DNA of 64,000 nucleotides, from positions 112,966,001 to 113,030,000 of the forward strand of contig CM059431.1 in NCBI GenBank assembly GCA_030390025.1, written 5' to 3'. Of this stretch, positions 1 through 64,000 are shown piece after piece. The translations under genes and the position numbers were made by a program. The DNA is from Squalus acanthias (taxonomy: Eukaryota). The notes beneath the pieces were generated by a model that saw nothing but the letters and a program-made list of their open reading frames with translations, did no database searches and was not told the DNA's origin. Within the stretch, counting starts at the first letter, position 1, and each line of letters starts with the position of its first letter.

Positions 1-641
1 TATGGCAGATGGTAAGTCCAGGGAGGTGAGGCATACTCACCTCTACAAGGATGGATGTAGTTCTCACATCTTGTTCATCACCAAAACCATCTACTTTCAT
101 CACTTGCCTACATCTCTACTTTGCCTCACCAGCACTGAAACCATCATCCACTCAAAGCTTGATTTTTTCCTTGCTTCATCCTGCATCAATTACAATTCAT
201 CCAGAACTCTGGTGCTTCTCTTCTATCTTGTGCAAAACCCTGTGCAAAATTCACCCCATTTGTTCACCAACCATCATTGGCTCCGCATTCCCCTGCGTAT
301 CAACTTTAAAATAGTCATTCTTTTTTTCAAATCCCTTCATGATCTCACTCCATCTTCCCTCTGAATCTGCACCGGTCCACAGCACTCGCCCTACATTCCT
401 CCAACGTCAGCCGACTGTGTATCATCTTCCCTCAGGCTCCACTTTCAGTTGCAGAACCTTCAGCCACCATGTCTCTGCACTCTGAAATTCTCTTCTTAAA
501 CTTCTCCATCTTGTCACTTCTCTTCCTACCGTCGAAAATCTCCCTCAACCCCTCTCTTGCTTGGTGTCCTCTCATGTCCTGTAAAGTGCCTTGGAACATT
601 TGTTATTCAAAAAACACTGTATAAAAGTAAGTTATTGTTGC
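1..641 (+). mobile_element. Decayed L2-clade LINE 3' fragment
   Basis: Degenerate L2-like C-terminal coding remnants (HWLRIPLRINFKI) followed by an L2-type 3' tail (ctgtaaagtgccttgg...tataaaagtaagttattgttg). Confidence 0.65.
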
Positions 642-877
642 TGTCATTGAAGAGTGAATTTTACAAATGCGCACTCCCAGCAAAAAGTCTCACCCACCAG
701 GAATACATATTGGGAAAAATAGATACCATCAGGTTCCACATTAATTTCTTCCCTCCTGTCATTTTGTGTCCTGACTCCTTTGGTTCCACAACATTTCTTG
801 GGTTTCTCTTTCATTCTCAGAAATTAATCTTGAGATTCCCTGGACAAGAAACAGCATGCTTACAACCTAGACACTTA

Positions 878-1547
878 GGGCAGAATTTTCATTGACCCGT
901 GGAGGCGGGTTTGGAGGTGTGTGGGGGGTTAAAATTGCGAAAACTGCCGGGCGGGCACAAGCCCGCCTCCATTCCGCCTCCTCACAATTTTCATTAAATC
1001 GTGTCTGCTGGTCCGACTCCGTCCCGCCTCCAAGAGGCGGGATAGGCCGTTAAGGCCCTTAACAAGCACTAAATTGCCTCTATAATGCCATTTTGAAAGG
1101 CCTTTGTGATTTTAACCCTTTTTCCACGTGAAGCACGCCTGTTCTGAACCACGAATATGAAACCTGGCGGGAGCACATTTAGATTGCTGACTATCAGCTG
1201 CAGGTCCACTATTACAACGGAGAGTGGTGGTGGTGGTGGTAGTGGTGGAAAATTCTGGGAGCAGACTTAGGTCTCCTGCTGCTCATTTTGCCTCCAGGTC
1301 CCTCTCACAGCAAAGGCCAAAAGCTTCCCAGTCTTTGCAGGCCTTAAATGCAGCAGCAATGATGACATTATCAGAGGCGACTTTCAGACTGAAAACACTA
1401 ATTGGTTCATGGGTTCCCACATGCTGGAACTCAATTGCCCAATTAGGTGAAAATTGCATCAATCTCCCACATCCAATTGGAGTCGGGTGGATAACACAAA
1501 AAGTGGATGACACGACCCCAGCCCGCCCCAGTATCAAAATCCAGCCC
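878..1547 (-). mobile_element. Non-autonomous PIF/Harbinger element (MITE) related to the element at 31439-34590
   Basis: Termini GGGCAGAATTTT / AAAATCCAGCCC; TTA TSD at 875-877 and 1548-1550; both ends align by eye to the ends of 31439-34590 in reverse orientation. Confidence 0.85.
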
Positions 1548-1934
1548 TTAGCGTTTCTGCCACACTTGGTTGGTGAGATCTGTGATTTGGGAGTTTTGGT
1601 GGTTCTTTTACCTGCAATCTCAATGACGACTTTTTATGACAATGTTGGGAGTAGCAGGCGAACTTTGGCCATGGCCTTATTTCATGCAACCACAAAAACA
1701 AAGCAAAACATTGAAGCTTATTTCATCCCTTTCATACTTTCCTCCTATTCCTTTGAGATATCTATCTCCAAAATTAATGAAGGTTGAGGTACCTCTTTTT
1801 AAAACAATATTCCACCATTAAGTGTTCGTGAGAGAGGAAGGTTTACAATAAATGCAAGAGCTCCTCATTGTTCTCTTGCTTATTTTCTGTTACCTCCCTT
1901 GCCTTAGGAAGTAAATCAATTTCAATGCACTTAA

Positions 1935-3072
1935 AAGAAAGAACTTGCATTTATATAGCGCCTCTCACAACCTCAGGACATCTCAATGTGGTTTACAGTC
2001 AATGAAGTACTGTTCTAATATAGAGAAATGTGGCAGCCAATTTGCACACAGTAAAGTCCCAGGATACTGACCAGATACCAGGCCGGATCATGCTGGAAAA
2101 ATAGTGGTGTGTTAATGACACATGCTGTTATTAATATGCAAATCAGCCAGAAAGTACAGGGGATTAAGAGATACGGCGTGAGTTACGAATCTCCAGAACT
2201 CCAGATTAACGCCGCTCTGCCATTAGCATCGCGCAAAAGGTATCTCACCCTTAGCCACCCAGTTATTTTTAACAACTTCCTGGATTTGCACATTGATCTC
2301 GCCACAGAAAGCTAAGTCTGGTAATTAACAGCGCAAGTACCTTTCTATCAACATAATTGTTATTGAAATGCCAATCAAACTGTTTGGCCCAGAAATTGAA
2401 CAATTTAAACTATAGACTCATTCCTTCAGGTTGAGATTTTAAAAATGTTAGTTTTTTTTCTACTTTTCCTTTCTGTCTCTTTTTTTCCTCTCCGTGTCTT
2501 AATCCAATCTTTCTTTCCCACTCTATTTCTCTTTCTGTACCTGATTTGACATTGAATTCACCCACGCTAATTCACCCTCCTTCTCAGTCATTCCTCTATT
2601 TATTTCTCAATCCTTAAATCTCTTTGGTTATGGAGATACACTGTTGGTCCTATCATTCACCAAGGTCTCAGATGTCGTTTCCCTCGCCGTTATCAGCTCG
2701 CATTTCCAGCAAGTTACGGTGTAAAACATTTTTGAGCTGAAGGGTGCAGAAAAAAGTTTAAATAACAGGGCATGCCACAAGATCCAACCCATTAGTGAGG
2801 TTGGTTGATGGATAAATACTGGCCAGGACACTGGGAGAACTACCCTGGTCTTCTTTGAATAGTTCTATGGGATCGTTTACATCCACTTGAGAGGGTAGAC
2901 TGGACCGCGGTTTAATGTCTCATCCAAAACATGGCAACTCTGACAGTGCAGCACTCCGTCAGTACTGTATGAGTGTCAGCCTAGATTATTTGCTCAAGTC
3001 TCTGGAGTGGGACTTGAACCCACAACCTTCTGTCTCAGAGGTGAGCGTGCTACCGCTGAGTCAAGGCTGATA
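1935..3072 (-). mobile_element. tRNA-derived Deu-domain SINE (SacSINE1-like), split by a MITE at about 2080-2790
   Basis: Tail (aagaacttgcatttatatagcg) at 1935; Deu-like body and B box (gggacttgaaccc) at 2792-3072; same family as 7386-7830. Confidence 0.75.
2080..2790. mobile_element. Harbinger-type MITE inserted in a SINE
   Basis: Imperfect inverted termini (aggccggatcatgctgg / gccacaagatccaaccc); the SINE sequence resumes on both sides. Confidence 0.55.
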
Positions 3073-3726
3073 CGTTAAATCAGAAACAGGGTACATTTTC
3101 AGTCAATATGATATTTTGCAGTACATAATCTGAAACGGTAAGATATTTCCACTAACCTTTAACTTCTGAATATATTTCCGTCAACTAAAGCTTGGTGATG
3201 GATGCACTTTCCATGTCAAGACCTTTGTGAAGAAGCATCTCTTTTTATCAGCATTTCATTGTTCCTGGTGCTGTTGACCTTGTGCCCCAGATATCCCCTT
3301 TGGTTTTATTCCCGTTAGGCATAAACCATTATGGGAGCTCTCTTCCTTATTTAGAGAACTTATTTGACAAGGCAAGCTAGCTTGGCCATTCCAGTGATAC
3401 CTAATGTGACTCGGATTAACTACCTATGGGATACCAGCTTTCTCTGGTGACCATTAGCCACAAGATTCCATTTGGGACTGCATCTGTCATTGCATATGCA
3501 GCTGTTCTTTTGTGCTGTTGCCTTTAACTGGTTCCTAACATGGTTGTTTTTTTTATTTAGTAATTTTATATTTTATCTCCTCCATCTTTCGTGTGCCTTA
3601 TATCTTCCCTCTACCACATTATCAAAATTGCAAACGGTGGCATGACCTTTCACACCATTCCAAATTGGCTTCTCTTAAAACGCAGATTTTAACTGAGATT
3701 TTTCTTTCCACTGAACATTAAAGCAA

Positions 3727-3972
3727 TCTGAAATAAAAACAGAAAATGCTGGAGATACTCAGCAGGTCAGGCAGCATCTGTGAAGAGAGAAACAGAGTTA
3801 ACGTTTCAGGTCAATGACCTGTCGTCAGAACAGTTCTGACGAAAGGTCATCGACCTGAAACGTTAACTCTGTTTCTCTCTTCACAGATGCTGCCTGACCT
3901 GCTGAGTATCTCCAGCATTTTCTGTTTTTATTTCAGATTTCCAGCATCGGCAGTATTTTCTTTTCTTTTTGT
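3727..3972 (+). mobile_element. Palindromic Penelope-type mini-insert (hammerhead family 2)
   Basis: 107-nt inverted arms 3725-3831 / 3833-3939 with 2 mismatches seen; ATTAAAGCAA TSD at 3717-3726 and 3973-3982; hammerhead cores at the centre. Confidence 0.8.
3832..3868 (+). ncRNA. Minimal type I hammerhead ribozyme motif (mirror copy on the minus strand, about 3796-3831)
   Basis: agtt-CTGACGA-a-aggtc/atc/gacct-GAAA-cgtt-aact: conserved core, stem II, palindromic AACGTT in place of stem III, and stem I agtt/aact. Confidence 0.8.
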
Positions 3973-4684
3973 ATTAAAGCAACCTGTTTGTCCGTTCCTT
4001 TGCTCATGTGAACCTCTGCTGTTACAAATTTGTAATAGAAAGCATTGCGAAATCCAAAGAAAGTCATTTACGAAACTACATGGCCGAGAATTTCCTTCGA
4101 GCTGCTCCCACTAGGCTGCCGTAGCTTTGCAGTAATTGCGATGGAATATCGCGTCTATGCGCGGAAACCGGGTTTCCGCCACACTTCCAGCAAAGTTGCA
4201 ACAGCGGAGTGGGACCAGCTCTGAGGAAATCTCCAGCGTGTCAAATTGCGTGGGTAATTTTGACTTTGTGCGATCGTGTAAAACGGGTGATAGCGAGTTG
4301 GCAGCCTGTTCTTTTATTTTCACTGACTTCAATAGAAATAAAAAAAAAATTAATCGGGAGATGGAAAACGGGCTGCCGACTCACTCGCATCCATTTTACA
4401 CTACCGCACAATGTCAAGGTTGCCCTCAATCATTCCAATTCTTACTTTGGTGGAAAATTATTACTAAAGAAGTTCAATAATTTTTTTTTTAAACAGTCAA
4501 TGAAGTAAGAACGGTTATAAAATTAACATGACTTTCCTTGTGAAATGCAGCCGTATCTCGTGAGGTGACAGTATGCCAGAGAAACGTACCATATGATATC
4601 AGTGGACTGTATTCAAAGCCTTTCTGACTCCAGGAAAGAAAATAGCTATTTTGATGTGCTGGTATAGCTCAGCATTTTCATTGT

Positions 4685-4906
4685 ACAACAAACAACAGCT
4701 TGCATTTATATAGCGCTTTTAATGTAGTAAAAACATTCCGAGGCACTTCACAGGAGCGTTATCAAACAAAATTTGACACTGAGCCATATAAGGAGAGGTT
4801 AGGACAGCGTGACCAAAAGCTTGGTCAAAGAGGTAGGTTTTAAGGAGTGTCTTAAAGGAGGAGCAAGAGGTAGAGAGGTGGAGAGGTTTAGGGAGGGAAT
4901 TCCAGC
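4685..4906 (-). mobile_element. L2 LINE 3' end fragment
   Basis: Reverse-complement L2 tail (acaacagcttgcatttatatagcgc...ggtcaaagaggtaggttttaaggag). Confidence 0.65.
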
Positions 4907-5710
4907 TTACAGACTACTGTCTTTATTTAAAGATGCTTAATTCAGATTATATGATTATTCCATTTTTCTTCAGCATTTTGCTCTTCTATTTACGTTGCTT
5001 AATTCTAATTATTGGACAATTCAAATTTCCTTAGTATAAAGGTGCCCTAAATTATCAATAGACATAGGAGATGTTTTGACACGAGATTCATCCAACTGTG
5101 TGGACCTACGTGTTTTCACGCTTTGTATTATTAGTTGGGTCCACTTGTTTAAATGGTGTGGGCTACTCTCTCTTCAGCTCTACTCGAATAGATACGTTCT
5201 CATTTTCGTGGACTGTAATGAACACACGAACATTAGTTTAAATGTAAAACCTTATCAGCATTATCAAACCACCCCATAAAACCCACGTAGCATTCCAAAG
5301 TATTATCTTTAAAAAACATGAATCAGTCCAAACCACAAAATGCAGTTTTGCATTCAGCTACTCCACCCTCAAGGGCTTTGCCTCAACAACAGCAATAGTA
5401 TGTAGGTTTATTGCAGCCACGCCTAGTTACAGACCAACGTCAAGAAACCTCAACACCTTTTGCCATCCTGTGAACAATACAGTCAGTTGTGTTTCTATAG
5501 CAAAAACAGATCATGCATTCACATCGAAAAACTGGTTAAACCTGAAACATTCCACTGCCATCATAATTGCAGAGTGCTTTAAAGATTCAAACAAAACACA
5601 CCCATATCAAATTACAGACCCTTTATATATTATTTTATTTCTTAATAAAGCACAGGGGTTTCCAATTTAGAGCAATTTCTATTTAAGAATAAGTTTGATC
5701 CATGTATTAA

Positions 5711-6258
5711 TTTTTTTAATTTATTCATGGGATGTGGGTGTCACTGCCAAGGCCAGCATTTATTGCCCATCCCTGATTACCCTTGAGAAGGTGGGCCTTC
5801 TTGATCTGCTGCAGTTCGTGTGGTGTTGTTAGGTAGGGAGTTCCAGGATTTTGACCCATAAAACAATGAAGGGATGGTGATATATTTCCAAGTTAGGATG
5901 GTGTGTAACTTAGAGGGGGAACTTGGAGGTGGTTTTCCCATGCACCTGCTGCCCTTGTCCTTCTAGGTGATAGAAGTTGTGGGTTTGGGAGCTGCTGTCA
6001 AAGAAGCCTTGGCGAGTTGCTGCAGTGCATCTTGTAGATGGTGCACACTGCAGCCATGTTGCGCTGGTGGTGGAGTGAGTGAATGTTTAAGGTGGTGGAT
6101 GGGCTGCTTTGTCCTGGTTAGTGTCGAGTTTCTTGAATGTTGTTGGAGCTGCACTCATCCAGGCAAATGAAGAGTATTCCTTCACACTCCTGACTTGTGC
6201 CTTGTAGATGGTGGAAAGGCTTTGGTCGGTCAGGAGGTGAGTCACTCGCCACAGAATT
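5711..6258 (-). mobile_element. 3' fragment of LINE family B (CR1-group; tRNA-headed family)
   Basis: LSTIYKAQVRSV..YS..AWMSAAPTT peptide and a 3' UTR shared with 19852-23055. Confidence 0.8.
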
Positions 6259-7385
6259 ATGTTTCCCTCCCTAATCATTTCTCTTCCTTTGCTTCTGATA
6301 AAAAGAAAAATGGTTCACTTGTAAAACAGATTTTATAAGCCTTTGTGCTCCAAGTGACCTTGTACTCTTCTCCATCCACTTCTGATCCATCTCATAATGA
6401 CAGCCTTAAATACAATACCCTATGTGTTTGAGGGAAAAGATGCCTTATTTTGAAAGCACATATTGCTGTGTTTAAAATTGTTTTTCTTTGTGACTTCTGT
6501 CAACTATCTAGATAGGTTTGTTTTGCTTTATATAAAAATCCTTTATTTAAAATTTTTTAAATGTGACCAATTAGTTAGAAGCAAATGGATTAAATACAGG
6601 ATCCATCGTGAACACCAGTCATTTTACTGAATGATATTAGCCACATCATGAGGAACTTACTTGCCATAAGCCAAGGGCACTCAATAACTAGCTTTTACTA
6701 CAGCACTTGCATCATAACCACCTGAATCAGGCACCACACCAGACAAAGGTGCATTCCTAAAGGTTTCACAATTTGGAGGAAAAAAAATTGTGGGGGAAGA
6801 CTTTTCCTGTGCACTGTGTAACAAAGCCATAAACCCGTTCTTTAGTAATTGATTTACGATGTTGGTGAACAAATAAACGTTTCTCCCTGGTGAGTCACTT
6901 CACATGGTGTGGGAAGGAAAGACTTGAGGCTAGAAAGGCAGGCTGCTTGAAATGGTGGCTTAGTATCGCCACAGTCCCTGTTGAGTCACTTTGTGATAGG
7001 GACCTCATGGATCCAGCTATGAAACTGAGGATGCTTGAGGTGTACAGAGGGGTGCAGAGCTGATTGCTTCATTGCAGATGTGAACATTTGGTACAGAGAA
7101 GGGCAAATGTCATACAGCGAGAATTCTCAGTTCTGTGTAGTGCCATTAAGCATCATGCAGAATCAGAGGCTTCTACAGGAAGAGAGCTCAGCCACCTCAG
7201 TGATGAGCACTACTGCCACGTACTTAACAAACACTCCCACTGATGCTGCTAAGCTTAACACTCTATGACCAATAAAGGCTGGCTTCAGCACTCTTGGAGA
7301 CAGAGAGGCTCTGAAATTACACACTGGTGTTTACTATTCTCTCACTGTAACTCCAAACCCCAAGGGAAACCACATGAACAGCGGT

Positions 7386-7830
7386 TTTCAGCCTCTGAGT
7401 CAGAAGGTTGTGGGTTCAAGTCCCACTCTAGAGACTTGAGCACAAAAAGCTAGGCTGACACTCCAGTGCAGTGCTGAGGGAGTGCTGCATTGTCGGAGGT
7501 GCCGTCTTTCAGATGAGACGTTAAACCGAGGCCCCGTCTGCTCCCTCAGGTGGGCGTAAAAGATCCCATGGCACCATTTTGAAGAAGAGCAGGGGAGTTA
7601 TCCCCGGTGTCCTGGCCAATATTTATCCCTCAATCAACATAACAAAAACAGATTATCTGGTCATTATCACATTGCTGTTTGTGGGAGCTTGCTGTGTGCA
7701 AATTGGCTGCCGCGTTTCCCACATTACAACAGCGACTCCATTTCAAATAGTACTTCATTGGCTGTAAAGCGCTTTGAGACGTCCGGTGGTCGTGAAAGGC
7801 GCTATATAAATGCAAGTCTTTTTTTCTTTC
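7386..7830 (+). mobile_element. tRNA-derived Deu-domain SINE (SacSINE1-like)
   Basis: B box gggttcaagtccc; Deu-like central domain (gccgtctttcagatgagacgttaaaccgagg...aaagatcccatggcac); L2-like tail ggcgctatataaatgcaagtc. Confidence 0.85.
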
Positions 7831-8724
7831 TTCCAAATTTCAGAACCAGAATTGAGAGAAGCATGAATGAGAGATTCAAAAACCTCATTACAGTTCAAAG
7901 ATCTGTTCTTGGGCAGATCAGTGGTCAATGTGAGCACTTGGCCTGCAACAAAGACTTGTGAGTAGAGGCACAGAAACAGTTGCCATCAGTCTCTTGCCTG
8001 CATAACACGAGAAGCTCTCAAAACAAGCAGGTCCTGCAGCTGAAGTGGAACAGAATATTTATGGCATGTAAGCAGCACCATCAGGGCATGCAACATATTG
8101 TGGCACATGACCAACTAAATCAGAAGCTAATCCTCTGCGGACCTTGCAGGAGGCTCCACACCTACTCCTTCCAGTACAATATCACATAGGAGCAATACAG
8201 TTCAATGACCACAAGGAAGTCGTACACATACCACATGGGGGTACAGCAACACACGATGTTAAACACACAGAACACCTTTGCCATTATCTTCAATAAAGAT
8301 ACAAGACATCACTGTAATCCTTAAAGATATCTACCCTAAAAATCAACAGGGACCCCACTGGACTCTCGTCTTAATTCCGGCAGGAGTCCTGAGGAACACG
8401 CCTGAACATGGCAGGGACCTGGTTGAGCTGGGTGTCCCATGCTTCTGGGATTTCTCAGCCAGCCTTGTAAGTGGGGGCGGGGGGTGCGGTGGGTAGGGGG
8501 TGATAGCGCTCCTTGCCTCTTACAGGGCAAATGACACCCGGACCCAGCCCTGGAGATGGAGCCAGGGGTGATAACACCCTACACCAGGAGCTCCGACATT
8601 CCCAGCTCAGTTGGAACTCAGCACTAGACTGGAGTTCTGTGCGCCAAGTGAGATGAGGCGTTACAACCTCCAGATGGGCAATAGGCATGCGGCTGCCAGT
8701 CCCATGCATATTAGGTGTCCTTGA

Positions 8725-8846
8725 GAATCAAGGGATATGGAGATCGGGCAGAAAAGTGGAGTTGAGGTCGATGATCAGCCATAATCTTAGCAGGCTCGAG
8801 GGGCCGTATGGCTTACTCCTGCTCTTATTTCTTATGTTCTTATGTT
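8725..8846 (+). mobile_element. CR1 LINE 3' end fragment
   Basis: CR1 3' UTR ending in (ttcttatg)n. Confidence 0.7.
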
Positions 8847-9169
8847 CTGCTGACCTCACAAACTCTGGCAGGGTCGGTGGTGGAGGGCACCATAGCCACT
8901 GGGATCGTGGCCCACAGAATTTTGGGGCTATTGTTTTCTTCAGAAATTCATGTTTCCATATACTGTAAATGGATAATGTTGATTTGCAAAAAAACAGAAA
9001 AGAAACTCCTCATTCAGATTATAGCAGAACAATGCAGCTTCCTGCAATGGCTGCTCTACTTTGTTAGTTCCTTGCCATCCTCTTCCTCATCCTGTGCCAT
9101 AACTTGTTGCTGGTCCCGATCCACAAGCAAGAATATGTTTATTTCTATTGCTAACTTGTGCAGCATATA

Positions 9170-9678
9170 AAAAGAACAAGAACAAAATGCATTTTTATGA
9201 TGCCTTTAACATAATAAAAAATAAGATGCTGAGACAAAAAAAAGCAGAGATTATAGTAAAGGTGATCCAAAGTTTGGTTGAAAAAATGGTCTTTGAGGAG
9301 GTTTTGAAAGGAAGAGAGAGAAGTGGAGAGGTGGGGGGTGGGGGGAAGGAGGTGGGTGGCAGGTTGGTAGAGAAGGAATTGCAGATATTAGGATCCCGGA
9401 GGCTAAAGCCCCTGCCACTAATGATGGAGTGAAAGGAGGGATTGAAAGAGGAACTGAGAGTTTGAAGGAAGGATACAGGGTTGGAGGAAATTAAAAAGAG
9501 ATGGAGAGGGATAAGATTATGGAGGGATATAAAGAGGAGGAATGAAGATTTGAGGCATTGGAAGATGGGGGTCCAATGTAAGTCATTGAGGACTGGGATG
9601 AGGGATGAGTGGAATTTAGTTTGGGACATGATACAGGAGACTGAATTTTGGACAGGTTGGGAGTTTATGGAGGTTAGG
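9170..9678 (-). mobile_element. Decayed L2 LINE 3' fragment
   Basis: Minus-strand remnant LIPVLNDLHWTPIFQCLK and an L2-like tail. Confidence 0.6.
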
Positions 9679-9897
9679 AACATAAAAACATCAGTAGGCT
9701 ATTCAGCCCCTCAAGCCTGTTCCATCATTCTATTAGATCAGGGCTGATATGTACCTCATCTCCCTCCATTTACCTGCCTTTGCTCCATATCCCTTGATAC
9801 CCTTTACCTAATAAAAATCTATCGATCTCAATTGACCCAGCAACAACATCCTTTTGTGGGGGACTGAGTTCCAAAATTCCACTACCCTTCGTGTGAA
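9679..9897 (-). mobile_element. CR1 LINE 3' end fragment
   Basis: Reverse-complement CR1 3' UTR (ctccatatcccttgataccc...ttccaaaattccactaccct). Confidence 0.6.
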
Positions 9898-9974
9898 AAG
9901 CAGCATGTCAAAACAGGGCATTTGTGATCTTGATTATTCAGCGGTAAACTGCATACTGACTAATTCGTGCCAAG

Positions 9975-11673
9975 CTGAGTCGCTAAAACATGGCGGAGAA
10001 GCACTATTGACGCGAATACTTGGAAGGAGGAGAGCATGCCAGGGGATCTCAGAGACGCCGTAATCGTGACCATCTTCAAGAAAGATGACAAGTCCGATTG
10101 CGATAATTACAGAGGAGTCTCCCTGCTGTCTGCCACAGGGAAAGTCATTGCAAGAATCCTCCTCAATCGCCTTCTCCCAGTGGCTGAAGAGCTCCTCCCA
10201 GAGTCGCAATGTGGATTCCACCCACTAAGGGGCACAATGGACATGATCTTCACTGCGCGTCAACTACAAGAGAAATGCAAGGAACAGCACTAACCGCTGT
10301 ACATGGCCTTCTTTGAATTCACAAAGGCCTTCGACACCGTCAAACGTGAGGGATTATGGAGTGTCCTCCTCAAATTCGGCTGCCTTCAAAAGTTTGTCAC
10401 CATCCTCCGCCTGCTTCATGACGACATACAAGCCGTGATCCTGACCAACATGATCCACCACAGACCCAATTCACGTACGGACCAGGGTCAAGCAAGGCTG
10501 TGTCATCGCACCAACGCTCTTCTCGATCTTCCTGGCTGCAATGCTCCATCTCACCCTCAGTAAGCTCCCCGCTGGAGTGGAGCTAATCTACAGAACAAAC
10601 GGGAAACTGTTCAACCTCCATCGCCTCCAGTCCAGATCCAAGGTCGTCCCATCCTCTGTCGTCGAATTACAGTATGCAGACGACGCTTGCATCTGCGCAC
10701 ACTCTGAGGTCGAACTCCAAACCATCGTCAACACCTTCACCGAAGCGTACAAGAGCATGGGCCTTACACTAAACATCCGTAAGACAAAGGTCCTCTGCCC
10801 CCGCCACACAGTACTGCTCCCCGATTATCAAAATCCACGATGAGGCCTTGGACAACGTGGACCACTTTCCATACCTCGGGAGCCTACTGTCAACAAGGGC
10901 AGACGTCGATGATGAAGTCCAACACCACCTTCAGTGTGCCAGTGCAGCCTTCGGTCACCTGAGGAAGAGAGTGTTTGAAGACCAGGATCTCAAACCCAGC
11001 ACCAAGCTCATGGTCTACAGAGCAGTAGTGATACCCGCCCTCCTGTATGCTTCAGAGACATGGACCATGTACAGCAGGCACCTCAAAGTACTGGAGAGGT
11101 ACCACCAATGCTGCCTCTGCAAGATCCTGCAAATCCATTGGCAGGATAGGCGCACCAACGTCAGTTTTCTCGCTCAGGCCAACATCCCCAGCATCGAAGC
11201 TTTGACCACGCTCGATCAGCTCCAATGGACGGGCCACATCGTCCGCATGCCTGATACGAGACTCCCAAAACAAGCGCTCTACTCGGTGCTCCGACACGGC
11301 AAGAGAGCCCCAGGTGGGCAGAGGAAACGCTTCAAGGACACCCTCAAAGCCTCCTTGAAAAAGTGCAACATCCCCACCGACACCTGGGAATCCCTGGCCC
11401 AAGACCGTACAAAGTGGAGGAGAAGCATCCGGGAAGGCGCCGAACACCTCGAGTCTCTTCGCCGGGAGCAAGCGGAAGCCAAGCGCAGGCAGCGCAAGGA
11501 TTGCACGTCAACCCAAGCACCCCACCCACCCGCCCCTTCAACCACCGTCTGCCCCACCTGTGACAGCGACTGTAGGTCCTGCATTGGACTCATCAGCCAC
11601 CTGAGAACTAATTTTTAGTGTGGAAGCAAGTCATCCTCGGTTCCGAGGGACTGCCTAAGGAGGAGAAGAAGAA
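9975..11673 (+). mobile_element. 5'-truncated RTE-clade (BovB-like) LINE with disrupted RT
   Basis: RT motifs NYRGVSLLS, LLPESQCGF, QYADD and FPYLGS; C-terminal CPTC..C..H motif; (AAG)n tail; 24-bp TSD gcatactgactaattc[g/a]tgccaag at 9951-9974 and 11674-11697; stops and frameshifts break the ORF. Confidence 0.9.
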
Positions 11674-12271
11674 GCATACTGACTAATTCATGCCAAGTCT
11701 CCTGCCATTGTCTGAAAAGAGCCTAGTGAGTGGTAGTTCTGCCCTACCCACCTCCAGTGGTGAAATCCCCCTGAGGGAAATCCAACCCATTACCTCCTCT
11801 CATATTGCACCTTGGTGAAGTTGCAGAGCTCAGCTGATTTTGGCAATGGCCTTGTGTTCCTTCTACTATGGCCTGAAACCTCCTTAGTTATCTTTTGCGG
11901 CTGCTCTTGCTTCTCTCATCCAATATGTCCAGCTTGTGTGACTTGTTGTTGCAGTCATGTTGGCATTATTTTTCAGATTGTTTCTGCCGTGCTTTGAACT
12001 GGATCTCTGCCAACTCTCTCCATTATCTTAGCACTATCTTTATAGTGGGCATCGTCAATACAATGTGGGCTGGAAGACAAGCATGAACAAATTTGCCTTT
12101 AATTGGCACTTAACAAGTCCTAACAAGCCAATAGACACAGTCATATGTTAACTTTAACACAGAACTTGGTACCCCTTTGTACAGCTAAAGCGATGTTTAC
12201 CTTGGCCTGTTGTTGTGCGCCTCTTAGATCCTGATCTTGGAGAAACACTGGAGGAGACCTGGGAATAAGTA

Positions 12272-12478
12272 TGATGTGGAGATGCCGGTGTTGGACTGGG
12301 GTGGACAAATGTGAGAAGTCGCACAACACCAGGTTATAGTCCAACAGCTTTATTTGAAATCACAAGCTTTCGGAGCGCTGCTCCTTCGTCACCTGACGAA
12401 GGAGCAGCGCTCCGAAAGCTTGTGATTTCAAATAAAGCTGTTGGACTATAACCTGGTGTTGTGCGACTTCTCACATTT
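12272..12478 (-). mobile_element. Palindromic Penelope pLTR mini-insert (hammerhead family 1)
   Basis: 86-nt perfect inverted arms 12306-12391 / 12394-12479; sequence matches the 3' end of the Penelope element (30717-30843); GGGAATAAGTA TSD at 12261-12271 and 12479-12489. Confidence 0.85.
12389..12425 (+). ncRNA. Minimal type I hammerhead ribozyme motif
   Basis: tcac-CTGACGA-a-ggagc/agc/gctcc-GAAA-gctt-gtga. Confidence 0.8.
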
Positions 12479-12558
12479 GGGAATAAGTAACCTACCTGCC
12501 CTTTCAGCAAGGCGAAGTAGAACTAAGAATGGGTAGGGCACAACATAAGTTTATCTTT

Positions 12559-12661
12559 AATAAAAATAGAAAATGCTGGAAATACTCAGCAGATCAGGCA
12601 GCACCTGCGCAGAGAGAGAAACAGTGTTAACATTTCAGGTCGATGACCTTCCATCAGAACC
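12559..12661 (-). mobile_element. Single-arm copy of the hammerhead family 2 mini-element (degenerate core)
   Basis: Homologous to 3730-3831; GTTTATCTTT TSD at 12549-12558 and 12662-12671; core reads ctgatgg...gaaatgtt. Confidence 0.75.
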
Positions 12662-12840
12662 GTTTATCTTTTCCCTGTTTTTTCCCCTCTGGTTTCCTTT
12701 CCTATCACTCATTCAGGGATATGGTTCAGTTGGAGCAGCAGCCTTTTTGTTTCTTACTAGGCGACACGTCTTAATGCATAGTGTGGACGATGAAGGCCTC
12801 ACTAGGCACCCACATATCTGCACTGTCAGCAGGAGTTATT

Positions 12841-14539
12841 TTTTTTTATTCGTTCCTGGGATGTGGGTGTCGCTGGCAAGACCAGCATTTATTGCCCATC
12901 CCTAATTGCTCTTGAGAAGGTGATGGTGAGCTGCCTTCTTAAACCGCTGCAATCCATGTGGTGAAAGTACTCCCACAGTGCTGTTAGGGAGGGAGTTCCA
13001 GGATATTGACCCAGCGACGATGAATATATTTCCAAGTCAGGATGGTGTGTAACTTGGAGGGGAACTTGCAGGTGATGGTGTTCCCATGCACCTGCTGCCC
13101 TTGTCCTTCTAGGTGATAGAGGTCATGGGTTTGGGAGGTGCTGCCGAAGAAGCCTTGGCGAGTTGCTGCAGTGCATCTTGTAGATGGTACACACTGCAGC
13201 CATGGAATACCGGTGGTGGAGAAAGTGAATGTTTAAGGTGGTGGATGGGGTGCCAATCAAGCGGGCTGCTTTGTCCTGCATGGTGTCGAGCTTCTTGAGT
13301 GTTGGAGCTGCACTCATCCAGGCAAGTGGAGAGTATTCCATCACACTCCTGACTTGTGCCTTGTAGATGGTGGAAAGGCTTTGTGGAGTCAGGAGGTGAG
13401 ACACTCGCCGCAGAATACCTAGCCTCTGACCTGCTCTTGTTGCCACAGTATTTATGTGGCTGCTCCAGTTAAGTTTCTGGTCAATGGTGACCCCCAGAAT
13501 GTTGATGGTGGGTAATTCGGCGATGGTAATGCTGTTGAATGTCAAGGGGTGTGGTTAGACTCTCACTTGTTGGAGATAGTCATTGCTTGGCACTTTTGTG
13601 GCGCGAATGTTACTTGCCACTTATCAGCCCAATCCAGGTTTTGCTGCATGCAGGCATGGACTGCTTCATTATCTGAGGAGTTGCGAATGGAACTGAACAC
13701 CGTGCAGTCATCAGCGAACATCCCCACTTCTGACCTTATGATGGAGGGAAGGTCATTGATGAAGCAGCTGAAGATGGGTGGGCCTAAGACACTGCCCTGA
13801 GGAACTCCTGCAGCGATGGCCTGGGGCTGAGATGATTGACCTCCAACAACCATCTTCCTTTGTGCTAGGAATGATTCCAGCCAGTGGAGAGTTTCCCCCC
13901 CGATTCCCATTGACGTCCATTTTACTAGGGCTCCTTCAAGCCACACTCGGTCAAATGCTGCCTTGATGTCAAGGGCAGTCACTCTCACCTCACCTCTGGA
14001 ATTCAGCTCCATTGTCCATGTTTGGACCAAGGCTGTAATGAGGTCTGGAGCTGAGTGCTCCTGGCGGAACCCAAACTAGGCATCAGTGAGCAGGTTATTG
14101 GTGAGTAAATGCTGCTTGATAGCACTGTCGACAACACCTTCCATCACTTTGCTGATGATTGAGAGTAGACTGATGGGGCGGTAATTGGCCGGATCGGATT
14201 TGTCCTGCTTTTTGTGGACAGGACATACCTGGGCAGTTTTCCACATTGTCGGATAGATGCCAGTGTTGTAGCTGTACTGGAATAGCTTGGCTAGAGGCGT
14301 GGCTCGTTCTGGAGCACAAGTCTTCAGCACGACAGCCGGGATGTTGTCGGGGCCCATAGCCTTTTCTGTATCCAGTGCGCTCAGCTATTTCTTGATATCA
14401 CATGGAGTGAGTCGAATTGGCTGAAGACTGGCTTCTGTGATGTTGGGGACCTCAGGAGGAGGCCGATATGGATCATCCACTCGGCAGTTCTGGCTGAAGA
14501 TGGTTGCAAACGCTTCAGCCTTGTCTTTTGCGCTTGCGT
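12841..14539 (-). mobile_element. 5'-truncated LINE family B copy (RT region)
   Basis: NYRPISLLS, LDIKAAFDRVW, GVPQGSVLGP and FADD motifs; GCAGGAGTTATT TSD at 12829-12840 and 14540-14551. Confidence 0.88.
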
Positions 14540-14725
14540 GCAGGAGTTATTATATGGCGATCAAGAGCGTGACGACTGGCTGATTATTTGCCTGCCTCGC
14601 TCTGGCTACTGAGGTCAACTGCAGTGACCTCGTGAACTAGATGAAATCAACTTATTCAGCACAGGCAATGGTTGAAATCCGACTCACTCCTGGTCTCTAT
14701 GCTTCAGTATCACACCATGCGTCCA
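14540..14725 (-). mobile_element. Old tRNA-type SINE remnant (host of the LINE at 12841-14539); related copy at about 47510-47720 (+)
   Basis: Loose similarity between the two loci, seen by eye only. Confidence 0.35.
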
Positions 14726-16162
14726 ATTACATACTGATAATTTGAAGGCAGGACTATGAAATATACATTTTCATTAAAAAAGTTGGAAAGTTGTATTAAA
14801 GTAAAAGAAAATGTAAAGTAAAATTGGAGAGGGCTTGACTGGCCATGTGACTGTTTTAAATGTTATACTTCATACAGTTTTTATTCTAGAATCATAGAAT
14901 GATACAGCACAGAGGGAGGTCATTCAGCCCATCATGCCTGTGTTGGCTCTTTGAAAGAGCTATCCAATTCGTCCCACTCCCCTGCTCTTTCCCCATAGCC
15001 CTGCATTTTATTCCTTTTCAAGTATTTATACAATTCCCTTTTGAAAGTTACTATTGAATCTGCTTCCACCGCCCTTTCAGGCTATCTCAAGTCGCATCTG
15101 GTCCATTTGCCAATCACCTTGAATCTGTGTCCCTCTGGTTACCAACCCTTCTGCCACTGGAAATAGTTTCTCCTTATTTACTCTTTCAAAACCCTTCATG
15201 ATTTTGAATACCTCTATCAAATCTCCTCTTAACCTTCTCTGCTCTAAGGAGACCAATCCAGTCTCTCTATGTAACTGAAGTCTTTCATCCCTGGTACCAT
15301 TCTAGTAAATCTCCTCTGCACCCTCTCTAAGGCCTTGACATCCTTCCTGAAGTGTGGTGCTCAGAATTGGCCACAATACTCCAGCTGAGGTCTAACGCAT
15401 ATTTTATAAAGGTTTAGCATAACTTCCTTGCTTTTGTACTCTATGCCTCTATTTATAAAGCCAAGATTCCCGTATGCCTTTTTAACAGCCTTCTCAACTT
15501 GTCCTGCCACCTTCAAAGACTTGTGTACCTCCAGGTCTCTCTGTTCCTGCACCCACTTGTACCATTTAGTTTATATTACCTCTCCTCATTCTGCCTACCA
15601 AAATAAATCACTCCACGCCTCTCTGCATTAAATTTCATCTGCCATGTGTCTGCCCATTTCACCAGTCTGTTTATATCCTCCTGAAGTCTGTTACTACCTT
15701 CTCACTGTTTACTACATTTCCGAGTCTCGTGTCATTCGCAAACTTTTGAAATGATGCCCTGTATACCCAAGTCCAGATCATTAATACATATCAAAGGAGC
15801 AGTGGTCCCACACCAACCCTTGGGGAACACTGTATATGTCCCTCCGGTCTGAAAAACAACCGTTCACCATTACTCTCTGCTTTCCGTCTCTTAGTCAATT
15901 TCGTATCCACGCAGTCACTGCCCCTTTAATCCCATGGGGTTTAATTTTGCTAACAAGTCTATTATGTGGTACTTTATCAAATGCTTTTTGAAATTCCATA
16001 TGCACAACATCAACTGCATTACCTTCATCAATCCTCTTCGTTATTTCATCAAAGAACTCGATCAAGTTAGTCAAACATGATTTGTCTTTAACAAATCTGT
16101 GCTGGCTTTCATTTATTAACTCATATTTTTTCTAAGTGCCAATTAAGTTTGTCAGGATTAAT

Positions 16163-17006
16163 GGGATGGATTTTGTGAATGGAGACGCGCTGGAGGCGGG
16201 ACTGCTGCTTGCCGGGTCTATGTCCCACCTCCATCATGTTCTGGCCAACCAGCGGGATTTTCCCTGATTGACCTTGTTAAGCCCGCCCTGTGGGTTCAGC
16301 AGGCCAATTAGGGGGAAGTCACTGACAGAGCACATCAACGTCTGACGTGCCATCTGTCAAGACTTCTTGAAAGAAGAAATGTCAGCGTTTGACAGCTCTG
16401 TGAAGCTGTCAAACACTGACTTTCTGTGTAGTTTGATGAGCCCTTGTGTTCAGGACTCAACAAACCTTTCAAATTTGTAGAAAGCAGATGACTGTTGGTT
16501 CGGAGGATCCAACAGCCAGTCTGTGAAATCTACAACGAAGATGTCAGGACTCCGGAACCACCGCGGCTGAAGGCTGTAGGCAGAAACAAAGGTAAGTGAA
16601 CATTTTCTAACACTTAACACTCACCTCACATACTTACCACTCGACACTTGCACCCATCACTCACCTCTACATCTCACTTTCAGGCCCCTCCAACCCCCGC
16701 AGACCTCCTACTCGACTCCTCCAACCCGGCGGGGTTCTCCGAGGTCGGGAAGCCTTCAGCTGAAAAGGTAAAATGGGACTAATCCTTTTTTCTGCCTGTT
16801 AACTACCCGTTAACAGGCAGTTAAAAGGATTTACTCCCTTTCCCGCCCTAAGGAGACGGAACCCGGGACAGGACGGCTTCCTGCCTCCTGGCAAAAGGGC
16901 ACGGAGGCGGGATGGGGGCGGCTTTGCCATCCGCCCCCACTTTCTGCAACTTTACCGGCAGTCCCACCTCCATACCCGCCTCCTCGGGGCTAACAAAATC
17001 CAGCCC
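16163..17006. mobile_element. Harbinger-type MITE
   Basis: TIRs GGGATGGATTTTGT / ACAAAATCCAGCCC; AAT TSD at 16160-16162 and 17007-17009; removing it restores the CR1. Confidence 0.85.
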
Positions 17007-17650
17007 AATGTCTCTAAAAGTTTCCCCACCACTGACGTTAGGCTGGCTGGTTTGTATTTGCCGGGTTTATCCCTCTCCTCTTTTTTGAACAGGGGAGTAA
17101 CATTTGAAATCCTCCAGTCCTCTGGCACCACTCCCATATTCAAGGAGGATTGGAAGATTGTGATCAGAGCATCCACAATTTCCACCCTTACTTCCCTCAG
17201 CAACTTAGGATGCATCTCATCCGGACCGGGTGTCTTTTCTGCATTGTGCACTGCCAACCTTTTAAGTACTTCCTCTTTATCTATTTTTATCCTATCCAAT
17301 TCTCTACTTCCTCCTCCTTTACTGTGATTTTGGCAGCATCCTCTTCTTTATTGAAGACAGTGCAAAGTACTCATTTAGTACCTCAGCCATGCCCTCTGCC
17401 TCCACGAGTTCTCCTTTTTGGTCCCTCATCAATACCACCCTTCCGTTAACTACTTATATGTTTAAGAAAGACTTTTGGGCTCACTTTTATATGTTACCCG
17501 CTAACCTATTCTCATATACTCTCTTTGCCCCTCTTATTTCCTTTTTCAGTTCTCCCCTGTACTTTTTGTATTCAGCTTGGTTCTCTACTGAACTATGAAC
17601 CTGACATTGATCATAAGCCTCCTTTTTCTGTTTCTTTTAATCTCCTCTAC

Positions 17651-18371
17651 GGGGTGGAAATTGCGGTCGGAGGCTTGCTGCGGGTGAACCCCTCCGAACC
17701 GCAAGAAAACTCTGCACCTGCCTGATTGCTGCGGCCCTTCGAACATTTGCGCTCCTGGGCCTACGGGCATACGTCTGCGTAAAGGCCCATGTATCCCAGG
17801 GGCGTAGGCGGTTCGCAAGCGTCCCGGGGATCATGTGGGCTGGCCCAACCAATGACAAAGGGGGATTCCCATTATGCTTATGGGGGTTCCATTTACGTAC
17901 GGAATCCCCATCAGCATATTAGGAACACTGAAATAAAAATAAATCTTCACAGGTTCAAAATTAATTAAAAAAAACATTTAATTAAACATTAAAAATAAAA
18001 AAATTATGTTTTGAAAAATAAATTGAAACATTTTTAAACGGGACAAAAATAACCTCAACTAATTTTAAATGTAAGTGAATGTTTAAATGATTTTAAAAAA
18101 TGTATTTTAATATTTATTTAAACCCTTACGCTGGTAAAAGAAGGCCTTACGCCTGCTTTTACCAGGCGTAAGGGTTTGGTGAGTATTCGCTGGGCAAATA
18201 GCCCAACACTGCACCAGCGAAAGTGAATTTGCAGCGGATGTGTACGATCTGTCAAGCAGAAACTTGACGGATTGCAAGTTCCGGGTTTTTGCGCAAGCGC
18301 CTCGCACACGGAAACACGTAACTTGCGGGCACTTACGCGTACGCTGTCATAGGCCCCGTAGAATCCGGGCC
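17651..18371. mobile_element. MITE related to 23703-24429
   Basis: GG...CC termini, AT-rich core, and shared motifs (ggccttacgcctgcttttacca; tatcccaggggcgtaggcggttcgca); no clean TSD. Confidence 0.65.
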
Positions 18372-19024
18372 AATATCCAGGGAGCTCTAACTTTGAATGC
18401 CTTTCCTTTCCCCCTCGTGGGAATGTTTCTAGTCTGTACACGAACTATCTCCTCTTTGAGGGCCTCCCATTGCTCATTTACTGTTTCACCTGCCAATCTT
18501 TGATTCCAATCCACCTGGGCCAGATCCCTTTTTAACTCACTGAAATGAGCCCTCCTCCAGTTGAGGCGTATGTAATAAAATTTGTCCATTTATTACATGC
18601 GATCATCAAGAATGATCGGACACAAGTGGCCAGTCTACTTCTTCCCATTGCATAGTTCAAAATGTTTATTTGCATCATACATGTTTGGATGCATCCCTGC
18701 TCCACAAATTGTTCAAAATAAGCAAAGCATGAATTCAAAAGGTGAAAATTCAGTCCCTGGGTTTCACAAAGTAAGCAAAGAAGAATTTGCTTTCTGGAGT
18801 TCAATTAAAAAAACAGGGTAGTTCCTTGAAGGTATGAAAGAATGTAAAGCATTAAACTTTCAGTTGAACCAGTGTGTCTGACCTACTTAATATATAATAA
18901 CGATATAATAATCACAGAAAAGAAAGGTAATGATCACCACTTCAGGAATGTGAAATGCATTTAGTGACGAAGAAGCACTTAACTACAAAAGTGCTCTTTG
19001 TCCTTATATATAAAAAAGAACAAT

Positions 19025-19618
19025 GGCCCATACATTCCCATCCCTATGGGTGGGTACGCACTGTGTACCCACCCGTAGGGACATCGGAAATGCCGGTTTC
19101 AGGCATGCACAGCACATGCGCTGGAAACCGGCATTTCCCATCTGTCAAGAATGGTCGACAGATCCTCTGGCTGCCCTGGAGAAGGGCCTCTGCGGGCGGA
19201 TAGTTCCGCTTTTTGGAGACCCTCCGCCCGCAGAAAACCCTTACAATTCTTACGCCTGGCGTAAGGCCTGCTTTTACCAGTATAAGAGTTGAAAAAAGTA
19301 AAAAAAAATAAAAACATTTTCACTGATTTATCATTTAAAAATACTTTAAAAAAAGGTAAGTTTATTTTTAGCCCGGTAAAAAACTTTAATTACTTTTTTC
19401 AAAAAATTAAATTTTTGTTTAAAATACTTAATTTATTGTAATTTCAAGTCATTTTAAAAATGTGATTTTTAAAAAAAAATTTATTTAAAGTTTCACTGTG
19501 TTTTTGGGGTGATCTCCATTCATATATTTGACAGGTCTTCCTGTCAAGTGTATGAAGGGAGATTCCCTTCTTTGATTGGCTCCCCTTGGCCCACGTGATC
19601 CCAGGGACGCTTGCTGCT
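19025..19618. mobile_element. MITE, truncated inverted copy of the 23703-24429 family
   Basis: Closely matches the reverse complement of about 23830-24429. Confidence 0.8.
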
Positions 19619-19627
19619 GCACAGCAT

Positions 19628-19850
19628 TACATAGTATTTACAGCATAGAAACAGGCCATTTGGCCCAACAGGTTTATGCCGGTGTTTATGCTCCACACAA
19701 GTCTCCTCCCACCCTACATTATCTAACTCTATCTGTATATCCTTCTATCCTTTCTCAGTCATGTACTTAATTGGCTTCCCCTTAAAAGGCATCTATGCTA
19801 TTCACCTCAACCAGTTCACGTGGTAGCTAGTTCCGCATTCTAACCACTAA
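19628..19850 (-). mobile_element. CR1 LINE 3' end fragment
   Basis: Reverse-complement CR1 tail (tacagcatagaaacaggccatttggccc...ttccgcattctaaccact). Confidence 0.6.
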
Positions 19851-19851
19851 C

Positions 19852-22800
19852 TTTTTTAAAATTTGTTTATGGGATTTGGGCATCGCTGGCAATGCCAGCA
19901 TTTATTGCCCATCCCTAATTGCCTTTGAGAAGGTGGTGGTGAGCCGCCTTCTTGAACCGCTGCAATCCATGTGGTGAAGGTACTCCCACAGTTCTGTTAG
20001 GAATGGAGTTCCAGGATTTTGACCCAGCGACGATGAAGGATTGGCGATATACTTCTAAGTCAGGATGGTGTGTGACTTGGAGGGGAACTTGGAGGTGGTG
20101 GTGTTCCCATGTGCCTGCTGCCCTTGTCCTCCTAGGTGGAAGAGGCCGCGGGTTTGGGAGGTGCTGCCAAAGAAGCCTTGGCGAGTTGCTGCAGTGCATC
20201 TTGTAGATGGTACACACTGCAGCCATGGTGTGCCGGTGGTGGAGGGAGTGAATGTTTAAGGTGGTGGATGGGGTGCCAATCAAGTGGGCTGCTTTGTACT
20301 GGATGGTGTCGAGCTTCTTGAGTGTTGTTGGAGCTGCACTCATCCAGGCAAGTGGAGAGTATTCCATCACACTCCTTACTTGTGCCTTGTAGATGGTGGA
20401 AAGGCTTTGGGGAGTCAGGAGGTGAGATACTCATCGCAGAATACCTAGCCTCTGACCTGCTCTTGTTGCCACAGTATTTACGTGGCTGGTCCAGTTAAGT
20501 TTCTGGTCAATGGTAACGCCCAGGATGTTGATGGTGGGGGATTTGGCAATGGTAATGCCGTTGAATGTCAAGGGGAGGTGGTTAGACTCTCGCTTGTTGG
20601 AGATAGTCATTGCCTGGCACTTCTGTGGTGCGAATGTTACTTGCTACTTATCAGCCCGAGCCTAAATGCTATCCAGGTCTTGTTGCATGCGGGCATGGAC
20701 TGCTTCATTATCTGAGGAGTTGTGAATGGCGCTGAACACTGTGCAGTCATCAGCGAACATCCCCATTTCTGACCTTATGTTGGAGGGAAGGTCATTGATG
20801 AAACAGCTGAAGATGGTTGAGCCTAGGACACTGCTCTGAGGAACTCCTGCAGCAATGTCCTGGGGCTGTGATGAATGACTTTCAACAACCACAACAATCT
20901 TCCTTTGTGCTAGGTATGACTCCAGCCAGTGGAACGTTTTCCCCCTGATTCCCATTGGCTTCAGTTCTCCTCGGGTTCCTTGATGCCACACTCGGTCAAA
21001 TACTGCCTTGATGTCAAGGGCAGTCACTCTCACCTCACCTCTGGAATTCAGTTACATATTTCATGTTTGTACCAAGGCTGTAATGAGGTCGGGAGCTGAG
21101 TGGCCTTGGCAGAACCCAAACTGGGCATCAGTGAACAGGTTTTTGCTGAGTAAGTGCCACTTGACAGCACTGTTGATGACACCTTCCATCACTTTGCTGA
21201 TGATTGAGAGCAGACTGATGGGGCGGTAATTGACCGGGTTGGATTTGTCCTGCTATTTGTGGACAGGACATACCTGGGCAGTTTTTCACATTGTCGGGTA
21301 GATGCCAGTGTTGTAGCTGTTCTGGAACAGCTTGGCTAGAGGCGCTCTAGTTCTGGAGCACAAGTCTTCAGCACGACAGCCAGGATGTTATCGGGGCCCA
21401 TAGCCTTTGCTGTATCCAGTGCACTCAGCCGTTTCTTGATATCACGTGGAGTGAATCGAATTGGCTGAAGACTGGCTTCTGTGATGGTGGGGACCTCGGG
21501 AGTAGGCCGATATGGATCATCCACTCGGCACTTCTGGCAAACGCTTCAGCCTTGTCTTTTGCACTCACGTGCTGGGCTCCACCATCATTGAGGATGGGGA
21601 TGTTCATGGAGCCTCCCCCTCCCGTTAGTTGTTTAATGGTCCACCACCATTCACGACTGGATGTGTCAGGACTGCAGAGCTTTGATCTGATCCGTGGATT
21701 GTGGGATCGCTTAGCGCTGCTTCCGCTTTTTAGCATGCATGTAATCCTGTGTTGCAGCTTCCCCCCTCATTTTTAGGTATGCCTGGTGCTGCTCCTGGCA
21801 TGCTCTTCTACACTCCTTATTGAACCAGGGTTGGTCCCCTGGCTTGATGGTAATGGTAGAGTGAGGGGTATGCCAGGCCATGAGGTTACAGATTGTGGTG
21901 GAATACAATTCTGCTGCTGCTGATGGTCCACAGCCTCATGGATGCCCAGTTTTGAGCTGCTAGATCTGTTCTGAATCTATCCCATTTAGTATGGTGGTAG
22001 TGCCACACAACACAATGGAGGGTGTCCTCAGAGTGAAGGCGGGACTTCGTCTCCGCAATGACTGTGCGGTGGTCACTGCTACCAATACTGTCATGGACAG
22101 ATACATCTGCGACAGGTAGATTGGTGAGGACGAGGTCAAGTAGGTTTTTCCCTCGTATTGGTTCTCTCACCACCTGTCACAGGCCCAGACTGGCAGTTAT
22201 GTCCTTCAGGACTCGGCCAGCTTGGTGCTACCGAGCCACTCTTGGTGATGGACATTGAAGTCCCCCACCCAGAGTACATTCTGTGCCCTTGCTACTCTCA
22301 GTGCTTCTTCCAAGAGGTGTTAAACATGGAGGGGAGTACTAATTCATTGGCTGAGGGAGGGCAGTAGGTGGTAATCAGCAGGACGTTTCCTTGCCCATGC
22401 TTGACCTGAAGCCATGAGACTTCATAGGGTCCAGAGTCAATGTTGAGGACTCCCAGGGCTACTCCTTCCCGACTGTATACCACTGCTGACCAAGTCCTGG
22501 ACATACCCAGGGATGGTGATGGAAGAGTTTGGGACATTGGCTGAAAGGTATAATTCTGTGAGTATGACTATGTCAGGCTGTTGCTTGTCTAGTGTCTGTG
22601 GGACAGCTCTCCCAATTTTGGCACAAGCCCCCAGATGTTGGTGAGGACTTTGCAGGGTTGACTGTGCTGGTTGTGCCGTTGCCGTGTCCGTAGCCAGTGC
22701 CGAGGTGTCCGTCCGGTTTCATTTTTATTATTATTTTGTTTCGTAGCGGTTTGTTACAATTGAGTGGCTTGCTAGGCCATTTCAGAGGGCAGTTAAGAGT

Positions 22801-23055
22801 CAACCACATTGCTGTGGGTCTGGAGTCACATATAGGCCAGACGATTTGCTTCCTTAATAGGACATTAGTGAACCAGATGGGTTTTTACCACAATCCGATA
22901 GTTTCATGGTCAGCATTACTGATAATAGCTTATTTATTTAACTGAATTTTAATTCCCCAGCTGCCGTGGCAGGATTTGAACTCACGTCTCTGGATCATTA
23001 GTCCAGGCCTGCTGGATTACTAGCCCAGTGACATAACCACTACACTGCCGTTCCC
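19852..23055 (-). mobile_element. Near full-length, decayed LINE family B: tRNA-like head + single EN-RT ORF + 3' UTR
   Basis: Pol III A/B-box-like head at about 22960-23055; APE remnants (LLITTY.PPS, LDLVLTN, SSDH); RT motifs (LDIKAVFDRVW, FADD); A-rich 3' end at about 19852; many indels. Confidence 0.85.
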
Positions 23056-23056
23056 A

Positions 23057-23101
23057 TGTGCGTGTGTGTGTGTGATTGTGTGTGTAGATATATATATATA
23101 G
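23057..23101. repeat. (GT)n/(AT)n microsatellite
   Basis: Direct read of the sequence. Confidence 0.85.
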
Positions 23102-23702
23102 ATTTTGCATGAAAACGGAATAGGGCTTGCTTCTAATACACTCCACATTGAAATAACCAGTACACGCTCACTATTAAACCTCACATAAGAAAATTTGGTA
23201 AAAAAGTTTACATGTTCAGTTGTAAATATTTCAGCGCATAAATATGCACAAATATGTGACCAAGCTGCATTCTAAGGATAAATACTTTCATGTTTTAAAA
23301 TGCTCCTCCCAGTATCAGAGACTGAAAGCTTTCTCAGGAATATGCTTGACTTTATCTAATTTGTTTCACTGGTGCCACAATTGAGTTTCATCATTAAAGA
23401 AATTAGATCTTTCTACTTGAAACATTTCTAACCAGATGACCCAAAAAATTGCAGAGAGTCAACCATAGAAACCCAAAACTATTTAAAATATAGAAGTCTT
23501 TGAATACCAGACCCACCCATTATTATGGTGGGCTATTGGAGGGTGTTTTTTGTTCAAAATTCATATGAATTGCCTGGGAGGTGCCTGAGGATTGGAAAGT
23601 GGCAAATGTGACACCAATGTTCAAGACAGAGTGTAAGGGCAATCCTAGTAACTACAGGCCGGTCAGTTTAACATCAGTGGTGGGTAAAGTTTTAGAAACA
23701 AT

Positions 23703-24429
23703 GGCCCAGATATTCCGATCTGGAAAAATCTGCGCCTGGACCTAGGCTCCCGGGAGGCACAGAGTTCCGTTGCTGGGCCTCTCCAAACTGCCAGTGCGCA
23801 GGGCCCACGTATCCCAGAGGCGCAGGCGGTTCGCAGCGTCCCTGAGATCACGTGGGCCATGGGGAGCCAATCAGAGAAGGGAATCTCCCTTCATACATTT
23901 GACAGGAAGACCTGTCAAATATATGAATAGAGATCACCCCCAAAACATAGTAAAACTTTAAATAATTTTTTTTTAAAAAATCACATTTTTAAAATGACTT
24001 TAAATTACAATAAATTAAGTATTTTTAAACAAAAATTTTATTTTTTGAAAAAAATAATTAAAGTTTTTAACGGGGCTAAAAATAAACTTACCTTTCTTTA
24101 AAGTATTTTTAAATGATAAATCAGTGGAAACATTTTTTTAAAACTTTTTTCAACTCTTATCCTGATAAATGCAGGCCTTACGCCTGCTTTTACCAGCCGC
24201 AAGAATTGTAAGTGTTTTCTGTGGGCGGAGGGTCTCCAAAAAGCGGAACTCTCCACCCGCAGAGGCCCTGCTCCCGGGCAGCCGGAGGATCTGTCAAGAG
24301 CTTTCTTGACAGATCGGAAATGCCGGTTTCCAGCGCATGCGCAGTGCATGCCTGAAACCGGCATTTCCGATGTCCCTACGGGAGTACACAGCGCGTACAC
24401 ACACCCGTCGGGATCGGAATTTCTGCACC
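23703..24429. mobile_element. Harbinger-type MITE (727 bp)
   Basis: 18-bp imperfect TIRs GGCCCAGATATTCCGATC / GATCGGAATTTCTGCACC; AAT TSD at 23700-23702 and 24430-24432. Confidence 0.85.
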
Positions 24430-24470
24430 AATAATCAAGAAAAAATTAACAGGCACTTGGAGAGGTTTAA

Positions 24471-27400
24471 TATAGAAAATAGGTACAGGAGTAGACCATT
24501 CGGTCCTTCGAGCCTGCACCGCCATTCAATGCGTTCATGGCTGAACATGCTACCTCAGTACCCCATTCCTGCTTTCTCGCCATACCCCTTGATCCCCTTA
24601 GTTGTGAGTGTTATATCTAACTCCCTTTTGAATATATTTAGCGAACTGGCCTCAACAACCTTCTGTGGAAGAGAATTCCATAGATTCACCACTCTCTGGG
24701 TGAAGAAGTTCCTCCTCAGCTCAGTCCTAAATGGCTTCCCCTTAATCCTTAGACTGTGACCCCTGGTTCTAGTTTTCCCTACCATTGGGAACATTCTGCC
24801 CGCATCTAATTTGTCTAAACCAGTCAGGATTTTAAATGTCTCTATAAGATCCCCCCTCATTCTTCTGAACTCCAGAGGATACAAGTTCAGTTGACCCAAT
24901 CTTTCTTGATATGTCAGTCCGGCCATCCCAGGAATCAATCTAGTGAACCTTCGCTGCACTCCCTCAATAGCAAGAATGTCCTTCCTTAAGTTAGGAGACC
25001 AAAACTGCGCACAATACTCCAGGTGTGGCCTCACCAAGGCCCTGTACAACTGTAGCATCACCTCCCTACTCCTGTACTCAAATCCCCTTGCTATGAAGGC
25101 CATCATTCCGTTTGCTTTCTTGACTGCCTGCTGCACTTGCATTCCCACCTTCAGTGACTGATGTACCATGACGCCCAGGTCTCGTTGCACGTCCCCTTTC
25201 CCTAATCTGCCACCATTCAGGTAATAGTCCGCCTCTCTATTTTTACCACCAAAGTGGATAACCTCACATTTATCCACATTGTACTTCATCTGCCATACAT
25301 TTGCCCATTCACCCAACCTGTCCAAGTCACTCTGTAGCCTCCTAGCATCCTCCTCATTGTTCACACTGCCTCCCAATTTAGTGTCATCCGCAAATTTGGA
25401 GATATTACATTTAATCCCTTCGTCCAAATCATTAATATATAATGTAAACAGCTGGGGTCCTAGCACCGAACCCTGCGGTACCCCGCTGGTCACTGCCTGC
25501 CATTCTGAAAAGTACCCATTTACTCCTACTCTTTGTTTCCTGTGTGCCAACCAGTTCTCAATCCACGTCAACACATTACCCCCAATCCCATGTGCTTTAA
25601 CTTTGCTCACCAATCTCTTGTGTGGGACCTTGTCGAAGGCCTTCTGAAAGTCCAAATACACCACATCTACTGGTTCCCCCCTGTCCACCCTATTGGAAAC
25701 ATCCTCAAAAAATTCCAGAAGATTTGTCAAGCATGATTTCCCTTTCACAAATCCATGCTGACTTGGACCTATCATGTCGCCACTTTCCAAATGGTCTGTT
25801 ATGACATCTTTAATAATTGCTTCCATCATTTTACCCACGACCGATGTCAGGCTGACCGGTCTATAATTCCCTGCTTTCTCCCTCCCTCCTTTTTTAAAAA
25901 GAGGGGTTACATTGGCCACCCTCCACTCCATCGGAACTGATCCAGAGTCTAAGGAATGTTGGAAAATGATCGTCAATGCATCCACTATTTCCAAGGCCAC
26001 CTCCTTAAGTACTCTGGGATGCAGACCATCAGGCCCCGGGGATTTTTCAGCCTTCAGTCCCATCAATTTCCCCAATACCTTTTCCCGACTAATAAGGATT
26101 TCCCTCAGCTCCTCCCTCTTACCAGATCCTCTGACCCCTTTTATTTCCGGCAGGTTGTGTGTGTCCTCCACAGTAAACACCGAACCAAAGTACTTGTTCA
26201 ATTGATCTGCCATTTCCTTGTTCCCCATTACGACTTCCCCTGTTTCCGACTGCAGGGGACCTACGTTTGTTTTTACTAACCTCTTTCTTTTTACATATTT
26301 ATAGAAGCTTTTGCAGTCCATTTTAATGTTCTCTGCAAGCTTCCTTTCATATTTTATTTTCCCTGCCCTAATCAAACCCTTCGTCCTCCTCTGCTGAGTT
26401 TTGAAGTTCTCCCAGTCCCCGGGTTTGCTGCTACTTCTGGCCAATTTGTATGCAACTTCCTTGGTTTTAATACTATCCCTGATTTCCCTTGTTAGCCATG
26501 GTTGAGCCACCTTCCCTTTTTTATTTTTATGCCAGACCGGGATGTACAATTGTTGTAGTTCATCCATGCGATCTCTAAATGTCTGCCATTGCCCTTCCAC
26601 TGATAGCCCCTTAAATATCGCTTGCCAATTTAACCTCGCCAATTCACGCCTCATACCCTCAAAGTTGCCCTTATTTAAGTTCTGGACCATGGTCTCTGAC
26701 TTAACTGTTTCCTTCTCCATCCTAATGTAGAACTCCACCATACTATGGTCACTCTTCCCCAGGGGGCCTCGTACCACAAGATTGCTGATTAGTCCCTCCT
26801 CATTACACAACACCCAGTCCAGGATGGCCTCCCCTCGAGTTGGTTCCTCAACATATTGGTTTAGGAAACCATCCCTTAAACACTCCAGGAAATCCTCCTC
26901 CACCGTATTGCTTCCAGTTTGAGTAGCCCAATCTATATGCATATTAAAGTCACCCATGATAACTGCCGTGCCTTTTTTGCACGCACCTCTGATTTCCTGT
27001 TTCATACCCTCCCCCACCTCACTACTGCTGTTTGGAGGTCTGTACACAACTCCCACTAACGTTTTCTGCCCTTTGGTGTTCTGCAGCTCAACCCATATTG
27101 ATTCCACATCCTCCAAGCTGATGTCCTTCCTAGCTATTGCATTAATCTCCTCTTTAACCAGCAATGCTACCCCACCCCCTTTTCCTTTTATTCTATCCTT
27201 TCTGAATGTTGAATACCCCTGGATGTTCAGTACCCAGCCTTGATTGTTCTGGAGCCACGTCTCTGTAATCCCAATCACATCGTATCCGTTAACATCTATT
27301 TGCACAGTCAATTCATCCACCTTATTACGGATACTCCTTGCATTAAGACACAGAGCCTTTAGGCTTGTTTTATTAACATCCTTTGTCCTTTTAGACTTAT

Positions 27401-27504
27401 GATTTAGTATTGCCCTTTGTGTTTCTTGCCTTTGTTTACTCGGCCTTCCCCTATTGTTTCTCACCCTTCTAACATTTGTTTCTGACTGCATATTACTTCC
27501 CACT
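24471..27504 (-). mobile_element. Young CR1 LINE, truncated just 5' of ORF2
   Basis: Uninterrupted ORF2 plus 3' UTR; GTTTAA TSD at 24465-24470 and 27505-27510. Confidence 0.92.
24555..27503 (-). CDS. CR1 ORF2: APE endonuclease + reverse transcriptase (982 aa, intact frame)
   Basis: NARSIRNK, GITETW, GDFN and SDH (endonuclease); YLDFQKAFDKVPH, GVPQGSVLGP and FADD (RT). The track starts at a GTG; the first ATG is four codons later. Confidence 0.93.
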   Translation of the reverse strand: MGSNMQSETNVRRVRNNRGRPSKQRQETQRAILNHKSKRTKDVNKTSLKALCLNARSIRNKVDELTVQIDVNGYDVIGITETWLQNNQGWVLNIQGYSTFRKDRIKGKGGGVALLVKEEINAIARKDISLEDVESIWVELQNTKGQKTLVGVVYRPPNSSSEVGEGMKQEIRGACKKGTAVIMGDFNMHIDWATQTGSNTVEEDFLECLRDGFLNQYVEEPTRGEAILDWVLCNEEGLISNLVVRGPLGKSDHSMVEFYIRMEKETVKSETMVQNLNKGNFEGMRRELARLNWQAIFKGLSVEGQWQTFRDRMDELQQLYIPVWHKNKKGKVAQPWLTREIRDSIKTKEVAYKLARSSSKPGDWENFKTQQRRTKGLIRAGKIKYERKLAENIKMDCKSFYKYVKRKRLVKTNVGPLQSETGEVVMGNKEMADQLNKYFGSVFTVEDTHNLPEIKGVRGSGKREELREILISREKVLGKLMGLKAEKSPGPDGLHPRVLKEVALEIVDALTIIFQHSLDSGSVPMEWRVANVTPLFKKGGREKAGNYRPVSLTSVVGKMMEAIIKDVITDHLESGDMIGPSQHGFVKGKSCLTNLLEFFEDVSNRVDRGEPVDVVYLDFQKAFDKVPHKRLVSKVKAHGIGGNVLTWIENWLAHRKQRVGVNGYFSEWQAVTSGVPQGSVLGPQLFTLYINDLDEGIKCNISKFADDTKLGGSVNNEEDARRLQSDLDRLGEWANVWQMKYNVDKCEVIHFGGKNREADYYLNGGRLGKGDVQRDLGVMVHQSLKVGMQVQQAVKKANGMMAFIARGFEYRSREVMLQLYRALVRPHLEYCAQFWSPNLRKDILAIEGVQRRFTRLIPGMAGLTYQERLGQLNLYPLEFRRMRGDLIETFKILTGLDKLDAGRMFPMVGKTRTRGHSLRIKGKPFRTELRRNFFTQRVVNLWNSLPQKVVEASSLNIFKRELDITLTTKGIKGYGEKAGMGY

Positions 27505-28246
27505 GTTTAAGCTAATTAAGGAGAGCTAACACAGATTTGTAAAAGGCAGGTTGTGTTTAACTAATCTAATTGAATTTTTTGATGAAGTAACAGAGAGGAT
27601 TGATGAAGGGAATGCAATGGATGTTGTCTACATGGATTTTTGGAAGGCATTTGACAAAGTATCACATAGAAGGCTGGTTAACAAAATTGAGGCTCATGGA
27701 ATAAGTGGGTCAGTGGCAGCTTGGATAAGGAATTGGCTTAAGGACAGAAAACAGCAAGTTGTGGTAAATAGCTGTTTTTCAGACTGGAGGATGGTAGACA
27801 GTGGTGTTCCCCAAGGGTCAGTGCTGGGGCCACTGCTTTTTTTGATATATATAAATGACCTGAATATTGGAATACAAAGTAGAATTTCTAAATTTGCCGA
27901 TAACACCAAATTTGGGTGTGTGGCAAACAGTGAGGATGATACCAATCGACTGCAACAGGACATAGAAAGGCTAGTAGAATGGGCAGACAAGTGGCAGATG
28001 GAATTTAATACAGAGAAGTGTGAGGTGATGCATTTTGGCAGAAGGAACAGGGAGAGGCAATATACACTTAATGGCACAGTTTTAAAGAGTGTGCAGGGAC
28101 AGAGGGACCTGGGAGTTAATGTGCATAGATCCCTGAAGGTGGCGGGACATATTGAGAGAGTGGTTAACAAAGCATATGGGATCTTGGGCTTCATAAATAG
28201 AGAAGTCGCACAACACCAGGTTATAGTCCAACAGTTTTATTTGAAA

Positions 28247-28284
28247 TCACAAGCTTTCGGAGCAGCTGCTCCTTCGTCAGGTGA
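28247..28284 (-). ncRNA. Minimal hammerhead ribozyme motif in the inverted Penelope arm
   Basis: Reverse complement reads tcac-CTGACGA-a-ggagc/agct/gctcc-GAAA-gctt-gtga. Confidence 0.8.
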
Positions 28285-28718
28285 AGTAAAGGAATACAAA
28301 ATCGACAAAGCATATATAGACAGAGAACAATGCATGTGTAACTTACAATGGCAGACGACTACATTTAATCCTCCTGACTGCCTTTTGTCACACCTCGGCA
28401 GATAAACAATCAGGTCAGCCAGGAAGGCACCACATCAAAGACATAGCAAGATACAACTGAGACAATGAGGTGGGGTTACAGGGGGTCTAATGTGTCAAAA
28501 GCTGCAGTCGGTATGGAAAACGATAAACTTTAAAATTTTTACTTTTTTACTGGGAATCACATCTGTGAACAAGCCAACGACGACTCGAGTCTGGATGACT
28601 CTACGTCATGTATCGTGACATAAACCCAAGATCCCGGTTGAGGCCGTCCTCATGAGTGCGGAACTTGGCTATCAGTTTCTGCTCGATGATTTTGCGTTGT
28701 CGTGTGTCTCTAAGGCCG

Positions 28719-30410
28719 CCGACCAAAGAACATACCCGCCAACTCAATAGACTGATCAAGACCTTCGATCCAGACCTTCAAAGCATCCTACGCGCTCTCA
28801 TCCCACGTACTCCCCGCGTGGGAGACTTCTACTGCCTCCCAAAGATACACAAAGCCAACACACCCGGACGTCCTATCGTATCAGGCAACGGAACCCTGTG
28901 TGAGAACCTCTCTGGATACGTTGAGGGCATCCTGAAACCTATCGTACAGGGAACCCCTAGCTTCTGCCGCGACACCACAGACTTCCTACAGAAACTCAGC
29001 ACCCACGGACCAGTTGAACCAGGAACACTCCTCGCCACGATGGACGTATCGGCACTCTACACCAGTATCCCCCACGATGACGGCATCGCTGCGACAGCCT
29101 CAGTACTCAACACCAACAACAGCCAATCTCCAGACGCCATCCTACAACTCATCCGCTTCATCCTTGACCACAATGTCTTCACCTTCGACAACCATTTTTT
29201 TACCCAAACACACGGAACAGCCATGGGGACCAAATTCGCACCCCAATAAGCCAACATCTTCATGCACAAGTTCGAGCAAGACTTCTTCGCTGCACAGGAC
29301 CTCCAGCCAACGCTGTACACCAGATACATCGACGACATTTTCTTCCTTTGGACCCATGGCGAAGGATCACTGAAAAGACTACACGATAACATCAACAAGT
29401 TCCATCCCACCATCAAACTCACCATGGACTACTCCTCAGAATCGGTTTCATTCCTGGACACACGAATCTCCATCAAAGACGGATACCTCAGCACTTCACT
29501 CTACCGCAAGCCCACGGACAACCTCACGATGCTCCACTTCTCCAGCTTCCACCCTAACCACGTTAAAGAAGCCATCCCCTATGGACAAGCCCTGCGAATA
29601 CACAGGTTCTGCTCAGACGAGGAGGAACGCGATGGACACCTACGGACACTGAAAAACGCCCTCGTAAGAACGGGATATGACGCTCGACTCATCGATCGAC
29701 AGTTCCGACGGGCCACAGCGAAAAATCGTATAGACCTCCTCAGAAAGCAAACACGGGACACAACCAACAGGGTACCCTACGTCGTCCAGTACTTCCCCGG
29801 AGCGGAGAAACTACGCCATGTTCTTCGTAGCCTTCAACATGTCATCGATGACGACGAACACCTCGCTAAGGCCATCCCCACGCCTCCACTACTTGCCTTC
29901 AAACAGTCGCCTAACCTCAGAAGTACCATCGTTCGCAGCAAATTACCCAGCTTTCAGGATAACAGCGACCACGACACCACACAACCCTGCCATGGCAACC
30001 TCTGCAAGACATGCCAGATCATCAACACAGATACCATCATCACACGTGAGGACACTACCCACCAGGTACATGGTACATACTCATGTGACTCGGCCAACGT
30101 TGTCTACCTCATACGTTGCAGGAAAGAATGCACCGTGGCATGGTACATCGGCGAGACCATGCAGACACTGAGACAACGTATGAATGGACACCGCGCAACA
30201 ATCGCCAGGCAGGATTGTTACCTCCCAGTCGGGGAACACTTCAGCAGTCAAGGACATTCAGCCTCGGATCTGCGGGTAAGCGTTCTCCAAGGCGGCCTTA
30301 GAGACACACGACAACGCAAAATCATCGAGCAGAAACTGATAGCCAAGTTCCGCACTCATGAGGACGGCCTCAACCGGGATCTTGGGTTTATGTCACGATA
30401 CATGACGTAG
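28719..30410 (+). pseudogene. Penelope-like RT / GIY-YIG endonuclease ORF, N-terminally truncated, with one in-frame stop
   Basis: FYCLPKIHK, GRPIVS, MDVSALYTSIP, GTAMG, RYIDDIF, FLD, LYRKPT; Cys-rich linker PCHGNLCKTC; VVYLIRC...WYIGET...LRQRMNGH; TAA at 29247-29249 (PQ*ANIFM). Confidence 0.9.
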
Positions 30411-30716
30411 AGTCATCCAGACTCGAGTCGTCGTTGGCTTGTGATTCCCAGTAAAAAAGTAAAAATTTTAAAGTTTATCGTTTTCCATACCGACTGCAGC
30501 TTTTGACACATTAGACCCCCTGTAACCCCACCTCATTGTCTCAGTTGTATCTTGCTATGTCTTTGATGTGGTGCCTTCCTGGCTGACCTGATTGTTTATC
30601 TGCCGAGGTGTGACAAAAGGCAGTCAGGAGGATTAAATGTAGTCGTCTGCCATTGTAAGTTACACATGCATTGTTCTCTATCTATATATGCTTTGTCGAT
30701 TTTGTATTCCTTTACT

Positions 30717-30754
30717 TCACCTGACGAAGGAGCAGCCGCTCCGAAAGCTTGTGA
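30717..30754 (+). ncRNA. Minimal hammerhead ribozyme motif in the Penelope 3' pLTR
   Basis: tcac-CTGACGA-a-ggagc/agcc/gctcc-GAAA-gctt-gtga; AATAAA just downstream. Confidence 0.82.
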
Positions 30755-31438
30755 TTTCAAATAAAACTGTTGGACTATAACCTGGTGTTGTGCGACTTCT
30801 CACTTTTGTCCACCCCAGTCCAACACCGGCATCTCCGCATCATGGCCACTATCGACTTCATAAATAGAGGTATTGAGTACAAAAATAGAGAAGTTATGCT
30901 GAATCATTATAAAGCGCTGGTTAGTATTGCGTCCACTTTAGGAAGGATGTGAAGGCCCTTGAGAGGGTGCAGAGGAGATTTACCAGAATGGTTCCGGGGA
31001 TGGGGGATCTTAGCTGCAACGACAGTTTGGAGAAGCTGGATTTGTTTTCATTAGAGCAAAGGAGGTTGAGGGGTGATTTGATAGAGGTGTACAAGATTAT
31101 GCCGGGTTTGGATAGGATAGACGGGGAAAGGCTGTTCCCACTAGTTGATGGTACAAGGACTAGGGGACACAGATTTAAGGTTTTGGGCAAGAGATATAGG
31201 GGGGACGTGAGGAAAAACTTTTTTATGCAGCGAGTGGTGAGGACCTGGAATTCACTGCCGACGGAAGTGGTGGAAGCGGAGATACTCAATGTTTTCAAGG
31301 GGATAGGCACTTGAGGGAAATAAACTTGCAGGGCTACGGGGATAGAGCGGGGGAATGGGACTGACTGGATTGCTCTACAGAGAGCTGGCATGGACTCGAT
31401 GGGCCAAATGGCCTCCTTCTGTGCCGTTATGACTCTAT

Positions 31439-34400
31439 GGGCTGGATTTTGCCAGTGTGGGCGGGCTGGGGCGTGTCAGGTGGCAAATGTTTCAGGACCC
31501 CGACTCTGAAGTGAAGTGGGGAAAAAGAGCTATTTTCCCCTAATTGGGCAATTGATTTCCTGCGTGTGGGAACCCCTGGCCCAATGAGTCTTTTCATACA
31601 GAAAGTCGCCTCCAATGACATCATCAGTACTGCTGGATTTAAGGCCTGCAAGCAGCCTTGCTTCTTCTGGAGACTGCAAACTTTATGGTGATTGCAGTAA
31701 GGACTTAATTGATCGACTATGTCCACCAGCAGGCAAAAGTGTGCTCCACGCTTCGATGAGCCCTCCCTCCAAGCTCTGGTGGAGGGAGTAAGATCGAATA
31801 AGGAGGTGCTCTTCCCTTCCTCAGGGAGAAAAAAGCCACCCCAGCAGACTAAAGCTGTGTGGCTGCAAGTGGCCCAGAAGGTCAACTCCATATAGATGAA
31901 CTGCAGAACCTGGCTGCAATGCAGAAAGAGGTTTCATGACCTTCTCCGCACAGGAAAAGTGAGTATGACTTTCCCATCACTCTCAATCTGATCCCCATCC
32001 CCTCTCCTCACCAGCACTCTGCTTTGCTAACCTCTTCCTCCACATCCCACTTGACACTGACATCCCTGCACCCTTACCCATTGCCTCTCTCTCTGTGGTC
32101 ACATTCACTTAACTATTCGACCATGTAGCCCTCACACTCCCTATCACTGTGATGCAACAACAACAACAACTTACAACATACAGGGAGGGCCCTTTGTCTC
32201 CTTCTAAGCATCTATGCTATGCATTCTCTACACTCACTCCTTCATTCTCACTCAAACTCCACTTGTGTCCCTCATTGCAGGAAAAGAGAGCCCACAATAA
32301 GAGGGAAAGAGCCATGACAGGAGGAGGGCCACCCTCAGTAGCCCAGCTCACCGCCTGGGAGGAGGCGGCCCTGGAAATCGCTGGGATCGAGGAGGATTCC
32401 CAAGTGGGGGACGGACAGACGGGCGCATCACAGCAAGCTGGTGACAGAATAGTTTGGCATCTCTCTCATTGACATTGCATGAGTCACTGATAATGATTCT
32501 GATGCTCTAACAGATTGACTTATGATCATCTGCACTGTTCAATGTGCATGTAACCTTGACCTCACATCTGCAACTCTTTCCTTTACTCCCTCACAGGACC
32601 ATCGAAAGCCCCCGTCCCCACTGTCCAGGAGGAAGTGCCTGAGCTTCCATACTCCTCAGAGGAAGCTGCAACCTCTGAGGGTGCAGCGTCAGCAGAATTC
32701 AGCGCACCCAGCACCAGCGCAGACACTCACACCTCAGTGGGACCTTCGCGAGATAGAGTAGTGTTGGCACCTGGTGTATCACAGCTCACAAGTGAGCATC
32801 AGCAGATGGTGGAGACAGGGACAGCAGTGGAGAGTCCTCGTCAGAGAGCGCAGGACTCTGCCAGCTCGGCTCAGCTGCATGTTGACCCTGTGCCTCCGGG
32901 TCCATCCAGAAGCAGAGCGGTGCTGGAACTCCAGGAACAGGTGCAGGAGTCTCTGGCAGGTTTTGTCTCCAGGGTCGCTGCGAGTGTGGAGCGAATGGAG
33001 GAGTCCATCGCGAACATGAGCAGAGCCTTTGTGGAGGCATTGGCGCATGAACGCATCACCGCGGACAGGATGGCAACCTCCGTGGAAAGGATAGCTAACT
33101 CCGTGATAAGGATGGCTACCGTAGAGGAGAGGATGGCTATGGTAGAGGAGAGGATGGCTCCGGCCATGGAGGAGCTTAGTTGCCAGGGTCTTGAAAACAT
33201 GGTCATTGTTCAGAATAAAATAACATCTCTTGAGGAGCGATGGTCAGCTATTGAGCAGAGAAACCAGACCTTCATGGAAGTCCTCTGGAGTAGGACTTCC
33301 AGTGCAGAAACGGGTCCTCATGGCCCCCCTGAAGTGCAGCAAGGTGCTGTCAAGCCACTTGCTAGCTCTGAAGTGGGGCTGACCCATGAGAGGGATGTTG
33401 GTGGCAGACAACCAGGAAGTGTGGGCTCCTCTCCAAGCGCTCACACTACCATGCCACTGCGGAGCCCTCGGTCAGAGCCCCACCAGAGTCCCCACCCAAC
33501 TGAGATGGGCGTCTCAGCCCCTGCACAGCCACAGGAGCAGCAGACTGTTGCCGAGCCCTCACAGGCTCGCAACCCCAGAGGACGGCCGCCAAAGGTGTCG
33601 AGGCAGGAGCAGCAAGAAATTGAGCAAGGGGCCTCCACATCTGCTGAAGCCACAGGGGAAGCACCACGTAGGAGCACGTGTAAGAGGAAGATAAAGCACA
33701 AGTAGTCACAAGGGTAGTCACTTGGGTGCTGTGATGTATTGTATTTGGACCAGCCATCCTTGTCATGGTATCACAAACAGATTTGATGGCAAACTGTTGA
33801 AGTTGTGGCCTGTGTCATCTCACAAATGGGACTTCCACATTGAGAGCTTAGGGCGACTTGCAATTGTCAGTATGGTGGTCAGAGTGATAGGAATCCGCAG
33901 GTTCTTGTCCATTGTCGATGCTCTGGTTATTCTGGCCTGTGCAGTTTCAGGTGGGTGAGCAGCAGCTTGGCGCTCCTGTTGTTCATGGTTCTGCTGCTGC
34001 CGTGGCTGGTCTTCGTCCGAATCTGATGTCCAGGAGGAAAGGAAATAAATGGTTCCCATGCATCTGCTATATACCTCAGTTGAGGAAACGCTCAGTCAAG
34101 GTGGGGAGAGGGGTTTCCCAGGAGGTCACACTGGAAATGGATGTCAGGCTCCAAACTTCCACAACAATGAGTAGGCCTGCTAAAAGTTCCCCCAGACCTG
34201 AGACAACAAAGTTCTGCCACCTGCAAATGATGATTGGTGAAAACTCCTTTGTAATGGTGGAGCTGCAGCTGTTACTAAGCAATCCACTTGTGTGGCTGCC
34301 AGCATTACCTGGCATGTTCCAGAGGAGGCGTGTAGGATGGGGGAAATGTCTAAAAATAAGAAAGGCCTCTCAAAATTGGATTATAGAGGCAATTAAGTGG

Positions 34401-34590
34401 TTGTTAAGGGCCTGAAGGGCCTATCCCGCCTTTTGGAGGCGGGATGAAAATGGGGTCTGAAACCCCGATTCTGGGAAAATTGCTCGGAGGCGGGATGGAG
34501 GCGGGACCGGGCCCGCACGCCATTTTTTTGCAATTTTGACACCTCACACGTCTCCAATCCCGCCTCCTCGGGCCTGGCAAAATCGAGCCC
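31439..34590 (+). mobile_element. PIF/Harbinger DNA transposon (3.15 kb) retaining the Myb/SANT gene and lacking a recognisable transposase
   Basis: 17-bp TIRs GGGCTGGATTTTGCCAG / CTGGCAAAATCGAGCCC (1 mismatch); 3-bp TSD TAT at 31436-31438 and 34591-34593. Confidence 0.9.
31719..33705 (+). pseudogene. Spliced Harbinger Myb/SANT-like DNA-binding protein; exons 31719-31958, 32281-32440, 32597-33705; premature TAG at codon 59
   Basis: Exon 1 MSTSRQKCAPRFDEPSLQALVEGV...WLQVAQKVNSI*MNCRTWLQCRKRFHDLLRTGK; exon 2 EKRAHNKRERAMTGGGPP; GT-AG introns with compatible phases (0, 1); coiled-coil-like repeats and a basic C terminus in exon 3. Confidence 0.85.
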
Positions 34591-35186
34591 TATGACTCTA
34601 TGAGTAGCTCAGAACTAGTAGAAATAAAACTGCAAAGACTTGGTTGTCACTCTTCCAGTCTTTTTATGCACACAAAATGGAGGTCCTACTCGCGCCTCTT
34701 CCCATCTCATTCTTTTCATTTTTCGCCTAGTTGTAGCAAGGACAACATTTTTCATTTATAAGGCACACCTTCATATCTTGTAGCGCTCATGGTTAAATAG
34801 GGAAGTGGTGAGGTATTTAAGCAAGAAGGAGGGGCCTGGGATCAGCTCTTAGTGAAGGGAGAAGTAGCTGAGGATCATATTCATGCAAAAAAAATGAGGG
34901 AAATGAAGTCGAGGAATAAAATCAAGTGGACTAGTTGTAAATGGGGAAAAGGCAAAGGTAACAGAGACAAAAAAAAAACCAGGAGTGATGTTAAAAAAAG
35001 GCTAAAATGTATTGCAATGCACAAAGTGTGGGAAATAAAATGCAGGAACTGGAAGCAATTATTTTACAGAAAGATCTGAACTTAATAGCATTAACTTAAA
35101 TCTGATTGAACTGGACAAGAATGGAAAATAAACAGGATATAATATATTTAGGACAGCTGGAGAAGGTAAGAAAGGAGGCGAAGTTT

Positions 35187-35520
35187 AAAAATAAATTCTC
35201 AGAATGTGGGCTTTGTTGGCAAGGCCGGCATTTATTGCCCATCCCTGGCTTCTCTGTACAAACTTGTTTGGCCACTTCAGAGTCAACCACGTCGATGTAG
35301 GCCAGATGGGGTAAGGACAGCAGGTTTCCTTTCCTAAAGCACATTAGTGGGTTTTTTACGACAATCTGATAACTTCATAGTCACTTTTACTGAGACCAGC
35401 TTTTTAATTTCCAGATTTAACTGCATTGAAACTGCCATGGTGAGATTTGAAATCACATTCTCTAGATTATTAGTTCAGGCCTCTGGATTACTAGTCCAGT
35501 AATATAATGCTACCGTACTC
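35187..35520 (-). mobile_element. SINE-like derivative of LINE family B (tRNA-like head joined to the 3' tail)
   Basis: 35275-35520 matches the family B 5' region; 35187-35250 matches its 3' UTR; no ORF between them. Confidence 0.75.
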
Positions 35521-35996
35521 ATATGGAGTGACAATATTGGTTAAAGAGAGGACACGTGCTATAGTGTTGATATAGTCAAGGAAGGGTTACAGACAGAGTC
35601 AATATATTTGGAACTCAAAAGATAAAAAAAAGGGCTTGTTAACATTATTAGGAGTGAAATACAGACCTCCAAATTGTGGGAAGGAAATGAAAGAGAACAT
35701 CTGCAGTCAGATTGGAGAGATAACTAGGAACAGCGTGTTAAAATCTTAATTATCTACTTATTGATTGGGACAGAGGGAGTATAGGGAGAAAAGGGAATGG
35801 AATTCCTGAAATGTGTACAGGACTCCTTTCTCAAGCAGTCTGTTTGTCGGCCTACAAAGGGCGGAGGTGTTGCTAGATCTGGTAATGAAATAGATCAGAT
35901 AACTGAGCTAAGCGTGGCTGAGCACCCTGGGAGCAGTGACCACAATATGATAAGGTTTAAGAGCAAACCCGAAAGGGGAAAAGTCGGTACAAAAAC

Positions 35997-36283
35997 GGGC
36001 AACACGGTGGCATAGTGGTTAGCACTGTTGCCTCACAGCGCCAGGGACCCGGGTTCGAATCCGGCCTCGGGTGACTGTCTGTGTGGAGTTTTGCACATTC
36101 TCCCCGTGTCTGCGTGGGTTTCCTCCGGGTGATCCGGTTTCCTCCCACAGTCCAAAGATGTGCGGGTTGACCCTTAGTGCTGGGGGGATTAAATACGTGG
36201 GGTTACGGGGATAGGGTGGGATATGTGTCGGTGCAGGCTCGATGGGCCGAAATGGCCTCTATCTGCACTGTGGGGATTGTGTG
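35997..36283 (+). mobile_element. tRNA-derived V-SINE (HE1-like)
   Basis: A box tggcatagtgg; B box gggttcgaatcc; V domain (ctgtgtggagttttgcacattctccccgtgtctgcgtgggtttcctccggg); CR1-like tail. Confidence 0.88.
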
Positions 36284-36877
36284 TGAAAAACTAGAACACC
36301 AGATTGGATTAGAGGAGATTTTAGAAAGTTGAGCCAGCCTGCTGAGATGAGGTGAAAGGAGAAATTGACACACAGGGACTGTAGAGCAACAGTGGGATGT
36401 TTTTAAAAAGAAATTGCAAAAGGTACAGAATCAGTACATTGCATTACAAAATTAGAAAACATACCAACGGATGCCACGGACAAATAAAGAGGTTAAGAGC
36501 AGGATAAGGAAACCTAAGAGGGAGCGTGAGGAAAAAGTATGAACCCACCACAAAAAAAAAGCAGTAAAGTATTTCACAAGTATATCAGTAAAAACAGAAT
36601 TGTTAAATGTGACATGGGACCCCGAGAAGAGAGCACTGTCAAGTTGTAAATGATGATCGAAAATGACGGAAGTATTTATTAAGTACTTTGCATTGGCCTT
36701 TTCAAAAAGGAGATCAGAGAGGAGGCGAGTCCTGAAGTGGTTGAGAACGAGATGAATGATATTATGATGGGCAAGAGGAACATTTCAGATAAGTTAGTTA
36801 GTCTAAAGGAAGACGAAGGGCCAGGCATGCCGCCGATAATCCCGAGGAAGGAAATTGCTGAGGCTTTAGAAATGAGA

Positions 36878-37830
36878 AGGGAAATTTTAACTCCTGGGTG
36901 GTCGGCCGGTGGAACTTGTGGGCAGACCATCTATGAGGTGCAGCAGCCAGGCCTGGTCCATTGTAATAGCTCGGTCATCTTTAAATGGACGAGCATCCAG
37001 AACCAGCACGCCAGGTTCAAAGCAGCACAATACTGAACGGCTCAGAGGCTATCCAGCTGGCAGCAAGATAAGTCATCCAGGGGGGTTTGGGATATTGCCA
37101 CTTGCCAACCCTCCAGGTTTGGCATGGAGTCTCCAGGATTTGAAGATTAATCTCCAGCACACTGCTACAAGCTACCCAGGAGAAAAATATCACAGGGGCA
37201 TTAAAAAAAAACGTGCTTTATTCATTTTTTTTGAACACTTCTGTTAATTAGTTATAAAAATATTAGAGATGGGAAAAAAGGCCGTTTGATTGACAGTCAC
37301 AAATCATCCAATTGGATAATAAAGAGTCTTTTCGCTTTCCAATTGACTCGAGAAGGCGGGGTGCCATGAGGATGGGCTTGTTGGGCGACCAGTGGCGGGA
37401 TTGTGGTGGGCAGGAGGCCATGTGATGAAATCCTAGCTTGGGAACACGGGGGGGCGGGGCGGGGGTGGGGGGAGGCAGAGCCTGAAGTAGCAGCGGCCCA
37501 AACTATTTTTTGTTTTTCTACTCACCTTGGAGGGCAACCACTTCTGGCCCGACAGCTTCCACTGAACGGAGGGACTACGGTGGAGGGCCCACGGCGGAGG
37601 GCCCACGGCGGAGGGTTGCCCAGTAGGCCACAAAAATGTCTTCAGACGCCTCGCTATGTAATAGAATCCCAGTCAGCATACATTTATGAGGCTCCTGCCT
37701 GAGTCAAGCGGGCGCCTCAGCCCAGCTTTAAGATAGCTGCAGGGTGGAAAAAGAACGGTAAGTGGACCACTTTGATTTTAACTCCAGTACTATCTGGCTT
37801 CTGCTGGGCGGAGGGAGTTACAATCTCCCC
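36878..37830. mobile_element. MITE, probably with a second nested MITE at about 37098-37445
   Basis: Imperfect inverted termini (agggaaattttaactcc / ggagttacaatctcccc); CR1 resumes on both sides. Confidence 0.55.
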
Positions 37831-38771
37831 TTACATTTCAGGGCTCTATTGAATGTGGATGTGTGCCAGAGGACTGGAGAGTGGCCAATGTAGTACCCAT
37901 TTTTATAAAAGGGAGACAGCGCCAAGATGGGTAATTACAGCTCAGTTAGCTTAACATCTGTGGCAGGAAAACAATTTAGATTTTATAATTAAGGATAACA
38001 TTGCCAAATATCTAGGTAAAGAAAAAATAGTTAGAAGTAACCAGCACATGCTTGACAAACCTCAGAATTCTTTGAGGAGGTAACAGACATGGCGGATGAG
38101 GGAAATGCAATAGATGTAGTGCACATAGACTTTAGGAAAGCCTTTGACAAGGTACTGCATGGGAGATTAAGGCATATGTAATTAGGGGGGATGATAGCTA
38201 ACAGGATTAAAACTTGATTAGAAGGGAGAAAGCATAGGTTCAGTTCTACTGTTCACTGTGTATACCAATAACTTAGATAAAGGCCCAGGAGGTGTGGAGT
38301 CGAAATTTGCAGATGATACCAAAATACAAGGTACTGTATAGGTAATTCTTCAGAAGACCAAAGGAAGCTGCTTAGGGATAGCGATAAGATAGAGCAATGG
38401 GCTAAATGTGACAAAAGGAATTTAATATCAGTAAGTGTGAGGTGATGCACTTTGGTCTAAAGAAAACAACAGCAGTAATTATACTTTGAATAGAAGTAGG
38501 CTCAATGCTGTGGAAGAGCACAAGATATTAAAGACTTCAGTTGATAAGATGTAAAAAGAAGCTGATGGAATTCTAGGTTTTATCACAAGAGGCATAGCAT
38601 ATAAAAGTCAAGAGGTAATGATAAGCCTTGATAAGATTGCATTTAGAGGGCTGTGTACAGTATTGGGCTCCACACTATAGGAAGGATATTGAAGCTCTAG
38701 AGAGAGTACAGCACAGATTCACTTGGAGGCTTCCTGGCATGAGGAAATATAAATGCGAAGTAAGACATTTG

Positions 38772-41003
38772 AATGTTGAATGTTGAATGTCAAGGGGAGG
38801 TGGTTAGACTCCTGCTTGTTGGAGATAGTCATTGCCTGGCACTTCTGTGGCGCAAATGTTACCTGCCACTTACCAGCCCAAGCCTGAACATCGCCCAGGT
38901 CTTGTTGCATGCGGGCTTGGACTGTTTCATTATCTGAGGAGTTGTGAATGGCGCTGAACACTGTGCAGTCATCAGCGAACATCCCCATTTCTGACCTTAT
39001 GTTGGAGGGAAGGTCATTGATGAAGCAGCTGAAGATGGTTGGGCCGAGGACACTGCCCTGAGGAACCCCTGCAGCGATGTCCTGGGACTGTGATGATTGA
39101 CCTTCAACCACCACAACCATCTTCCTTTGTGCTAGGTATGACTCCAGCCAGTGGAGCATTTTCCCTCTGATTCCCATTGACTTCAGGGCAGTTTTCCACA
39201 TTGTCGGATAGATGCCAGTGTTGTAGCTGTTCTGGAACAGCTTGTTCTGGAGCACAAGTCTTCAGCACGATAGCCGGGATGTTGTCGGGGCCCATAGCCT
39301 TTGCTGTATCCAGTGTGCTCAGCCGTTTCTTGATATCACGTGGAGTGAATCGAATTGGCTGAAGACTGGCTTCTGTGATGGTGGGGACCTCAGGAGGAGT
39401 GGATCATCCACTCGGCACTTCTGGCTGAAGATGGTTGCAAACACTTCAGCCTTGTCTTTTGCACTCACGTACTGGGCTCCACCATCATTGAAGATGGGGA
39501 TATTCATGGCGCCTCCTCCTCCCATTAGTTGTTTAATGGTCCACCACCATTCATGACTGGATGTGGCAGGACTGCAGAGCTTTGATCTGATCTGTTGATT
39601 GTGGGATCGCTTAGCCCTGTCTATAGAATGCTGCTTCCGCTTTTTAGCATGCATGTAGTCCTGTGTTGCAGCTTCCCCAGGTTGGCCCCTCATTTTTAGG
39701 TACGCCTGGTGCTGCTCCCGGCATGCTCTTCTACACTCCTTATTGAACCAGGATTGGTCCCCTGGCTTGATGGTAATGGTAGAGTGAGGAATATGCCAGG
39801 CCATGAGGTTACAGATTGTGGTGGGATATAATTCTGCTGCTGCTGATGGCCCACAGCGCCTCTTGGATGCCCAGTTTTGAGCTGCTAGATCTGTTCTGAA
39901 TCTATCCCATTTAGCACGGTGGTAGTGCCACACAACACGATGGAGGGTGTCCTCAGTGTGAAGACGGGACTTCGTCTCCACAATGACTGTGCGGTGGTCA
40001 CTGCTACCAATGCTGTCATGGACAGATGCATCTGCGACAAGTAGATTGGTGAGGATGAGGTCAAGTAGGTTTTTCCCTCGTGTTTGTTCTCTTACCACCT
40101 GTCACAGGCCCAGACTGGCAGCTATGTCCTTCAGGACTTGGCCAGCTCGGTCAGTAGTGGTGCTACCGAGCTGCGCTTGGTGATGGACATTGAAGTTCCC
40201 CACCCAGAGTACATTCTGTGCCCTTGCTACTCTCAGTGCATCTTCCAAGTGGTGTTCAACATGGAGGTGTACTGATTCATCAGCTGAGGGAGGGCGGTAG
40301 GTGGTAATCAGCAGGAGGTTTCCTTGCCCATGCTTGACCTGAAGCCATGAGACTTCATGGGGTCCGGAGTCAATGTTGAGGACTCCCAGGGCCACTCCTT
40401 CCCATCCGTGTACCACTGTGCTGCCACCCCTGGTGGGTCTGTCCTGCCGGTGGGACAGGACCTACCCAGGGATGGTGATGGAGGAGTCTGGGACATTGGC
40501 TGAAAGGTATGATTCTGTGAGTATGACTATGTCAGGCTGTGGGACAGCTCTCCCAATTTTGGCACAAGTCCCCAGATATTGGTGAGGAGGACTTTGCAGG
40601 GTCGACTGGGCTGGGCGTGCCATTGCCGTGTCCGTAGCCAGTGCCAAGTTCGATGCCGGTTGGTCCGTCTGGTTTCATTTTATTATTGTGTTTCGTAGCG
40701 GTTTGTTACAACTGAGTGACTTGCTGGGCCATTTCAAAAGGAAGTTAAGAGTCAACCACATTGCTGTGGGTCTGGAGTCACATATAGCCCAGACTAGGAA
40801 AGGACGACAGATTTCCTTCCCTAAGGAACATTAGTGAACCAGATGGGTTCATGGTTACCATGGTTACCATTACTGACACTAGCTTGTTATTCCTGATTTA
40901 TTTAATTAACTGAATTTTAAATTCCCCAGCTGCCATGGTGGGATCATTAGTCCAGGCCTCTGGATTACTAGCCCAGTGACATTACCACTACGCTACCGTT
41001 CCC
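38772..41003 (-). mobile_element. LINE family B copy with intact 5' terminus, internal deletion and missing 3' end
   Basis: Starts at the same 5' base as 23055 (gggaacgg(t/c)ag(c/t)gtagtggt); endonuclease motifs LLITTYRPPS, VGNFNVH and SSDH; RT motifs GVPQGSVLGP and FADD; deletion junction near 39186. Confidence 0.87.
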
Positions 41004-42332
41004 GAAGCAGGGTAGAAGCAGATTGTTTCCAATATTTGTGGGGTCAAGAACGAGTGGCCATAGATAAAGGCAACAGATTTAGAACAAACAGCAGGAGAAA
41101 CTTCTTTACGCAGACAGATGTGAGGCTGTGGAATTCTCTTCCAGGGTTAGTGGTTGAGGCAGAAGCTAAATCAACATTGAAGATGAGATTGGATAAGTGG
41201 ACGAAGTAAAAAGGATTAAAGGGACATGGGAACAGGGTGGGCAAATGTGATTAGAACTATTTGCTCATGTGGAGGGTAAACACCCAATGGACTGGTTGGG
41301 CCGAATGGCCTGTTTCAATGTTGCAACTTCTATATACGAGTTCAAATGGAAACACAATCTGAATGCAAAGCAACTAATATGATATACTTAAACTTAACAT
41401 TTAAAACCATAAAAAGGTAAGAAGCAAAGACTGTAAATCCCGTCCAACTCACCTCGTCATTAAAGACCTTTTTACAACACACTCATAAACCATCTTCATC
41501 TTCCTTTCACCACTATGGTGAAGCTATATTCCTCCACTTGCTGTTAAATCAGGAATCTGACCTTATTAAATGTTAACTTTCATTGCATTGGGCAGCAATG
41601 TTAAATATGTTAAATTCTATTTAGGTTCCTGATGTAATCATTACATATTGGTCCCAGTATTGCTCTCCATCACACCTGAGGATTGCTTATTTCTCAGCTG
41701 CCATGGAGGGTACTTAGCTGTTATATCGGGTCTTTGCCCCCTCTACTCTGCCCACAAATATCTCGGCAGACCTGGGACTGTGCCTACAATAGGTGCAGAT
41801 CAAACATACCCATGGAAAGGAGGCGAGAGGGGCATTCCTGTCTTTCCCTCCTCACTTTCCTCTTCCTAAAACCGAAGGGCCTCCAGAAGCAGGGTGCCCA
41901 AAGACTGATAGTACACAAAGTTACCTACATGGAAACAGACTGTTTAGCCCAGCCCAGTGTTGGTATTGATCAAGGACTTTTGAATTATTTCTTTGCTCAT
42001 TTTCTTGATTCCCCTGTTGAATTTTTGCTTTCTTGGAATCTGAGTGACTAATCAATCGGCTATGTGTAATGATAAATGCCAAAAATGTGGAAATTCACAC
42101 ACCCGTGGCAAAATAAATCGCACGACTGCTACACTAAATTTTCAAGTGGAACAATTTAGTTGAATGTGTGCCCTGCTATAGTAGTGACAAGCTTAGTAAA
42201 CACAGAAAGAGCTGCAAGATCGAGTGCTTTGAATAGGGAAGCAGTAAATGTGCAACAGGTTTACAGGCAGCACTTTGGGACGCGCAACCTTTAGCCGACT
42301 GTTTGGTACCGAGCACTGTTGGGTAGCCTTAC

Positions 42333-42565
42333 CTTGGTAGCTTTCTTCGTGTCTACTATCTTCTTATGCATTTGTTTCCAAGTCCTGCAGTTACTGGAGA
42401 CAGAATTGACTTTTGCAGCAATTAGCTCCTGGGTGTTCTGCACTCCTGCCCTCTGGGGAAGTTGACCTGGAGTGCGTAAAAGAGGGATCTTCCTTGCATT
42501 CACCTCATGCACCAGCAATTCCCACTTTGCATCTGTAAATCTGGAGTGCTTCGTAACATTTCCAG
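42333..42565 (-). pseudogene. Remnant first exon of a second Harbinger-type Myb/SANT-like gene
   Basis: RFTDAKWELLVHEVNARK...IAAKVNSVSSNCRTWKQMHKKIVDTKKATK followed by a GTAAGG donor at the same domain position as 31958. Confidence 0.65.
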
Positions 42566-42919
42566 AAACTCACTTTACTGCTACAGAACGTTAGATCCAG
42601 TTGTCTATACTTCTCTTTAAATTGCTGCAGTAGCACCTTCAATTCTACCTCCATGTGTGGGAGCTCCTAAAGGTGCAGCTGCAATTCATATCTTCGTGTG
42701 CATAATTAATTAGGAATGATCCTGGAAGTTCAGGTGGGAACAGCTGTCCATAAGCACTCAGCTGTGCACCGTTCTTGCTTCGGAGTTTATACCTTATAGG
42801 ATCTAGTCCTCCATGAGCTCTCCATGGCATTTGGCATTGCTTACCTCACCAAATCAACTCCATGGTCCAGCTACGTGAGACTGCCCTTGCGTAATTTCAT
42901 GCTTATCTGTCCCAATGCA

Positions 42920-44410
42920 GCGAACACATCTCCGTCACTGACTTCTCCTTCTGCCCCCCACATGGTCATTTCCAAAGTTCCCCAAGTATCAATTCTAGAG
43001 ACCTTCCTTTTCCTATTACTTACTCAGGATGAACCGGACTGTGCACAACTTTGGCATTCTGTTTGGCCCAGAGCTGAGCTTGAAACTCAACTTATTCCTT
43101 ACGTATACTTCCACCTTCGCAACATCGACAATCTCTGCTGTACCTTTGTCTGCCACCACTGAAACCTCGTCCAAGCCTTCGTCATCTGTACACACAGGCC
43201 TAGAAATTAATTTGCGCCGGCAGGATCGATCCCTGCGCTTGAATGGGTAGGCCCGAGGCGCAGCCGATATTGGGCCTCTGGCCTCATTTAAATGAGACCA
43301 GTGAGCTGTGGACACCTGCTGGGTATCCCCAGGCAGCTCGCTGGCAAAGAGGCTTTGGGTGATTCAACGGCCCTCAGGCAGCTTGTTAAAGGAGAAGGGG
43401 ATGTGATCGGAAGTGGGTGACCAGGGAAAGGGAGGGCAGTTGGAAGGGGTGGGAGGGTGTGGCGATGCGACCAGGAAAGGTTCGATGGGGTGACCAGAAC
43501 GGGGGACGATCCGGACATCGGGACGGGGTCGAGACGGCAAGCGGCAGGGTGAGGGGTTGGGTGGTGGTGGCGGGCGGGGAGGGGATGAGCAGTGGCTGGC
43601 AGCGAACTGCAGATTTAATGTGGGGTCAGGAGGAGCATTCCTGCTCCTCCCAGCTTTACATTCAGGTAAGTATTTTTTTACAAACTTATCTTTAAGCACT
43701 GCCGGTTAGGCCACATGTAGACCTGGTTCAGGTGTGGGCCCTGGATGTTTATTTTTTTACCTATAACAATATGGCGGCTGGTGCACTTCTGGCTCGTAAT
43801 GAGCGTGCGCTTCCTGCCTGCCGTATTGGAGGCTAAGGCGCCTATTTAGCACCCGAAAAATGGGTGCGGTGCCATCAAATCTATAAGCAACAATTTCTCC
43901 AATGCATTCCATGCTGGCGTCCCAACTTTCCAACCTCCATGAACCCCAACTTGTCCAAAACGCTTCCATTTGCATCCTGTTGTGCACCATTACCCATTTG
44001 GCCATCACCTGCACCATCACGGACCTACACTGACTCCCTGCCTGAATGCATTGAATTTAAAATCCTGTTCCTCACCCTACCTGTGCATCCTCCTCCAGCC
44101 CTATTTGTTGCTTCTGACTCTTTACACTTGTATACCCGCCCCCACCCACCCCTCTCTCTGCCCCACCATTGGTGGCAGGGCATTCAGCTGCCTTGGACCT
44201 ACAGTCTGGGGCTTCCTCCTTAAACCCCCTCCTCTCTGTCTCTTTCTTCACCATTAAAGGACTTCTCAAAACACACATCCCTTCAATCAAGCTTTCGGTC
44301 ACTTTTCCTAACTCTCCCATGAAGGCCTCTTCCTTTGTTTCTCTGTGAGGTGCTTTGTGATGATTTCCATGTCAAAGATGCTGTATAAATACAGATCATT
44401 CTTGTTGCTG
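42920..44410 (+). mobile_element. Decayed L2 LINE interrupted by a MITE at about 43198-43900
   Basis: Remnants VPQVSILETFLF, YFHLRNI and LPECIEFKILFLT; L2-type tail at about 44340-44410. Confidence 0.65.
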
Positions 44411-45321
44411 TTATAGTTGGGCAGGTCACTGTTTACAAGTACCTGCTATTTGGCTATGATGCACGATTCAGGAATTTGGCAATGGAGTTAGTAATTTTGC
44501 TATTGTCAGTGTGAACTGCCTAGAGGTTTACAGTGGGAATTGTTATGGTCAAAGTGTGCTCTCTCTCTCAAATTGTTAATTAAAGTGCCTTTGCACACAG
44601 TCACTGTGGCGCACGGCACTCGAGTTTGATCTTTTGTTTTGTTAATGCTTGTTCAACAGAAACCAATGTAGTTTACATCCGCCTTAATGATTGTGGTGGA
44701 TTCCTTTCTCCTTGAGTACTGCGTTGGGTTCTGATCATGGAGAAACATTCAGGTGCTGCGGTAAGTGCAGAGAAGAACCATGAGGCAGTTCCCCTAATGT
44801 CAGGGGCCAGAGTTGTGAGGAAAGACAGAAGAAACGCATGGGGCCAATGTTTGTATGTCCACTGTCCCGTTTATGCTGGAAAATAGGGCGGCAGGTGAAC
44901 AAAAATTTCCAAAACTAAAATCTCACCCATTGGGCGCCCGAGGCCCACCCGAAACAGGCGGCCAGCACTCCCGCCTGAAACAAACGGAAGTCTTATTTAA
45001 ATATGTAAATAGGGTGTAGGACCCTGACCTGCTTTTCGTGTGCCAATGCCCCACGCACACCCCGCCCAGTGGTCCCCGGTGTGGTTCGACTTAACCAGCG
45101 GTCCTTAAAGGGAACACTTCAGGCAGCTACAAAATCAGCCCAAATTTTTCTTTCTTTCATTCTTCTGGGGCCAGGAAGAGCTGGAGTCCTTCCACTTGGC
45201 CTCACAGATATTATCCGGTCCATTGCTGGTCCCTATATAACCCCACCTATGGTAGGGGAAAAAACATGGGGGTTTTGACTTTTTTCTGCCATCAAATATA
45301 TTTGCATATAAGGGTAAAAGA

Positions 45322-45770
45322 AAGAACTTGCAATTATATAGCATCTTTCACATCTGTCTCAAAGCGCTTCAAAGCCAATGAATTACTTGTTTGAAGTGCA
45401 GCCAATGTTTTGTAGGCAAACATGACAATGCGTACACACCAAGGTTGCACAAACAGCAATTGAGGTGAATGACCAGTTAATCTGTTGTGGTAGTGTTGGT
45501 TGAAGGATGATGTTTGCCAGGATACCAGGATAACTCACTGTTTTTCCTTGAAAACATGCCAATGGGATCATTTACATCCACCAGAACAGGCAGGCAGGGC
45601 TTCAGTTTCAACGTCTCATTCAAAAGACAGCACTTCCAACGATGCAGCACTCCTTCAGTACTGCACTGAGGTCTCAGCCTCGATTATCTGTTCAAGTCTT
45701 GGAGTGGGGTTTGAAGCCACAACTTTCCAATTGAGCACCAAGACTGTTATCACCGAGACAAGCTGACACT
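45322..45770 (-). mobile_element. Deu-domain SINE (older copy)
   Basis: Reverse-complement homology to 7386-7830. Confidence 0.75.
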
Positions 45771-46534
45771 TAAAACAGTTATTTGCTTGAATCTGAGTCT
45801 GAGATATTTTATAGCCTTCAATTTGATGGTGATCAGTATAATCTGAGGGGATTTATTGACATTTGATACAATGCTGTTTCACTATGTGGTGATGTTTATT
45901 AATGGCGCCAACAGGTGATTATGCTAATGTTGTTAATGAGAAGAAATTATAGGGATCATTTTCAAACTTTGCACCAGAGGTTGGGAGTCTCGACCACCGA
46001 GAGCGCATATCGGAAATTGCTCCGTGTGTGACTGCCAAACCATTCATTTAAATAGTCACAGCACGAATTTCCAATGTGCACTGCTGGTGGGAAACACTCC
46101 ATCAGGAGCATGAAGTTGGAAAATTACTGCAATTATCCCGTCTTCGAATTACGAGCATTTTTTGATAAAGCAAGAGCTTTGCTGGAGCCCTTTATATAAT
46201 AGTAGAGGTTTTACACTCAGATCATTTTTACACATCACTTAATGAGCATAAATTAGCAGAATGTATGAAATACTGAAATCTATTAATACAGCATTTTTGG
46301 GGCAGAGTAGAAGGAGCTTTACTCTTCGGTTTGGGTGTGCTCTATGTTGACATAGGATGCTCAAAGTGGAACATTTTAACAACATGAGAACATACTGCCA
46401 CCTCTTTCTACCAGCAAGTCAAAGAGTGGACAGTCCTGTAATATATTAAAACTCTTGTATATATCACTATAATATATTAAACTCTTGCGTTTAATGTGGA
46501 AATAGAAAGCTGACCTCAGCAAAAGTGACTATGC

Positions 46535-46760
46535 AGCTGTTGGATTGTCATAATAATCCAACTGGTTCACTAATGTCCTTACCCAGTCTGGCCGATATGT
46601 GATTCCAGTCCCACACCAATGTGGTTGACTATCAAACTGCTAGAAAGAAACTGCAGTGGCTCAAGATGGTGGCCCACCACCACCTTCTCAGGGGAATTAG
46701 GGATGGGCAATGAATGCCGGCCTTGCCAGTGACGCCCACATTCCGAGAATGAATAATAAG
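46535..46760 (+). mobile_element. SINE-like derivative of LINE family B (5' body joined to the 3' tail)
   Basis: ctggttcactaatgtcc...aatgtggttgact joined directly to caccaccaccttctcagg...ggatgggcaat...gacgcccacattcc. Confidence 0.7.
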
Positions 46761-46774
46761 ATGGATGGCATACC

Positions 46775-47470
46775 AAAGAAGGAGATATTTGGAGGGTGGG
46801 CAAAGAGGTGGGTTTTAAGGAGTACAGTGGAGAGGCGGAGGGGTTTAGGTAGGAGATTCACAGCAGGGGACCAAGGCGGCTGAAGGCATGGTCAGCAATG
46901 CTGGGGCAAAGGGAGAAAGGGATGTACAAGAAGCCAGAATCAGAGGAGTAGAGAGTTCAGGGCAGGAGGGAAATGATTGTAGTACTGGGGAAGATTACAG
47001 CGATAGGGGCGGGTGAGGACATGGAGGCATTTAAGCACAATGATGAGAATTTTAAATTTGAGGCTTTGAGGGACCAGTCTTTGGGGAGTCTAGAACGAGG
47101 GGTCACAGTCTCAGATAAGGGGTCGGCCATTTAGGACTGAGATGAGGAGAAATTTCTTCACTCAGAGGGTGCTGAATCTTTGGAATTCTCTACCCCAGAG
47201 GACTGTGGAGGCTCAGTCGTTGAGTATATTTAAGACAGAAATAGATAGATTTTTGAATATTAAGGGAATCAAGGGATATGAGGATAGGGCAGGAAAGTGG
47301 AGTTGAGGTCGAAGATCAGCCATGATCTCATTGAATGGCAGAGCAGGCTCGAGGGGCCGAATGGCCGACTCCTGCTCCTATTTCTTATGTTCTTATGAGC
47401 CAATGTAGGTCAGTGAGGACAGGGTTGATGGATGAGCAGGACTTGGTGCAGGATCGAATATGGGCAGATT
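46775..47470 (-). mobile_element. L2 fragment interrupted by a CR1 3' fragment (about 47080-47396, +)
   Basis: L2-like sequence flanks a CR1 end (gtctagaacgaggggtcacagtctcag...(ttcttatg)n). Confidence 0.65.
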
Positions 47471-47784
47471 CATAATACATTCAAAAATATACCTTCTTAG
47501 GAGTCCTTTGACACTTAGTCGGTAAGTGTAACATATGAGTTATGCAGATCAGGAAGGTTTCAAGTTTGAACTGCAATACGTGCTGAACTAGATTATCTCA
47601 TCCAGGACAATGAGAGGAGTATACAATTGGTTTCAGTGTCTTCTAGCTAAGGAAGGGAAAAAATCAGCCAAGGTTCCCATTCCAATCCATTGACTACTGT
47701 GGGAAAGTGGGCATTTCTATAAAACCAAGCAAGTGGTGCAGAAATTGTGCAGGATGTTGGTTAGTGTTGTGCATACCCCAGACC

Positions 47785-48053
47785 CTTCACACCACCATTG
47801 GTGGCCGTACCTTCAGCTGTCCAGGTCCTAAGCTCTGGAATTCCCTCCATAAACCTCTCTGCCTCCTCAACCTTCTTCTACATTAAGACCTTTCTTAAAA
47901 TCCACCTATTTGACCAAGCTTTTAGCCACCCCTCCTAATATCTTCTTCTTCTGCTCGGTGTCAATTTTTGTCTGTTTACATGTCCGTGAAGCCCCTTGGG
48001 ATATTTTCATACATTAAAGTCGCTATATAAATATAATTTGTCATTATTGTTGT
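47785..48053 (+). mobile_element. L2 LINE 3' end fragment
   Basis: caccattggtggccgtaccttcagctg...ctctggaattccctcc...cgctatataaat tail. Confidence 0.65.
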
Positions 48054-48911
48054 ACAGCAAAAATTCACTAGAATAGCACTGGGACTAATAGCCATAGTTA
48101 TGAAGAAAGGGAAAAAAAGGATTTTTTTTTACTGCAATGTGTAGGATCAGGGGAACCTCATAGAAGTTTTCAAACCTAGGAAAGGTTTTGAGAAGTTAAA
48201 CAGTGAAATATTGTAGCCCCGAAATTAACTTGAGCTGAGAATCGGGCCTACTCCCTTTTGGGCCTCTTCTGACCCCAGCTCCCCTTCCTGCTTGACTGAC
48301 CTGGCAGGAAAGCCACAGCAACCTCCCTGCTCAGGCCCTCGATGACATAATTGGAGACCGTTCTGCAAATTTAAAGAAGAATCCAGCGGGTGTCCTTCTC
48401 CCCTGTTCAGAAGAGTAGGTTGAAATGGTAGCCTGAGAAACGTTGGCGGGTAAATCCCCCAGGCGATTTTAAAATCAACCCTTGTTTCCGCTGGTTGGCA
48501 AATCAGTAACAATGGGATATAGATCCAGGATTACTGCTGGATGAATGAAGGGGCAGTTAGGAGACATTTTTTCATGCAAGAGGTCATTAAGACATGGAAT
48601 GCTTTAGCATAAATGATTAATGAATCAGAGGCTGTAACATCATTTAAAAGGAATTCAAAAGGAAGGATAATAAAAGTATATGGGGAAAGGGCAGGGATAT
48701 AGAGTATATAGCTCCAGCTGAAAAACTGGTACTGGCGCAGTGGTAATGTATGTTTTTATTAAAACATATTCTAAAATAATCAACTGCTTGTAATCTCATT
48801 TTAGAATTCAGGTGCCTGTTATAAGCCGTGCTCTTTTGGTCTCTGACTTGTAATCAATCTTGGATATTCATTATTCTCTATTTTTTTATGAAAGGTGACA
48901 ATGAAAAAAAA

Positions 48912-49362
48912 AGAAAGACTTGCATTTCTATAGCGCCTTTCATGACCACCGGACGTCTCAAAGCACTTTACAGTCAATGAAGTAGAGTCACTGTTGTAAT
49001 GTGGGAAACGCAGCAGCCAATTTGCGTACAGCAAGGTCCCACAAACAGCAATGTGATAATGACCAGATAATCTGATTTTGTTTTGTTGGTTGAGGGATAA
49101 ATATTGGCCAGGACACCGGGGATAACTCCCCCTGCTCTTCTTCGAAATAGTGCCATGGGATCTTTTACGTCCACCTGAGAGAGCAGACGGGGCCTCGATT
49201 TAACATCTAATCCGAAAGACGGCACCTCCGACAGTGCAGCACTCCCTCAGCACTGCACTGGAGTGTCAGCCTAGCTTTATGTGCTAAAGTCCCTGGAGTG
49301 GGACTTGAACCCACAACCTTCTGACCTCAGAGGCGAGGGTGCTACCAACTGAGCCACAGCTG
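48912..49362 (-). mobile_element. Deu-domain SINE (SacSINE1-like), near full length
   Basis: A box (tggctcagttgg), B box, Deu-like body and tail all present on the minus strand. Confidence 0.87.
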
Positions 49363-50194
49363 AAAGCGCTCTGTCATGAACAGGTTGATTTTCCTTGTAC
49401 CTTGCAGACAGGTGCTGCGATAGTTACATTGCAAATATTTGGGTGGTGGAATCTGCTGAGGTGGAGCTGCACTGATATGGAAGGAATGCAGTTTAGTTGA
49501 TCTGGGAGGGAGTGGCGGAATGTGGAAACTCTATTGCCACTCGAGTTCTTGTTTTAAAATGCTTTCTGCCTGTCATGGATTGCAATGTACCCTCCCTTTT
49601 CTCCACCCACAGGAGTGAGAGTGTGAGTCAGTGCCACTGGGGTGGAAACCTATCAATTCAGGAACAAATAAGCTGGGAGGTGGCTCTGACAGCATTAACT
49701 TCACCATTACTCTTGTTAGCTCGCTGGAACTCACACAGCAGCAAAGAGCATTCAGCACTTAGCACTGGAAGCGGAGAAGAAACTCCAAAGGAATTCCTTT
49801 CGAAGAAAATCAGATCGGTGAGTAACAGAGCAGTTAACATTTGTATTTCCCTCAATCAGTCTGACACTTTGGCACTTTTGATAAGATTTGATCAAAGTTC
49901 AACCAGCAAGTGATTTGCAGCCTTTTGGTTTTGAATATTGTAGGAGACTAAAGAAAATCTTAGCGCCTTTATAATGGCTCAAATGACAATATTGTTTATG
50001 TGGCAGAGGAAACTTTCTTTTGAATTTGTCGGGTATTGTCAGCATTCATCCAGCAAGGTGGAGGGCAGCTTCCGGTGCCAGATTCTGGCTTTGCAGCACT
50101 TTGCCAGCTACAAAAGGTGGCTTCCCCTTCTTAAATGACATTGTTATATCACAAATTTTAAAAGCTGTGTACACGAATCAAATTAATCTAAGGA

Positions 50195-50495
50195 GGGTCA
50201 TAATCTAAGGATAAGGGGTAAGCCATTTAGGACAGAAATGAGGAAGAATTTCTTCACTCAGAGGGTGGTGAACCTGTGGAATTCTCTACCACAGAAGGTT
50301 GTTGAGGCCAAGTCATTAAATATATTCAAGAATGAGTTAGATATATTTCTTAAAGCTAAAGGTATCAAGGATATGGGGAGAAGGCAGGTACAGGGTACTG
50401 AGTTTGGATGATCAGCCATGATCTCATCGAATGGCGGAGCAGGCTCAAGGGGCCGAATGGCCTACTCCTGCTCCTATCTTCTATGTTTCTATGTT
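50195..50495 (+). mobile_element. CR1 3' fragment related to the young CR1 at 24471-27504
   Basis: GHNLRIRGKPFRTEMRKNFFTQRVVNLWNSLPQKVVEA; (tttctatg)n tail. Confidence 0.85.
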
Positions 50496-53400
50496 TAAGG
50501 AATTCCCAGCCAGGACTGTGTTAGAAATTATGCTAAGCATATATTTGATGCAGATATTACCAGTAGACTTGTCAAGGCTCAATCATTAGGAGTGAAAATT
50601 AATTCATTCTTTGTGATTGTATTTCTTTGACATTGGTATGTGGAACCCTATGATGAGGTACTTACTTATTTAGCACAGTAGTATGACTATAATTATGTTT
50701 GAAATAAATCACTGCCTAGAATGCCTCTGTCTTTACTTTTTAATCATTTTGGACAACTGAGGAAATAATGAACAAACAGGTAAATAGTAGCAATGGTTGC
50801 GAAATCGTCACAAACCCAAGGGTGGTATTTATGTTCAGGTGTGTCTGTGGTACAAAAATGTTTTTGAAATAAAGGGTGTTTATTTTGCTGATGATTAATT
50901 ATGGATTCAGTGGGGTTGCATAAAGTAGCCCAGGCGGAGATAATTTGGTCAGGCAGGTGTCTAACATGCATTGACATCCATTAGCATGTTTAAGAACCTC
51001 CAAAGCAATCTGCTGAGAATACCACATAAGCACAATTTCTGTTTGCCCGATAGGGAGTGAACCCCCTTTTCCTTTAGTGGTATACCTCACTTACCTCTGC
51101 TCAGAGAATGTAGGCACAGTTGGCAAGAGACAAAGCTTAAGAAACCTCAAGTGTACATCAAAGGTACGATTGGAGTTTAACCATCCAAAATCACACAGCT
51201 TGCTACTGCTAAGCTTCTTCCTGATTGCCCATCAAGGACCACCATATCTGTTTTGGAGTAAGCTTACTTGGGACAGAAGGGGAAGAATCCCAGTCCCAGT
51301 AACAGGTCTACCCCTCCAGGTCCCATCATTGAGCTTAGCTGGCTGGTCAATCATCAAAAGTAGCCTGAAGTGATGCCTACCTGTCTTGTTCAGGTTTTGG
51401 ATGACTGAGTCTGCCACCAAGTAACAAAATTGGTTGCAATCTTCCATCACCAGTCATGCCATCTTGGCTCCAACTTGATCCCAAAGAAGCCCCACTTACA
51501 TCCTTTTCAAGGAAGATAGTCACTAGTTGGCCATTAGACATGTGACAAATGTGGGTTTAAACCCTTGTTAGACATACAGCAAGTACTGGGAACTCCTTCC
51601 AAGCAACATGGTGATCCTAACCAAAGTATGAACTCACTACATAACCTATTGAATGGTATTTCCAGCAGTTGGAAATGTGAAACTTCAGCATTAATCAAAT
51701 ACCAAACCCTGGATACATGAGCCTGAGTTCGCACACCTAGACTCCAATAATGCCTTCATGCAGCTGGGTCCCAAGCCTCAGAGTTTCCTCATCAGTTATA
51801 TGTTGGAGATTTACCTTCAGCAATGTGAAAGGACCTATGCGGGACAGCTTGTGACATGCCAGCCACCTTGATGTTTTAGATGCCCAAGTCCAGAGGCATG
51901 TATCAGGTTTGCTCATCATCAACTGATCAGTCGAGGTCCTTATGGAAGAAGGTTTGACAAGGAAATATTTCCGCCATGAGAGTGACACCCCCCCTAAGAG
52001 TACGGGGAGACAGATCCCTGTAAATCAGAACCTTTCCTCACTGCAACAGTTTCCAGTTTGGGCCATAAGTCACTTCACAACTTGCTCCTGTAGCTTGAAA
52101 GAATAAATTTTAGGTCTGGGATCACTGGTATTGAGGAGGTGAAAAAGATCATTTTTTTAAAAACAAATGTATAATTCATGAAAACTGACTGCATGTGCCA
52201 ATTGACTTCTTTCTTCTCTTTGAAATGCTATTTTTGTAGTCTATTCCTGACAAGGATTCTACGTACATTTTTTAGTTTAGCTAAAATCTCAGTGTTATCA
52301 CTGCTAATGAGATGTGATGTGCAACAAAGTTAAAAATAACTTAAGGTTTAGATACACTAGAAGAAAAGCTTTGGACTTTAGAAGGGTGGAGTATTTTAAC
52401 ATCTCCACGTAATGAGAAGAAAATAAAATGAGATGGGCAACTAGGGGGCAGTGCAATTGTTCAGTGGGTTGGATCCTGTTGGATATAAATCCATAGCAAA
52501 ACGACCCAAAATTTGCCACAGAGGGCAGAGTGTCTATTGACAACACTGTGTCAGGCAGTGAGTTGGAGGCGGGCGGGATTTACAGCCAGCAAGACTTACA
52601 GCCAAACAAAGTCTATGTACAGAGCCTATTTAAAAAGAGTCTCTATGAATTGCTGCAGATAGAACTCATGCATAAAATCAATTCCAGTCACATACAGCAG
52701 TGTGGTCTCCGGGCGTGATTGACGGGGAATTACCCAATCATCTCCATTCTAGCCAGGAATCGTGGTGACATTATGTGCAGCCTGCAGGGGGGCACCTAAT
52801 TGGCAATCTTACTCAGAGAGACAATCAGGATGGCTGGTGTGAGAAATACAAAGTGTTGCATTATGCAGATTACCACTGAGTATTGGGATGGAGGAGCGAT
52901 ATCCTCCATCTCACTGGGTGTTTAATCTTAGTCACGTTACAAGGAAGTGCTAAGTGACACCAGGCACCTTTTCCCTAAGGTGAAAAATTGCATGGGCACC
53001 TTAACCATGCTGTTCCTATGGAAATTCTGATGATGGCGTGTATACTTGTAAGAGACTGCAAGGTTTCTTTGTTTCTGTTGCTGGTAGACTGGACTCTTGT
53101 AGGGGTCACTATTCATCATCAGAGAAAAATAAAGCTCCAAATTGGAAAAAGGATGAGAGATAGACTGATGGAGAAAGATTATGTGGGGAATAGAGTAGCG
53201 TAATGTGCCCAGGACATAGGTATGAATCCAATCAGATTGATGGAAGGCTGCTGCCTTTCTCCTGTTGGCTGTAAGGATCCTACGTGACACGAGTATGGGC
53301 AGTTTTGCTATGGACTCATACCAACAGATCCTGCCCATAATTTGTCACCTGGTGGCACTAAGTTGAAGCCTTACGTAGAGATACAATATATATGGTTGGT

Positions 53401-53681
53401 GTGGAAAATGAAAAGTGTTGCACTGGTGCAGGAAGTGCTGTTCTGAGTTTGGAGGCTGAGGCCTGTGTCTGGAAGAGAGTGGAAAATTTTACTTTGCATC
53501 TGGAACTGCACTTGGCTTGAGTGGAGTATAAATGCCAGCATGGACTGGTTGGGCCGAATGGCCTGTTTCAGTGCAGTATATTCTATATAATTCTATGTAA
53601 CTACTATACCTGCATGATTAATACTAGCACTGAGTGTCCAAAGTAGAAAAGTATTCCATTAATCTCGTACGATATCCCTTA

Positions 53682-54140
53682 AAGAAAGAACTTGCATTTA
53701 TATAGCACCTTTCAGGACCTCAGGATGCCTGAAAGTGTTTCACAGGCAAGGAAAGACTTTTTGAAGTGTAGTCGCTGTTGTAATGTAGGAATGTGTTAGC
53801 TAATTTGCGTGCAGCATTTATCTCTTTGCTGTTTGCGCCCACAAGCAGCAATGACCAAATAATCTATTTTTGGTGGTGTTGATTGAGGGATAGATATTGC
53901 CCAGGACACCAGGAGTGTTTTCCTGCTCTTTGAATAGTGCATGGGCTCTTTTACGTCCACCTGAGAGGGCAGCAGGGGCAGCAGTTTAACATCTCATCTG
54001 AAAGACGGCACCTCTGACAGTGCAGCACTCCCTGAGTACTGCATCGAAGTATCAGCCTAGGTTTAGTCTCTGGAGTGGGACTTAAACCCACAACCTTCTG
54101 ACTCAGAGACGACAGTGCTACCTCTGAGCCAAGGTTGACA
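53682..54140 (-). mobile_element. Deu-domain SINE
   Basis: Reverse-complement homology to 7386-7830. Confidence 0.8.
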
Positions 54141-57100
54141 CAAAATGCACAAAAGCAGGATGCTGTCAAATAGAAGTAAGGGTCTCAATATTCCTGGACA
54201 ACCACCCCAAATGGAGTTCCAAGTTAGAGGCAAAAGTTTTTAGCTCCTGGCCATAGAAGTATTTTCCTCCCCTTCCCCTCTGATGAAGATGCTGGAAAGA
54301 ACATGTGCCCATTGTGGCGGGATCCTTCCAACTGAGAAAGGGGTGTCTGCACCACAGAGGCCTCGCTGGTCTCTAGCAAATCCAATTCCCTTCACAACAA
54401 AACCTGCCTAACCAAGGCAATAAAATCTAATGAGGAAGCAGCTTGATTTCAGGTTGGGGGACAGTTTGATAAGCTGAGAAAAGAGAAACAGTTAGGGAAT
54501 GGTAAGACAACAACACATGTGTTCAGTAAATCTGCTCTGACTTCCCTTCCAATGCTGCAGTCCATTAACACAGTTTACAGTTGGAGAATAAGATTTTCAT
54601 CAACTGAGTAAGGTTTAAGTGACTATAAATTAACTGACATGACAACTGATACTACTGATAATAAAATACCTAATCATTTTAAGTTTTAATCTCATTAATT
54701 CTTGATTTTACATTAAAGTCGTTAAAAATATCAGCATATTAATCTCACCCTTTAAAAAATAAGCGTGGAAAGTTTAAAACTACTCCAACTAGAAATATGT
54801 AAGCTAATAATGGATTTTAAAAGCACTAAGTTGCAATATTGAGCATTTCTGTCAAAACCCTGTCAATTTGTAGTTTTCATTCATTAAAATTCCTGTGTAA
54901 TTAACGCAAATAAATACAAACTTATCTTGATCCAAGACTTGTTAAGCAGAAACTCCACAGAATTTCAATTGGAAACCATCTTTAGGTGACAGATTTAATG
55001 AAAACTTTGCACTGGCTATTAAAATATGGGAAAGGTGTACCACGTGAATATTAGTGCCATTCCTGAGTGAATACAACCCCACCCAAAACTTGCATAACTG
55101 GTTTAGATAATTTGCAAACACACACCCACACACAAACTCCTTGTTTTAAGGAGCAGCTTTTCTCCACCCAGGTAATTTAACTGCACAGTTACTCACATCG
55201 ACTGGAGACGTAAGTACAAACTCTGAATTTGTTGTCATCTGCTGGAAGGGATTTCAGATGAAACCAGTCCTGAGATCAAAGCAGGACGGGTGAGCAGAGC
55301 AGTGAGTCTAAATGTGTGTTTAAGTGTCTGCGTATTAACTAATGGCCCTTTTCTGCTGTTACTCAGGCTCCAAGAGAATGGCTTTGAAGTGGAGATTTGT
55401 AACTCCTTAGTACAGTACCACTTCTCCCTTTTTAGTGCTTTTGTGTACCTTTGATCCTCATTTTAGGGCCAATTGAAGGAGATTTACGTTTTCTAGGCTT
55501 CTGATTCCACTTTTGGGATTCATGAAAAGTTAGGTCCTTGGAGTCATTGGAAGTGCAATTCTTCTGCGTCTTATAATGTAGAGGCAATTTTGGCATAGGA
55601 AATTTTAAATGATTTTTCATGAGAAGTAAAGAAATCTTTAAAACACAAGCCATTGTTCCACTCCTTGCCCTAGTTTTGGACTTGACAAAAGGGGACAATC
55701 TACTTTTAATCTCAAGGGAGGGGGATAAATTGTAGCTTTAATGGTTCATGTTCAACAGTCTAGTGAAATAGCAAAAGTATGTCGTAAGTCTCAGTTCTCT
55801 TCTGCCTATTAAGATATTAGACCCAAGTCTTCTATGAGAAACACTTTTAGCAGCATGAACAAGTAGGTAGTGTTGCTGAAATTGCAACTACTGTATTAAA
55901 CTGGGTCAAGAAAGGAGAAAAGATAATCCTGAGAACATATTACATTTCAGATTACTGCTAGACATACAGGAAAACTCCCACCAGATCCTTGGTATTATCA
56001 ATTAAGGATAATTTGAAATAAAAAGAGAGAAATGGATCATAGGAATGCACAATTTTCAATTGACGTATTTAATTTTCATATTCAGTAATTGTTTTCATAA
56101 ACATGTACTGCGGAATCCGCTTCACTTATTACTGATGTTGAGCACGAGAAAAAAAGTGACAATTGCTGCTCTTATTTGGTGGACACATCATTATGTTTCT
56201 TATGTACTGAAATCTACAGAAGCTTCCTATGGTGAGATTTTGCTGCAGTAATATCTGCAACTGATGTTGTTACCTTAAGTGTTTTTTTTTTGTGAGTTAC
56301 ATATGTATCTTTTACACCCCTTAGCTATTTGATTTAGATTGTATGCACAGAACTAGAGGTCACAAGCTTGAGCGAGAGGAGAGAAAAGATTTTTCTCTTC
56401 ATAGACTATAGATACTCCCAGCAAAAATGACGCTGAGATGATTAACTTATTTGAATAGGAAGCTGGATAAATATCTCTCTGGGAATGTGATGGTCATAGG
56501 GATAGTTAGAAACTGAGATAATGAAATGTTTCACAGGACACTATGGGGTCGATTTTAAGTCAAAGAGGGGTCGGTGTGTGGGGAGGCCCGAAGTGTGTGA
56601 CATAACCTGGAAATTGGGAAGTGACATGAATCTTGTCATTCATGTGGAAATGACTTATGAAGTAATACTGGGCGGCCTGCTGGTGGCGCTGTCCAGGGAG
56701 AGTATAAATACTCGGGCATGGGCCCAGCTTTCTCAGGACATTCCTTAACAGGAACTAGTGAAGGACACAACTAGATCTCCATGTTGAAAAACAGTTGATT
56801 AAAGCTTTGTTTCACGCTTAGACCAAGTGCCTAGTAGTTTTCTTACATCAGGAAGGAAGTGAGGCCTAGCTGATTTTAATGGCCGGGCCTCGTTTTAATT
56901 TTTCGCAGCTGTCTCCCATCCGAATCTGGCAGGAATGACGTCCAGGCCGGTGGGTGCAAGCCGGCATATGGTAGCTACTGGAGCAAGGTGGGGGGGGGGG
57001 GGGTGAGTGAGGGGGGGGGGGGCTACACAGCTGATGTCAGTCGGGGAGGGATAGGAAAGGTCGCTACAGGAGAGGCCCATGGATTCCTTGCAGGGTCCGA

Positions 57101-57151
57101 AGGAGCGTTCCTGCTCATCCTGGCCCCCATGGAATCCTTCCAAGAATTAAA

Positions 57152-57495
57152 AGTGCTGCACTGTCGGAGGTGCCGTCTTTCGGATGAGACGTTAAACCGA
57201 GGCCCTGTCTGCTCTCTCAGGTGGACGTAAAAGATCCCATGGCACTATTTCAGAGAAGAGCAGGGGAGTTATCCCCGGTGTCCTGGTCAATATTTATCCC
57301 TGAACCAACATAACAAAAACAGATTATCTGGGCATTTTCACATTGCTGTTTGTGGGAGCTTGCTGTGTGCAAATTGGCTGCTGCATTTCCCACATTACAA
57401 CAGTGACTCCACTTCAAAAGTACTTCATTGGCTGTAAAGCGCTTTGAGATGTCCGGTGGTCGTGAAAAGTGCTGGATAAATGCAAGTCTTTCTTT
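57152..57495 (+). mobile_element. 5'-truncated Deu-domain SINE
   Basis: Deu-like body and tail closely matching 7480-7830. Confidence 0.85.
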
Positions 57496-58649
57496 AAATT
57501 AATAGGAAATTCTGTATTTTTAGAACAATAAAAAAGGTGTATGTGTCATTTTTTACACACACAATTTTTTATTGGGATGCCTCAAAATGCCTCCTTTGCC
57601 TCGTCTTCTTCTTCTTCTTCTTCTTGAACTTACATGGCTCTTCTCGCCACTCTTGTGCCACCCACTAAGTTTCTCTGGCGGGTTTGCCACCAGGCGGGCC
57701 TCCCCCCACCCCACGAGTTCTAGTAAAAGTAGCGTTAAGTTGCCAATGATGTCATCGGGCCACCAGCCCTGTGCTGCAGCACCTGGAGGGAGTGGGGCCT
57801 TCTCAGTGGAGAGCAGAAGGCCAAGGTCGAATAGTGGAAATGTGAGATTGGTTAAATATTCTGTAGTTTTATCATAGAATGGTTACCACACAGAAGGAGG
57901 CCATTCGGCCCGTCGAGCCCATGCCGGGGATGAGGGAGTATTAACTGGCTAAATGGTATAGATATGATTCATGATCAAGTAGCGAGTTCTTGGGGGCAGG
58001 CAGGTTTACAAATTCCATTCTTTCAGGGAGACTTGCAGTGCCCCAAGTTAAACAGCTATTTGTGGTTTTGGGAGGGAACAGTCTGAATTTTCTGCTGGAT
58101 AATAGGTCACTGCTGATTTTGCAAATGACTTTGCTTTGCCTCCAACCACACTGTCTTTTATGCCCAGAGACGTGGCAATGCCTTACTGCCAATGTGGACA
58201 GGTTATACCAATAAGGAACAGGGTGGTAGAACTTGCTCACTGTTTTACCCGTTCAGAACATGTGCAGTGATAAGCCTGGGTTTCACTTTATATCACAACA
58301 CTGGGCACATTTTCATTTCACCTTTTCTTTTTGTGCGTGGACACGGCCGCTCAGTTGATTCATCAGTGGAGCAGGATGAGTTGAGTTGCGTATTTGCATG
58401 GTTGAAGGGAGTGGCTGATGAAAATATTTAACAGTTTTTCAGCCGGTCTGTTCTCGCGAAAGTCAAATTAAAAAACAAAAATACAGTAATAGGGATTATT
58501 ACTAGAACAGTAAGATAGCTGTGCTAAGGTGGTAACTATTGCTGCCATATCACCAAAAATCAAGAGATTATAACCACTGACCTGACTTTAAAGTAAAGTC
58601 AACGCATTCACTGATTATTAAGGTCATAATTGCGCCTTAAAGAGTCACG

Positions 58650-58792
58650 GCGGTAAATTTCCATCTTCACAACCTGGGCAGAAATCGGGCAGAGCAGAAT
58701 CAATGGAATGAAAATTGGGCGGATTCTATAATCAATGGGTGATCCACTCTGCCAGGTTACTGCCCAGGTGGTGAAGACAAAAAATTTGCTCC
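58650..58792. mobile_element. Short hairpin MITE
   Basis: Imperfect inverted arms (aaatttccatcttcacaacctgggcag / ctgcccaggtggtgaagacaaaaaattt). Confidence 0.5.
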
Positions 58793-59194
58793 ATGGTCCT
58801 TATACCAGTACAGGAAGAATAGCTGAACACCTTTTGTTGTAATGAAATCCTGTACAAACAGTGCGATGTAGCGTTCAATTTGAAAGCTCTCCCGGTGAGT
58901 CCAAAAGAATGGCTGATGTGCAAAGTGGAAAATATCATACTGGTGTTGGGTTTCAGAAACGTTGTGGGAGAAGGATCCTTACTCTGCATTTAACCTGTGC
59001 TCACCTGATGGTGCTTGATGCTGACACCAAATACTACATACGGCAAAAGCATTTCATTCTTCAGCGTTGGCATTCCTCGCTTTGATGAACACACAACATT
59101 CCAAACTAAACATCAATTCACCGAAAGAAGTGCTAGGCTTAATTTTTTTGTTTGCCAACCTTTTAATTAAGATAACCTCATTTGTATGAAAAGT

Positions 59195-59384
59195 CATGAT
59201 GCGGAGATGCCGGTGTTGGACTGGGGTGGACAAAAATGAGAAGTCGCACAACACCAGGTTATAGTCCAACAGTTTTATTTGAAATTACGAGCTTTCGGAG
59301 CGCTGCTCTTTCGTCAGGTACAGTGAGGGAACACAAATCGATTACAAAGTATATATAGACAGAGAACAATGTGTCTGCAGAATG
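59195..59384 (-). mobile_element. Solo Penelope pLTR fragment with hammerhead motif
   Basis: Homologous to about 30665-30844; TGTATGAAAAGT TSD at 59183-59194 and 59385-59396; minus strand reads tac-CTGACGA-aagagc/agc/gctcc-GAAA-gctc-gta. Confidence 0.82.
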
Positions 59385-59688
59385 TGTATGAAAAGTGGTC
59401 AACATGCATGCATGTGACATCACTGTGATTGCCAATGCTTTCCTTCAGAATATTAGAGTCACAAATGGAACTTCTGAACAGTTGCCCATGTGCAATCTAG
59501 CAGGTTACTGTTGTTTGCCCCTGACCACTGGTGCCCCGAATCCCACCCTGCCACATAAAGGGGACAATTTCAGAGCACCAGGAGCCAAAGCACGTGCTTC
59601 AAATAGAATATGTCCATCATTGCGATGAATCAACTGGAACACACTCTACAATATATTCATCTTTGTCTTTAGTTCTGATAGCAATAGT

Positions 59689-59809
59689 GGCCTAGAAATT
59701 CGCCTCGGGCATCGCAGTTAAAGGAACTGAATATCAGGTGCTGCGTATAACGGGCGGCCGATCCGATAACGCCCGTTTTGCAGCACTGCCTGAGATGAAT
59801 TTCTAGTCC
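59689..59809. mobile_element. 121-bp Harbinger-type MITE
   Basis: TIRs GGCCTAGAAATTCGCCTCGGGCA / TGCCTGAGATGAATTTCTAGTCC; AGT TSD on both sides. Confidence 0.75.
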
Positions 59810-60547
59810 AGTGTGTTTCTTTGACTTTCTAGCATGGCTGGTAGCAGGAAACACTTAAGTTCTTCGCTGAGGGAGGTGAGCACCTCATGTTACCTTACCT
59901 CAGGGGACATCCTCATCCAGGCTTGATCATGCTCAATTGAGTTTGGAAGTGCAGCAGCTAGCTCATCAGAAGGCTGCACGTTGAAACCTCAGGAGTGAAG
60001 CTGCATTAATGGCCTGTCAGCAAAAGAATAACCACTAACAAAAAAAACGACATGAAATAAAAGGAAAAACAGCTGTTTTGCAAACCTTTTCTTTTTGTTT
60101 GAAAAGTGAGGAGAGTCAGACAAGCCATGTCTCATTTTGGTCCTGATAATGTCATGCACAAGAGACGTGTTTCGTTGAGACTTACATCCATGCTTTGTGC
60201 ACTTGGAAACAAACTAAAAAGGTTTGCTAAATACTTTTCACATTATGCCTCTAGTTTAATGAAAGACAAATCAGCTAACATGGGCAAAAGTTTTGTGTGA
60301 ATATCTTAGGTATGGAGTTACAACAGTATGGATCCAATACATGCGATATTATCTATTTTGAAATTAACCTGTAACTCTGATATTCTAGAGCTTTGCAGAA
60401 GTATCTTCTTTTGTTTGTGCTCAGAATATTTTGTCTGTAACGTTAAACACTAAACAGTTTTTCACAAAATAGAAAGGGTGAATATATGGATAACATCCGT
60501 ATTCTCTACTGTAAAGGTATACAGACAATGTAGGAACTGGGAGGTGT

Positions 60548-61265
60548 CTTAGGCTTCTTAGACTTCTTAGGCAGTCCCTCGGAACCGAGGATGACTTGCT
60601 TCCACATTAAAAATGAGTTTTCAGCTGACTGATGAGTCCAATGCGGGACCTACAGTCTCTGTCACAGGTGGGGCAGACGGTGGTTGAAGGGGCAGGTGGG
60701 TGGGGTGCTTGGGTTGACGTGCGCTCCTTGCGCTGCTTGCGCTTGGCTTCCGCTTGCACCTGGCAAAGAGACTCGAGGTGTTCGGCACCTTCCCGGATGC
60801 TTCTCCTCCACTTTGTGCGGTCTTGGGCCAGGGATTCCCAGGTGTCGGTGGGGATGTTGCACTTTTTCAAGGAGGCTTTGAGGGTGTCCTTGAAGCATTT
60901 CCTCTGCCCACCTGGGGCTCTCTTGCCGTGTCGGAGCTCCGAGTAGAGCGCTTGTTTTGGGAGTCTCGTATCGGGCATGCGGACGATGTGACCCGTCCAT
61001 CGGAGCTGATCAAGCGTGGTCAAAGCTTCGATGCTGGGGATGTTGGCCTGAGCGAGAACACTGACGTTGGTGCACCTATCCTGCCAATGGATTTGCAGGA
61101 TCTTGCAAAGGCAGTGCTGGTGGTACCTCTCCAGTGCTTTGAGGTGCCTGCTGTACATGGTCCATGTCTCTGAGGCATACAGAAGGGCGAGTATCACTAC
61201 TGCTCTGTAGACCATGAGCTTGGTGCCGGGTTTGAGGTCCTGGTCTTCAAACACTCTCTTCCTCA
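60548..61265 (-). mobile_element. 5'-truncated RTE LINE 3' fragment (same family as 9975-11673)
   Basis: Open 215-aa frame nearly identical to 10848-11618; GGGAGGTGT TSD at 60539-60547 and 61266-61274. Confidence 0.9.
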
Positions 61266-61374
61266 GGGAGGTGTAATTGGATACCAGTCACCCAACATTC
61301 TACCTGCAATGTGTAATTTGATACACAGAGATAGTTGCCAACATATAGTTGCACTATAGGCAAGGCACAGGTAA

Positions 61375-61600
61375 CTCCCCAGAGTTCACACAACGTAGAA
61401 CACCCAGAGCTCAGACAACACACAGTGCCAACACTTCCCACAATTCAGACAACGTACAGCGCCAACACTCCACACAGTTTAGACAACGCCCAACGCTAAC
61501 ACTCTCCACAGTTCAGACAATGCACAACGCTAACACTCCCCACAATTCAGACAACGCACAGTGCCAACACTTCCCAGAGTTTTACAATGCACAGCACTAG
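61375..61600. repeat. Degenerate ~34-bp minisatellite (about 6-7 units)
   Basis: Unit approximately cacaattcagacaacgcacagtgccaacactccc. Confidence 0.8.
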
Positions 61601-62599
61601 CAGCCTCAACAGTTTGGACAGTGCTAATTTTGGAGGTGGCAATGTACAGTGCTACCAGTAGAGGAGCTAACACTGTGCTAATGCTAACACACAGCTGGCC
61701 ACGAGATACAAGTCTGTGACAGCCTGAGTCCCGAAGAACTATTGCCTGTACCGCCAAAAGACCTGTGCACTGTTTGCAGTAGCTTTTAAAAGAAATCATG
61801 GCAGTAACAGAAAAGTTGACTGGTTGTTCACAGTGGTACAGCAGAGATATATGACCAGCACTGCTACTGTTGATGCTGAAGAGTTGCAGTTCTGGCTGTA
61901 GGAGGTTCACCAAAGAAACCTGGAGCTGAAGACCACTTTCCAGTAAAACCACAGTAGCAAGCTGCAAGGAGTAATGTTACTGAATGAGGCAATGCAGTCA
62001 CCCAGGTCCCTTGTACCTAATTTCAAAGGCGGGAAAAGTTTGCTAGTTAGAGGTAACTGTACTCCTAAATTTTGATCGCACTTCTCGTGGGACCCAACAA
62101 ACATGAAACCTAAACTGGGAACTGCTCCACCCTCTGGGAGGTACCATTTGAAGAATGTACCATTGCCCTTTTGCACACATTGTGCTTCCACATCATTAAA
62201 ATGTAGCGAGCATATAATATACAATTATTGCACAATCAATTTGTTTGGTCAGAACTAAGGTGTGCAGAAAGTCTGCACTGGGCTAGAATGGGATGGTCTT
62301 GTGGATGAAAATCCTACCAGTTGCCTTATATCGTTGACAGTCCTTCGATCCCACAAATCAATTCAATTGGTAAACCTAAACAAGCTTATGCAAGGAAGTT
62401 AGCACAGTTTTTATATCTGCTTAGAATATACAATTATATTATTCAGGAACACAGTGAAGGCATGCAGGAAAGTTGTTTATAGTCAAGGAGCATATGCCAA
62501 ATACTGTGATCTACCAAAACGTTCATGTTACAGATACCTTGGTATAATTTTAAGGAAAACAATTCCTTTCCAAATGTGTTGCTACCAGATGTTTTTTGT

Positions 62600-62830
62600 C
62601 TACAACCAATGGACGCGACTGCTGCCAACGCAGTAAAGTAGTTCAGAATAAAAATTTAAAGTTGAAATAACATTTATGCCGAACTGAGCCAAGAGAGAAA
62701 GGAGGGGGCGGGGAAGAGATCGCTGCTGCCGAACTGAAGAAAATAGAAATTAAAAGTTGAATTGTTTTTTTTAACATTTAGGCGCAGAATTCTTCTGCGC
62801 AGCTTCCGGTTCGTTGGCAGCAGTCACTCC
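62600..62830. promoter_or_regulatory. Candidate promoter
   Basis: Local CpG enrichment in non-repeat DNA; CCAAT (62606), GC box GGGGGCGGGG (62704-62713), GCGCA..TGCGC inverted pair, and ETS-like CTTCCGG (62803-62809). Confidence 0.35.
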
Positions 62831-63408
62831 GATATAATAATTCACTGGTGAAGAGATGGTTTACTCTTACACTTGATGACTCTACTTTTACACATTCATA
62901 ATTTGTTAACATTCTTGACTCCACTATTTTTTAAATCTGAAGTGAGACTCTCACATCTCCTTCATTGCTATTGCTAAATTTCCTCCGTAATGTCTAATCT
63001 TTCCTTTTCCCCTTCAACAACTCTTAACTGTCTATAAACCCAAATCTATCCAACACCTGAATCATGATTCCATATTTAGGAATGTGATCTCTCACACTCG
63101 CAGATAGGAAACAAAGAAACACTTGCCTGGTACGCAATGCTTGTCTCACTGATCATTTCCAATCTCTGTGGCTGTTGCAACATTTTAGGATTTTCTCTGT
63201 TTTGCCAATGCTACTGTGGTCATTGCCCAGTTGATTTGCACTAATGTGTTCCTCCAAAGCTCTAAACTGTATCCTGTGGTTGGTATAAATGAATAAATTG
63301 AACAGATGATGAACTCGGAATTTTGACTAAACTTTGCTCTCTTTGCTTGTAGGTGAGCCCGTTGCAGAATTTATCTTCATTGAAGACAGCTCGTTTTGAT
63401 CTTTGAAA

Positions 63409-63478
63409 ATGTCAATATTTCAGAAATTAGCAAAGACATTCTCAGATGACAAATCCACTCCGACAAGTTCAAGTGCAG
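63409..63478 (+). CDS. Candidate first coding exon of an unidentified host gene (exon 63353-63478; MSIFQKLAKTFSDDKSTPTSSSA...)
   Basis: Polypyrimidine acceptor ctctctttgcttgtag; in-frame upstream stop; AAAATG start context; CAG|gtttgt donor. No homology recognised. Confidence 0.35.
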
Positions 63479-64000
63479 GTTTGTAATTTTTACATTTTTG
63501 CTGGGATTTATACCTTTATGAACTATAAAGTTCTATTCCCGGATTCAATTGTAAATATGAGAAGCTGAATATATTTTCACAATTGCCCTCTAATTAATGT
63601 CAGTCGGGATGTCATTGAATGATCAAGCAATGTCACAAAGCATCTAGAGAGTGATGGTACATAAGGAGGCACCATCTGATGGATAGTGTGAGCATTGATG
63701 CACCTGACAGTCTTTTGTCACCCTTCCCTTCATGTGTTCTTATTTATACCCTGGCCAGGGTTAGGTCAAGGGTAGAACTAACAAATATTGACTATATAAC
63801 AGTGAGGTATATCTTGAAGATAAATGAAATCAAAGTCACCTCATTTATTTTAGTTGGTCTATCTTCCGTGATACAATGTGCCAATGGGCAGAAGTTAACA
63901 GAATAAAATTCAACACAATGTGATCACAAAGAGGTTCCAATGATTAGATTTAGTGGAGTCACCACCCAAATACACCTTTCAGTACCTAGAACTTTCACAG

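Follow-up and report, generated by a model that had tools for sequence, protein, structure and literature searches.

A palindromic insert with two hammerhead motifs in the genome of Squalus acanthias, probably a truncated Penelope-like element insertion

Introduction

Endonuclease-positive Penelope-like elements (PLEs) leave 5'-truncated copies joined head to head with an inverted copy in AT-rich targets, flanked by a target site duplication (TSD) of about 10 bp (PMC3846280; PMC8557442; PMC2377424). Their tail of 30-40 bp is found on one end only (PMC8557442), their inverted repeats vary in size (PMC2377424), and for one PLE an inverted pseudo-LTR (pLTR) 37 bp shorter, a 31-bp tail and a 9-bp TSD are reported (PMC3846280). 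The protein of a green anole PLE, Poseidon PAc, was shown in vitro to cut and extend both target strands with a preference for ATT, using uncut RNA as template, on which two reverse transcription start sites define the tail (PMC11167929). The minimal type I hammerhead ribozymes of metazoan PLEs combine the CUGANGA and GAAA boxes with an extra base between positions 9 and 10.1, a short stem I and a palindromic segment 15.2-16.2 replacing stem III; opposite-strand pairs of them, 100-700 bp apart, are known from truncated PLEs (PMC4209133). Non-LTR retrozymes are non-coding, pLTR-derived and equipped with type I hammerheads, and consist of direct tandem repeats with at least two hammerheads on one strand (bioRxiv 10.64898/2026.07.22.740005; see also PMC7229834).

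We analysed an insert at positions 3717-3982 of a 64,000-nt stretch of Squalus acanthias DNA (GCA_030390025.1, contig CM059431.1), referred to as the window. It shares the head-to-head inverted and 5'-truncated layout, the AT-rich target, the tail on one end, the TSD length and the variable arm size of the PLE insertions described in those papers, and differs from them by its size of about 105 + 140 nt, by lacking coding sequence, by a parent open reading frame (ORF) that is a presumed one, and by both arms ending at the upstream edge of the hammerhead. Like Poseidon PAc it has an ATT target, two 3' ends defining the tail, a hammerhead that precedes the 3' ends by about 100-140 nt and, apparently, an uncut RNA template; family and host are different, and the formation of the inverted arm is not treated in the available part of that work. 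With retrozymes it has in common its non-coding, pLTR-derived nature and the type I hammerhead. It consists, however, of an inverted pair with one motif per strand, and an identity as retrozyme was rejected in view of the tandem definition (bioRxiv 10.64898/2026.07.22.740005).

In a literature search by title and beginning of abstract we found no paper on palindromic PLE stumps in sharks and none on two-nick priming in PLEs. Subscription papers and supplements lay outside this search, and these or Repbase/Dfam may describe the family.

Architecture of the insert

The insert and its flanks comprise the following features:

3717-3726, strand not applicable: left TSD ATTAAAGCAA, its last 2 nt compatible with the inverted arm (sequence and repeat search)
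3727-3831, minus strand: tailless inverted copy of a PLE end, putative pLTR stump (inverted-repeat and pattern scan)
3796-3831, minus strand: minimal type I hammerhead motif with a stem I of 3 bp and private substitutions at 3813 (loop II) and 3821 (bulged base)
3831-3832, strand not applicable: head-to-head junction, overlapping the upstream C-A-G of the parent by 1 nt (sequence compared with the loose-end consensus)
3832-3937, plus strand: sense copy of the PLE end, putative pLTR stump (inverted-repeat and pattern scan, run contigs)
3832-3868, plus strand: minimal type I hammerhead motif with a stem I of 4 bp, core 3836-3842, bulged A, stem II of 5 bp, GAAA and palindromic ACGU
3938-3972, plus strand: tail of 33-35 nt, sense arm only (sequence; loose ends behind 3959/3964 place the 3' end of the family here)
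3973-3982, strand not applicable: right TSD

The palindrome and the 10-bp TSD reported in a preliminary description of this DNA were both recovered. The inverted arms (3725-3831 and 3833-3939) have 107 nt each, are 98% complementary and are separated by a 1-nt spacer, the two mismatches being located at 3813/3851 and 3821/3843. The TSD, which begins with ATT in an AT-rich target, is exact at 3717-3726 and 3973-3982; exact repeats of at least 10 letters arose in 6 of 3000 random searches of a size matched to the TSD search. The final 2 nt of the left TSD double as part of the left inverted arm. The insert is asymmetric, a feature missed in the preliminary description: a tail of 33-35 nt (3938/3940-3972) extends the right arm only.

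By every feature testable here the insert sorts with truncated PLE insertions, the reverse transcriptase (RT) ORF of the parent being presumed. It is very probably a stump, that is, a PLE insertion 5'-truncated down to the hammerhead-bearing pLTR end. As such it would be an ordinary PLE insertion, not a new two-way ribozyme device, with hammerhead motifs inherited from the parent element.

Each arm also contains pyrimidine runs ending in CAG that resemble splice acceptors (3868-3887 and 3919-3936 on the plus strand, mirrored on the minus strand), the first of which is followed by an ATG and a frame that stays open through the tail. Since such runs are present on both strands the palindrome could be exonised in either orientation.

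Penelope-like insertions elsewhere in the window

The window is vertebrate-like and rich in LINE reverse transcriptase fragments. It harbours five PLE-type insertions, each with a TSD of 10-14 bp. Besides the insert described above these are:

12272-12477, strand not applicable: palindromic stump of the 28-kb family, 12-bp TSD, 86-nt arms (inverted repeat and pattern scan)
12559-12661, minus strand: solo tailless copy of the family of the present insert, 10-bp TSD, starting at stem I, core degraded (scan and alignment)
28203-30855, plus strand: long PLE insertion with an RT-thumb/GIY-YIG ORF, an inverted tailless arm of about 520 nt, a tailed sense copy and a 14-bp TSD
59195-59384, minus strand: solo tailed copy of the 28-kb family, 12-bp TSD, including about 55 nt upstream of the core

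Three of the five (arms of 86, 107 and about 520 nt) show the same order of TSD, inverted tailless arm, tailed arm and TSD, while the remaining two are solo ends with TSDs; three of the five start at the hammerhead edge. Taking into account this shared layout, the tail on one arm and the TSD, the PLE origin assumed in the preliminary description is supported.

For the solo copy at 12.55 kb an identity of 87% was measured. The arms of the palindrome at 12.3 kb are 100% identical and overlap by 3 nt where they meet, which is at the hammerhead's upstream edge; the core is intact on the plus strand only, C3 having been lost on the minus strand. The inverted arm at 28 kb is 97.7% identical to its own sense copy, and its centre is located far from the hammerhead. 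In both the 12.3-kb and the 28-kb insert the two arms share variants of their own.

The 28-kb element sits in a LINE remnant and its ORF is interrupted by an in-frame stop. The ORF resembles HTH_animal/GIY-YIG/RVT_1 clusters (Atlas, 0.96), while searches against Pfam and the PDB returned nothing for it. A CxxxxCxxC-type linker ahead of the GIY-YIG motif is Neptune/Nematis-like according to the description in PMC8557442. The best local alignment between the end of this family and that of the present insert is the 8-nt core. As the core is all that the two have in common, the present insert belongs to another PLE family, in agreement with the preliminary description.

Several further observations were made in the window. 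The stretch 12272-12477 scores 36 bits against the MIR396 model (gathering threshold 80) and is a likely source of false microRNA calls. An intact ORF of 983 aa with an endonuclease-like N-terminus and an RT (24555-27506, minus strand) represents a young LINE copy, and a low-complexity ORF of 381 aa with a basic C-terminus is found in a GC-rich stretch (32560-33705, plus strand).

The repeat family in public sequencing runs

Family-level data were obtained from contigs, not reads, of four (X1, X3, X6, X19) of 24 public runs; coral and sediment runs with small shares were set aside. X1 and X3 are two samples of one organism (A) and X6 stems from a related organism (B), while X19 is only guessed to be an RNA run. 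The arms reach a depth of 1-10 million, the flanks one of about 12. A core depth of about 2.6-3.7 million and a flank depth of about 7-13 in the three DNA-type runs give a ratio near 3 x 10^5, of which, being no copy number, only the order (roughly 10^5) was used. The family is very high-copy and the locus is one of very many stumps. A lower-copy repeat, with a depth of several hundred to a thousand from 4070-4140 onward, starts about 100 nt to the right of the insert.

Both flanks are connected to the insert by contigs of X1 and X3. X6 has one piece that stops at 3732 and a contig that picks up again at 3988 with 183 surplus letters, both at depth 7.3; organism B therefore probably retains an empty site containing a single TSD copy, the joint itself lying outside the joints listed. 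The contigs of X19 cover the arms, and none of them contains either flank. A>G changes are no commoner among the X19 rows than in the DNA runs, and are no gauge of editing.

The preliminary description regarded the insert as a non-coding mini-element and named random inversion centres as evidence against this reading. The inversion points indeed vary. The depth at the central base of the present insert amounts to 0.53, 0.15, 0.34 and 0.66% of the depth at 3840 in the four runs, which is still about 400-1600 times the flank depth, mostly with the same central base; since perfect palindromes can break assembly graphs at their centre, these counts may be low. Among the joints listed (15 of 808) no two are alike, and 14 skip from left-arm ends at 3753-3817 to right-arm starts, which fall within 3833-3850 in 10 of the 14. 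The finding of varying centres thus leans against a fixed-centre element, with the depth across the present centre leaving room for a small fixed-centre subfamily, which could exist.

The loose ends, of which 24 of 1572 are listed, give information on the parent. Those before 3831 share one upstream consensus (510, 625, 859 and 77 contigs in the four runs), and since the contigs run on into this shared sequence the arm forms the terminus of a longer element. The consensus, listed over 30 letters, ends in CTAAC and a pyrimidine run followed by the CAG of the window; with its apparent branch point it resembles a 3' splice site located at the 5' strand of stem I. In PMC4209133 the intron of D. 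virilis Penelope is likewise described as ending at helix I. A sharp 5' hot spot at the hammerhead edge is only partly supported: loose ends before 3832-3834 are among the top rows listed, but some of their consensuses resemble the sequence upstream in the parent. In X6 and X19, loose ends before 3729-3733 correspond to tailless 3' ends of the family. Minority letters are common to both arms at 3783/3881 and 3754/3910, where the other letter makes up 87-94% of the X1 depth.

The preliminary description would have been weakened if no autonomous element carried this terminal sequence. Hundreds of contigs continue upstream, which points to such an element, but its ORF was not reached. A peptide search with the open frame of the arm gave three candidates, none of which was scored, a weak negative; with no parent ORF found, the mobilising protein is presumed from the structure of the insert. 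Scans of metagenome and viral contig collections yielded no relatives (0 in each). A single match in prokaryote genomes, 35 nt long and devoid of a hammerhead, was rejected as due to chance.

Hammerhead motifs and predicted RNA folding

Hammerheads were called by a pattern scan of both strands and by comparison with the minimal motif as given in PMC4209133. Cores of the type CUGACGA-N-[5-bp stem II]-GAAA-CGUU were located at 3836 (plus) and 3828 (minus), confirming that each strand carries a complete core with a 5-bp stem II. The whole window contains six matches, namely these two, three in the second family (12393, 28280, 30721) and one at 58366 with a stem of just 3 bp. The core boxes, the bulge between 9 and 10.1, the palindromic 15.2-16.2 and the UH triplet are present on both strands, supporting the assignment to minimal type I hammerheads with a palindromic loop 3. 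In Rfam no hammerhead family was found among the three matches in the window or the 27 matches in 3780-3885.

In contrast to the hammerheads of PMC4209133, the two cores lie back to back 8 nt apart, stem II has 5 bp and the 10.1-11.1 pair is A-U, which in both arms replaces the typical, though not absolute, G-C. Stem I has 4 bp on the plus and 3 bp on the minus strand compared with 4-5 bp for the published minimal helix I, and both arm mismatches sit inside the minus-strand motif. Within the family the motif varies at N7, position 10.1 and loop II among the rows listed, and a G at 3844 accounts for about a quarter of the X1 depth. Judged from these sequences the hammerhead motif appears to be maintained in the parent family. 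On the plus strand cleavage is predicted after 3864, and the ACGU is able to pair between two molecules.

One transcript carries one hammerhead together with its antisense copy, the hammerhead always being downstream of the antisense copy. In equilibrium predictions, calculated without Mg or protein, the RNA of the full insert folds as a single hairpin of -192.8 kcal/mol (z -28.8; equalled by 0 of 200 shuffles). Forcing stems I and II costs 42.7 (plus) and 50.0 (minus) kcal/mol in the full insert compared with 4.4 and 7.8 kcal/mol in single arms, which corresponds to a predicted hammerhead fold probability not exceeding about 1e-30 for the full palindrome. According to prefix folding the hairpin zips while the second arm emerges. 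An unconstrained co-fold of two single motifs did not result in a dimeric hammerhead, another pairing of -22.9 kcal/mol being preferred to the forced dimer of -9.9 kcal/mol.

Since the hammerhead fold is 43-50 kcal/mol uphill and the hairpin zips early, read-through RNA is predicted to form a double-stranded hairpin of 105-107 bp in which the ribozyme stays unfolded. Among the two outcomes offered by the preliminary description, the long double-stranded RNA is therefore favoured by the model. The other, a ribozyme presented whichever strand is read, is not supported, in view of the folding cost and the early zipping as well as the broken minus-strand core at 12.3 kb.

Formation of the inverted arm and alternative explanations

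We propose that an endonuclease-positive PLE protein would nick an AT-rich target on both strands, with 10 nt between the nicks, and that reverse transcription would be primed at each nick on uncut PLE RNA. One cDNA would begin at the tailed and the other at the tailless start site; synthesis of both would halt at the hammerhead's upstream edge, and the two cDNA ends would be joined head to head with a 1-nt overlap, so that the mirror arm would be built at insertion. Both arms retain the core, which precedes the predicted cut at 3864, and this suggests a template uncut at the hammerhead of this copy. Minority letters shared between the arms are as expected from one common template; alternatively, a palindromic master, or gene conversion of one arm by the other, could have produced them. 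Taken as a whole, the account of a heavily 5'-truncated endonuclease-positive PLE insertion whose inverted arm was made in the course of insertion seems likely. That the mirror arm was made at insertion is in itself probable, while for priming from both target nicks as the exact route we see about even chances. A more tentative extension, which we consider rather doubtful, is that a short, defined transcript beginning at the splice-site-like upstream edge of the hammerhead acts as a SINE-like template, copied twice by a PLE dimer, once per nick.

The strongest competitor, possible but clearly behind an even chance, is a single priming event, after which the new strand is copied into the inverted arm by fold-back, by self-priming that may involve an antisense template, or by a template switch. 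It would fit junctions that overlap only briefly (by 1 nt in the present insert and by 3 nt at 12.3 kb) and the descent of both arms from one template lineage, and self-priming on an antisense template has been proposed for rotifer PLEs in PMC3846280. By itself, however, it leaves the end of the inverted arm at the tailless start site unexplained, another PLE cuts and extends two strands in vitro (PMC11167929), and the 1-nt spacer at the centre appears too tight for a fold-back loop. Two-nick priming and antisense self-priming are not well separated by the present data. A palindromic master with a fixed centre, transcribed whole and copied in trans by a PLE protein as a non-autonomous mini-element, is unlikely. 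About 400-1600 flank-equivalents of depth cross the present centre, mostly with the same central base, the arms have minority letters in common, and the palindrome at 12.3 kb, which belongs to the other family, likewise has its centre at the hammerhead edge. This crossing depth is nevertheless only 0.15-0.66% of the core depth, all 15 joints listed (of 808) differ, and a hairpin of 107 bp should be a poor RT template. The left end coincides with the tailless 3' end of the family, as seen in the solo copy at 12.55 kb and in loose ends of X6 and X19, which better fits separate priming than a read-through 5' end, so that both the varying centres and this left end make a palindromic master less likely.

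Still less probable is a functional cassette in which a hammerhead cuts whichever strand is transcribed. The complete core on both strands of this copy, and a motif that tolerates variation at N7, 10.1 and loop II among the rows listed and appears maintained in the parent family, would agree with it. With a single hammerhead per strand, located downstream of its own antisense copy, and a hairpin outweighing its fold to the extent given by the predicted probability, a two-way ribozyme is hardly to be expected. Furthermore, stem I has just 3 bp on the minus strand, the 12.3-kb palindrome lacks C3 on one strand, no contig of the possible RNA run X19 contains a flank, and minimal PLE hammerheads do not cleave as monomers and cleave little as dimers according to PMC4209133. 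A foldback DNA-transposon-type element or MITE, or a microRNA-type hairpin gene, would account for the long inverted repeat and for a hairpin that scores against several microRNA models, and has the lowest probability of all. The arms stop short of one terminus with the tail outside, solo single arms with TSDs occur, the TSD length varies from 10 to 14 bp among the five inserts, and all Rfam microRNA scores are far below gathering. On the first three grounds an identity as MITE or foldback element was rejected. The preferred reading thus remains a truncated PLE insertion with a mirror arm made at insertion.

Biological significance

As a single locus the insert matters little, and its value is that of a clean specimen. 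The origin of the head-to-head ends of PLEs is unsettled between self-priming on antisense RNA and priming from both nicks, and an abundant family whose arms come with and without a tail and overlap only briefly at their junctions makes these models testable by counting. The arms tend to begin at the upstream edge of the hammerhead and not at its cut site, which bears on the purpose of the PLE hammerhead. The preference of 5' ends for this splice-acceptor-like edge merits attention.

If the tentative SINE-like template were true, hundreds to thousands of near-identical back-to-back hammerhead palindromes would be expected per genome from at least two unrelated PLE families. Palindromic stumps would then provide a genome-scale record of the unsolved head-to-head step, and the same route would seed the genome with many double-stranded RNA hairpins of 100 bp.

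Follow-up and report, generated by a model that had tools for sequence, protein, structure and literature searches.

The window, a 64,000-nt stretch of Squalus acanthias DNA (contig CM059431.1), contains minus-strand copies of one LINE family together with SINE-length relatives (Table 1). Copies A and B extend to the element's 5′ end, and C and D are truncated there. Read in the sense direction, copy A consists of a tRNA-like head, a body, a short linker, a single ORF encoding an APE endonuclease and a reverse transcriptase (RT), and a 3′ tail.

Table 1. Coordinates of the LINE copies, their parts and the SINE-length relatives within the window
Feature	Position	Strand	Description and basis
Copy A	19851-23055	minus	head, body, linker, single ORF, 3′ tail
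tRNA-like head of A	22960-23055	minus	sequence, box scan, weak Rfam tRNA match
A box of A	23047-23037	minus	two mismatches; begins at +9
Two tandem anticodon-like arms of A	23028-23012, 23006-22990	minus	by eye
B box of A, GTTCAAATC	22981-22973	minus	box scan
Body / 5′ UTR of A	22745-22959	minus	~215 nt; common to the short SINE copies
Linker of A	22655-22744	minus	~90 nt; ORF2 frame open, Arg-rich, no AUG
Single ORF of A (APE endonuclease and RT)	19915-22654	minus	broken by stops and frameshifts
ORF stop codon of A	19917-19915	minus	translation
3′ UTR stem-loop and A-rich tail of A	19851-19914	minus	fold; common to C, D and both SINE copies
Copy B	38772-41003	minus	start base as in A; B box and an internal segment deleted; 3′ end absent
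A box of B	40995-40985	minus	perfect
Copy C	12836-14544	minus	5′-truncated; 8.5% substitutions versus A
Copy D	5707-6257	minus	5′-truncated; 11.6% substitutions versus A
SINE-length copy	35190-35520	minus	head, body, LINE 3′ tail
SINE-length copy, head missing	46489-46760	plus	body, LINE 3′ tail

Structure and independence of the head-bearing copies

Copies A and B begin at the identical first base (23055 and 41003, minus strand), upstream of which their alignment stops. The original prediction had placed their common start there and had described an A-box-like 5′ end, with a B box retained in the 23-kb copy and deleted in the 41-kb copy; all of this holds, the loss in B being a 20-nt deletion. 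Box scan and consensus rows alike place the A and B boxes at tRNA-like distances from the 5′ end, and the loop of the first anticodon-like arm presents AGT at the anticodon position (by eye). The Rfam tRNA match at 22961-23049 is weak (18.6 bits, E 0.42, gathering score 29), ARAGORN found no tRNA in the head, and no Rfam family reached its gathering score anywhere in the window. Folding of the 5′ 406 nt is not above that of shuffled sequences (z 0.38), and the same applies to the head.

Head and body together measure ~310 nt and extend to ~22745. The body does not, as had been claimed, run straight into the endonuclease region; the ~90-nt linker intervenes. The endonuclease motif begins at 22654, and its distance of ~400 nt from +1 in both A and B leaves no room for an ORF1, in agreement with the prediction. 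Pfam searches identified Exo_endo_phos_2 (PF14529) on copy B and RVT_1 (PF00078) on copy C, and tblastn with P0001 agrees. No in-frame AUG for ORF2 was found in the translations of A or B. The sole linker AUG lies out of frame, at 22722 in A and 40678 in B, 68 and 74 nt before the endonuclease motif, and no canonical slippery heptamer was seen by eye in the AUG/ORF2 overlap. A linker AUG was also seen by eye in six of seven published elasmobranch consensus sequences (see below); that of the stingray is likewise out of the endonuclease frame, and the arrangement is therefore not damage to the window copies. At the 3′ end, the stem-loop region (19851-19935) folds with z -3.74, and A-rich ends are present in copies A, C, and D.

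An initial reading of the body as a Deu domain and of the head as that of SacSINE1 was rejected. Two Deu motifs drawn from the alignment in PMC7245038 match nowhere in head or body, with 8 and 7 matches across the window. Nor does the body resemble the alignments of Deu, Meta, and UCON3 that this paper gives in its supplement, Meta and UCON3 being compared by eye. The body matches none of the SINE domains that were compared, which takes away one reason to think of capture from one of the known SINE superfamilies.

The 1-kb 5′ flanks of A and B share no local match longer than 11 bp, so the two copies are not products of a single segmental duplication. Their identity is 84% across 1,900 columns, gaps counted. 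Substitutions are spread evenly over the element (head and core 6.9%, linker 8.2%, endonuclease side 5.6%, RT 6.2%); the 96-nt tRNA-like part by itself, next to the deletion in B, diverges more (11 of 76 aligned sites). No target-site duplication of at least 4 nt was found around copy A, and copy B has no 3′ end; duplications enclosing head and ORF had been proposed as a check. The common start, the unrelated flanks and the even divergence fit two independent insertions of one transcript, and neither a duplication nor later SINE insertions. The argument that the shared junction speaks against chance SINE insertion is strengthened by these results and by the same junction in five species. Copy B has an internal deletion of ~310 nt and has lost ~700 nt at the 3′ end, tail included. 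In this region (38772-39186), such a combination is unusual for a fresh insertion, and the losses are probably later damage.

The A versus C comparison yielded a pN/pS of 0.44 with a codon-position bias (P 0.003), and A versus B yielded 0.93, which we read as neutral decay from one master. Three more comparisons gave 0.43-0.61 without significant codon-position bias. These substitution patterns suggest that purifying selection acted on the ORF between one master and another and that the lineage kept a working ORF. Because C and D are 5′-truncated, this signal is not tied to a head-bearing master.

Membership in the elasmobranch Zenon family

From its first base onwards, and throughout head, body, and linker, the 5′ end of the window copies matches SquAca_Zenon-1, a 3,314-nt consensus deposited in the supplement of PMC13343379 (Genome Biol Evol 2026). 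The match was established by motif search and by eye over the first 400 nt of each consensus, within which no sequence difference between SquAca_Zenon-1 and the window copies was found. On the basis of this match, the window copies are the known elasmobranch Zenon family. According to that paper, Zenon occurs in five elasmobranchs with consensus sequences more than 84% alike; the elements have a single APE-RT ORF and an A-rich tail, and Zenon universally lacks ORF1 and carries a poly-A tail. The lack of ORF1 is therefore a published trait and not new, and the premise that CR1-group LINEs normally possess an ORF1 is not applicable here. Intact ORFs among long copies number 3/612, 1/1419, 1/294, 0/2313, 0/59, and 0/396 in the six readable entries of the same supplement.

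By eye, all seven elasmobranch Zenon consensus sequences start with the head (SquAca_Zenon-1/2/3, CarCar, RhiTyp, ScyCan, and HypSab_Zenon-1; three from dogfish and one each from white shark, whale shark, catshark, and stingray), compared with none of the three from hagfish and coelacanth. The five -1 rows are 3,244-3,314 nt long and the remaining two 2,886 and 3,096 nt. A motif from the body core was retrieved from six of the seven by search, and the seventh carries a variant recognized by eye. Six B-box variants, searched in the first 400 letters of each cell of the 1,004-row CR1-group consensus sheet, gave six matches, each of them within a Zenon row from a shark, and the B box of the stingray row takes a variant form. 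The A and B boxes are kept among species although the intervening sequence differs (by eye), and the 10 Zenon rows of the sheet include no head-less elasmobranch Zenon. The claim of one family with its head fused to a single ORF is thus borne out by the two window copies and by the published consensus sequences of five sharks and rays. As far as these sequences tell, the head belongs to a single unit with body, ORF, and tail, in the window and in the consensus sequences of the five species, and its presence in both sharks and a ray would imply an old fusion or later horizontal spread.

Protein searches returned fragments in shark gene models, pointing to Heterodontus francisci and to gene models of Rhincodon typus, along with distant ORFs and no full-length shark ORF. 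One whale shark gene model (P0015) joins the translated core to the endonuclease start. In a 13-row RT tree with an open backbone and no named Zenon included, the RT stands apart from the CR1 copies of the window (37% identity), its nearest proteins being 44-47% identical.

Half or more of the words of the element are shared by 14 of 24 listed sequencing runs; the word shares are 0.06-0.08 in three metatranscriptome runs, and run X24 yielded no reads matching the element. Contigs of runs X1 and X15 span all 30 bins, their depth, which is not copy number, rising towards the 3′ end. A linker variant at 22725 occurs in 40 contigs of X1 and 6 of X15, and the linker is therefore multi-copy. Depth in the bin of the head-body/ORF junction is 0.41 M versus 0.97 M in the next bin, a dip probably due to private indels of copy A and possibly instead to head-less copies; no loose contig ends were found at the endonuclease start among the 16 listed of ~6,088. 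The single 20-mer match in metagenome contigs (L001) is a chance one inside a bacterial gene, presumably of a chemotaxis-kinase-like type, which is otherwise unlike the window.

In the main text of PMC13343379, the words "tRNA" and "promoter" do not occur and "SINE" appears in a reference only, so that the head is deposited in the consensus sequences of that study but not described there. In the literature searched, neither a Zenon nor a CR1 LINE was found to be described as tRNA-headed or Pol III-driven, and Repbase, Dfam, subscription papers or other supplements may hold such a description. The 5′ architecture thus appears to be unremarked in the literature.

Transcription of the element and competing readings

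A depletion of sense-strand T4 runs had been proposed as a check on the head-bearing LINE. The counts are indeed low, with no such run in A (3,186 nt before the tail) or C and one each in B and D (533 nt in the latter), but the deficit is weak against controls. For A, the absence of T4 runs contrasts with 4.6 expected from base shuffles (P 0.012), whereas dinucleotide shuffles give P values of 0.087 for A, 0.68 for B, and 0.11 for C, the copies not being independent. Across 912 pooled codons, none was observed versus 2.97 expected under synonymous shuffling (P 0.034) and 2.88 under third-base redrawing (P 0.04). Observed/expected ratios for TT are 0.70-0.89 in A-C versus 1.13-1.26 in CR1 fragments, and T4 runs number 0-0.45 per kb of sense strand in A-C versus 1.2-9.0 in other retroelements of the window. 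The intact CR1 control likewise falls short of its null expectation (5 versus 9.7, P 0.03), and a bias for the Phe codon TTC was dropped as specific evidence because the Penelope-like control behaves alike (3/23 versus 3/17). The control labels CR1, RTE, and Penelope are presumed from motif recognition, and for CR1 also from tblastn. Collectively, the sequence is consistent with Pol III read-through, with modest statistical support.

We lean towards reading the head as an internal promoter from which Pol III would transcribe an autonomous LINE, translation having a non-canonical start. In such a cycle, TFIIIC would bind the A and B boxes of the head, and Pol III would start at +1 and read the TTTT-free 3.2 kb as far as the tail. 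Translation of this uncapped RNA would have to manage with no in-frame AUG, through a cap-independent start, through reinitiation or through a -1 shift that sets out from the conserved AUG. Binding of ORF2p to the 3′ stem-loop would follow, with insertion of the RNA through target-primed reverse transcription, and the SINEs would be head-plus-tail relatives mobilized by the same ORF2p. Each full-length copy would keep its promoter, as the promoter would be internal. A more demanding version, in which an autonomous coding element is transcribed end to end over 3.3 kb by Pol III, translated cap-less and AUG-less, kept across sharks and rays and the source of its own SINE by ORF deletion, is plausible, and here we would lean slightly the other way. 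Against the Pol III reading weigh the weakness of the T-run deficit, the lack of an in-frame AUG, a 5′ fold on a par with shuffled sequence, the depth dip at the junction and the length limit proposed by Kojima (2024), according to whom such elements are confined to ~1.3 kb or less by the weak processivity of Pol III (PMC10886601).

The head could instead be an integral 5′ end of an element for which Pol II makes the full-length coding RNA. Head or body would then act as an internal Pol II promoter, and TFIIIC binding, exchange with the abundant SINE or some other cause would account for the persistence of the boxes. We regard this as unlikely and still as the most serious competitor. LINEs are generally regarded as Pol II-transcribed (PMC10886601, PMC5786205), translation is simpler to explain if the RNA is capped, and the T-run signal is weak. 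Against it speak the first base of the element, which is where a tRNA-type promoter would begin it, with the A box at +9, the boxes kept in five species and the low T4 density of A-C relative to other retroelements of the window. A split cycle appears rather improbable: here, as in a giant SINE, Pol III would make the 3.3-kb template, and ORF2p would act in trans, supplied by Pol II read-through of copies within host transcription units or by a head-less sister master. Pol III RNA is uncapped, and this, the lack of an in-frame AUG for ORF2 and the rarity of intact ORFs among long copies would all suit such an arrangement. Few intact copies are, however, normal for an old LINE family; the full-length ORF is kept in five species with the high consensus similarity cited above (PMC13343379), and a head-less elasmobranch Zenon is absent from the 10 Zenon rows.

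It is very improbable that the whole structure is an artefact, whether of chance SINE insertions beside truncated LINEs, of segmental duplication or of a SINE glued on during consensus building. The head-bearing genomic copies examined directly number two, no target-site duplication was found and the SINE is abundant, all of which would leave room for an artefact. Yet two copies whose flanks are unrelated and whose divergence is even have an identical junction, the junction recurs in the consensus sequences of five species, the 22725 linker variant is found in contigs of both X1 and X15, and the whale shark model P0015 joins core and endonuclease start; the artefact reading is thereby largely refuted already.

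SINE forms, related systems, and other repeats

Head and body of the 35-kb SINE copy are 22% diverged from A, and both SINE copies have in common some letters unlike the LINE, which places them on an older branch or on a separate one. In contigs of X1 and X15, the end of the body (22748-22787) is joined to the tail (19917-19964), and these are SINE forms. The LINE may have captured a SINE head, or the SINE may derive from the LINE. In run X23, from another organism, 156 reads were found, 92% of which continue into unlike sequence; three reads join the body end directly to the LINE tail (19977), again a SINE form, and the Zenon family seems rare in the genome behind this run.

Several known elements resemble parts of this arrangement. 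Bov-tA, WALLSI, and SINE2_Gav are short elements with 5′ and 3′ parts of a partner LINE, as are the SINEs here, and Persaeus is such a short derivative of a lepidopteran Zenon, without a Pol III promoter (PMC6740152). In these bipartite derivatives a tRNA head is found on the non-coding element only, whereas here the coding element bears it. RTE-1_DAn and elements related to it in Repbase are LINEs said to hold tRNA-like sequence matching many SINE2 heads (Kojima 2018, PMC5786205); they belong to the RTE clade, and the available account states neither the position within the element nor promoter use. The shark SINEs SacSINE1 and LmeSINE1 (PMC5499810) resemble the SINE forms here in being tRNA-headed. 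Both have a Deu domain and an L2-2_CM tail (the reported donor being L2, not Zenon), while the Zenon head and body lack Deu motifs; the SINE with the Zenon head therefore differs from SacSINE1. If Zenon RNA is uncapped, it would parallel R2, which is released from an rRNA co-transcript, and L1Tc, the RNA of which has been proposed to be uncapped with an IRES (PMC3383444), though both differ in having HDV-like ribozymes and no internal Pol III promoter. The TRIMp3 elements Cassandra, Helenus, and Ajax are non-SINE retroelements with small-RNA-derived Pol III promoters, but they are non-autonomous LTR elements of 311-1,263 bp with no ORF (PMC10886601).

The working rule holds that LINEs use Pol II and SINEs Pol III, the processivity of Pol III keeping SINEs short (PMC10886601). 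That rule would be broken by a coding element of 3.3 kb under a tRNA-type promoter, with long copies numbering in the hundreds to thousands in the genomes of five elasmobranchs. Such an element would offer tests of Pol III driving a transposon mRNA, of the translation of an uncapped, AUG-less RNA and of the origin of a SINE from a LINE by deletion alone. Annotation is affected because LINE 5′ ends and true SINEs get masked as each other. Should the RNA be made by Pol II, the head would be a curiosity of Zenon 5′ UTR evolution.

Other repeats of the window were noted in passing. At 24558-27506 (minus strand) lies a stop-free CR1-type ORF2 of 983 codons with endonuclease and RT, a candidate young copy that served as a T4 control and is cut off upstream by an opposite-orientation CR1 fragment (27510-28202). 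Most Deu-motif matches in the window fall within a separate repeat family of six copies (2792-3073, 7391-7829, 45316-45727, 48906-49356, 53679-54141, and 57152-57497), which is probably SacSINE1-like. A SINE at ~36000-36285 (plus strand), in which both the A box and the B box are clear and the tail is of CR1 type, resembles, we assume, V-SINE HE1. The segment 28200-30801 contains RT frames (28656-30407), which we take to be Penelope-like and which lie between the arms of an inverted repeat (521 bp, 97.7% identity), and related palindromic pieces occur at 12267-12479 and 59191-59371. Two presumably RTE-like LINE copies, at 10000-11671 (plus strand) and 60554-61287 (minus strand), are 94.7% identical over 714 bp, and a stop-free stretch of 381 codons lies at 32560-33702 (plus strand).
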